32,000 bases of DNA, from NCBI RefSeq assembly GCF_000012805.1, contig NC_007484.1, positions 2,220,001 to 2,252,000 of the forward strand. The letters are read 5' to 3'. A model generated the notes under the pieces. The model searched no databases and had not been told where the DNA came from. It saw only the letters and a program-made list of their open reading frames with translations. The stretch comes from Nitrosococcus oceani ATCC 19707 (GTDB taxonomy: Bacteria > Pseudomonadota > Gammaproteobacteria > Nitrosococcales > Nitrosococcaceae). A program made the translations under genes and the position numbers. Every line of letters starts with the position of its first letter. Position 1 is the stretch's first letter. Positions 1-32,000 of the stretch are shown in pieces.

Positions 1-733
1 GAGTGCTAATTATGATAGGCGCCGGGTCCAGCAGGGTCACTACGCGGACACTGCAAATGCGGTTACCACATAGTTCCAATAGCATGGGATGTGGCTTCAA
101 AAGCTCCTGAAAGAGCCACCCTTGTTTCACCAGGGGCTCAAGAGCAGCCACAAAATCCGCTATAGCCATACGCTTCCCATTAACCAGCACCAGTTCATCG
201 CTTTCATGCTCAAGGCGCTCGATGGCGTATACATTTTTACCCCACATTCCAAGCACAGGCTTGGCAACCAAAGGGAATGGCGCCTGTTCACGAAGAAACT
301 GCCCGAGCTGCGCCCCGTTTCGCACTATAGGCAAGGCGCCATGGCGGCGTATCGGATGAAAGAACCCGTACAATTTGGGCGACGGCAATTGCAAGGCTTC
401 AAATAGGCTGCATGCCACCAGCTTGTCGTTCGCAATGGCATGCCATGACCAGGAATCGAACAGCTCCCATAGATCGTACTGCATGTGCCGACCAAGGAAA
501 GTCCGCTTCTGCTCGGGGCTGAAACGCCGATCATCAAATAAACAATACTGATAGTATTCATCAGGAGCCAAGCGGCCCTTGCCCCAGCGCAGGGCAATCA
601 TCTCGGAAGCCTGACCCAGTAGTGACTTCCCAGAGGCCTTTCGCGCCGCCCTGCCATGTTCCCACAGTACCCCCGGCAACGCGGCAAAATCTTTGCAAAA
701 CCGGCTAACGCGCTGGCGCAGTCTCCAAAACAT
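1..733 (-). CDS. ATP-grasp ligase ('sugar-transfer-associated ATP-grasp'/RimK-like), N-terminal part only; continues past the left edge
   Basis: Missing from the ORF track because it is open at the window edge. The reverse-strand frame from ATG 733..731 is stop-free to base 1 (244 codons): MFWRLRQRVSRFCKDFAALPG...GRLAPDEYYQYCLFDDRRFSPEQKRTFLG...ANDKLVACSLFEALQLPSPKLYGFF...PFPLVAKPVLGMWGKNVYAIE...GWLFQELLKPHPMLLELCGNRICSVRVVTL. This matches the ATP-grasp pattern (DK..h...glP.P / h.KP..G..G.gV / QE.l..H / RVVT). The ATG lies 6 nt after the stop of the upstream gene. Confidence 0.6.
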   Translation of the reverse strand, partial: MFWRLRQRVSRFCKDFAALPGVLWEHGRAARKASGKSLLGQASEMIALRWGKGRLAPDEYYQYCLFDDRRFSPEQKRTFLGRHMQYDLWELFDSWSWHAIANDKLVACSLFEALQLPSPKLYGFFHPIRRHGALPIVRNGAQLGQFLREQAPFPLVAKPVLGMWGKNVYAIERLEHESDELVLVNGKRMAIADFVAALEPLVKQGWLFQELLKPHPMLLELCGNRICSVRVVTLLDPAPIIIST

Positions 734-739
734 AACGGC

Positions 740-2329
740 TTAATTGCTACCGTGACTGGCGACCTTAGAGGCGGCAGGCGCCATCGCCAGAATGGACGTT
801 GGATCTCTCAGGCCAATCATAGTAGGGCGATAGCGGTCCCGAAGCTGCGCAACAGCCCAATGAAACTTGTATCCCGTTTGGGAAATCAATAGGCGAAGGG
901 AGATAGGCATTCGCAGGGGCAACCCCAAATTATTGCCCCGCCACACGATCCAATGATACAAAGTAGCCTGCATTCGGCGCAGGCGGTGGCGCATCGATTG
1001 CCGGTTGCGCGATTCAAGTTCTTCCGAAAATGCCATGAGAGCCTGGTGCGATCCTGCCGAAAGCATCGCCCCATTATCCAAGGTTACCCAAAAAGGTTGT
1101 GTAATTGCCTTTTTCTCCTGTCCGAATGCTTCCCGCTCAATGCCAGCCGATTCGGCCAACCGCCGGGGAATCGGCCTATCATAAGTATTTCCAAGGCGCC
1201 AAGGGTCCATTTCAGGCGATTGGGAAATCCGCAGGATCTCGTCGTGGCGGGGCATCGTCAGGACCGGCAACGGCGCGTGGATGAACCCCAATCGCAATCG
1301 AAATTCTCCTAATGAGGCGCCGGAAGGATCCTTGCTCTTGAATTGGGCGCTATCCTCGATGGCTTGTGGTTCGAAATCCCAAATGGTATCTCCCCGAAAT
1401 CCAGTGAAAAATACTGTGCCGGGGAGGTGTTCGGCCAATACCGACATTACTACATCATCACCGCCATTGCCCGTAGCCAGAAACTCAGCTTCGGGAATAC
1501 CTTTATCTTCAAAATAAAGGGAGCGGTCAAATTCCATGACGTTGAAACCAAGTTGCCGCCCGATCTTACCGCCATCATCACAAGCATCCTGGGGATTACC
1601 CACATCGCCGTTAAACTCCATCCGGGCACTGCAAAAAGTTACCGCTTCAGTACCACCACATTTGCGCGCGATGACAGCGCACGCCGGCGAATCATATCCA
1701 GTGGAGACAGTGGCAAGAGGCTTATAGGTGATAGAACGGCGGGAATCACTGGCATTGCCCAGCACCTGTTGCATCGTCCCTTCAAGATAGCCTACGTAAT
1801 CCTCATAGGTGCCAAAATGAGGAAGGGCGGGTGGAGAATCCGTATATATATTAAGGTCGCAGTCAATCCGGAGTCGACGGTAGTACTGAAGCTGAATCCG
1901 CCGACCTTGCGCGGTAGGAACCCACTTTCGGGCACGGTGATAACCTTTTACTACCGACAAAAACTCTAGTTCATACTCCACATGCATTGGATCAATCTCA
2001 TCGTCAAGTGCTGCGAGCAGGTAGATAAATGAGTTGGAAACAAAGAGGCAATCACCATCCCGGCAGAAATGCAAGCGCTCCAGGGTATGACTGCTAGGAA
2101 TGAACACTACTTGATCATCGGAGAGAACAGCCCCGGAACCCAACACTGTTTTGGCGCCTAACAAACCACGCCGATCGTAGGGTCCGGCCCATCCACCTTC
2201 GAAGAAAAAATCCTCTTGACTTTCTACCCAAGGCCCATGCTCTACAGTCACAACCTCTGAACCCCGCTCAAGGCGGGCACACCAAGCTAGCCGCGGCAGT
2301 GCCCCATTCATTTGCATTCTAAACTTCAT
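740..2329 (-). CDS. Uncharacterised AsnB-superfamily-like PP-loop protein, paralog A (no Cys2)
   Basis: 529-aa ORF. The variant PP-loop V-S-T-G-Y-D-S at 1688..1708 follows a hydrophobic strand (YKPLATV) and precedes a helix (PACAVIARKCG). Blocks shared with paralogs B and C: PRLAWCA, VEHG.WVE, FF.EG.W, GSG, ERLH..R.G..L.VSNS...LL, EAEFLA.GNGGDDVV, GEFRLR.GF...P.P, YDRPIPRR.AE.AG..R..FG..KKA. The start M-K-F-R is conserved as M-x-F-[RK] in all three. Confidence 0.75.
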   Translation of the reverse strand: MKFRMQMNGALPRLAWCARLERGSEVVTVEHGPWVESQEDFFFEGGWAGPYDRRGLLGAKTVLGSGAVLSDDQVVFIPSSHTLERLHFCRDGDCLFVSNSFIYLLAALDDEIDPMHVEYELEFLSVVKGYHRARKWVPTAQGRRIQLQYYRRLRIDCDLNIYTDSPPALPHFGTYEDYVGYLEGTMQQVLGNASDSRRSITYKPLATVSTGYDSPACAVIARKCGGTEAVTFCSARMEFNGDVGNPQDACDDGGKIGRQLGFNVMEFDRSLYFEDKGIPEAEFLATGNGGDDVVMSVLAEHLPGTVFFTGFRGDTIWDFEPQAIEDSAQFKSKDPSGASLGEFRLRLGFIHAPLPVLTMPRHDEILRISQSPEMDPWRLGNTYDRPIPRRLAESAGIEREAFGQEKKAITQPFWVTLDNGAMLSAGSHQALMAFSEELESRNRQSMRHRLRRMQATLYHWIVWRGNNLGLPLRMPISLRLLISQTGYKFHWAVAQLRDRYRPTMIGLRDPTSILAMAPAASKVASHGSN

Positions 2330-2473
2330 CGCTGTATCCCCATCTTATCGCTTCACGCTCTATAGGTGATTGCCAATGGCTAGTGTAGCGGGGAATACTA
2401 TAACGCTCCATGTTTTTTTAGCGCCGCCCACGAAAAGTAGCCAGCCAAATAGCCCATGGCACCTTTCAGAGAG

Positions 2474-3949
2474 CTAACTGCTAACCGGCCATAACCGATT
2501 CCGAGCCTGGGAAAATAGAAGTCTCAACTCGTCCCAAATAGGATGACGAAGCGTAATTACAGCCACCATCCAGCCTGCACTGCCGCCGGCAGCACTAATA
2601 ATAAAAAATTGCCAATGGGGCTGCCCAACTGCCGCCGGCATCCCCAGATAGAACAAGGGGAACGCTACTGTGGCAGCGGTAATCAATAAGCTTGCGGCAG
2701 TGGCCTTTAGGTAAACCCTACCCTTGAGACCAATAGCTGAACGCATCAGCAAAGAGGAATAGATCAGCCCCACTACAGCCGGAAAAACCATCGCAAAAGC
2801 AACAACTTCTAACCCATAAGAAACAGCCAGCACCAGCGCCAAAACCGTCGCTAAAAGGGTAGCCACCCTTAGCCGCACCAGCAGGTGTACCGCACCGACC
2901 GCAATCAGCGCCTGCGCGGTAAACGCATACAAAGCATCGACCGCCGCATAGATGGCCAGAATGCGCGCCAGGGGAACCGCAGCATCCCACTGATCGCCGA
3001 ACAGAATTCGTACCACCGGGAACGCCATGATGGCGATAAAAGCATAGCATGGCCACGCGAGGGCGGTAATTAACCCAAGCCCATGGGCATAAAAACCCGC
3101 GACACTCTCTCCCGAGCGGTGCTTGGCCGCCATGTGGGGCAAAATTGCCGGGCTTACCGCCGATAGCACCGTGCGGTCGAAGAGCCGAATAACCCCAAGA
3201 GCTTTGCTGAAGAAACCTACCGCTGCAGCACTCAAATACCGGCCAATGACTACCTCAGGCGCTCCCCGCTGAAACTGGAATGCAATGGTTGCAAGCGTGG
3301 CCCGTCCGCCAAAGCTCATAACCCTCCGCCATTCACAAAATGCTGGGCGCAGGATGAAGTGGCTAGGCCCTAGAATACGCGCCAATACTACTGTGGCAAT
3401 TACCCCAAGAAGTGCGCTCCATGCTAAACTCATAGCGCCAAGTCCTATCCATGCAAACCAAATACCGCTCGCAGCCCGGACAAATTCACTAATGACGCCC
3501 ACCAGGAAAATAGTGGTAAACTGCATTTCCCTGTTCAAGTAAGAGAGAACCACGGAGCCAAACGGAATTAAAACGAAATTAACGGCAAGCACCCGCAGGA
3601 TTCCTGTCACCCTTTCATCCCCATAAAAATCAGCAACCCAAGGCGCTGCAATTGCTAGCACAATGGCCATAGACCAGGCGATACCCAACGTGATTCCGAA
3701 GGCGGACCGGATACGATCTACGGTAAGCTCCTTCTCCTGAACGATGTACCGGCCTACGCCAAAGTCACGCATGGAATGGGCAAGGTTCACGAAGACCACC
3801 GCCATGGAAAAAATGCCGATCTCGGCCGGCGTAAGCAAGCGCGCCAACACCATCGTGGAGACCAAGGAAATCACTAAAACTGCATAGCGGTTCAACGTTG
3901 TAACCACTATCGAGTGCCGAACACCAGGCTCAGTCTTGCTTTCGAGCAT
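2474..3949 (-). CDS. Polysaccharide/oligosaccharide flippase, PST (Wzx-like) family of the MOP superfamily
   Basis: 491-aa polytopic membrane ORF. Its N-terminus (LNRYAVLVISLVSTMVLARLLTPAEIGIFSMAVVFVNLAHSMRDFGVGRYIVQ) matches the usual PST-family signature (laRlLtPedfG...l.d.G...alIq), and about 12+ hydrophobic segments are visible. Confidence 0.75.
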   Translation of the reverse strand: MLESKTEPGVRHSIVVTTLNRYAVLVISLVSTMVLARLLTPAEIGIFSMAVVFVNLAHSMRDFGVGRYIVQEKELTVDRIRSAFGITLGIAWSMAIVLAIAAPWVADFYGDERVTGILRVLAVNFVLIPFGSVVLSYLNREMQFTTIFLVGVISEFVRAASGIWFAWIGLGAMSLAWSALLGVIATVVLARILGPSHFILRPAFCEWRRVMSFGGRATLATIAFQFQRGAPEVVIGRYLSAAAVGFFSKALGVIRLFDRTVLSAVSPAILPHMAAKHRSGESVAGFYAHGLGLITALAWPCYAFIAIMAFPVVRILFGDQWDAAVPLARILAIYAAVDALYAFTAQALIAVGAVHLLVRLRVATLLATVLALVLAVSYGLEVVAFAMVFPAVVGLIYSSLLMRSAIGLKGRVYLKATAASLLITAATVAFPLFYLGMPAAVGQPHWQFFIISAAGGSAGWMVAVITLRHPIWDELRLLFSQARNRLWPVSS

Positions 3950-4125
3950 ACTTTCTTTTGTCCTTTTTCATCCCAGGCCGCAAGCAAGGGGCATGATATG
4001 GCGATAGCGTTGCTATCCCCTGTGTCTGATAATATCCCCGATAATCTGCTAAATGGGGAGATCGCGAGTGGTGCCTACATTCTCGACGCAGCATAGGTTA
4101 TCGTCGAACAACACGAGCACTTAAA

Positions 4126-5628
4126 TTACTTGCGCAGCTCAAGTGAGGTAAGCTTGCCGTATCGGTCCTTAGCTCGCGTTATAGCCCAAGGAAAGATAAA
4201 TCGCCTGAGATAAGTCGGCTTACCCTCGAACCAACCTGCTGTACGCCAAATAGCCGGCTGCCGCTTGGCCCATTCGGCATAACGATTGGCAGCTCGATGA
4301 AACCGCCGATCCAAACCGGCACTCGCGAGAGGAGGTGCTTTTCCTCTCTTCCACCATGCTGATCGATGTTCTTTTAACCAGATTAAAAAATCTTGCAGAG
4401 AATGGGGCGTTAGAAACTCGTCGTAATTATGAATTATTACTGACGCCATACGTTTCTTCATACCGAAGGCTTCTCGAGGGACTCCTTTATTTTCGACGAT
4501 ACGCCGACATATAGGGCGGCTGTATTCATCACTGATATCCCACTGGCTCATCTCGGGATCATTGCTAATCCGACTCACAGCATTGATAGACCGAACTGCC
4601 CAGAACGGGACTGGGCAATGAATAAAACCAGCCCATAGTCTAAATTCAGTTAAGCCCAATCCAGAAGGATCGCCACGAACGACATTGGGACCAAGATGTT
4701 TGGTGCGTTTGCCCCACATTTTATCGCCATGATAACCCGTCAGAAGAACCCGCCCCGCTAAAGTCTCCGCCGCTGCACTAAAGCGCACTTCCTCTCCCAT
4801 ACTATTGGCGGCAATAAAAGGGATTTCCGGTTTCTGCAAATGCCGCCATGCGGTGCCTGACAAAACGATTGGGCGCACACCGAGATAGCCGGCAATGCTT
4901 TCCCCACTATCCTCTTCGTTGAGGTGAGTTCGATCAAAGCAAATCGCTTCATCACACCCAACTCCGCTAGCCAGAGCCATTAGCGTTGGCGAATCATATC
5001 CCGCAGACAGCGTCCCTAACATACGCAAGCGCTTGGGACGGATTGGAGAATAAATATTTTCCGCCAACTGTTCCATGGTGCTTTCCAGAAAACCCAGATA
5101 TTGTCCGAAATTCACAAGCTCCCTATTTACGCTGGGCTTAGGAACCACGGAAGCCATGTTCCCATCCCACCGCACATTATCGAAATAAACAAGCTCGACA
5201 TCTCCTTTAGAAGTTGCTAGGAGCCGTTTGCAATTATCGATACCGTAAACAACCGAATACAGATCTTTGTAGTAAAACCCATACGCTGGATTCAGATCAG
5301 CATCAGCTGCAGATAACAAGCATACGAGTGAATTGGACAGCCATACGCACCTATCCCCTCTTAACATATTCAAACGATCCACTGTCGATCCAGACGAGAC
5401 GAATATTATGGCTGAATTCCTTATCCGCCCCCCGCTTCCCGCAATTACATCGGTTTGATCAAATCCTCCTGCCTCATATGATCCAGGCCATACCGCCTCA
5501 CAAAAGAAATCTGGGGTAATCTCCACCCGTGAACCATGGTAAACAATAACTTCTTGATTACCTTTGCAACATTCCACAAGCCATGCTTGACAGGGCCAGC
5601 TGCTCATTAATTGGTACTTAAAATGCAT
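4126..5628 (-). CDS. Uncharacterised AsnB-superfamily-like PP-loop protein, paralog B (most divergent; no Cys2)
   Basis: 500-aa ORF with L-S-A-G-Y-D-S at 4990..5010. It shares blocks with A and C: VYHGSRVE, FFCEAVWPG, GSGG, DRLNMLRGDRCVWLSNSLVCLLSA, LTGYHGDKMW, TEFRLWAGFIHCPVPF, YSRPICRRIVENKGVPREAFGMKK. The GNGGDD block is replaced by ANSMGEE. Confidence 0.7.
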   Translation of the reverse strand: MHFKYQLMSSWPCQAWLVECCKGNQEVIVYHGSRVEITPDFFCEAVWPGSYEAGGFDQTDVIAGSGGRIRNSAIIFVSSGSTVDRLNMLRGDRCVWLSNSLVCLLSAADADLNPAYGFYYKDLYSVVYGIDNCKRLLATSKGDVELVYFDNVRWDGNMASVVPKPSVNRELVNFGQYLGFLESTMEQLAENIYSPIRPKRLRMLGTLSAGYDSPTLMALASGVGCDEAICFDRTHLNEEDSGESIAGYLGVRPIVLSGTAWRHLQKPEIPFIAANSMGEEVRFSAAAETLAGRVLLTGYHGDKMWGKRTKHLGPNVVRGDPSGLGLTEFRLWAGFIHCPVPFWAVRSINAVSRISNDPEMSQWDISDEYSRPICRRIVENKGVPREAFGMKKRMASVIIHNYDEFLTPHSLQDFLIWLKEHRSAWWKRGKAPPLASAGLDRRFHRAANRYAEWAKRQPAIWRTAGWFEGKPTYLRRFIFPWAITRAKDRYGKLTSLELRK

Positions 5629-5722
5629 AGAATCTATTTACCCTGTTTGTGCGTTAGGATTTAACAAATGCAGAATATTCACCTCTTAAGCTAGCCAGAT
5701 AGGGTTGCTGATTCACCGTCAG

Positions 5723-5880
5723 CTAGAGCAGACGGCTTTTTAGGGCATGCTCGTACTGATGCACCTTATTAAGCCCCAAGGCACCAACCAAACCTGACCA
5801 CGCGTCAACGATGTTTCTAGCGGCGTTGACATCGCGTTGCGAAGATAAGCTGCACTCAGTGGAATCAACCTATGCCGGCG
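5723..5880 (-). pseudogene. tnpB: IS605/IS200-family tnpB (OrfB) C-terminal relic
   Basis: The reverse-strand frame reads ...IKRGNRRHRVDSTECSLSSQRDVNAARNIVDAWSGLVGALGLNKVHQYEHALKSRLL* (stop at 5723..5725). 'RDVNAARNI' is the hallmark C-terminal RuvC-III motif of TnpB/OrfB, and the preceding CxxC zinc-finger half is degraded (ECSLS). The frame is closed by a stop just upstream, so only about 50 codons survive. Confidence 0.5.
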
Positions 5881-6212
5881 GTTCCCGCGCTTAATTTATT
5901 AAGATTAAACAGCCTACAAGGAAAAGCAAGCCGCTCTGAAACTAGCAATTTATTTAATGATTAAGTTAAACTAAATTGTCAGAATAATATTAATCAAAAT
6001 AAATTACACCTTAAAAAGCAAGTCACTTAGAGATAAACTCGGTAATGACCAAATTATTCTGCATGCATTTTCCTGGAAAACCATTCTATTCAGTGGAACA
6101 AAGGCTGATTTTTAATAAAATTTTAATTAATTTTCTCACCAAGGGAAGCGCCAAAGCCCTTATTTCACGGTTATGTATGATCGCATACAAGCGGAAGAGC
6201 TGTTAAGTTCTC

Positions 6213-7958
6213 ATGATTTTTGGCATGCTGACCCTGCAAGCGGAGCATGACGCTAGCCAAATGCTGGCGACGATTTTTAAACGGATCTATCGAGATGGTA
6301 CGCCCGATCAAATCCGAACGTTTGACTTTCGCCTGGCTATCACGACTATACCAGACACACCCAACAGCCGGCCTCGAATAAATATAATCCCTTTTTCGAC
6401 GGGCCATCTCATCGTCCTCGCCGATATCCTCATCGGAGAATACGTAAGCCATTTAGAAAAAGCCGATACACTTTCCCCAGATCTTCCTTTAGCCTGGTCA
6501 CTACCGGGAAGATGGATCGCTATAACCGTGCCCAACGATATAAATAAACCTATCCAGTGGGCCTCAGACCCTATCGGAGCACAATGGCTCTATTTTACGG
6601 AAACCTCCGATGGGCTGGTATTTTCCGATTGTTTTTGGGCTGTTGCTAAGACGGTTAGCAGAAGCCAGGGCATTGACCCAAACGCTCTTCGCCACGCTTT
6701 GGTCCTAGGTTACAACCTGAGAGAGGAAACCATCATCCCTAGCATAAAGCTTGCCCCTGGAGGCTGCATTTACGAATGGGACGCTGGCGATTTTCGTATT
6801 ATCCGTAGCCATCAGCTTGAATACGGAGATGCTATGGCCGGAGCGACCGAAGCTGAGAAGATTGCTCAAGTTGAGGCTGCCTTTCATGAAGCCGCTCTTT
6901 CGTGGAAGAAGGTTCTACCGGCCCGGACTGCTCTCTCTTTATCGGCTGGCCTAGACTCTCGAACCGCCTTAGCTTATCTCCAGCGAGCTGGCGTAGAGGT
7001 ATCTTTCTACACCTTCGGACAACCCGGCAGCACCGAAGTGATAGGAGCCCAGTCCATTGCACAGCGTGTTGGTTGCAGCACTCGCCTCTTTAAGATTCCA
7101 GATGCCTCTTGGAATGACTGGGAAACAAACATCCAGACGCTGGGTGCTATCGGCCCATTACAGCAGTCAGGGTGGGCACATAGCTGGCGGGCAATGTTAG
7201 CTAACAAAGCAGATGCGGTCGTGATCGGCTACTTAGGGGATGCACTGACGGGAAAACACCTTAGCTCGAAGCAATTTGACCGAAGCGACTGGGTCAATTA
7301 TTGGACTCATTGGAGCCTAAATTGGGAATGGCAGGAATGGCCTGGACTCCGAAAAAAATGGCGCAAAGATCTCTCTAATAACCTTGCCGCTAGCTTTCGG
7401 CAAATTATCCATAAACTAGAGGTTGCCTTCCCGCACCAGCAAGCTTTTCACCTTGATTTCTATTGCCGTCAACGCCGCTGGGTAGCCTCACAGCCTAATG
7501 ATATAGGAGCGGCGCTGCTCCCCGTATGCTTCTTCTATCATCCAGCCATCTGGAAAGTATGGGCAAATCTACCCTTATCTGATCTAGAACGCCAGACCCT
7601 TTACAGGCGCACAAACTACCAGTTATTCCCCGATCTCTTTCGCCGCCCGGTATCGCCCACGGAAGAGCTGTTTCAGCGGTCTTTCCGAAAGTTTACCCGA
7701 CTTCTCAGGAGAACAAATACTGATCTACTGCCGTCGGAACGCCCGCGCGTAATCGATAGATGGCGAGCGCTAGAAATAAACCAGCAACAAATCATTGTCC
7801 AATTGGAACACAACCGTGAGCCGCTAGAAGAGGTCGTAGATGTTGATTTCGTCCTAAAGAGGATGGGCGCCTTCAAGTCACAACGACTATCCGAAACAGA
7901 GTGTGCGATGATCATGAGAATAGTGAATGCATCCCATCTCGTCTCGGCTATTATCTAG
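6213..7958 (+). CDS. Asparagine-synthetase-like (AsnB-family) ATP-dependent amidoligase lacking the N-terminal Cys nucleophile
   Basis: 581-aa ORF with PP-loop L-S-A-G-L-D-S at 6939..6959, followed by RTALAYLQRAGVEVSFYTFG. An AsnB-like block sits upstream (DPIGAQWLYFTETSDGLVFSDCFWAVA, cf. RD.fG.kPLYY...g.l.FaSE.kAl), and VVIGYLGDALTG is later. The N-terminus MIFGM has no Cys2. The start codon is uncertain because no clear SD is present. Confidence 0.7.
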   Translation: MIFGMLTLQAEHDASQMLATIFKRIYRDGTPDQIRTFDFRLAITTIPDTPNSRPRINIIPFSTGHLIVLADILIGEYVSHLEKADTLSPDLPLAWSLPGRWIAITVPNDINKPIQWASDPIGAQWLYFTETSDGLVFSDCFWAVAKTVSRSQGIDPNALRHALVLGYNLREETIIPSIKLAPGGCIYEWDAGDFRIIRSHQLEYGDAMAGATEAEKIAQVEAAFHEAALSWKKVLPARTALSLSAGLDSRTALAYLQRAGVEVSFYTFGQPGSTEVIGAQSIAQRVGCSTRLFKIPDASWNDWETNIQTLGAIGPLQQSGWAHSWRAMLANKADAVVIGYLGDALTGKHLSSKQFDRSDWVNYWTHWSLNWEWQEWPGLRKKWRKDLSNNLAASFRQIIHKLEVAFPHQQAFHLDFYCRQRRWVASQPNDIGAALLPVCFFYHPAIWKVWANLPLSDLERQTLYRRTNYQLFPDLFRRPVSPTEELFQRSFRKFTRLLRRTNTDLLPSERPRVIDRWRALEINQQQIIVQLEHNREPLEEVVDVDFVLKRMGAFKSQRLSETECAMIMRIVNASHLVSAII

Positions 7959-8073
7959 TTTTTTCCAGTGCTAGAAAGCGAGCGAGTGGATGGCTAATTC
8001 AGCTTGTATTTCGTGCAGCTTTCGGGTATCCCTTCTCCTCGTAGGGAGTTGCCATAACCTAGTAGAAGGTTGC

Positions 8074-9642
8074 TCAATTAGAATCGGAGACGAATTTCAG
8101 CTCGGTAGAAGCATATCGTTTACGAGTTTTTTCTATAGCCCAATGGAAAAGCAAGCTATACTCCCTACCTGAATAGGTTCCTGATGCTGGACGGGGGACA
8201 TCAAGATTTAATATCTCTACAAGCGAGCTAAGCTGGGCTTTGGAAAGATACCATCCCAAGGTTCCGTACCGTATCCTCCGAAATAGTTGAACCCTCACCT
8301 CCTCCGCCATGCGCCGTACGATAGCTTGCTCATGAGGTTGACTTCTAAGCTTTCTTTCTCGAAACTGGAGAAAATCATCCCAAGACGCTTCAGTAAACAT
8401 TGTCGAAATATTGCTAGCAATCCACGTAGGTTGTGTGACAGCCTTCTTGATATTACCAAAAGACTGCCTTGACACTCCCGCTTCTTCAGCTATTCGCCGC
8501 GGGATAGGCCGGTCATACCAGCCACCTAACCGGAATTTAGCCATCTCATGGGATAATGAAATTTGATTAAGCTCAGGCCGTCTGTACATAGTTAATAGGG
8601 GAATGGGTAAATTCAGGAAACCTACCCGTAGCCGAAATTCAGACATAGAACCACCGAGGCCACCGGTTGTAGACCGCCCGTAGCGATGGTGGTTGACATT
8701 TTTAGTGGTGACCTTCCATAAGCCATCGCCGAAATCACCCTTGACGAAAATTCGCTTCTCAAGCGCGGTACTCAAGGGCGCATAAACAACATCGTCGCCA
8801 CCGTTTCCGCTAGCCAGGAATTCAGCCTCGGGGTACTGTTCCAATTTAAGATATGCTTCCCGTTCAATTGGCAACAAGGTAACTTCTAGTGCCTTGGCAA
8901 TATCCGTTGCATCCTCCATATGTCCATGCCGCGAATCAGCAAACGTTACTGCTTCTGTACAGCCAATTGACTTAACAAGCGCGGTACATGCTGGGGAATC
9001 ATAACCCGTTGAAAGCGAGCTTAGGGGAGTATACTGAATAGTTCGTGCCGAATCCGTAGCATTATCGTAAATAGCACGAATAATTTTAACGAGGTAGTCA
9101 ATATACCCCGTATAATCGGTAAACGCAGGAGGCGTGGGGCGAGATATTCGCCGCTGAACTAGGTCATGGCCAACCGCAATGCCATCATGATAGTGAAGAG
9201 TAGCCTGGTGCTTTTCATCGAGGGGAACTGAAGTTAGCGCTTTGTTATGCCCTTGCAGAATTGAGAAAAAATCTGTTTCGTAAAAGCCATAACTACCTAA
9301 TAGCTGTTGTGAACTAGCCTCTAGCAGGTAACAGAAGGAGTTAGAAATATACAATACATTGCCATTGCGTATGCTATGTAACCGCTCGGTCGGGTAAGTT
9401 GCAGGAAAAAAAAATACTTCGTTAGCTCTAAGAGCACCGCCCGATCCTAATAAGACTTCAGAATCGTGAAGTTCGCCCTTGGAAAAATCGCCTAACCAAG
9501 CACCCTCAACAAAAAAAGTAGCTGTCTGTTCTACCCAAGAACCGTGCTCGACGACTACTGTATCATTCCCTTTAGTGATGCTCGCACACCACGCCAAGCG
9601 GGGAATTGTAGCGTTTTCACGATAACAAAAACGAAAACTCAT
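8074..9642 (-). CDS. Uncharacterised AsnB-superfamily-like PP-loop protein, paralog C (no Cys2)
   Basis: 522-aa ORF with L-S-T-G-Y-D-S at 8995..9015. It is colinear with paralog A along its whole length: IPRLAWCAS, VVVEHGSWVEQ, FFVEGAW, LLGSGGAL, ERLHSIRNGNVLYISNSFCYLLEA, DSARTIQYTPLSSLSTGYDSPAC, TEAVTF, PEAEFLASGNGGDDVV, SEFRLRVGF.N.PIPLLTM, YDRPIPRRIAEEAGVSRQSFGNIKKAVTQPTW. Confidence 0.75.
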   Translation of the reverse strand: MSFRFCYRENATIPRLAWCASITKGNDTVVVEHGSWVEQTATFFVEGAWLGDFSKGELHDSEVLLGSGGALRANEVFFFPATYPTERLHSIRNGNVLYISNSFCYLLEASSQQLLGSYGFYETDFFSILQGHNKALTSVPLDEKHQATLHYHDGIAVGHDLVQRRISRPTPPAFTDYTGYIDYLVKIIRAIYDNATDSARTIQYTPLSSLSTGYDSPACTALVKSIGCTEAVTFADSRHGHMEDATDIAKALEVTLLPIEREAYLKLEQYPEAEFLASGNGGDDVVYAPLSTALEKRIFVKGDFGDGLWKVTTKNVNHHRYGRSTTGGLGGSMSEFRLRVGFLNLPIPLLTMYRRPELNQISLSHEMAKFRLGGWYDRPIPRRIAEEAGVSRQSFGNIKKAVTQPTWIASNISTMFTEASWDDFLQFRERKLRSQPHEQAIVRRMAEEVRVQLFRRIRYGTLGWYLSKAQLSSLVEILNLDVPRPASGTYSGREYSLLFHWAIEKTRKRYASTELKFVSDSN

Positions 9643-10258
9643 ACCCTACTCACTAGCATTTTTCTTTGGCTCGATAGCCATCTGGAAGAAAGGAAGCGCT
9701 CACCTCAAGGAGATTCTCACATAGCGAAGGAGAGCACTAATTGGAATTTTACTAGTCGGTGAGATAAATCCTGAATAGTGAATATACCAGAGGAAAATAC
9801 CATGGGCTAGAATAACAGAAGAAGACATGTATGAATAGCTGCACCACAGCCCTTACCGAATAGCGCAATGATAAAATCATTGGTGATGGTAGTTTGAGAA
9901 ACTAAGAAGATAATGGCCATAAGCTGACCAAAATACAAAAATATGATCAAAAACCTTCTTCTATATTTGACTTAATTCACAAAGGCTGACAGGAAATTAC
10001 CTATAAAAACCACCCTGTGTTAACGGCTTAATAATGACTTTACCATAAGAACTATTCTAACAGACAGTTTTAAGTATGATCGGGAAGATAAACTCCTTGA
10101 CTAATGATCTTAATTAAAGATATATGGTCCACCCCAGCATCGAGGGCAAAAATATAGATAAATTATACAGCGAAGCTTTAAAGAATCAAAGATAAATCTA
10201 GCAGCGGGGGAGTACTCAGCCGATTACGAAGCCTGCAGAAAACCGGCTAAAATAGCCT

Positions 10259-10288
10259 GAGCGGAGTCCATCACTCGGACTCACGCTC
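10259..10288 (-). terminator. Stem-loop (possible relic intrinsic terminator) in the decayed region
   Basis: gagcg-gagtcc [atcactc] ggactc-a-cgctc forms 11 bp with one bulged base. On the minus strand it is followed by a partial U-run (aggctatttta) and spans the stop of a decayed reading frame (...GFGVEINERESE*). Confidence 0.25.
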
Positions 10289-10689
10289 GTTAATCTCTAC
10301 TCCAAAACCGTAGTAAATCGTCTCTAACATAAAGCGAACCAACACATAAGTAGCTAATACGCCCTAAACGATAGCAATCGGCAAACACCAGCCATCAAAG
10401 ACAGTTATTCGCTCGCGTTTCCCTGCAATGACAATGGCTAGGCCGCCCGGCTAAATATCTAAACAACCCTTTGTCATCAGGCGCAAATTCAGAGCTTGTA
10501 ATAGTTCTAAAAAAGAGATTTATATCGCCGCTATCCTCACTGCCAACAAAAAGCTCCCTCTTTTAATATCAATTATTATAACCAACTTGTCTGCACCGGG
10601 AACTTCAACTGTATACCAGGACAGAGCTAATCGCATCAGAGAAGCGGTAAACAAACACAACCAACCTAATTATTGGAACTCCAAAACAT

Positions 10690-10878
10690 ATGTTTTATTT
10701 TCACGCTGGTATGCACAAAACCAGTACCACTTTTATGCAAAAAAATGTCCTTCCACAATTCCACGGTATTAAATATCTGCCTCCCTGGTCACCTTTTGAT
10801 TACTTTCTTCGCTTGCATGATAAAGAGAATTACTTGTACTCCAATGAAAGATTAGCAAGGTTACTGTGGGCTCCCTAG
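10690..10878 (+). pseudogene. N-terminal fragment of a sulfotransferase-fold-like gene (decayed)
   Basis: 62-aa ORF MFYFHAGMHKTSTTFMQKNVLP... whose H-x-G-M-x-K-T-[SG]-T-T start resembles the 5'-PSB/P-loop-like N-terminus of sulfotransferase-fold proteins. After the stop, fragments continue in other frames (..EQRISGLFPAVAHFNKF*, FRCHDGFIVSS..) up to the IS end. The call is weak. Confidence 0.3.
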
Positions 10879-11004
10879 CCCCAAACTGACTCCAGCTTAG
10901 AACAGCGTATTAGTGGCTTATTTCCAGCCGTCGCGCATTTTAATAAGTTTTAGATGCCACGATGGATTTATAGTATCTTCTTTAATAAATAATTAATCCT
11001 TAGG

Positions 11005-11610
11005 TAACCCCCTGGCTGCGCCGGAGGGACTAGCATAGGTTTGACTGAAGCTATTATGGTTTCCCTAGCCTTCGCATTTCGACCAAGAAGTGTGAAGGAG
11101 CCACCTATGCCAGACTACAAGCGTCTGACCCATACGAAATGGGGCTGCAAATACCATGTAGTTTTTATTCCTAAGAAGAGACGGGAGTGGATTTACGGCA
11201 ACTTACGGAAATATTGGGGAGAGATTTTTCGCGCGTTAGCCACTCGCAGAAGGGTGGAGATTGTAGAGGGGCCTTTGATGAGAGACCATGTTCATATTTG
11301 CCTCAATATACCTCCAAAGTATTCGGTTTCTCAGGTGGTGGGCTATCTCAAGGGTAAGAGTGCCATTGCGATAGCGAGAAGGTTTCGTGGAAAGCAAAGG
11401 AAGTTCAATGGGGAACATTTCTGGGCATGAGGGTATTTTGTGTCCACGGTAGGTCTCGATGAGAGGGTAGCGCGAGAGTACCATTCGGAACCAAGAGAAG
11501 AATGATGAGTATAGAGATCAGTTGAAGCTTGGTATGTGAGCGTCTTGGGCGCTATAAAAGCCCTTTGAGGGCGTCACACAATAAGCCTCCGGCTTTGCCG
11601 GAGGTCCTTT
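11005..11610 (+). mobile_element. IS200/IS605-family element (IS200-type, tnpA only), inactivated
   Basis: A tnpA pseudogene is flanked by two similar subterminal hairpins that share the 3' arm GCCGGAGG. The left hairpin is cccctggc-tgc-gccggagg (11009..11027, imperfect). The right hairpin is cctccggc-ttt-gccggagg (11586..11604, perfect 8 bp). Element boundaries are approximate. Confidence 0.6.
11107..11539 (+). pseudogene. tnpA: IS200-type Y1 (HUH) transposase TnpA with an in-frame TGA and a 1-nt frameshift
   Basis: ATG at 11107 is preceded by GAAGGAG. The sequence reads MPDYKRLTHTKWGCKYHVVFIPKKRR...RDHVHICLNIPPKYSVSQVVGYLKGKSA...GEHFWA, with the HUH motif (H-V-H) at 11287..11295. The TGA at 11428..11430 sits where family members have Arg (W-A-R-G-Y). 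The frame then reads GYFVSTVGLDERVAREY. An extra base near 11482 breaks the expected YIRNQEKNDE...LKLGM* tail, which ends at 11539. Confidence 0.8.
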
Positions 11611-11774
11611 AACTTCTTCATGAAGATGGTATGTTGAAATTTGAAGAATACTTTTTATATTAACAACGATCGAGGCTATATGAAGAAAGATCAATTTCTT
11701 TACAAAAAAAGGATTTATTCCAAAATAAAGCATTAATGAGCAACTTTCAAAAATTTTTCCAGCAGCTTCTTACC

Positions 11775-12722
11775 TTAATCTCTACGAGGCAAAGCCAACA
11801 ACCCTAGTAGCACAGCAAACCACAATGTGGCCAATCGTATAAACAGGGTACAGGCAACGGCTTGAGCCTCTCCCATGCCATTTAACAGCAACAGCCCTAT
11901 CATCGTAACCTCAGCGCTACCCAGCCCTCCCGGCAAAAAACTCAGTGCCCCAACAAGCATAGAAAAGGCATAAATAAACACCGCCTCAATGAGGCTAATC
12001 TCCCCACCCATCCAATTAGCCACATAATATAGTCCTAGCCCTTCAGCACCCCAGGCAAAAAAGCCCAAGGAAATAGCATAAACCATCGTGGAAAAAGCAA
12101 AACAGCGGCGGAAATGCAAAACCATCTCGATGATCGAGATTAAAAAACTCCTCAGCCGCGGCCTAGAGAAACGCTCTACCCAGGTCTCTATTCCTCGGAG
12201 CCAACGGGGAATATGCAATAATATAAGTCCCATGACCAAGGCTATTCCAAGGCCAAGAATAATTGGCTGAGCCCTCTCATGACGCCAAGCTCCTGCCGCT
12301 ATCAAAATAAGCACCGCGATGAGATCGCAAAGACGTTCCGCAAAGAAGGCTGCTAAGCTTTTCGAGTAAGGTACCCCATGGTGTTTTAAAAACACGCTCC
12401 GAAGCATTTCCCCCGCTTTACCTGGGGTAGTGGTCAACGCAAATCCAGCCAAATAGATACGAAGGCTTGGTTCCAGAGAAAGCGGGTGCCCAAGTAACTG
12501 CAGATAATGCTGCCAACGTACGAAACGCAATCCATAGTTCACTAAGGAAAGCCCTAATACAATCACAGTACCCCAAAAACCGACAGCGCCTATAGTCTGT
12601 AATACTTCACGCCAACCGCCCCAGAGGGAAACGCCTAAGTAACCGGCGGCGGAAAACGCCACCGAGAGCAAGAACACCCGATAACGCCACCCCTGCAACG
12701 ATTTCAATTCGGTACTTGCCAT
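11775..12722 (-). CDS. Flippase-like / lysylphosphatidylglycerol-synthase-TM-domain family (UPF0104) membrane protein
   Basis: 315-aa polytopic ORF with the family-typical loop LTTTPGKAGEMLRSVFLK and C-terminal FLPGGLGSAEV. It is the last gene of the pentose-donor operon, 10 nt after the UbiA-like gene. Confidence 0.6.
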   Translation of the reverse strand: MASTELKSLQGWRYRVFLLSVAFSAAGYLGVSLWGGWREVLQTIGAVGFWGTVIVLGLSLVNYGLRFVRWQHYLQLLGHPLSLEPSLRIYLAGFALTTTPGKAGEMLRSVFLKHHGVPYSKSLAAFFAERLCDLIAVLILIAAGAWRHERAQPIILGLGIALVMGLILLHIPRWLRGIETWVERFSRPRLRSFLISIIEMVLHFRRCFAFSTMVYAISLGFFAWGAEGLGLYYVANWMGGEISLIEAVFIYAFSMLVGALSFLPGGLGSAEVTMIGLLLLNGMGEAQAVACTLFIRLATLWFAVLLGLLALPRRD

Positions 12723-12732
12723 GACCGGGATA

Positions 12733-13605
12733 CTAGCGGATCAACCAAAACGTAAGGGCCATCCAGCCTACCACCGAAATCAGGATATGGGGGTCGCGCA
12801 TCAAATCACGAGAAGGCTCTCCGCCCTTTCCCCGGTGGTGGAGTAGAAAAATATAACGAAAGATAGCGTACATTACGAATGGCAATGTATAGATAAGATT
12901 TTCAGTTTGGTGAACCCGGATCGTTTCCGGACTCATGGTATAGAGGCCATACGACATCAAGACACAAGCCGCAGTCACGGTAATCATTTTATCAAGCAGA
13001 ATAGGGCTGTAATAAGCCAACACCCGACGGTGTTCTGCCTTGCCTTCTCGTAGCGCCATTATCTCAGCGCGACGCTTAGCAAAACCTAAAAACAAAGTCA
13101 ACATTAGAGAACACAACACTAACCATTGAGAAGGGGGAATACCCACACCAACCGTGCCTGCTAAAATACGCAATAAAAACCCCGCAGCAATAATAAACAC
13201 ATCTAAAAGCACCACATGTTTAAGCTTAAATGAATAAGCAAGATTCATAAAAGCGTAGCCCAGCAGGATTAACAGCCCAGCTTGGGAAACCCATAAACCC
13301 AGTCCCAAACTAAGCATAAGCAAGATAACCGCCAAGCGGACGGCCACCCCTACTCCTACAATACCGGCAGCGAGGGGGCGGTGCTGCTTGATAGGATGGT
13401 TACGATCACTTTCCCGATCAGTCAGATCGTTAATGATATAGATAGCACTGGAAAGTAGAGAAAAAGCTACAGCCATAGCGATCACTTGAGCAATCAAGGG
13501 AAGATCGCTCCAAGCATGGCTGAAGAACATGCCCACGAAAACAAAGCTATTTTTCAGCCATTGCTGAGGCCGCATAAGATGCAACAAAGCGAGGGGATGA
13601 TTCAA
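12733..13605 (-). CDS. UbiA-family polyprenyl-phosphate 5-phosphoribosyltransferase (decaprenyl-phosphate phosphoribosyltransferase-like)
   Basis: 290 aa, starting MRPQQWLKNSFVF, with an Asp-rich motif INDLTDRESDRNHPIKQHRPLAAG (NDxxDxxxD) and a second block LLDVFIIAAGFLLRILAG. This pattern matches the Rv3806c-type subfamily rather than quinone prenyltransferases. The track start is TTG at 13605 (GGAG 9 nt upstream); an alternative ATG lies at 13575. Confidence 0.75.
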   Translation of the reverse strand: MNHPLALLHLMRPQQWLKNSFVFVGMFFSHAWSDLPLIAQVIAMAVAFSLLSSAIYIINDLTDRESDRNHPIKQHRPLAAGIVGVGVAVRLAVILLMLSLGLGLWVSQAGLLILLGYAFMNLAYSFKLKHVVLLDVFIIAAGFLLRILAGTVGVGIPPSQWLVLCSLMLTLFLGFAKRRAEIMALREGKAEHRRVLAYYSPILLDKMITVTAACVLMSYGLYTMSPETIRVHQTENLIYTLPFVMYAIFRYIFLLHHRGKGGEPSRDLMRDPHILISVVGWMALTFWLIR

Positions 13606-14231
13606 GGGAGGCGCTCCACAGGAAACCGACGGTAATAAGGATAATCGGCATAATCCAACAATGCTTGATCTCCCCTGCTATCCCCATAAGCATATAAACG
13701 ATAGCGACGACGTTCTCCTAGTAACGCTGCCAGGCGCCGGAGTTTTTCCTCGCCATAGCAGTTTTTTCCGCTCAACCGCCCAGTCACCAAGCCAGTAGGC
13801 GTCAACTCTAAACCCGAACAGAGCACCTCCGTAAAAGCCATACTCTCAGCCCAAGGCTTCAAGTAAAGATCCAATGAAGCACTTATTAGAATACAGCGAT
13901 GATTCTGGCGTTGATGCCAAGCTAAACGCTGTAAGGCGCGGCGACGTAGCAAGTAAGGGAGTGTAGATTGAATAAAATGCCGCCCTATCTGCTCTAGACC
14001 GGCAAGTTCTTGTCCCGCCAGAAAGCGCATTAAAACTCGCTGTTTGGCCTCATCATTGCTAAGCCTGCCCCCTTTATAGGCAAGCAAGATAGGCGCCAAA
14101 TCCACCATATTCCGGGTGAAGCGGCGAGTCCCAACAACAGCGCGCAAAAAAAGGAGCAGACTATCCCCGTAGGTAAGCGTGCCGTCAAAATCAAAGGCCG
14201 CCACCACAGGTAAATTGCGGTCTGTTTTCAT
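13602..14231 (-). CDS. HAD-superfamily (subfamily IB-like) phosphatase
   Basis: 209 aa with motif I FDFDGTLTYGDS and motif IV YGDSRGDQALL. Its start abuts the SDR stop (TAAATG), and its stop overlaps the UbiA-like start. Confidence 0.7.
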   Translation of the reverse strand: MKTDRNLPVVAAFDFDGTLTYGDSLLLFLRAVVGTRRFTRNMVDLAPILLAYKGGRLSNDEAKQRVLMRFLAGQELAGLEQIGRHFIQSTLPYLLRRRALQRLAWHQRQNHRCILISASLDLYLKPWAESMAFTEVLCSGLELTPTGLVTGRLSGKNCYGEEKLRRLAALLGERRRYRLYAYGDSRGDQALLDYADYPYYRRFPVERLP

Positions 14232-14972
14232 TTAGAGTTTAAGGCGCTTAAATAAGGGCTCTGGGATCATTCGGATAACAAACATAATGTAAAACCAAAA
14301 CCAGGGAACATAAATAACATCCCGGGATCGTTCCAAAGCCGCCACAATCCGCTCACCAACGCTAGCCGGAGAAGCCAGAAGAAAAAGCCCAGGCAAACCA
14401 AAAGTCATCGCAGTATCCACAAACCCTGGTTTGATAGTAAGCACCCGCACGCCAGCAGGAAATAAGCGATTACGCAGACCTTGGAGAAAGAGACTTAGCC
14501 CACCCTTAGCCGCACCATAATAATAATTGCTTTGCCGCCCTCGATCACCGGCTACTGAGGATAAACCAATAATAAAGCCCGCCCCTTTACCTTCCAGATA
14601 AGCAGCGCATTCGCCAAGCAAGGAAACGGCGCCAGTGAAATTGACGGCAATAATTTTCTCTGTTTCTTCAAAATGAGTTTGGGCGAATATCGAGTCACCC
14701 AGATAGCCAATCGCCCATACTACCCCTTCCAAGCCTCCCATAGTTTCAATAACTCGTTCCAGGAATCGACGATGGGCAGCGTAATCCGTGGCATCAACCG
14801 CTCCGTAACGCACTTCCACTTGATATCGAATATTGAGATCGGCTGCAATCCGCGCCAGCTCCGATTCATCCTTCCCGCCCAGATACAAAGAGTGGCCACG
14901 GCGGGCTAGTGCCGCTGCCGTACCGCGGGCGATCGCAGAGGTAGCGCCCAACACCAGAACCGGCCCTCTCAT
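14232..14972 (-). CDS. Short-chain dehydrogenase/reductase, DprE2-like (polyprenyl-phospho-2-keto-pentose reductase candidate)
   Basis: 246 aa with Rossmann motif GATSAIARGTAAALARRG and catalytic SNYYYGAAKGG (YxxxK). The hydrophobic C-terminal tail is VPWFWFYIMFVIRMIPEPLF. An ATGA overlap joins it to the upstream FAD oxidase gene. Confidence 0.7.
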   Translation of the reverse strand: MRGPVLVLGATSAIARGTAAALARRGHSLYLGGKDESELARIAADLNIRYQVEVRYGAVDATDYAAHRRFLERVIETMGGLEGVVWAIGYLGDSIFAQTHFEETEKIIAVNFTGAVSLLGECAAYLEGKGAGFIIGLSSVAGDRGRQSNYYYGAAKGGLSLFLQGLRNRLFPAGVRVLTIKPGFVDTAMTFGLPGLFLLASPASVGERIVAALERSRDVIYVPWFWFYIMFVIRMIPEPLFKRLKL

Positions 14973-16327
14973 GGCGCACCTGTCAGCTGAAGCCGACGCG
15001 AGAGATCGGACTGGAAGCGTTCTTCTGGGTCAATCACCTGTTTAACTTGCTGCCATTCCCCCAGGCGGGGGTACATGGCGCGCAAACTCTCCGGACTCAA
15101 ACGGGCGTCTTTAGCCAAGTACACTCGCCCTCCATAATCGATTACTATCTCATCTAATTGCTGCAATAGGTTAAGCACCTTCTCGCCCCCCATTGGCAAA
15201 TCTAAAGCGAGGGTATAGCCAGCCAAAGGAAAGGACAAAGGGGCGATATTACCTGGACCCAACCGCTTAAGTACCGCCAGAAATGAGGCTTGCCGATTGC
15301 GTGCAAGATATTCTAATAAACAACGTATTCCCTCGTAAGCGTGGGGCTCGGGAATTGCTGCCTGGTATTGCAAAAACCCCCGCTTACCATATAGGCGATT
15401 CCAGTGCGCCAATGTGTCTAAAGGATAGAAAAATGCAGAATAATCAGTCAAAAAGGGAGCTTTTTTACTTCCTTGGCGGTGGTAGTAAAACTCATTAAAA
15501 GCAGCTATGGTAACTCGATTGAGAATAAACGGGGGCAAATTGAATGGAACACTTTTCTGTCGCTTGGGATGAGAGCATAGTGGCTCTTCCCAATCGCCGG
15601 GCAGCTCATCGCGAACGGCGTGATGACCGGTTATGAGAATACCACGGCCAAGGTGGCGGCTACGGCCCGCGCAATCGAGCCAAGCAACGCTGTACTGGTC
15701 ATCATGCTCGGTATCCTCCAGCCATTTAAAAATGGTTTCCAGGTCGGGGACTGTATAATTCCGGGCCATAATAGCAGCCGTCTCAATAGGCATCAGACGG
15801 AAACTCACTTCGGTGATAATGCCGGTTAGCCCCATTCCTCCCACAGTAGCCCAAAATAGGGCTTCGTTCTGGTTAGGAGAACAACGTTGCCGCCGTCCAT
15901 CAGCAAGGATTAACTCTAGCTCTATTACATGAGCGGCAAACGCCTCCTTATGGTGATGGTTTTTACCGTGGACATCGGCGGCTACAGTCCCCCCCAGAGA
16001 AACGTATTGGGTGCCTGGAGTGACTGGAGGGAACCAGCCGCGGGGAACGAAAGTCTCTAGAATTTCTGCTAGAGTCACGCCGGCCTCAGCCGTTAATACG
16101 CCGGTGGCATTGTCAAAGGCCAAAAATCGGTTAAGCCGCTCAGTGAGTATTACGCGACCTTGGGAAGAAATAGCGGCATCCCCATAACTTCGGCCCTGAC
16201 CCCGGCATATCAAATGTTCTTCCCCCAAGACACAGGCTTGCGGCATTTTTTCAGGTCGAATCAGAATCGATTCCGCTACGGGATAACGTCCCCAGCCAGA
16301 AATAGTTTTACTAAGCGAGGCTGCCAT
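14969..16327 (-). CDS. FAD-linked oxidase (PCMH/FAD_binding_4 type), DprE1-like
   Basis: 452 aa. It starts ISGWGRYP and carries the GRGQGRSYGDAAI motif, GGTVAADVHGKNHH and GMGLTGIITEVSF. Size and motifs fit decaprenylphosphoryl-ribose 2'-oxidase-type enzymes. Confidence 0.75.
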   Translation of the reverse strand: MAASLSKTISGWGRYPVAESILIRPEKMPQACVLGEEHLICRGQGRSYGDAAISSQGRVILTERLNRFLAFDNATGVLTAEAGVTLAEILETFVPRGWFPPVTPGTQYVSLGGTVAADVHGKNHHHKEAFAAHVIELELILADGRRQRCSPNQNEALFWATVGGMGLTGIITEVSFRLMPIETAAIMARNYTVPDLETIFKWLEDTEHDDQYSVAWLDCAGRSRHLGRGILITGHHAVRDELPGDWEEPLCSHPKRQKSVPFNLPPFILNRVTIAAFNEFYYHRQGSKKAPFLTDYSAFFYPLDTLAHWNRLYGKRGFLQYQAAIPEPHAYEGIRCLLEYLARNRQASFLAVLKRLGPGNIAPLSFPLAGYTLALDLPMGGEKVLNLLQQLDEIVIDYGGRVYLAKDARLSPESLRAMYPRLGEWQQVKQVIDPEERFQSDLSRRLQLTGAP

Positions 16328-16663
16328 AAGATGTCTAACTTTTTTACACTTCAGCTGCTTTTTTTTGAGTTGTAAAATAACAAAAGTGTTTAGATTATTA
16401 TAAAAAAATCTAGATTTTCAAGAAAAATTATATTTAAACGACTAATATACATAGCTATTTTTATATTTTTTATTGGGCATGCGCTCTCCCTAAAGCCATC
16501 CTCTGTTTTCAAAAAAATTTGATTCCACGTAAGGGGACTTTACATTTTACTGTTTTTCTCTAATTAATTCCTTTTCTGCACTGTGCCAGAATATAAGCTC
16601 TAACCAGCGGATTGCCTCTAAAAATGCAAAATAAAGATGTAATTTTGGAATTATATTCACAAT

Positions 16664-16680
16664 AGGACTCTTTTTTGCAT
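16664..16680 (+). promoter_or_regulatory. Candidate sigma-54 (-24/-12) promoter upstream of the PEP-CTERM gene
   Basis: aGGactcttttTTGCAt has GG-N10-GC spacing and a perfect -12 TTGCA but a poor -24 half. It lies about 70 nt upstream of ATG 16748. Chance matches of this quality are common. Confidence 0.2.
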
Positions 16681-16747
16681 AAATTTTTTTATTAATAATA
16701 TAGTGTAATCGGCTTTACAAGCGGTATCCACTGAAGGATTTTTAATT

Positions 16748-17652
16748 ATGCTAAAAAATATAACAGTTTTCTGGATATTACTCCTTGCTCCATTTTCACC
16801 TAGCTGGGCCATTTCCTTTACTTCTTTTGGTCCTAATGGCGAAGGTGGCGCTATTAACGGACAGAATTTTTTTTTGATCGCCAGGGTGTGGTTTTTGAAT
16901 TAGATGCTTTTCTGAATATTAAAGGCTTAGATTTAAATGGTGGCACTGTCATAGGAACCAGCGCCCAGTTTTCCTTTGATGCCCTCCCACCTGGTCTTAC
17001 ATTTGGTTTCTCTTCATCCTTATCTTCGGATCTCAGCAATCTAGCTCTAACCTATACTCTTTCTAACTCTACTACTGCAAAAATTTTCCCAGAAGTGACC
17101 TTTTTCTCATTTTTGGATGGAGATATTGCTGACTTTGATATCAGAGAAATCTTTGAAACCCTAACACCACAAGAGCTTCTGGAAATCTCACTAAACGACT
17201 TTGCTGAGGCATCTGGGATCCTCGGCTCTGGCGCTTCCGACAGCGATCCCGATTCTTGGGAAATTGATGAGCCAGAATTTCTTTTTGGCGATATCTTCAA
17301 TAACCTTTTACTTGGAGCACTCGATAATAGCAACGCTATTCCGATATCTTTCCCAGAAGACGCCTCCCTAGCCCTAGGGTTTAATTTAGGAGATCTAAAC
17401 CCATTTGAAACCGCAACAATAGATGTCTTCTTGTCTGAAAGTGGCAACTCCATTGGAAATTTCTTCTTAACCCAACGAGACCTTAACCCAAATTCCTTTA
17501 CCTCCATCACAATGTCAGGCCAATCCAGCGTCAAGCAGAACCCAATTCCCCCAATTCCAGAACCTCCTACTTGGCTACTACTTACCGCAGGACTAGCAGC
17601 CCTGAAACTCTCTTGGCAGCTAAAAATGGATTCCACTAATCCTACATTATAA
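16748..17652 (+). CDS. Secreted PEP-CTERM-type protein; signal peptide and mature part are in different frames (break at a T9 tract)
   Basis: ATG 16748 (AAGGA 9 nt upstream) encodes MLKNITVFWILLLAPFSPSWA|ISFTSFGPNGEGGAINGQNFF. This frame then stops at 16899..16901. The long ORF (track 16888..17652) is in the -1 frame and is open back to 16858. The C-terminus reads IPEPPTWLLLTAGLAALKLSWQLK (PEP at 17557..17565, then a hydrophobic helix and Lys). The body is Ser/Thr/Asp-rich. Confidence 0.65.
16867..16875 (+). repeat. Homopolymeric T9 tract at the frame junction of the PEP-CTERM gene
   Basis: There are nine consecutive T at 16867..16875. In the signal-peptide frame the tract reads aaT TTT TTT TTg, a U-UUU-UUU slippery heptamer. 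Confidence 0.9.
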
Positions 17653-17654
17653 TG

Positions 17655-19019
17655 TTACGCCTGGAACCAATTAGACTTCAAACGTACGTAAACTATCCCT
17701 AACCAACGATGCACTTTTATCTGCCGCCCAAACAGCAATATAAAAGTAATCATCAGTGATTGGGTAGGAATCGAATAGCGTGTGTTACCGTATTCAAATA
17801 ATGCTTGCACCAAGGAGGTAACAATGATGAGTACGGTAATAACTAGCGGAACTCGTAACGCAGGTTCAGCATAACCTTGAAATAGGGCAACCTTTACAAT
17901 AAGGCCAGCAGCAAAAAATATAAATAACAGATTCATAACCCTGATCAGCCCTTGTTCAACCCACCAAAGGCGCTCAAGGGAGGCGGCCACTGTAGGGGAT
18001 ATTATTTTGGTGGGTTTCCAGTAATTAGGCGCAACCCAGAAGGAAACCCATGATTTAAAGACGCTTTGCAAATATAAGGCAGGATGCTCCACAAAAAGTT
18101 GGAGCGAGAGGCGGGCAAGCTTCCGCGAGAGATCCACGTGACTTAGGCCCGTTGCTGCCATAATCTCACCCTTTGCCTCAAAGATTGTCATACTGTGATT
18201 CCCGCTCTGCTTCACTTTTTTCTCCCGGTATCGGAGATAGATATCTCGTAACTTGGACGGCGGCGCCCGCTCGATAAAACCACCGCTATGATTGCTGAGG
18301 TTATACCCCATAAAAGTTGTGATTCCAGCATAATCAAGAGTTATCTTGTTAAAGCCGATCCACCCTGATACGGGTAAAGCAAAACAGAGCAAGACGATGA
18401 GAGGGATACAAATCCGATTGCGCCCTCGAAAAAACAAGATCGCTAGCAAGATGTACAAAGGACCAACAAAAGCAAAGAGGGGGTGGGTGAGCGCCAAAAG
18501 CGAGCTTGCGCCCCCAAGACCAACCGCCGGCCAAAATTTCCGTTCACTTACTAGCAGCTTTGAAAAAATAAATACTGAGAATATCAGCAGGAAGGACGAT
18601 ACCGACTCCGTCAGAAGATTTGCCTCAAATAACAGCTCATTTAGGGCCAAGGAATGAATGGTCCCCGCGCTGAAAGCAAGGCTCACTTTCCGTGTCTGCT
18701 CAAATACCAATACAAATAAAAGAAGCGAGGCCGAAACCCCAAGCACGGATTGAAGAAACCAGACACCAAAAGGGTTTTTCCCCGCAAGAAGCAACAGCAG
18801 CGGGTAAACGGGAGTTCGGGTCCCATCATATTCGCTAAAGTCCAGGCGAACCAACTCTCCGGCGAGCTGCAGGTAAGTGCCCGTATCAGGCCATATCACC
18901 GGCGCATAGACAATCCACAGGAACACCCTCACGAGGATGCAGATTCCTAAAAGCCAAAATAATCCTTGGCATACGGCCTGCCTTTCGGAGAGTAAAATAG
19001 ATTCCCTTTCCTTTATCAT
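17655..19019 (-). CDS. GT-C fold glycosyltransferase (ArnT/PMT_2-like, polyprenyl-phosphate-sugar dependent)
   Basis: 454-aa polytopic ORF. The first loop (VIWPDTGTYLQLAGELVRLDFSEYDGTRTPVYPLLLLLAG) resembles the GT39/GT83 signature (acidic residue + Y...A ... R.P.YPl). It has more than 9 hydrophobic segments and a soluble loop in the middle. Confidence 0.6.
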   Translation of the reverse strand: MIKERESILLSERQAVCQGLFWLLGICILVRVFLWIVYAPVIWPDTGTYLQLAGELVRLDFSEYDGTRTPVYPLLLLLAGKNPFGVWFLQSVLGVSASLLLFVLVFEQTRKVSLAFSAGTIHSLALNELLFEANLLTESVSSFLLIFSVFIFSKLLVSERKFWPAVGLGGASSLLALTHPLFAFVGPLYILLAILFFRGRNRICIPLIVLLCFALPVSGWIGFNKITLDYAGITTFMGYNLSNHSGGFIERAPPSKLRDIYLRYREKKVKQSGNHSMTIFEAKGEIMAATGLSHVDLSRKLARLSLQLFVEHPALYLQSVFKSWVSFWVAPNYWKPTKIISPTVAASLERLWWVEQGLIRVMNLLFIFFAAGLIVKVALFQGYAEPALRVPLVITVLIIVTSLVQALFEYGNTRYSIPTQSLMITFILLFGRQIKVHRWLGIVYVRLKSNWFQA

Positions 19020-19048
19020 CTTGGAACCATAAGCTCTTTAATATTAAT

Positions 19049-19879
19049 TTATCCCGTCAACCGTTTCATACGGGTTGATAATTCATCACATACTTCAAGG
19101 ATGGCCGAATCAATTTCGGGAGGAGGCTTTCGGCGCACGGAGCTAGCGACTACCTTACGGCTCACACGCGGCGTATAAGTAATGCCAAGAAATGCAAAAA
19201 GCTCATTGAGTATTTCAGCGGGGCGCTGGACAAGCTGCTCGTAACATACCAAACGTACGCGGGAATCCTGATCCAAATTTTGCTCGAAAAAAAGAATATT
19301 GCGGAAGTACCAAAAGAGTGCGCAGGCTGAAGCATTGCTGATTCCAGGATGATAAAGGGATCTGATTAAGGCATGGGTTTTACCCGACATCCCCCGACCA
19401 CGCCATCCGGCAGTATTGCGGTCTTGAACAATACGCCGAATGCTCTCTGGCATCCCAGTCCAAAGCGCTAGGTGGGAATTCACGACATCTTCATAACTGC
19501 GCACTAGCCATACGCCCTTGGAAGGCATGAATTCATCCAATAAATGGCGCAGTTCTTGAAGCTCACAAAGTGCTTTGAGCACCACATGCTGGGCACTAGA
19601 TTCCTTTACTAGCCTGTGAATAACTTCTCGTGAACGCATCTCATAGCTATCAAAAGCACGCTTATCACGCTCATGATAAACCACGGTCTCATAATCTCGT
19701 TCAAAAACATCCATTAGCATATTGGTTCCCGATCTCTGAACCCCTGCAATAAAAATAACCTGTTTGACAGCTTTGCAGGACGGAGATAGAAACAGCGTTT
19801 GATAAGCTTTTTTCCTGAGAAGAAAAGTACGATGCTCAACTTTCGCAAGCGCGGGAGAAAAGCGACTATGGCTTTTCAT
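19049..19879 (-). CDS. Sulfotransferase-family protein
   Basis: 276 aa with a 5'-PSB-like motif FIAGVQRSGTNMLMDVF. The later segment VVLKALCE...VWLVRSYEDVVNS is consistent with a 3'-PB region. An ATGA overlap joins it to the upstream ligase-like gene. Confidence 0.65.
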   Translation of the reverse strand: MKSHSRFSPALAKVEHRTFLLRKKAYQTLFLSPSCKAVKQVIFIAGVQRSGTNMLMDVFERDYETVVYHERDKRAFDSYEMRSREVIHRLVKESSAQHVVLKALCELQELRHLLDEFMPSKGVWLVRSYEDVVNSHLALWTGMPESIRRIVQDRNTAGWRGRGMSGKTHALIRSLYHPGISNASACALFWYFRNILFFEQNLDQDSRVRLVCYEQLVQRPAEILNELFAFLGITYTPRVSRKVVASSVRRKPPPEIDSAILEVCDELSTRMKRLTG

Positions 19880-21282
19880 AGATGTCTTCCAGAGCTCTCT
19901 TCAGGAAAGCTTTCGCTCTGGCTCTTGCTCGAAAAAGATCCCTTACCTACCCTAGGAGGGGGGTGCCAATCAGAGCGCACCCCTTTACCTGTAAAGGCTG
20001 TAGCTGAACGGCGACTAGCTATCCGCTCATCAGACAAAGCCTCCCGCCAGAGCAATGCTGCTAAGACGACAAAGAGATAATAAAGATCGAAATAAGCTAG
20101 ATTCAAAAAAGCTCCTGTAACAGCGTATCCAACAAGGCCAACCCTCAGCGCCCACGCATATTGTCCTATCCACCGCAAATCAGAGATTTCTAAAGTCCAT
20201 TTCTTAAGCCGTCCCAACCGTCGGTAAGTCAGGAACAAAATTATCATAAATAGACTGAGGCCAACAAAACCATGTTGTCCTAGCATCTGAAAATAAATGC
20301 TATGAGCTACATGAGCGCCTTCCATTACATAATAATATTTAGGATCAAGATAAGTATGCCACCGAGCAGTATCGCCTTCATACTCAAACCCCCCCCCGCG
20401 CAAGGGTCTATCAATTGCGATATTCCAAGCAAGGTCCCATGCCGCAATACGCTGCATCGACGAGGCGTCCATTTCATAGTTTTGAATGCTCTCCGCCCGA
20501 TTAAATAGCTTTTCGGGGACAAATGCTAAGCCGCCAAAGAGTATAGGTATGAGCATAATAACCAGCAAGGCTTTATTACGCCATCTCATAAACAGCAGCA
20601 CAGAAACTACTGCAAGCCCCAACATCGCGCCTCGTGAATAAGTGAAGGGAACTGCAATAAAGGTAAGGGCAAAAGTGGCATATAAAAGCCGACGAAACCA
20701 AACTCGCGCTTCCTGTTGTGCAAAAACCAAAAGAAGAGGCAATCCCATTACCATAGCTAGCCCTAGAAAATTGTTACCTGCTAGAAAAGACTTAGGTGGT
20801 CCCATTACATGGAATTGCCCACCTGTAAGAATGGTAAATAGACCACCTTTAAAGCCATAAAAACCTAGACTCAGAGTTGCGACTAGAAGCAGCCAATAAA
20901 TCCGCTGTTTGCCATAGATGAGTATCGTCGTTACATAACTCATTAAAAAAATCTTTGCCACCTTATCCCACTGTTGCCAAGCAGCATCAGGTGCCCAGGC
21001 GAAGAACGTGGTAAAAGTCATATACCCAAAAAGCACCAATAAGAGTCGAAGTTCAGGTGTCCAGGCAATAGACTTCCTATCTCGCACCAGCAGCATTCCC
21101 CCTAATATCGCAATCGCCACTAACTGCGCAAAGGGCATATCCCAAGCAAAACCCCACGTCAACCGATGAGGATTCATAATGCTTATCCATGTCCATACTA
21201 AAATACCAATCCATGGACGTAAAAAACAAACAGGCAGCAAGGCAAAAATAACCCCTGTGATCAGGATATCGCGAAACGGCAT
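19876..21282 (-). CDS. Wzy_C / O-antigen-ligase-like membrane protein ('putative O-glycosylation ligase, exosortase A system-associated' type)
   Basis: 468 aa and polytopic. The N-terminus (LLPVCFLRPWIGILVWTWISIMNPHRLTWGFAWDMPFAQ) and the central block (YSRGAMLGLAVVSVLLFMRW) are typical of the Wzy_C domain family as I recall it. Confidence 0.7.
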   Translation of the reverse strand: MPFRDILITGVIFALLPVCFLRPWIGILVWTWISIMNPHRLTWGFAWDMPFAQLVAIAILGGMLLVRDRKSIAWTPELRLLLVLFGYMTFTTFFAWAPDAAWQQWDKVAKIFLMSYVTTILIYGKQRIYWLLLVATLSLGFYGFKGGLFTILTGGQFHVMGPPKSFLAGNNFLGLAMVMGLPLLLVFAQQEARVWFRRLLYATFALTFIAVPFTYSRGAMLGLAVVSVLLFMRWRNKALLVIMLIPILFGGLAFVPEKLFNRAESIQNYEMDASSMQRIAAWDLAWNIAIDRPLRGGGFEYEGDTARWHTYLDPKYYYVMEGAHVAHSIYFQMLGQHGFVGLSLFMIILFLTYRRLGRLKKWTLEISDLRWIGQYAWALRVGLVGYAVTGAFLNLAYFDLYYLFVVLAALLWREALSDERIASRRSATAFTGKGVRSDWHPPPRVGKGSFSSKSQSESFPEESSGRHL

Positions 21283-21331
21283 TAGCGAGTTATACTGAAG
21301 TAATTTTTAAAATGTGAATAGATTTAATTTT

Positions 21332-21352
21332 TTTCGGCGCTAGATACCGAAA
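21332..21352. promoter_or_regulatory. Inverted repeat TTTCGG-N9-CCGAAA in the divergent promoter region
   Basis: tttcgg cgctagata ccgaaa lies within the 119-bp AT-rich spacer between the divergent ligase-like (-) and acyl-ligase (+) genes. It is a possible operator but has no other support. Confidence 0.2.
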
Positions 21353-21401
21353 TCTTAGTTTCTTACAAAAAACTTGCCGAAAGTGGCACGGAAAAAGCGT
21401 T

Positions 21402-23018
21402 ATGTCAAGAATCCATTCAGCAAATTCCTTAGTACACTCTTTAGTACTCGATAACGCCCTCAAGGGCCCGGATGCGTCAGCACTCGTGCATGGTGACCAA
21501 ACTCTAACTTACGCCTCCCTCGGTGAAACGGTCGAAGCCTGCGCTCGTGGGCTTCTAGCGCTTGGACTTGCTTCCTCCGAGCGCGTTGCCATATATTTGC
21601 CCAAACGCCCCGAAACGGTAGTTACCCTCTTCGGCGCTGCAGCCGCCGGCGGCGTATTTGTACCTATCAATCCTTTGCTCAAACCCCGGCAAGTTGCTCA
21701 CATCCTTCGAGATTGCAATGTCCGGGTACTCGTCACCGCCAGCAACCGTATTGATTTTTTACAAGATGCGCTTGCTGAATGCCACGATCTGCGAAGCCTC
21801 GTCATTGTGGATGCCCCGACTCAGACGATTGAAAAATTAGCGCAGCCAATGGCTATCTCCTGGGAGCGTCTCTTATCACTGGGAACTACTCAACAATCCC
21901 CAGGGCATCGCCGTATTGACAGTGATATGGCTGCCATCCTCTACACTTCTGGAAGCACGGGACGCCCTAAAGGCGTGGTGCTTTCCCATCGAAATTTAGT
22001 CGCAGGTGCGCAAAGCGTAGCCCAGTATCTGGAAAATAATTCCAACGATCGTCTACTCGCGGTATTGCCCTTAAGCTTCGACGCCGGCTTTAGCCAGCTC
22101 ACGACCGCCTTTTCTGTCGGCGCAAGCGTAGTACTAATGGAATATCTGCTGCCAAAAGATGTCATTAAAAGCATCACTCGCCATGGGATCACAGGGATAA
22201 CTGCCGTACCCCCCCTCTGGGTCCAACTTGCCTCCCTTGCCTGGCCCCCCGAAGCCGCGGATACTCTGCGGTATATTGCCAATACCGGAGGCCGAATGCC
22301 CAAAGCAGCCACGACAGCCTTGAGACGATCTTTGCCTCAAACCAAAGTATTTCTGATGTATGGACTCACAGAAGCATTCCGCTCCACCTACCTTCCTCCT
22401 GAAGAAGTTGATAAACGCCCCGATTCCATTGGCAAAGCCATCCCCAACGTAGAAATCCAAGTAGCCCGCGAGGATGGCAGCCTATGCCTGCCTGGGGAAT
22501 CAGGAGAGTTGGTACACCGGGGTGTCCTGGTAGCCATGGGTTACTGGAACGATCCTAAAAAAACGGCGGAACGCTTCCGTCCTACTCCAGGGCAACCCCC
22601 TGAACTTCCTCTCACCGAGATAGCGGTATGGTCCGGTGATACAGTACGTATGGATGAGGACGGTTTCTTCTACTTCATCGGCCGCCAAGACGAGATGATC
22701 AAAACCTCCGGCTACCGGGTAAGCCCAACCGAAGTAGAAGAAGTCCTGTACCAAGCAGGGCTTGTAGCTGAAGCTGCAGTCGTGGGTGTGCTCCATCCAA
22801 AACTTGGCCAAGGGATCGTCGCCATAGTAAAACCAAACAAGGATAATTTTGATCCTGAGGATTTATTGGCTACTTGTCGCGCCGAACTTCCGAATTTTAT
22901 GGTTCCTCTTGCCGTGATAGTTTCCGAGAATCTACCCCGAAACACGAATGGTAAGATTGACCGGCGCGCACTCGCCATGGAATTCGAACTTCTATTCAAG
23001 GAACAAACCGCCCCATGA
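21402..23018 (+). CDS. AMP-forming acyl/aminoacyl ligase (adenylate-forming superfamily; 'acyl-CoA ligase, exosortase A system-associated' type)
   Basis: 538 aa with adenylation core motifs ILYTSGSTGRPKGVVLSHRNL, YGLTE, GDTVRMDEDGFFYFIGRQDEMIKTSGYRVSPTEVE and PRNTNGKIDRRAL. Confidence 0.85.
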   Translation: MSRIHSANSLVHSLVLDNALKGPDASALVHGDQTLTYASLGETVEACARGLLALGLASSERVAIYLPKRPETVVTLFGAAAAGGVFVPINPLLKPRQVAHILRDCNVRVLVTASNRIDFLQDALAECHDLRSLVIVDAPTQTIEKLAQPMAISWERLLSLGTTQQSPGHRRIDSDMAAILYTSGSTGRPKGVVLSHRNLVAGAQSVAQYLENNSNDRLLAVLPLSFDAGFSQLTTAFSVGASVVLMEYLLPKDVIKSITRHGITGITAVPPLWVQLASLAWPPEAADTLRYIANTGGRMPKAATTALRRSLPQTKVFLMYGLTEAFRSTYLPPEEVDKRPDSIGKAIPNVEIQVAREDGSLCLPGESGELVHRGVLVAMGYWNDPKKTAERFRPTPGQPPELPLTEIAVWSGDTVRMDEDGFFYFIGRQDEMIKTSGYRVSPTEVEEVLYQAGLVAEAAVVGVLHPKLGQGIVAIVKPNKDNFDPEDLLATCRAELPNFMVPLAVIVSENLPRNTNGKIDRRALAMEFELLFKEQTAP

Positions 23019-24247
23019 ATACACCCCTCCCTCACTCACCCTTGGACTACTTCCCGATAAAAAATGACTGCCTTCTCGTCGGAGGAGTTCCCCTTACCGA
23101 ATTTGCGGCCCGTGTCGGCAGCACTCCCTTTTATGCTTATGAGCGTCGTCTGATCAGTGAACGAATCCAGCACCTGCGTACTCACTTACCGTCCGAAATC
23201 TACATTCATTATGCGCTTAAGGCAAACCCCATGCCAGCCTTGGCAGGCCATATAGCACCGCTGGTGGATGGACTCGATGTGGCTTCTCTAGGAGAACTGA
23301 GGGTGGCATTAGATACAGGCACACCACCGGAGAGCATTAGCTTTGCCGGCCCTGGAAAATCCGACGCGGAACTTGCAGCTAGCCTAGCGGCAGGAATCAC
23401 TATTAATATGGAATCCGAAGGGGAAATGGAGCGTATCGCCCATTTAGCAGAAAAACAAGGACGCCGTCCAAGAGTAGCAGTGCGAGTAAATCCTAACTTT
23501 GAGCTTAAAACCTCCGGGATGAAAATGGCGGGAGGGCCTAAACCCTTTGGCGTAGATGCCGAACGCGTTCCCGCCATGTTAGCCCGGATTAACACCCTCG
23601 ATCTGGATTTCCAGGGCTTTCATATTTTCAGCGGCTCCCAAAATCTTCGAGCTGAAGCCATCATCGAAGCACAGGAGCGCACTTTCACGCTGGCTCTCGA
23701 ACTTGCCCGTTCAGCCCCCACGCCAGTGCGTCTACTAAACATTGGTGGCGGTTTCGGCATCCCTTATTTTCCAGGCAACAAACCCCTCGATCTTAGACCT
23801 ATCGCTGACAATCTTGCGGCTTCTCTTCCCAAGCTACAACGACAAATCCCTGAAGCTGAAGTAACACTTGAACTCGGTCGTTATCTTGTAGGCGAAGCCG
23901 GCATCTATGTTTGCGAAATCATTGATCGCAAGATCTCTCGTGGTCATGTATTCCTCATCACTAATGGCGGACTCCACCACCATCTCGCCGCTTCCGGCAA
24001 CTTTGGGCAAGTCATTCGCAAAAATTACCCGGTCGTAGTCGGTAACCGGATTCAGGGCTCAACCCGCGAAATTGCCAGCGTCGTAGGACCGCTCTGCACC
24101 CCGCTCGATCTGCTTGCCGATCGGATGGAGCTTGCCCAAGCTGAAGCAGGAGATCTCATCGTCGTTTTCCAGTCCGGCGCCTATGGCCGCTCTGCGAGTC
24201 CTCTGGGCTTTCTAAGCCATCCAGTGCCGGCTGAAGTGCTGGTGTAG
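23015..24247 (+). CDS. PLP-dependent decarboxylase, Orn/DAP/Arg decarboxylase fold-type III ('exosortase A system-associated' type)
   Basis: 410 aa with YALKANP (PLP Lys), NIGGGFGIPY, ELGRYLVGEAG and GPLCTPLD. An ATGA overlap joins it to the ligase gene. Confidence 0.8.
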   Translation: MNTPLPHSPLDYFPIKNDCLLVGGVPLTEFAARVGSTPFYAYERRLISERIQHLRTHLPSEIYIHYALKANPMPALAGHIAPLVDGLDVASLGELRVALDTGTPPESISFAGPGKSDAELAASLAAGITINMESEGEMERIAHLAEKQGRRPRVAVRVNPNFELKTSGMKMAGGPKPFGVDAERVPAMLARINTLDLDFQGFHIFSGSQNLRAEAIIEAQERTFTLALELARSAPTPVRLLNIGGGFGIPYFPGNKPLDLRPIADNLAASLPKLQRQIPEAEVTLELGRYLVGEAGIYVCEIIDRKISRGHVFLITNGGLHHHLAASGNFGQVIRKNYPVVVGNRIQGSTREIASVVGPLCTPLDLLADRMELAQAEAGDLIVVFQSGAYGRSASPLGFLSHPVPAEVLV

Positions 24248-24250
24248 CCA

Positions 24251-25522
24251 TTACCTCTCAAAGTTGAGATCCGTGGCAATCGTCTCCTCCAAGCATTCAG
24301 CTAGGGATGCTACACGGCTACGCCTTGAGCTACGAGCGATCTCTGCTTCGCTTGCCACGGGGGCTGTGCCATCCTGAAGTTGCTTAAGGAAATCTTGCAG
24401 TGTTGCCGTGATAGCCGCAGCCGAATCAAGGGGGGCAACGGTTTCAATACCCGCCTGCCGCAACACCCTCGCAGTGTCTCCCTCAGAATCCGTAAGCCCC
24501 AAAATCGGCCGCCGTGCGCGCAGGTATTCATAAAGCTTTGCTGGAATTTGATGGTTGCAATTGCTTGCCTGTAAAATCAAAAGTCCATCAGCTGTAAGCA
24601 TCTCAGCAAGTGCCCCACGATAAGGGATATGGGGTTCAAAGTGCACAATGTCATCAATGCCCCATTCGCGCAAAAGCTGCCTGAAGTAATCCTCCGAACC
24701 ACTGGCCCGGAACACCACCTGTAGGCTTTGAGCGGTGATCTGGCCTGATCGCTTCAGGCTTGCCAGTGCCTCGAAAAATGCACGGGGATCCCGTTCGTTA
24801 GGATACACTACCCCACTGTGTACAAGCCGAAACGGCCTCGGAGAATCCCTCAATGAAGGCAAAGAAACCGTATCAAAAATAGAATCTTCGTAACCATTCT
24901 CAATAAGAACCCATGTTTTATCGGAACGCTCTGGGTAACGCTCGGCGTACATACGCACCGCCCCAGGCGCGGTGAATATCGCTCGCGTGCAGCGGTGCAC
25001 TGTAGCCGCTTCAACCGCACGATAAGCGCGTCGTACCCGTGGATTAGACGGATAATTATCCTCCGTCATGGAATCTCGGAAATCGGCAATCCAAGGAATC
25101 CCGCTCAGCCGATGTAAAGTTAAACCAATGAGATGGGCCGTAGCAATCGGATAAGTAGACCAAAGAACCTGGGGACGATAACGACGAATAAGCCTCAGTC
25201 CCGCGGGCACAGCTCCGAGCCACCAACTTACCCAGCGATCCGGAAGCGCCAGGAATCGACTATAGCGACCTCCCAATGCCAAATGGCGCGCAGTATCAAG
25301 CCCAAAAGCACGATACACGATAGTTTCAGAGCCAATGTCAGCCAATTGGTCGTCACAGCGCCGTTCATAGGCACGAGGGTAGATGCTCAGAATGATGGGC
25401 TGCCAATCATGTTCGGGAAGATCGCGGGAGAAAGAGAGAGTGCGCTGCATACCGCTGCTGCCGCTGGCGGGCGGAAAATGATAAGCGATCATCAATACTC
25501 GCTTTACCATGACCGCACCCAT
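24251..25522 (-). CDS. GT-B fold (GT4-like) glycosyltransferase
   Basis: 423 aa with N-terminal VLMIAYHFPPASGSSGMQRTLSFSRDL and C-terminal IPAKLYEYLRARRPILGLTDSEGDTARVL. Alternative start codons lie a few codons in. The 5' end overlaps the upstream hydrolase gene. Confidence 0.7.
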   Translation of the reverse strand: MGAVMVKRVLMIAYHFPPASGSSGMQRTLSFSRDLPEHDWQPIILSIYPRAYERRCDDQLADIGSETIVYRAFGLDTARHLALGGRYSRFLALPDRWVSWWLGAVPAGLRLIRRYRPQVLWSTYPIATAHLIGLTLHRLSGIPWIADFRDSMTEDNYPSNPRVRRAYRAVEAATVHRCTRAIFTAPGAVRMYAERYPERSDKTWVLIENGYEDSIFDTVSLPSLRDSPRPFRLVHSGVVYPNERDPRAFFEALASLKRSGQITAQSLQVVFRASGSEDYFRQLLREWGIDDIVHFEPHIPYRGALAEMLTADGLLILQASNCNHQIPAKLYEYLRARRPILGLTDSEGDTARVLRQAGIETVAPLDSAAAITATLQDFLKQLQDGTAPVASEAEIARSSRRSRVASLAECLEETIATDLNFER

Positions 25523-26460
25523 TCAAGGGTCCACTGAGCCACCTGATCCCGCCAAACGCGGCGGGAGAAGGTATGGTCCGCAGTCGACAACTCGCGACGC
25601 TCAATGCTTCTACTGCGAAGCAAGCCGCGCCAAGCGGATGAAGACGAGATGGTATCGCGAAACTCATTCGCTGTCAGATCCTTGCCGCTTAGTATCAAGA
25701 GCGTCCTGCCCTGGAATTGCTCTAAAGCTTTATATACCCGCTTGGGCAACGGCAATATTTCTTCAGTCTCAACTTCATCAACCTTCTGCCGCCAGGAATT
25801 AGCTTTCCTTAATATATCTCCCAATGAACGCAGTGAATCCTTATAATCAAATTCCCGGCGCCAAAACTTGCGCCAAAAGTCGCCGCTAACTAACCTTCTA
25901 AAATAATAATGCTTGAGGTAAACGGCTGCCTGCCCTTCCTCCGTTCGCACCCAGGGGTTCAACAACACCAAACCTGCTACTCGCGGATCTGAGGGCGCAT
26001 AAAAACAGGCCGCCGAGGCGGCATCGCAAAGGCCCCAAATCACGATTTCTCTTAACCCTGGCGCAGCTTCTAGAAAAGCATCGATCGCTGCACGGATATC
26101 AACTTCAATATTCTCAAAGGTACGAGTACCGCCACCGCTGTCTCCCATTCCACGGTAATCGAAACGGAATACAGGAACTCCCGCTTCCGCCAACCAGCGG
26201 GCAAACAATACAAACTGGCGATGACTGCCTACCCGGTATTGGGGGCCACCAACAACGACCAAGACACCCCGGGTGGCGTACTCTGAACCTCGGTGCAAGA
26301 TGCCAACGAGAAGCTCTCCAAGGCAATGGAAGGTCAGTGCTTCTTCAGCCGTCACCCTGGACACCGACTGTCCGTTATAAATATGCGTTATGTCTCCCCT
26401 GGCTTTGAGTGCGCCTGGAAACCCCTCTACCCTATACCCATTCCCAACATAGTTCATCAT
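25504..26460 (-). CDS. Alpha/beta-fold protein ('hydrolase 1, exosortase A system-associated' type) with Cys at the nucleophile elbow
   Basis: 318 aa. It has GGPQYRVGSHRQFV..FRFDYRGMGDSGG, an elbow G-L-C-D-A at 26020..26034 (IVIWGLCDAASAA), and a late ADH (STADHTF). Confidence 0.7.
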   Translation of the reverse strand: MMNYVGNGYRVEGFPGALKARGDITHIYNGQSVSRVTAEEALTFHCLGELLVGILHRGSEYATRGVLVVVGGPQYRVGSHRQFVLFARWLAEAGVPVFRFDYRGMGDSGGGTRTFENIEVDIRAAIDAFLEAAPGLREIVIWGLCDAASAACFYAPSDPRVAGLVLLNPWVRTEEGQAAVYLKHYYFRRLVSGDFWRKFWRREFDYKDSLRSLGDILRKANSWRQKVDEVETEEILPLPKRVYKALEQFQGRTLLILSGKDLTANEFRDTISSSSAWRGLLRSRSIERRELSTADHTFSRRVWRDQVAQWTLEWVRSW

Positions 26461-26476
26461 ACGAATGTCTCATTCA

Positions 26477-27685
26477 TCAGTGAGAATCAAGCACTTCCCG
26501 GAATCTTGCAATCATCCAGTCTAATTCGCTTTGGCAAAGCCCTTGGTGGCAGGGAATCTGAAGAAGCCGCATCCGGTAATCTTGACTTACTAAGCATTCC
26601 GAATATGCGATTTCCTCCCACCGCCAAATAGGAACCCGGAGTCGTTTTAAAGGCGCAAAGTCACGAGCCGGCGCTTTTAATAAAATAGGAAACATATAGG
26701 GTATCACCCCTGGGGGCAGGACTGGAAAAACTAATTCCGTACGCGGCAAGCCGGACAATTTTTCAGACAGATAACGGTAGTGCATACGCCGTCTCTCAGC
26801 ATTCTTTGCTTTTCCACTCCAACATGTTACGAGACGCGAAGCGTGCGTTGCACGAAGGCCGATTTCTTCGGGGTTAAAGCACTGCATTAATTCATCTACA
26901 GATGGAATATTTGGTTCTGACCCAGCAGCAGTAACTGTCGCTCTCTCAGAGCGTAACACTTGCCGTATAGTGGCAGCTAACCCTGCCATAGCCCCTAGAA
27001 CCTGGAGGCGATTATAGCGGGTTGCCAACCCCACCATCTCATAAGCTGCTTTTACTTGTCCAAACAAACCAGAGGAATGTAAGGTACCGGTAATGCGAGA
27101 GGCGGGACATAATATACCGCCGTCTACCGCCGGAAAAAATTTCGGCATACTGGCAATAGAGAAATCTCCAACACTCCCGAGTGGAGATCCTTCGGATTCG
27201 CCGAAAAAAGCATGGGCACAATCCTCAATCAAAGCTATGCCATGCTCGCTACATAGTGTCCGTACTAACGCGAGAGGTTGTGGAAAGCCAAAGAAATGTA
27301 CCAATAAGAGCGCCTTGGTGCTTCGTTCAAGCTTATGCCTTACATCCTCAAGGTCAATCTCAAGATTAGGCTTAAGTTTGTAGAAACGAACCGTTGCACC
27401 CAACCATAAAATCGGCTCGATCATCGAACGACAGTGATAAGCAGGCACCAGCACCGCACTACCAGGACCTGTTCCCATGGCCTGGAGAGCCATAACTATT
27501 CCAATCCGTCCGCGCCGAACCGGCAAAGCATCACCTTCGAAGAAACGGCTACGATAGCTTTGAGTTCCCCCTCCAAATAAAGAATTAGCACTCAACACTG
27601 GAAGCACGGGCACCATAGGTTTTGGAAATAAGGCGGCTTCCTCGTTGATCGGATGGAATTTCACACGTTCAGCCTGCTTACTCAT
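26477..27685 (-). CDS. DegT/DnrJ/EryC1/StrS-like PLP-dependent enzyme (sugar aminotransferase/dehydratase family)
   Basis: 402 aa. The layout is RRGRIGIVMALQAMGTGPGSAVLVPAYHCRSMIEPILWLGATVRFYKL...STKALLLVHFFGFPQP...IALIEDCAHAFFG...GDFSIASMPKFFPAVDGGIL, colinear with the DegT pattern including the Lys (MPK) before geGG. Confidence 0.65.
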   Translation of the reverse strand: MSKQAERVKFHPINEEAALFPKPMVPVLPVLSANSLFGGGTQSYRSRFFEGDALPVRRGRIGIVMALQAMGTGPGSAVLVPAYHCRSMIEPILWLGATVRFYKLKPNLEIDLEDVRHKLERSTKALLLVHFFGFPQPLALVRTLCSEHGIALIEDCAHAFFGESEGSPLGSVGDFSIASMPKFFPAVDGGILCPASRITGTLHSSGLFGQVKAAYEMVGLATRYNRLQVLGAMAGLAATIRQVLRSERATVTAAGSEPNIPSVDELMQCFNPEEIGLRATHASRLVTCWSGKAKNAERRRMHYRYLSEKLSGLPRTELVFPVLPPGVIPYMFPILLKAPARDFAPLKRLRVPIWRWEEIAYSECLVSQDYRMRLLQIPCHQGLCQSELDWMIARFREVLDSH

Positions 27686-27728
27686 ATCCTCTCATTAAAA
27701 TTCAATCTACTAGACAGGGTTACCGCTC

Positions 27729-28823
27729 TTACCCTTGCCATAATGCTCCAACTCTCTTCGTAGTCGCTACACCCCATCGATAGAGAGGATATCGATAATA
27801 ATTTATATGATAAATGGATCTTGAACCCGTACACCAGGCAAGTTGGTCTTGGGTAGCATTAGTATAGAACTCGAGAGTACTTCCTTTTTCTTCCTGAAAG
27901 ATACGCTCTAAAAACAAATATAACAACAGACGCCCGGGCGCATATCGAGAAAGCGCCTCATCAAAGGCCGTTTTTAGTATTACAGTCATGTCGCCCCCGG
28001 TAATGGTTAGACGGGAAGCAGCAAGCTTATCTCCTAAATAGAGATTCCAGGCTGCAGCGTTTCCCTCTTGGGCAAACGCCTCCATTACTTGTCGATAGAA
28101 TTGACCTTGTACATTATTTCTATGTAATGCGGTTCCCAATCGCCCCTTCCAACCTTTGGACTCAAGCTCTCCGTACTGATCTACCGCTTCTCCCATAGAG
28201 TCTAAATTTCGTATAACTTCCAAACGAGGAATGAGGCCCACCTTTTTTACGCGCCGCAGATAGCGATAAATATTTTTCTTCAGATTCTTCGACCGTTGAT
28301 TCCAAAAGGCATCAAAGGAACCTTCCAGTTTGATTTGTATAGTATTCCAGTGGGGTATAGTCAGCATGTGTTTATAATCCATCGGTCGCATCTGAATAGC
28401 GTAGTCCGAATCCTGGCAGGCAAGTCCCAAACCCCAAGCGTAGCCGGGCAGAGCAGGAAATAATTTACGAAGTGCCGAATAGCCTGCGCTGCCTCCTAAT
28501 AGGGCAGGTCCAATGGGCGCCTGACTTGGCAGAAACGTATTCCACATTCCATTTCTCTCCGATCGAAGCAGCAGCAAGCCAGTGACAGATTCACCCTCCT
28601 GATATACGACGAGAAAGACATCGTCGGCACCAAAATACTCAAGCAATAAACCAACAAAGCGGATATCCAATAAAGGATGGTTTTTATAGTGATGGGAATT
28701 TAACTGCTGCCAATGAGTCCTATAGGTTGTTATCAATTCCCTAGCAGGCACTACACGCCAAAACCCAAACTCCTCCGCCCCACTACCAGAGGGAGGGCTA
28801 ATCCAAGAAAACCGCTGCATCAA
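27729..28823 (-). CDS. FemAB-like / GNAT-fold acyl(aminoacyl)transferase ('FemAB family, PEP-CTERM system-associated' type)
   Basis: 364 aa. The central block (FDAFWNQRSKNLKKNIYRYLRRVKKVG) and the later segment (LYLGDKLAASRLTITGGDMTVILKTAFDE..SRYAPGRLLL) are typical of the Acetyltransf_6/FemAB-like family. Confidence 0.65.
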   Translation of the reverse strand: MMQRFSWISPPSGSGAEEFGFWRVVPARELITTYRTHWQQLNSHHYKNHPLLDIRFVGLLLEYFGADDVFLVVYQEGESVTGLLLLRSERNGMWNTFLPSQAPIGPALLGGSAGYSALRKLFPALPGYAWGLGLACQDSDYAIQMRPMDYKHMLTIPHWNTIQIKLEGSFDAFWNQRSKNLKKNIYRYLRRVKKVGLIPRLEVIRNLDSMGEAVDQYGELESKGWKGRLGTALHRNNVQGQFYRQVMEAFAQEGNAAAWNLYLGDKLAASRLTITGGDMTVILKTAFDEALSRYAPGRLLLYLFLERIFQEEKGSTLEFYTNATQDQLAWCTGSRSIYHINYYRYPLYRWGVATTKRVGALWQG

Positions 28824-28835
28824 ACTAAAACTTCC

Positions 28836-29681
28836 TTATTGACCCCAACTTAACCAATGAGTTGTCTCATCCACTAATTCCGGTACCACCGCGATCTCCT
28901 GGGTGGCCCAAAACGCCTCCCCTATAATCATAGAGACAACCACAGACACCCCATCGCTGCGCCAGGTTTCAATGACTTTTTGGCTTACCGGAGAGAGGGG
29001 GCGATCTTCTAATAGCGCTACTTCGAACCAGTACACAGATATACCCGTAGGAATTCCTAACTTTAGAAAGTTTTTTTGCATCAGAGCCACTGAGAGAGCC
29101 GGCGCCAATTCATAGCCAGCGACTTCCACTAATTCGCCTGCTAAAAGCCGATCTTGGAGGCTATTCACACTCTCTCTCCTCTCTCTACCTCCTATCATAT
29201 TTGCAGCCACTCTTAGGCGTAAAAACTGCGTTAACATTACTCTGCCATCCACTACAGGCTGCCAAAGCACTAACCGATCAACCTGGTCCTTAAGTTCAAA
29301 CGCTAACTCCAATGCAAGCAATCCGCCTACCCTGATCCCCCATAAGGTAACTTTCTGAGTTCCTTTCTCAATTAGCCACCTACAAGCAGCACTCAGGTCT
29401 GCTTTCCACACATCCCACCGCGCCTCACTAAACTCCCCACTGCTATCCCCAGTTCCATATAGATCTACAACTAACACTCCATACCCCGCGCCGGCAAATC
29501 GTTCCGCCTGCAAAACCACCATGCGTCGGCATTTATTCATTTCCTCAGCAAAAGCAGGCACATGGAGGATAGCTTTCCTAGGAAAAGAGCTATTTCCCAC
29601 TGGCGGATAATAAATTGCACAAAGGGGTCCTCTAAGGCCCGGTAGAAAAAAAATATGGCGTTTTAACGATAAATCGATCAC
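28836..29681 (-). CDS. Alpha/beta-fold protein ('hydrolase 2, exosortase A system-associated' type) with Arg at the nucleophile-elbow position
   Basis: 281 aa with VVDLYGTGDSSGEF and an elbow G-I-R-V-G at 29325..29339 (VTLWGIRVGGLLALELA). The GTG start overlaps the ACP stop (GTGA). Confidence 0.65.
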   Translation of the reverse strand: MIDLSLKRHIFFLPGLRGPLCAIYYPPVGNSSFPRKAILHVPAFAEEMNKCRRMVVLQAERFAGAGYGVLVVDLYGTGDSSGEFSEARWDVWKADLSAACRWLIEKGTQKVTLWGIRVGGLLALELAFELKDQVDRLVLWQPVVDGRVMLTQFLRLRVAANMIGGRERRESVNSLQDRLLAGELVEVAGYELAPALSVALMQKNFLKLGIPTGISVYWFEVALLEDRPLSPVSQKVIETWRSDGVSVVVSMIIGEAFWATQEIAVVPELVDETTHWLSWGQ

Positions 29682-29968
29682 GAAAGCTTTTTATTCACAA
29701 AATCCGCAAGGCTTCCCACCGTCTCAAAGGTGGATGCCTCCACCTCATCATCATCCACTATAAAACCGTACTGCTCTTCTAGAGCAGTAATAATAGAAAC
29801 TACCGCCATAGAATCGAACTCTGGCACAGCACCTAGCAGGCACGTCTCAGCTGTCATGGCCTGGCGGGTCCGATCACTGAGCTGCAACACCTCACTAACG
29901 ATGAGAATAGTTTCACCGACAGTATGAACATTGACAGTATTTGCGTTCCTTACTACATTTTCATTCAT
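29678..29968 (-). CDS. Acyl carrier protein (phosphopantetheine attachment site present)
   Basis: 96 aa with GAVPEFDSMAVVSIITALEEQYG (D-S-M attachment serine at about 29810..29812). The protein is acidic, and a strong SD (AGGAGGGG) lies upstream. Confidence 0.8.
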   Translation of the reverse strand: MNENVVRNANTVNVHTVGETILIVSEVLQLSDRTRQAMTAETCLLGAVPEFDSMAVVSIITALEEQYGFIVDDDEVEASTFETVGSLADFVNKKLS

Positions 29969-29995
29969 TGGGGTTTCCCCTCCTAACTTCTCTAA

Positions 29996-30444
29996 TTAAG
30001 CATAAAATGATCCGGCACGAAAAGCCTTGACCTGAGGTACGCCTGCTGCGTGCAGATGTTTGAGTCCCCACTGGATCAACTTGCTCTGCTCATTCAGGGA
30101 AAAATTGCGCATTAAATAACCTCGCCGTTTCGGGAACAAAGACTGCTCAAGCTTATCGATCCACTCGGGGTGAAGATGAAGGTGGATTTCAGGGCCTGCT
30201 TCCTGAATAAGTCCCACAATCTCCGCGAGCGGCTGCACACCAAAACGGAGCACAAACAACGATTCGACAAAGAAATACCCCTTGAAGCCCATAATCATTG
30301 AGGATCTGAAGGGTCATAGGAAGGCCATAATCGCCCGCCTTGCCGGATCGTAGATATAGCGGCGGAAAGCTCCTGGGATCGCTCATCCAGCCGGTTCCAG
30401 CTATCTGGCCAAATCTCAACGTCAACAGTGGAAAAAATGTTCAA
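29996..30444 (-). pseudogene. Polysaccharide-deacetylase-like gene remnant: two frameshifts and loss of the C-terminal half
   Basis: TTG at 30444 (AAGGAG 6 nt upstream) opens (M)NIFSTVDVEIWPDSWNRLDERSQELSAA. The sense then continues in a second frame (YLRSGKAGDYGLPMTLQILNDYG) and in a third frame from about 30288..30290 (FKGYFFVESLFVLRFGVQPLAEIVGLIQEAGPEIHLHLHPEW...AFRAGSFYA*). All three frames are used, and the reading stops right at the ACP ribosome-binding site. The family call (DVE... / HxHxHPEW) is tentative. Confidence 0.5.
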
Positions 30445-30489
30445 TGACACTCCTTGGAACGCCCAGCTTTTCCAAAATTACCCTTTATT

Positions 30490-32000
30490 TCAGTGCCCAT
30501 GGGCCTGGAGCCAAAGCTCCAACATCATCAATATCCACACTAATTCGCCATAATAGGCGGTATGTCCAGTTCGGTGAAGCCTAATGGCCCGATCAAGAAA
30601 CTCAGGGCGGAAATAGGGACGCTTTTTGAGAGAAAGAAGGCTTTCATAGGCAAGCTCCTGGAGCGGCACATGCTCCACCATCCATAAGCCAAAGGGCAGT
30701 CCAAACCCATGCTTTTCCTTCCTAATAGTTTCCAGGGGAAGGAAATCCCGCATGGCTTCCTTATAAAAATAGCGAAGGCGCTGTCCCTTGAGCTTCAGCG
30801 CCGACGGCACCTGGCAGGAGAATTCAATAAGGGGGTCATCCAGCAACGGATAAACCACCTCTACCCCGGCAAGGGCACACATCCGTCCCACCTTGCGAAG
30901 ATCATTATCCGCAAGGGTCTGCTGCCAATCCAAGTACATCATACGATTAAGGGTTGAAGCATTTTGGGGTGTCGAATATCGCTTACGTTGCAGGAATAGG
31001 GGCTCTTCAGGCGCTAGGGTCGCCAAAAAGTCTGCTTGAAACACCTCTTCGGCGCCTTCCCGCTGAAGGAAGTTATAAGCTTCTAAGCGATCCGGTAACG
31101 GCGTCATTGCCTGGCGCACGTAGCTTAGCGCCTTCCGCACTACGCCCATGGACTCTGGTAAACGGAATAAAAGCGGCTCTAATACCCTTTTGCGCAGAAT
31201 AAGTGGTATCATTCCATAATATTCGAAAATCTGCTGTTTAGCATAACGCACATTGCCCGCAAAGAGCTCATCACCCCCATCCCCCGCAAGCAGATACTCC
31301 ATTCCATCGTTAGCGGCAAGTTTAGCGCAATAGTAAGCTCCTACCGCCGAAGAATTGCCAAAGGGTTCATCATAAACCCGAGCGATTTCCGGCACTATCG
31401 CACAAACATCTTTAGGCGTGACATAGTATTCATGCTGCTTTGTGCCGAAGTGCTGAGCTGCGGTACGCGCATACCCCATCTCGTCATACCCGCTTGCCGA
31501 AAAACCGATGGAATAGGTATTGGCATTGCCCGACTGCAATTTGGCAAGCATACCTGCTAGGGTCGAGCTGTCTAGGCCACCGCTCAGAAAAGCACCGATT
31601 CTCCGCCCCTTGCTAAGGCGTTCAACCGATTCGAAAATAAGAGCATGCATCTGCTCCCCTAACACCTCGAGACTGGCGCTATTAGTTTCATCGAAAAGAG
31701 GCTCCCAATAGCTTCCCACGTAGGTTTGATTGCCATCATATTCTACATAATGCCCCCCTGGCAGCTTGCACAAGGCTGAGTAAATGGTACCAGGACTCGG
31801 GACCATATGGGAATGGACATAATTGTAAATCCCTTGGGGCGAGAGCGAAGAGTCGGCGCTTGGATGGACCCGTACACTATCGGCACTTGAGCCAAAAACG
31901 AATCCACCGCCGGCCACCGTGTAGTAGAGAGATTCCTGCCCGATGCGATCCACGGCCGCAAATGCCCGGCCAGAACGGTCATCCAATACAGCAATGGTGA
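30490..32000 (-). CDS. Asparagine synthetase (glutamine-hydrolysing) family, 'exosortase A system-associated amidotransferase 1' type; N-terminus beyond the right edge
   Basis: The frame is open to base 32000 (..TIAVLDDRSGRAFAAVDRIGQESLYYT = AsnB RD.fG.kPLYY block). A canonical PP-loop S-G-G-L-D-S lies at 31567..31584, with LLAGDGGDELFAGNVRY downstream. The TTG 'start' at 31986 in the track is internal. Confidence 0.85.
   Translation of the reverse strand, partial: TIAVLDDRSGRAFAAVDRIGQESLYYTVAGGGFVFGSSADSVRVHPSADSSLSPQGIYNYVHSHMVPSPGTIYSALCKLPGGHYVEYDGNQTYVGSYWEPLFDETNSASLEVLGEQMHALIFESVERLSKGRRIGAFLSGGLDSSTLAGMLAKLQSGNANTYSIGFSASGYDEMGYARTAAQHFGTKQHEYYVTPKDVCAIVPEIARVYDEPFGNSSAVGAYYCAKLAANDGMEYLLAGDGGDELFAGNVRYAKQQIFEYYGMIPLILRKRVLEPLLFRLPESMGVVRKALSYVRQAMTPLPDRLEAYNFLQREGAEEVFQADFLATLAPEEPLFLQRKRYSTPQNASTLNRMMYLDWQQTLADNDLRKVGRMCALAGVEVVYPLLDDPLIEFSCQVPSALKLKGQRLRYFYKEAMRDFLPLETIRKEKHGFGLPFGLWMVEHVPLQELAYESLLSLKKRPYFRPEFLDRAIRLHRTGHTAYYGELVWILMMLELWLQAHGH

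Follow-up and report, generated by a model that had tools for sequence, protein, structure and literature searches.

Genes of the locus

The window analysed here is a 32,000-nucleotide stretch of the Nitrosococcus oceani ATCC 19707 genome (NC_007484.1:2220001-2252000). Three genes on its minus strand, within a slime-polysaccharide locus, encode uncharacterised AsnB-like proteins of one family: paralogue A (Noc_1941, 740..2329, 529 aa), paralogue B (Noc_1943, 4126..5628, 500 aa) and paralogue C (Noc_1945, 8074..9642, 522 aa). The Noc_1941 protein is 100% identical to the ORF at 740..2329. An initial annotation of the window described these ORFs as alignable along their full length, and BLASTP gave end-to-end alignments of A with C (37% identity, E 9e-118), A with B (30%, E 3e-72) and B with C (31%, E 6e-63). 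The M-x-F-[RK] start that it reported is likewise common to all three (MKFR, MHFK and MSFR in A, B and C, respectively). Mutual identity among the copies is 27-38%, with differences at pocket-proximal positions. B diverges most and has its nearest relatives in loci L014 (49%) and L067 (44%), and C matches the family HMM at E 1.5e-187. The three genes diverged long ago within a single uncharacterised family of the AsnB/beta-lactam-synthetase superfamily. The automatic UniProt name for Noc_1943 and Noc_1945 is 'Asparagine synthetase domain-containing protein'.

Between A and B lies a MOP/Wzx-type flippase gene, Noc_1942 (2474..3949, minus strand; Polysacc_synt_3, E 5.4e-60; NF007773, E 4.7e-45). 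Noc_1944 (6213..7958, plus strand) encodes a divergent AsnB-like protein of 581 aa (TIGR01536, E 1.4e-6) which lacks Cys2, carries the PP-loop SAGLDS at residues 244-249 and aligns with the window's canonical AsnB at 9e-7 by BLASTP. Noc_1944 is rare, with only 26 database relatives. Because genes of its type also occur in EPS loci without the triplicated family, we regard it as an independent module. An ATP-grasp ligase gene of the ATPgrasp_ST type is represented by its 5' part at 1..733 (minus strand), the rest lying beyond the window start; the PF14397 match of this fragment (E 1.7e-5) is below the curated cutoff. Full-length ATPgrasp_ST homologues adjoin family genes in five other loci (E 2.5e-27 to 3.9e-49). 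Paralogue A ends in TAA (742..740), and the ATG of the ATP-grasp gene (733..731) follows 6 nt later; the two genes are probably co-transcribed. A canonical AsnB-type amidotransferase of an XrtA/PEP-CTERM cassette is found at 30490..32000 (minus strand; Asn_synthase, E 4.2e-79), its N-terminus beyond the window end, and is a true member of the glycan-locus/XrtA-associated type (TIGR03108, E 8e-78). The flippase, the AsnB-like gene at 6213..7958, the 6-nt spacing and the canonical AsnB had all been called correctly from the DNA. The accompanying count of six ATP-dependent carboxylate-activating ligases was too low, as an AMP-binding ligase (TIGR03098, 21402..23018) provides a seventh.

The family forms approximately 2,400 clusters at 50% identity across many phyla and is rare, with 331 hits in 185,579 species genomes. 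Among 85 loci, 68 hold one copy, 16 hold two and only the window holds three; additionally, one metagenomic contig carries three tandem copies. Triplication in one locus is exceptional and a single copy is the norm.

Fold and superfamily placement

AF2 models of A (pLDDT 92.7, pTM 0.92) and B (pLDDT 88.1, pTM 0.89) were compared with solved structures using Foldseek. The top match of each was beta-lactam synthetase (E 7e-10 for A, 1.8e-11 for B), followed for both by carbapenam synthetase, TsnB9, E. coli AsnB and human ASNS. All matches had a probability of 1.00 and spanned approximately 480-600 alignment columns, thus covering both domains, with modest TM-scores (0.42-0.49). The best matches were to beta-lactam synthetase (1jgt, 1m1z, 1mbz) and the carbapenam synthetase CarA (1q15, 1q19). 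Asparagine synthetase (E. coli 1ct9; human 6gq3, 8sue) has the same two-domain fold, and the hydroxyamidotransferase TsnB9 (7ylz) strongly matched B (E 1.5e-8). The structural search recovered AsnB, beta-lactam synthetase and carbapenam synthetase, all of which the initial annotation had named for comparison. The predicted fold is the two-domain AsnB architecture, and among solved structures it comes closest to the beta-lactam and carbapenam synthetases, which are Cys-less.

The family had no match in Pfam, NCBIfam or the PDB sequences, and PF00733, TIGR01536 and TIGR03108 failed to match it even at E<=1; hhalign aligned the family profile with neighbouring AsnB-type proteins (Prob 89.8%, E 1.8e-6, 428 columns). 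STGYDS was placed onto SGGVDS of the AsnB-type proteins and TGFRGDTIW onto their TGEGSDELF (TGxxGD onto AsnB SGEGSDE), a correspondence that takes in the PP-loop as well as the G-x-G-x-D motif. The proposed relationship to AsnB and the adenine-nucleotide hydrolases is thus borne out by the fold and the PP-loop alignment. The family had not been recognised as a described one; it is a new, uncharacterised family inside a known superfamily, a good lead and no new kind of biology.

For both A and B, beta-lactam and carbapenam synthetases outrank true asparagine synthetases, and the family shares with them an Ntn-like N-domain without the Cys nucleophile and a PP-loop adenylating C-domain. One reading of this likeness is intramolecular cyclisation, in which a carboxylate would be adenylated and a lactam or isopeptide ring closed within a single substrate. 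We consider it very unlikely. The rank above AsnB may reflect only a shared loss of glutaminase features, the genes of clavam, carbapenem and lasso pathways (B-protease/RRE, precursor peptide) are absent from the neighbourhoods surveyed, and NCBIfam models of lasso and macrolactam cyclases (NF033535, NF033561) do not match the family. The lasso/macrolactam cyclases and TsnB9 are AsnB-superfamily members with altered chemistry, and the family differs from them also in having no RiPP or trichostatin-type neighbours. Unlike the beta-lactam and carbapenam synthetases, to which it is only 12-14% identical with no sequence-level match, the family has S-x-G-Y-D-S in place of SGGxDS, a C-terminal block of its own, a highly conserved N-domain, and a context of glycan and peptide-ligase genes rather than beta-lactam gene clusters. 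These closest solved relatives make intramolecular beta-lactam bonds, not intermolecular amides, an observation that runs against reading the family as amide ligases.

Conserved residues

The PP-loop reads STGYDS in A (S209-T-G-Y-D-S214, 1688..1705), SAGYDS in B (4990..5007) and STGYDS in C (8995..9012), all on the minus strand. The S-[TA]-G-Y-D-S motif had been seen in each copy, but with ranges one codon too long. In the AF2 models it is flanked by a strand (E203-207) and a helix (H213-223). Conservation was counted in 88 diverse homologues from many phyla, using the residue numbers of paralogue A. S209, G211 and D213 are invariant (88/88), Y212 occurs in 87/88 and S214 in 83/88; S-x-G-Y-D-S is therefore kept across the family. 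D251, G310, E342 and R344 are also invariant or nearly so. G310-F-R-G-D314 of A (1388..1402, minus strand), within TGxxGDxxW, is a candidate ribose and Mg2+ site by hhalign; G310 is present in 88/88 homologues and D314 in 72/88, with G or E replacing the latter in 14/88. Judging from hhalign and spacing, D314 is a candidate Mg ligand and K406 (87/88) a candidate catalytic lysine.

K406 falls in a family-specific C-terminal block, Y383-DRPIPRR…E393…G396…R399…FG…K406-K-A in A (1106..1183, minus strand), in which Y383, P386, R389, R390, E393 and G396 are invariant among the 88 homologues. The three proteins had been described as sharing this block as a private feature; YDRPIPRR…E…G…R…FG…KKA is family-wide, and B has YSRPICRR in place of the exact YDRPIPRR. 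The upstream N-domain block, FF.EG.W…GSG…ERL…VSNS…LL, is found family-wide as well, and hhalign repeats the alignment with AsnB first made by hand.

No N-terminal nucleophile is conserved among the 88 members: residue 2 is variable, in agreement with the reported lack of Cys2, and 26/88 carry V, L, A, G or I in place of C17. In this the family differs from asparagine synthetase, and its N-domain is approximately 25-45 residues shorter than that of asparagine synthetase and AsnB-type proteins. The N-terminal domain is a shortened, strongly conserved Ntn-type (class II glutaminase-like) domain from which the nucleophile is absent; it is followed by a C-terminal PP-loop ATP-pyrophosphatase domain. 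Because of the fold matches, the motif alignment and the absence of a conserved nucleophile, we assign the family to the glutaminase-less adenylating enzymes of the AsnB superfamily, and we infer the adenylation chemistry.

B departs from the family at the near-invariant sites G287 (N), G289 (M), D384 (S) and P388 (C). AsnB-superfamily enzymes are oligomers and tandem pairs are common (16/85 loci), so at least one of the three copies could be a catalytically dead scaffold or specificity subunit, such as a heterodimer partner. This is highly improbable, as A, B and C all retain the PP-loop, D251, G310, D314, E342, R344, R389, R390, E393 and K406, and the B model is confident with the same architecture as A.

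Gene neighbourhoods of homologues

Neighbouring genes were identified by crude ORF calling and local HMMs, and a locus was taken as well sampled when at least 15 kb was covered (n=48). Recognisable glycan genes occur in at least 29 of these 48 loci (∼60%), and on four of seven looked-up contigs encoding a family member. A survey of homologue neighbourhoods for Wzx, ATP-grasp or XrtA genes had been suggested; it is peptide-type ligases (ATP-grasp, MurF-like, FemAB-like), rather than Wzx or XrtA, that are most strongly linked to the family. Such ligase genes account for 20/279 genes within two positions of a family member versus 5/553 from the fourth position outwards (odds ratio 8.5, Fisher p 1.8e-6, ∼8-fold), statistics which take in related, non-independent loci, e.g. 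two from Desemzia and one from Pisciglobus. The commonest specific neighbour is ATPgrasp_ST, adjoining the family in Gammaproteobacteria, Sphingomonadaceae, Gemmatimonadota and Firmicutes. In L008 a tandem family pair is followed by a MurF-like gene, in L067 two family copies flank a Mur-ligase/DD-carboxypeptidase fusion, and in L066 a LAL-type ATP-grasp abuts the family gene. A conserved cassette of Firmicutes and Bacteroides runs from Bac_transf through FemAB-like, PLP enzyme and one or two family genes to a PylC-like ATP-grasp, a LegC/PseC-type aminotransferase and then glycosyltransferases.

Unrelated neighbours were found in 18/48 well-sampled loci, and L085 and L086 also have heterogeneous non-glycan neighbours; methyltransferases are the commonest genes among these. 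Additionally, one member is joined to a membrane FA_hydroxylase domain (a true fusion or a mis-call), and the MurF-like and DD-carboxypeptidase neighbours recall the chemistry of peptidoglycan. The family could therefore act not on glycans but on a general envelope or metabolic substrate (for instance an aminolipid, a small peptide metabolite or a precursor of peptidoglycan), with only some of its genes happening to lie in glycan loci. We judge this unlikely, given the glycosyltransferase, Wzx, Wzy or amino-sugar genes in most well-sampled loci, a rarity which fits an accessory decoration better than housekeeping, and the interleaving of the N. oceani copies with a Wzx gene. For approximately 40% of the homologues sampled, glycan genes could not be recognised in the vicinity, which also runs against the amide-ligation reading.

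UDP-sugar dehydrogenases produce uronic acids. One lies directly beside the family gene in L074, but just 5 of approximately 80 loci have one within 10 kb; therefore a sugar-acid carboxylate is not specifically indicated. This scarcity also counts against the amide-ligation reading. It bears, too, on ammonia-dependent amidation, in which an adenylated uronic or ulosonic acid carboxylate would react with free NH3 to give a primary carboxamide, a reaction also suggested for canonical AsnB-type enzymes of glycan loci, but here with the glutaminase absent. The AsnB-like fold and motifs, the location in glycan loci beside Wzx, and the missing Cys nucleophile, which means that any nitrogen comes from outside the enzyme, are all consistent with such a reaction, and AsnB-type genes of glycan clusters have been assigned to amide or amidino modifications (PMC6120980). 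Nevertheless, we find it rather unlikely: besides the scarcity of dehydrogenases, it leaves unexplained both why peptide ligases of the Ddl/LAL/MurF/FemAB type are so closely linked and why an N-domain without a glutaminase role is strongly conserved.

Proposed function

On balance, we lean towards ligases that act in the cytoplasm during surface-polymer assembly and use ATP to join amino-acid, peptide or amine groups through amide bonds. A role in decoration is probable because the family adjoins peptide-type ligases (ATPgrasp_ST, PylC/Ddl-like, LAL-type ATP-grasp, MurF-like and FemAB-like), usually inside Wzx/Wzy-type glycan loci. The enzyme would bind MgATP in the cytoplasm via S-x-G-Y-D-S and the TGxxGD aspartate and adenylate a carboxylate to give acyl-AMP and PPi. 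An amine not derived from glutamine hydrolysis would then attack the acyl-AMP, yielding an amide and AMP. The amide probably belongs to a decoration (an amino acid, a short peptide or an amine) on a surface-polymer building block, added before Wzx flipping. A, B and C would each perform a step of their own or differ in specificity, and the probably co-transcribed ATP-grasp ligase and Noc_1944 would add further bonds. The initial annotation proposed a multi-step machinery forming amides on repeat-unit carboxyls before flipping, which is plausible; the glycan context agrees in ∼60% of loci, but a uronic or ulosonic carboxylate is not specifically indicated, UDP-sugar dehydrogenases being rare.

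Comparable ligations are known from other folds. The C-terminal ATP-grasp domain of Cj1438 from C. jejuni uses ATP to amidate a capsule sugar acid (PMC11800379), which makes it a functional analogue. Such capsule ATP-grasp amidoligases (also ATPgrasp_TupA and ATPgrasp_ST) are unrelated in fold to the family and use an acyl-phosphate intermediate, as opposed to the acyl-AMP proposed here. The Mur ligases (MurC-F) also differ in fold and have an acyl-phosphate mechanism. By analogy, the family may share their logic of stepwise ATP-dependent amino-acid addition to a sugar-linked carboxylate, and in L008 and L067 the family genes have MurF-like genes as direct neighbours.

A triplicated AsnB-like family beside a flippase gene

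Three members of the family are encoded on the minus strand of the window: Noc_1941 (paralogue A, 740..2329, 529 aa; the ORF is 100% identical to Noc_1941), Noc_1943 (paralogue B, 4126..5628, 500 aa) and Noc_1945 (paralogue C, 8074..9642, 522 aa). Interleaved with them are Noc_1942 (2474..3949, minus), encoding a MOP/Wzx flippase (Polysacc_synt_3, E 5e-60), and Noc_1944 (6213..7958, plus), encoding a separate, divergent AsnB-like protein of 581 aa. An ATP-grasp gene of the ATPgrasp_ST type (733 down to 1, minus) has its ATG 6 nt past the stop codon of A and is truncated at the window start. Its 244-aa fragment scores 24.6 bits against PF14397 (cutoff 31.4); full-length homologues reach 96-168 bits with local HMM iteration.

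As the initial annotation had proposed, the three ORFs are homologous end to end, with 37% identity between A and C (E 9e-118), 30% between A and B (3e-72) and 31% between B and C (6e-63). The M-x-F-[RK] starts read MKFR, MHFK and MSFR, and the PP-loops STGYDS, SAGYDS and STGYDS lie at nt 1688..1705, 4990..5007 and 8995..9012, respectively. Both the N-terminal block (FF.EG.W, GSG, ERL…VSNS…LL) and the C-terminal block (YDRPIPRR…E…G…R…FG…KKA) are common to all three, the latter opening with the variant YSRPICRR in B. The count of six carboxylate-activating ligases in the window has to be raised to seven, the additional one being an exosortase-associated AMP-binding ligase at 21402..23018. Automatic naming has already given Noc_1943, Noc_1944 and Noc_1945 the UniProt title 'Asparagine synthetase domain-containing protein'; in NCBI they are 'hypothetical'. 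None of the papers searched by locus tag names Noc_1940 to Noc_1945.

The predicted fold is that of the AsnB superfamily

None of the three proteins matched a Pfam or NCBIfam model, even at E≤1. Searches of PDB sequences returned only noise from a single sequence, a 3-sequence profile or a 61-sequence profile, and with the last no AsnB-type chain appeared at E≤10. We built an AlphaFold2 model of A from the 61-sequence alignment (pLDDT 92.7, pTM 0.92), in which the PP-loop motif lies between strand 203-207 and helix 213-223 (A numbering is used throughout). Foldseek comparison of this model with the PDB ranked beta-lactam synthetase (BLS) first (E 7e-10 to 9e-9), followed by carbapenam synthetase (CarA; 8e-7) and then by human ASNS, TsnB9 and E. 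coli AsnB (about 1e-6 to 1e-5). These top matches had prob 1.00 over about 480-600 columns and covered both domains; much weaker matches were confined to the PP-loop domain (NAD and GMP synthetases) or the Ntn domain (GlmS and PurF). B, the most divergent paralogue, gave the same ranking from its own model (pLDDT 88.1): BLS 1.8e-11, CarA 5e-11, TsnB9 1.5e-8 and AsnB 3.6e-7. TM-scores were modest (0.42-0.49), as expected for two domains differing in orientation.

Using hhalign, we compared the family with aligned AsnB-type proteins whose genes lie near family genes (Prob 89.8%, E 1.8e-6, 428 columns). LATVSTGYDS paired with VFLSGGVDS and FFTGFRGDTIW with VLTGEGSDELF, while ERLH…LFVSNS…LL fell on PLYY…VFGSE…, reproducing the alignment originally made by hand. 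Only this alignment of AsnB-type neighbours gave a signal; single AsnB sequences were uninformative in hhalign. An HMM of non-family AsnB-like proteins scored family members at no more than 22 bits, weak but in the correct region, which is supportive and not decisive. Thus, from hhalign together with AlphaFold2 and Foldseek, the structural half of the initial reading stands.

The modelled fold places the family in the AsnB superfamily, with an Ntn-type beta-sandwich joined to an adenine-nucleotide alpha-hydrolase (PP-loop) domain, but the family lacks the defining marks of every characterised AsnB branch. Unlike glutamine-hydrolysing asparagine synthetase (TIGR01536 / PF00733 with GATase_7), it has neither the N-terminal Cys nor the model matches. 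The lasso-peptide and macrolactam cyclase models NF033535 and NF033561 match none of A, B and C, and the XrtA/PEP-CTERM amidotransferase model TIGR03108 matches, within the window, only the canonical AsnB gene at 30490..32000. Family members also occur in loci without an XrtA cassette, in Firmicutes, Bacteroides and Planctomycetota. Whereas BLS and CarA sit in clavam or carbapenem clusters, the neighbours of family genes are glycan, ligase or unrelated genes. The family is therefore best described as new, a variant of a known superfamily kind, and not as categorically new.

The first rank of BLS and CarA among the Foldseek matches raises intramolecular lactam formation, as in these closest solved relatives. 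However, a RiPP, lasso or beta-lactam context was sought in the neighbourhoods and rejected, as none was found, nor was a leader peptidase/RRE with a precursor gene seen beside family genes; we consider lactam formation highly unlikely. Ring closure by BLS involves a Tyr348/Glu382 dyad and Lys443. The family position equivalent to BLS 348 is variable (F, Y, H, R and others), and K406 is a candidate counterpart of the lysine by spacing only.

Adenylation motifs are conserved and the glutaminase nucleophile is missing

Conservation was counted over 88 full-length family members. Within the PP-loop, S209, G211 and D213 are each present in 88/88, Y212 in 87/88 and S214 in 83/88, so that the motif can be written S-[STRK]-G-Y-D-S, a variant in which the second Gly of SGGxDS is replaced. 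Other conserved residues of the synthetase domain are N192, D251 (87), G310, W317, E342, R344, Y383, P386, R389, R390, E393, G396, R399 and K406 (87). In hhalign, TGxxGD aligns with TGEGSD, the type of motif that supplies the acidic Mg2+ ligand in the superfamily, which makes D314 the candidate counterpart. G310 is invariant; at position 314, 72 of the 88 proteins have D, 7 have E and 7 have G.

Residue 2 is variable (R, K, H, E and others), and the Cys2 nucleophile of the glutaminase is absent. In B. subtilis PurF the N-terminal nucleophile is freed by propeptide removal. The only conserved Cys, the near-invariant C17 of the sequence 'AWCA', was considered as such a propeptide-exposed nucleophile and discarded, since 26 of the 88 proteins, paralogue B included, have V, L, A, G or I there. 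With no N-terminal nucleophile conserved, the domain is not a class II glutaminase. Nevertheless, its strong conservation (W16, G32, W47, S98-N99-S100, Y119, G129) suggests that it has a function, possibly substrate recognition.

The catalytic-looking residues are intact in A, B and C, which argues against any of them being a dead or scaffold copy. Only B departs from the family at several near-invariant positions, and even so we regard loss of activity as a very improbable explanation.

The family is discrete, widespread and rarely triplicated

At least 767 relatives were retrieved by a word-indexed search, each of them annotated 'hypothetical' and none with a Pfam domain. When 1.84 billion cluster representatives were searched exhaustively with the HMM, 2,362 scored at E≤1e-3 and 2,048 at E≤1e-10, indicating a discrete family that does not grade into canonical AsnB. 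The family HMM covers the N. oceani proteins over their full length (E 5e-209 for A, 4e-150 for B and 2e-187 for C), and the motifs S-x-G-Y-D-S, TGxxGDxxW, EFRLR and YDRPIPRR…KKA are present in all three, allowing for the B variant. A scan of 185,579 species, one genome per species, yielded 331 matches. Carriers include Gammaproteobacteria, Alpha- and Betaproteobacteria, Acidobacteriota, Gemmatimonadota, Verrucomicrobiota, Chloroflexota, Bacteroides, Planctomycetota (Ca. Brocadia), Firmicutes (Desemzia, Pisciglobus, Anaeromonas, Schnuerera, Pelosinus) and one archaeal MAG. A tblastn search of the plasmid collection found no family match.

We counted copies per locus at 85 loci: 68 have one, 16 have two and only the window has three; the metagenomic contig L087 carries three tandem copies. 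N. watsonii retains orthologues of A, B and C. The closest outside relatives are 45% identical to A, 41% to C and 49% to B (a Chromatiaceae MAG protein), compared with 27-38% among the paralogues themselves. Each copy is thus nearer to proteins of other organisms than to its own neighbours, so the N. oceani copies are old. Family pairs at other loci are 44-56% identical.

For strain AFC27 of N. oceani, the only records of the Noc_1941 orthologue are two short fragments, P0266 (171 aa) and P0268 (185 aa), pointing to a frameshift, a pseudogene or faulty assembly in that strain. Domain fusions were sought as a functional clue, and the sole case, the metagenomic protein P0182 (975 aa), may be a gene-calling artefact: its family part runs into a C-terminal FA_hydroxylase membrane domain (PF04116, E 5e-22), and this second part has its own starting Met, so that two gene calls may have been merged.

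Family genes are linked to peptide-type ligases

Around each homologue, we scored as glycan genes those for GT2, GT4, Wzx, Wzy, Bac_transf, a DegT-type aminotransferase, an epimerase or a sulfotransferase. Sampling reached 15 kb or more at 48 loci; a recognisable glycan gene is present at 29 of these, and 22 have two or more. These and the neighbour counts are lower bounds, as ORF calls were crude and HMMs were iterated locally. Pre-annotated contigs show typical Wzx/Wzy loci. Homologues therefore do not lie mostly outside glycan loci, although the minority that does is substantial. A substrate other than a glycan would suit the 18 loci, together with L085 and L086, whose neighbours are unrelated, but the 29/48 well-sampled loci with a glycan gene speak against it and we judge it unlikely.

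SAM-methyltransferases are the sole recurrent family among those unrelated neighbours. In many loci, glycan loci and others alike (L003, L005, L008, L085, L087, L088 and L089), a SAM-methyltransferase gene (Methyltransf_11/23/25 or TylF) sits immediately upstream of a family gene or of a Noc_1944-type gene, and some are fused to an APH-type kinase or lie beside one.

Of the Pfam domains matched by immediate neighbours, ATP-grasp is the commonest, and ATPgrasp_ST flanks the family in six loci from four phyla, the window included. A MurF-like ligase follows a tandem family pair in L008, an L-amino-acid-ligase-type ATP-grasp gene overlaps the family gene in L066, and in L067 an apparent Mur-ligase/DD-carboxypeptidase fusion lies between two family copies. 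Firmicutes and Bacteroides share a conserved cassette: Bac_transf, a FemAB-like protein, a PLP enzyme (D-Cys desulfhydrase/ACC deaminase family), one or two family genes, a PylC/Ddl-like ATP-grasp enzyme, a LegC/PseC-type aminotransferase, GT4 and GT2. Ligase genes make up 20/279 of genes within two positions of a family gene and 5/553 of those at least four positions away (odds ratio 8.5, Fisher p 1.8e-6, indicative only since the loci are phylogenetically non-independent). Glycan genes are spread evenly around family genes, and other AsnB-like genes show no significant enrichment next to them (p 0.26).

The L067 fusion (1703-3817, from a Rhizobiaceae MAG) is a single ORF by a crude call, with Mur-ligase M and C domains and Peptidase_S11, a D-Ala-D-Ala carboxypeptidase domain; the flanking family copies are 87% identical. 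AsnB-type proteins of about 580-610 aa adjoin family members at L003:11540-13288, L005:13187-14968 and L040:11821-13575. They start M-T-[VI]-x-A-G where canonical proteins start M-C-G-I-x-G, with Thr for the Cys nucleophile, and retain the canonical SGG[LM]DS PP-loop. Additionally, a 700-950 aa protein without a Pfam domain (cluster c9; L006, L007, L008, L010, L017, L019 and also L087:1379-4141) is repeatedly encoded close to family genes where soil gammaproteobacterial MAGs have EPS loci, and one locus often has it twice.

Proposed reaction and role

Judging from the fold and motifs, MgATP would bind at the PP-loop and the TGxxGD aspartate and a carboxylate would then be adenylated. An external amine would attack the acyl-AMP to give an amide, a route implying no glutaminase or ammonia channel. 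The chemistry that the family most likely performs is familiar, and the family is a well-defined set of candidates for glycan decorations that are poorly understood as a class. Predicted to be soluble, the proteins would act in the cytoplasm, where any ATP-consuming step has to occur; a glycan would therefore be modified before Wzx flips it. A uronic-acid substrate, one of those first suggested, was rejected because UDP-sugar dehydrogenases occur within 10 kb of family genes in only 5 loci; on the same count, NH3-dependent formation of uronamides appears unlikely. Given the linkage to Ddl, LAL, MurF and FemAB types, decoration with amino acids or short peptides is a better fit than plain carboxamides. 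We favour, with moderate confidence, the view that the family consists of ATP-dependent amide ligases decorating glycan units with amino acids or short peptides. N. oceani would then have up to five such steps, through the three old paralogues, the ATP-grasp enzyme and Noc_1944.

More tentatively, and with low probability, the family could be a previously unrecognised third class of stepwise amino-acid ligases beside Mur ligases and ATP-grasp enzymes, built on the AsnB/acyl-AMP scaffold. It would then equip glycan units, linked to a lipid or a nucleotide, with side chains of amino acids or short peptides. The conserved, nucleophile-less N-domain would serve in acceptor or donor recognition, and the three paralogues, the ATP-grasp enzyme and Noc_1944 would add successive residues to yield a peptide-decorated, peptidoglycan-like exopolysaccharide.

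Amide-linked amino acids and amines are chemically common on bacterial surface sugars, and to our knowledge the enzymes that install them are mostly unknown. The family offers concrete candidates: about 2,400 clusters in many phyla, with intact adenylation motifs and coupled to peptide-type ligases. It would be a further glutaminase-less AsnB branch beside the beta-lactam and carbapenam synthetases, the lasso cyclases and TsnB9, and new Pfam and NCBIfam models would be justified, with which thousands of 'hypothetical proteins' could be named. For N. oceani, the prediction is an unusually heavily amidated or peptide-decorated PEP-CTERM-associated exopolysaccharide. In other systems, an unrelated ATP-grasp enzyme carries out ATP-dependent amidation of capsule sugars (PMC11800379), and amide or amidino modifications of glycans have been attributed to AsnB-type genes (PMC6120980).

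Noc_1944 and the remainder of the window

Noc_1944 is a rare Cys-less AsnB-type protein; it has only 26 relatives, its PP-loop reads SAGLDS, and it matches PF00733 proteins remotely (E 8e-9). It was dismissed as an obligate partner of the family, because its homologues occur in PEP-CTERM-type EPS loci without family members; it is an independent module.

Between the triplicated module and the rest of the locus lies 9643..11430. It comprises 1.4 kb of AT-rich DNA (GC 0.40-0.42), in which no ORF reaches 100 aa, and then a fragment of an IS200/IS605-type Y1 transposase at 11041..11430 (Y1_Tnp E 1.5e-27, covering positions 2-98 of the 121 in the profile). This region may be a junction of acquisition or rearrangement. 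The right half of the window is an exosortase A cassette (TIGR03097, 03098, 03099, 03100 and 03101, plus the TIGR03108-like AsnB), and the window's PEP-CTERM protein is a weak match (Pfam E 0.0025). An Rfam scan of the window found nothing. Between the PEP-CTERM protein gene and a sulfotransferase gene lies a 454-aa ORF (17655..19019, minus) with no Pfam or NCBIfam match.

Lastly, 11775..16327 (minus) holds, inside this gammaproteobacterial EPS locus, a cassette resembling the mycobacterial decaprenyl-phospho-arabinose donor pathway. It encodes a UbiA protein resembling decaprenyl-phosphate phosphoribosyltransferase, which exceeds the NF008977 cutoff with 272 bits, together with a HAD phosphatase, an SDR that may be DprE2-like and a DprE1-like FAD oxidase, which at 452 bits falls short of the NF053785 cutoff of 500. 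An LPG_synthase_TM membrane protein is encoded next to the cassette. The cassette suggests a polyprenyl-phosphate pentose donor for the EPS.

Follow-up and report, generated by a model that had tools for sequence, protein, structure and literature searches.

A predicted lipid-linked D-arabinofuranose donor cassette in an exosortase A exopolysaccharide locus of Nitrosococcus oceani

In the 32,000-nucleotide stretch of DNA analysed here (the window), from the marine ammonia oxidiser Nitrosococcus oceani, five tightly coupled minus-strand ORFs spanning 16327..11775 very probably encode a donor pathway for lipid-linked D-arabinofuranose (Araf). As one operon, they would assemble this donor at the inner membrane, on its cytoplasmic side; the carrier lipid is presumably the undecaprenyl phosphate of other Gram-negative bacteria. 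A UbiA-family phosphoribosyltransferase would charge the lipid from PRPP, a HAD-IB phosphatase would take off the 5'-phosphate, a DprE1-like flavoenzyme would oxidise the 2'-hydroxyl, and a DprE2-like reductase would then reduce the product with inversion, yielding polyprenyl-P-arabinofuranose. An MprF-type flippase-like protein would carry the donor to the periplasmic face, and the neighbouring GT-C glycosyltransferase, Noc_1953, would transfer the sugar from it. The acceptor would most likely be the sulfated exopolysaccharide (EPS) of Wzx/Wzy type from the surrounding exosortase A (XrtA) locus and, less likely, a PEP-CTERM protein. We favour this account as a whole with moderate confidence; within it, the use of the donor by Noc_1953 is likely, and the chance that the acceptor is the XrtA-locus polysaccharide is about even. 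The type of pathway is already known and widespread; new are the separate HAD-IB phosphatase, the LPG_synthase_TM flippase candidate, the uncatalogued GT-C family and the XrtA-EPS context.

The five genes of the cassette, in gene order, are:

14969..16327, minus strand: DprE1-like FAD-dependent polyprenyl-phospho-ribofuranose 2'-oxidase (452 aa)
14232..14972, minus strand: DprE2-like SDR reductase (246 aa), overlapping the DprE1 gene by 4 nt (ATGA)
13602..14231, minus strand: HAD-IB phosphatase, proposed polyprenyl-P-ribose-5-phosphate 5'-phosphatase (209 aa)
12733..13605, minus strand: UbiA-family polyprenyl-phosphate 5-phosphoribosyltransferase (290 aa), with a TTG start and a TTGA overlap with the HAD gene
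11775..12722, minus strand: LPG_synthase_TM / TIGR00374 'flippase-like' polytopic membrane protein, proposed lipid-linked pentofuranose flippase (315 aa)

All five ORFs of the original prediction are present on the minus strand with exact coordinates, and their junctions run 4-nt, 0-nt, 4-nt and then a 10-nt gap. The predicted ATGA at 14969..14972, TAAATG at 14229..14234 and gap at 12723..12732 were found, but 13602..13605 reads TTGA and not, as proposed, ATGA, and the UbiA gene consequently starts with TTG. Judged by comparison of orthologues, this TTG is the genuine start, and not the ATG 30 nt downstream that is called by some pipelines: the ten extra N-terminal residues are kept in N. halophilus and Nitrosoglobus, where synonymous codon changes leave the amino acids the same, and betaproteobacterial orthologues begin at the equivalent position. 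Two possible regulatory sites bracket the cassette:

16394..16421, minus strand: promoter-like site some 67 nt before the DprE1 start (TTGAAA-16-AATAAT, 10/12 positions)
11586..11604, both strands: GC-rich hairpin some 170 nt past the end of the last cassette gene (stem of 8-9 bp, 7 GC pairs)

The promoter-like site lies in an intergenic region of 28% GC and is at most suggestive, because such sites are no more numerous there than in shuffles. The hairpin is a possible, likewise only suggestive, bidirectional terminator. The cassette is bordered by the remnant of an IS200 transposase and by non-coding, AT-rich DNA.

In mycobacteria, the decaprenyl-phosphoarabinose pathway comprises Rv3806c, Rv3807c, DprE1 (Rv3790), DprE2 (Rv3791), Rv3789 and the Emb/Aft GT-C transferases. 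The N. oceani oxidase, which carries the predicted GRSYGD motif at residues 45-50, reaches 452.6 bits against NF053785, the model for DprE1, versus 65 bits for the next family, and its best PDB match is DprE1 (4aut, 3e-94, 39% identity over 440 columns). Its HGKNHH motif (120-125) and the catalytic lysine K406 of YLAKDAR are invariant in alignment A1, and catalytic residues are invariant among 12 diverse homologues; the counterpart of the benzothiazinone-binding Cys387 of the mycobacterial enzyme is Ala374. Among solved structures, the SDR is closest to DprE2 (21gq_C, 2.6e-26, 34% identity to the mycobacterial enzyme), in a match that includes the DprE2-specific C-terminal tail, and the GATSAIA and YGAAK motifs are present. 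It scores 289 bits on PRK07102 (cut-off 267) and 168 bits on the DprE2 model NF053786; both it (168 vs 250) and the oxidase (452.6 vs 500) miss the NCBIfam equivalog cut-offs. The UbiA protein passes the decaprenyl-phosphate phosphoribosyltransferase model NF008977 (272.5 bits, NCBIfam cut-off 234), scores at most 45 bits on every heme, quinone and chlorophyll prenyltransferase model, and has Rv3806c as its closest solved relative (8j8j, 3e-38, 34% identity). The RPQQWLKN (12-19) and NDLTDRESD (59-67) motifs quoted for it are in place, and the latter (N59, D60, D63, D67), together with KRRAE, corresponds to residues required in ORF15 of Citrobacter youngae and in Rv3806c (PMC11127046). By these sequence comparisons, the three core enzymes are clear relatives of DprE1, DprE2 and Rv3806c with intact catalytic motifs, and the homology checks proposed with the original prediction turned out in its favour.

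The phosphatase is a HAD protein rather than PAP2, as had been proposed (PF12710 at 7e-42; TIGR01490 at 141.6 bits, cut-off 98.3), and its DFDGT (14-18) and GDSRGD (183-188) motifs are invariant in alignment A5. Its gene lies between the DprE2 and UbiA genes in 15 loci, and this position, along with the HAD-type phosphatase of C. youngae ORF15 as a precedent (PMC11127046), suggests a role as the 5'-phosphatase. It is not detectably orthologous to the ORF15-type phosphatase domain (BLASTP E 0.03 versus the HAD::UbiA fusion of locus L090). The flippase-like protein matches PF03706 over its full length (8e-47) and TIGR00374 at 88.4 bits (cut-off 43.2), and weakly matches the MprF flippase domain and the GlcN-PG flippase. 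A search by sequence for a solved relative found none, and its structure model reaches a pLDDT of only 52. Its gene closes the cassette in 11 genome loci and five metagenome loci, and in alphaproteobacterial cassettes a GtrA-like gene fills the same slot, consistent with a role of the LPG_synthase_TM protein in flipping the donor; the corresponding slot in C. youngae is occupied by a MATE protein (PMC11127046).

The pathway logic has an experimentally supported and, by the authors' statement, widespread precedent in the 'three-component' pentofuranose systems of Kelly et al., PNAS 2024, which use HAD-type phosphatases, with DprE1/E2 add-ons for Araf-containing glycans (PMC11127046). There, a UbiA-type synthase converts PRPP to polyprenyl-P-ribofuranose and a HAD-type phosphatase removes the 5'-phosphate, followed by optional epimerases, flippase export and periplasmic GT-C transfer to the glycan (PMC11127046). 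The C. youngae O1/O2 system, consisting of ORF15, ORF14 and ORF12 plus ORF13 (PMC11127046), is alike in this logic but has its phosphatase as the N-terminal domain of the synthase, where N. oceani has a separate and not detectably orthologous HAD-IB protein, and a MATE flippase in place of the LPG_synthase_TM/TIGR00374 candidate. It is further housed in an O-antigen cluster and not in an exosortase A EPS locus, and the N. oceani GT-C comes from a small family that no Pfam model covers. In comparison with mycobacteria, the homologues of Rv3806c, DprE1 and DprE2 (34%, 39% and 34%) keep the catalytic motifs, and a GT-C transferase is again the predicted consumer of the donor. The phosphatase, however, is HAD-IB instead of PAP2, the candidate flippase MprF-like instead of the small GtrA/SMR-like Rv3789, and the lipid presumably C55 instead of C50; DprE1 and DprE2 fall short of the equivalog cut-offs, and the product would be a decoration, whereas the mycobacterial product serves an essential wall polymer.

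Other Proteobacteria also use donor pathways of this type. In Azorhizobium caulinodans and Rhizobium sp. IRBG74, which carry noeC(N)HOP, the noeCHOP genes arabinosylate Nod factors (PMC5080398), a use that, as predicted here, decorates a secreted glycoconjugate. A layout of this rhizobial type in Microvirga sesbaniae (L083) runs UbiA, GtrA-like, DprE1, DprE2 and a 403-aa protein, with a different transferase and without the HAD-IB and LPG_synthase_TM genes that N. oceani has. Pilin glycosylation with D-Araf in Pseudomonas aeruginosa PA7/Pa5196 involves the GT-C TfpW and homologues of the decaprenyl-phosphoarabinose pathway. There, homologues of Rv3806c, DprE1 and DprE2 make a Gram-negative lipid-linked Araf donor for a GT-C, as is predicted for N. 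oceani; the acceptor differs, being a type IV pilin, and demonstrates that proteins can be acceptors. We know of no exosortase locus and no LPG_synthase_TM gene reported for this system, and its phosphatase is from another structural family (PMC11127046). The original prediction held such pathways to be only sporadic outside actinobacteria. This is outdated, as no fewer than 598 reference species, drawn from many phyla, have DprE1 homologues and Kelly et al. describe a general system (PMC11127046). Of the 80 genome loci whose DprE1 is closest to that of the window, 73 have DprE1 adjoining DprE2. Eleven genome loci (Nitrosomonadales, Gallionellaceae, Burkholderiales, Perlucidibaca and others) carry all five genes in identical order, as do N. 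halophilus and Nitrosoglobus, and a PMT_2 GT-C gene abuts the cassette in 12 genome loci, so that a GT-C partner is the rule. The PMT_2-partnered cassettes (L007-L020, L040, L047; Nitrosomonadales, Gallionellaceae, Burkholderiales, Perlucidibaca) are uncharacterised; they share gene order and 50-67% identity with that of the window, but their neighbours, unlike those in N. oceani, are not XrtA genes.

Upstream of the N. oceani cassette lie the following genes:

16748..17652, plus strand: gene for a PEP-CTERM protein, pointing away from the cassette and towards the GT-C gene (motif E 0.0025, in 16888..17652)
17655..19019, minus strand: Noc_1953, GT-C fold glycosyltransferase, proposed arabinofuranosyltransferase (454 aa), previously unannotated
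19049..19879, minus strand: sulfotransferase (PF00685, PF13469), between the O-ligase-like gene and the GT-C gene
19876..21282, minus strand: TIGR03097 'putative O-glycosylation ligase, exosortase A system-associated' (Wzy_C/DUF5935; 606.7 bits, cut-off 188.1)

The predicted PEP-CTERM/EPS setting is borne out by matches above curated cut-offs to TIGR03097 (606.7 bits), TIGR03098 (867), TIGR03099 (673.5), TIGR03100 (430.2) and TIGR03101 (403.4), and the flank of the cassette is thus a genuine XrtA EPS locus. The exosortase gene is absent from the window; the tables of Haft et al. 2006 differ on it, one listing Noc_1978 and another Noc_1778 (PMC1569441). The TIGR03097 gene heads the operon that contains the GT-C gene, and its homologues adjoin the cassette or its GT-C gene in N. 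halophilus, Nitrosoglobus and loci L090, L093, L097, L105 and L152, of which L105 is a certified XrtA locus (TIGR03108 at 1076, TIGR04063 at 633 and TIGR03097 at 458 bits). The embedding in XrtA loci is real and recurs in unrelated organisms. Speaking against the proposed decoration, we found no paper in the literature linking exosortase or PEP-CTERM with arabinofuranose. The position of the sulfotransferase gene is kept in N. halophilus and in the Nitrosococcus-like contig L095. The PEP-CTERM gene, whose signal peptide ORF begins at 16748, is broken by a frameshift in a T9 run at 16867..16875, with the rest in the -1 frame; the T9 is found in all six N. oceani assemblies, and the N. halophilus orthologue is intact.

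Noc_1953 has no match in Pfam or NCBIfam and belongs to an uncatalogued GT-C family without a Pfam model. Its AF2 model (pLDDT 94.8) retrieves only GT-C proteins among the top 21 Foldseek hits in the PDB (STT3, AglB, PglB, ArnT, PMT; best E 8e-5), and the first periplasmic loop carries an invariant D45. The PMT_2 partners of other cassettes have no BLASTP similarity to it, and hhalign relates the two at E 9e-5 with a probability of 59%. Homologues of Noc_1953 lie directly upstream of a complete five-gene cassette in metagenome loci L097, L098, L105, L120 and L152, and near a PRK08238 HAD::UbiA fusion in L090 and L093. The linkage is not strict: for some 30 more remote members of the family, no cassette is in the vicinity, and in N. 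oceani itself the frameshifted, oppositely oriented PEP-CTERM gene parts the GT-C gene from the cassette.

This looseness bears on a credible but distinctly less probable reading, that the same Araf donor serves LPS, lipid A or a different glycan by way of a GT-C whose gene lies elsewhere, the position in the EPS locus being an accident of mobile-element traffic. Consistent with this, none of the 80 closest genome loci has XrtA genes within 10 kb, the usual cassette partner is an ArnT-like PMT_2 GT-C, and the IS200 remnant and AT-rich DNA lie alongside. Nitrosoglobus, moreover, keeps the cassette but has no Noc_1953 homologue close to it and is not named in any of the 46 family hits, and in L095 an intact GT-C gene stands beside decayed DprE1 and DprE2 genes. 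Against it, a Noc_1953-type GT-C gene and the cassette form one co-directional block in the five independent metagenome loci, three of which also have TIGR03097 and Wzx and one of which is the certified XrtA locus; a TIGR03097-type gene adjoins the cassette in all three Nitrosococcaceae genera, and, as weak evidence, no Nitrosococcaceae are among the named hits of the top 120 PMT_2-partner homologues. Decoration of the XrtA-locus product remains the preferred prediction.

An improbable reading is that the oxidase/reductase pair no longer shares the specificity of DprE1/DprE2 and the operon makes a lipid-linked pentofuranose other than Araf, be it ribofuranose only, the 2-keto intermediate or a different epimer. 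The sub-threshold equivalog scores and the 34-39% identity to the mycobacterial enzymes would fit such divergence, related loci L090 and L093 are without the epimerase pair, and a single SDR yields xylofuranose in C. youngae O2, indicating that the identity of the pentose can vary (PMC11127046). The FAD-oxidase plus SDR architecture, however, is that of DprE1/DprE2, with the catalytic lysine, HGKNHH and the DprE2 tail kept, the next best family scores far lower, and DprE1/E2 homologues accompany Gram-negative Araf-containing glycans (PMC11127046). An arabinofuranose product is accordingly still preferred. A chance cluster of unrelated housekeeping enzymes (quinone/heme prenyltransferase, FAD oxidase, SDR, phosphoserine-type phosphatase) would suit the generic Pfam domains (FAD_binding_4, adh_short, HAD, UbiA), but is effectively refuted by the wide margins of the specific models (272 vs at most 45 bits for UbiA, 453 vs 65 for the oxidase), by the three mycobacterial enzymes being the best PDB relatives, and by a five-gene order that is kept across phyla.

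The five-gene cassette on the minus strand (16327..11775) encodes, in order, a DprE1-like oxidase, a DprE2-like SDR, a HAD-IB phosphatase, a UbiA protein and an LPG_synthase_TM "flippase-like" protein, and an ORF check of the window confirmed these five genes, with all of their coordinates exact. The motifs that had been quoted for their products (GRSYGD, RPQQWLKN and NDLTDRESD among them) are present in the sequences. The gene junctions were likewise found as described (an ATGA overlap at 14969..14972, TAAATG at 14229..14234 and a 10-nt gap at 12723..12732), except that 13602..13605 reads TTGA and not ATGA. A TTG start of the UbiA gene is supported by two observations: N. halophilus and Nitrosoglobus keep the ten extra residues that it yields, with synonymous codon changes, and in other organisms the orthologous UbiA proteins begin at this position too. 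The GC content of the cassette is that of the genome (50%), and its upstream border is an intergenic region of 28% GC. Promoter and terminator scans of this region of the window gave counts not above those of shuffled sequences, and the operon is therefore delimited by the distances between its genes and by its AT-rich flanks. The proposed PEP-CTERM/EPS setting holds as well: the models TIGR03097, TIGR03098, TIGR03099, TIGR03100 and TIGR03101 all score above cut-off in a single stretch, and a PEP-CTERM gene is adjacent. The exosortase gene itself lies outside the window and has been printed both as Noc_1978 and as Noc_1778 (PMC1569441). The features of the locus are as follows.

740..2329, 4126..5628 and 8074..9642 (all minus strand): three paralogues of 500-530 aa
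2474..3949: Wzx flippase gene
6213..7958 (plus strand): gene for a 581-aa neighbour of the paralogues
11775..16327 (minus strand): five-gene cassette
16748..17652 (plus strand): PEP-CTERM gene
17655..19019 (minus strand): Noc_1953, proposed arabinofuranosyltransferase
19876..29681: stretch of the five TIGR markers, also with GT4, aminotransferase, GNAT, ACP and XrtA-type amidotransferase
29678..29968: intact acyl carrier protein gene (96 aa)
29996..30450 (minus strand): short ORFs in different frames

The reading of the cassette as a DPA-type donor pathway is supported by its three core enzymes. The oxidase (452 aa), which is encoded on N. oceani assemblies and matches a protein of strain ATCC 19707 at 100% identity, scores 452.6 bits on the NCBIfam DprE1 model versus 65 for the next family; as the equivalog cut-off is 500 bits, it is a member of the DprE1 family and not a certified equivalog. 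Its alignment with DprE1 structures covers the full length (3e-94, 39% identity), and both H120 and K122 of its HGKNHH motif and the catalytic lysine K406 (K418 in M. tuberculosis) are invariant in an alignment of 12 diverse homologues. DprE1 and DprE2 are the targets of benzothiazinone-type tuberculosis drugs, which bind covalently to Cys387 of M. tuberculosis DprE1. The equivalent position in the N. oceani protein is Ala374 (codon 15208..15210), and alanine occupies it in 90% or more of the 12 aligned non-actinobacterial homologues, predicting from sequence that environmental DprE1 homologues would be intrinsically insensitive to benzothiazinones. The SDR stays below the cut-off of the DprE2 model (168 versus 250 bits), and the one model that it passes, PRK07102, is generic for SDRs. 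Among solved structures DprE2 is closest to it (2.6e-26, with the C-terminal tail aligned), the YxxxK motif is present, and it follows DprE1 in 73 of the 80 genome loci closest to the DprE1 of the window. The UbiA protein exceeds the cut-off of NF008977 (decaprenyl-phosphate phosphoribosyltransferase; 272.5 bits, cut-off 234), matches Rv3806c at 3e-38, and carries both the NDxxDxxxD motif (NDLTDRESD, residues 59-67) and the R..E motif of loop IV (KRRAE, residues 177-181). NDxxDxxxD and KRxAE are the counterparts of residues that were mutagenised in C. youngae ORF15 and in M. tuberculosis (PMC11127046). Readings of these proteins as a quinone or heme prenyltransferase and as generic oxidoreductases are ruled out by the family scores and the closest solved structures, since the UbiA protein reaches at most 45 bits on heme, quinone and chlorophyll prenyltransferase models and the FAD/SDR pair has DprE1 and DprE2 as its best solved relatives.

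Kelly et al. (2024) described three-component systems in which a synthase with HAD phosphatase, a flippase and a GT-C are accompanied by auxiliary epimerases (PMC11127046). The phosphatase had been taken to be of the HAD rather than the PAP2 type, and this is what was found: the third gene encodes a HAD-IB phosphatase (TIGR01490, 141.6 bits) with a DxDGT nucleophile motif, which fills the slot of the absent PAP2-type 5'-phosphatase (of the Rv3807c kind). In C. youngae ORF15 the 5'-phosphatase step is carried out by a HAD-type phosphatase (PMC11127046). The HAD gene is translationally coupled to that of UbiA, the two proteins being split and not fused, so that a phosphoribose synthase and a phosphatase with a presumed role in the same route occur together. 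A single-sequence search with the HAD protein gave no solved relative, and the matches of a profile search of the PDB were limited to SerB-type phosphatases and one HAD-IB protein that is uncharacterised. For the flippase, neither a MATE nor a GtrA protein of the SMR/GtrA type is present. The fifth gene (11775..12722) encodes a full-length LPG_synthase_TM/TIGR00374 "flippase-like" protein, which by position only would be the functional analogue of the MATE/GtrA flippases. It is read as a flippase because this small-flippase slot is held by different families across lineages. Neither sequence nor profile searches of the PDB gave a match to it, and its single-sequence structure model (pLDDT 52) is unusable.

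A lipid-linked sugar requires a GT-C enzyme as its user. Noc_1953 is a polytopic protein of 454 aa that matches no Pfam or NCBIfam model and is labelled "RgtA/B/C/D-like" in UniRef. Its AlphaFold model, built with 44 homologues, is of high quality (pLDDT 94.8, pTM 0.92), and the best 21 PDB matches of this model are all GT-C enzymes (STT3, AglB, PglB, ArnT and PMT). D45 in the first periplasmic loop is invariant. Noc_1953 thus has a GT-C fold, and its family abuts the cassette in five loci, linking the transferase to the synthase. It falls outside the PMT_2/GT39/GT83 (ArnT-like) Pfam families, with a match to neither PF13231 nor PF02366. As PMT_2 is reached by only four of the 44 family members (best E 1.4e-5) and PMT by three, the family is a GT-C group that has no dedicated Pfam model. 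BLASTP of Noc_1953 versus the PMT_2 partner of the cassette found no similarity, and a profile-profile comparison with the PMT_2 partners gave 59% probability (E 9e-5); the relation between the two appears only at the level of profiles and modelled fold.

The pathway had been called sporadic outside actinobacteria, and this does not hold. DprE1 relatives occur in at least 598 GTDB species that span Proteobacteria, Acidobacteria, Planctomycetes, Verrucomicrobia, Chlamydiae, Armatimonadota, Spirochaetes and others, and Kelly et al. (2024) found DprE1/E2 homologues wherever Araf occurs and called the strategy widespread (PMC11127046). Earlier precedents are the Araf of P. aeruginosa pilin (as cited in PMC11127046) and the rhizobial noeCHOP genes (PMC5080398). 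Eleven of the 80 DprE1 loci have the five genes in the order of the window. A PMT_2 GT-C abuts the cassette in 12 loci, directly so in L007, and in alphaproteobacteria, among them the Sesbania symbiont Microvirga sesbaniae, the gene order of the cassette is UbiA, GtrA-like, DprE1, DprE2. No PMT_2-type partner is named in Nitrosococcaceae among the best 120 matches, most of which are nameless. None of the 80 loci is an XrtA locus, from which the XrtA association had seemed specific to Nitrosococcaceae; a metagenome scan with the Noc_1953 family, which yielded 35 loci of at least 8 kb, overturned this view.

Five of these loci (L097, L098, L105, L120 and L152; 38-42% identity) have the GT-C gene directly upstream of a complete cassette on the same strand; three of the five have, in addition, a TIGR03097-like gene before the GT-C gene and a Wzx gene after the cassette. 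The XrtA nature of L105 is certified (TIGR03108 1076 bits, TIGR04063 633, TIGR03097 458), and in L094 a typical set of XrtA genes ends with the GT-C gene. The N. oceani layout, which is shared by N. halophilus, looks like this block of GT-C and cassette into which a sulfotransferase gene and the oppositely oriented PEP-CTERM gene have been inserted. The linkage of Noc_1953 to the cassette is not strict: in Nitrosoglobus the cassette adjoins a TIGR03097-type gene, with no Noc_1953 homologue nearby, and more distant family members have other neighbours. The Nitrosoglobus cassette is followed not by a recognisable GT-C gene but by one (11781..13013 of locus L088) for a 410-aa protein with at least nine hydrophobic segments and an N-terminal VanZ-like domain; this protein may use the donor locally or have no connection with it. 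In the metagenomic EPS loci L090 and L093 (45-46% identity), the GT-C gene is flanked by a TIGR03097 gene, sulfotransferase genes and the gene of a HAD::UbiA fusion (PRK08238) whose domain architecture is that reported for ORF15 of C. youngae; as DprE1/E2 are lacking there, a sulfated EPS with ribofuranose and not arabinofuranose side chains is predicted. These two loci (about 500..20000) also hold genes for Wzx, an arylsulfotransferase and a heparinase II/III-like protein. In a Nitrosococcus-like metagenomic contig (L095) with 73-83% identity to the window proteins across the locus, DprE1 occurs as out-of-frame pieces at 13929..15148 (residues 1-27, 42-71, 73-170 and 368-395) and DprE2 as a remnant of residues 126-210, next to an intact Noc_1953 homologue, which suggests that the cassette of this contig is in decay.

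On the evidence of homology, motifs, the modelled GT-C fold and linked genes, the most probable route is one in which UbiA would join PRPP and undecaprenyl-P into lipid-P-ribose-5-P, the HAD protein would remove the 5'-phosphate, and oxidation by DprE1 followed by reduction by DprE2 at C2' would yield lipid-P-Araf as the predicted sugar product. The LPG_synthase_TM protein would flip this donor, and Noc_1953 would transfer Araf in the periplasm, the probable acceptor being a Wzx/Wzy-type sulfated EPS and, less likely, PEP-CTERM proteins. We tentatively propose, as possible rather than probable when both parts are taken together, that LPG_synthase_TM/TIGR00374 proteins are a third, unrecognised flippase class for polyprenyl-phosphate pentofuranoses, and that D-Araf decorates XrtA-type EPS (or PEP-CTERM proteins) in marine ammonia oxidisers and in several lineages without cultivated members, where it would be added periplasmically by the Noc_1953-type GT-C family that is uncatalogued in Pfam and NCBIfam.

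The general concept is already published; the N. oceani case adds a new setting to the three-component framework of 2024 and leaves current understanding in place. To our knowledge, PEP-CTERM/XrtA biochemistry has been largely uncharacterised since its description in 2006. Kelly et al. (2024) and its supplement make no mention of exosortase, Nitrosococcus or MprF-like proteins (PMC11127046), and literature searches found no paper joining exosortase or PEP-CTERM with arabinofuranose, and nothing relevant on Nitrosococcus EPS or arabinose. If confirmed, the proposal would give the first chemical handle on the product of an XrtA locus in nitrifiers, a sulfated EPS with D-Araf side chains. Two groups of proteins that lack annotation, the GT-C family of Noc_1953 and the cassette-linked LPG_synthase_TM proteins, would also gain a function, and the known substrates of MprF-like flippases would widen from aminoacyl and glycosyl phospholipids to polyprenyl-phosphate sugars. 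The abundance of environmental DprE1/DprE2 homologues, with alanine at the covalent-binding cysteine of DprE1, bears on natural reservoirs of resistance.

Several minor features accompany the locus. Just 3' of the cassette, 2 kb of mostly non-coding DNA (9643..11774, 41% GC) hold a remnant ORF of an IS200-type Y1 transposase at 11041..11430 on the plus strand (PF01797, profile positions 2-98 of 121), and other transposase genes lie a few kb from the cassette in N. halophilus. A T9 homopolymer (16867..16875) holds a frameshift that splits the PEP-CTERM gene, with the signal-peptide exon running from the ATG at 16748 and the remainder in the -1 frame; T10 would restore the frame. T9 is found in all six N. 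oceani assemblies and the N. halophilus orthologue is intact, and the N. oceani gene is either a fixed pseudogene or expressed through transcriptional or ribosomal slippage. The three paralogues are 37% identical, have no Pfam, NCBIfam or PDB match, and share an S(T/A)GYDSP motif that resembles PP-loop ATP pyrophosphatases; their 581-aa neighbour has a weak asparagine-synthase-like match. Homologues of this group also flank the cassette in N. halophilus, and the group may represent novel amidoligases that modify EPS. A polysaccharide deacetylase gene is common in XrtA loci, and the short ORFs at 29996..30450 (e.g., "STVDVEIWPDSW" and "HLHLHPEW") resemble fragments of such a deacetylase, making this, if correct, the second gene of the locus to have decayed.
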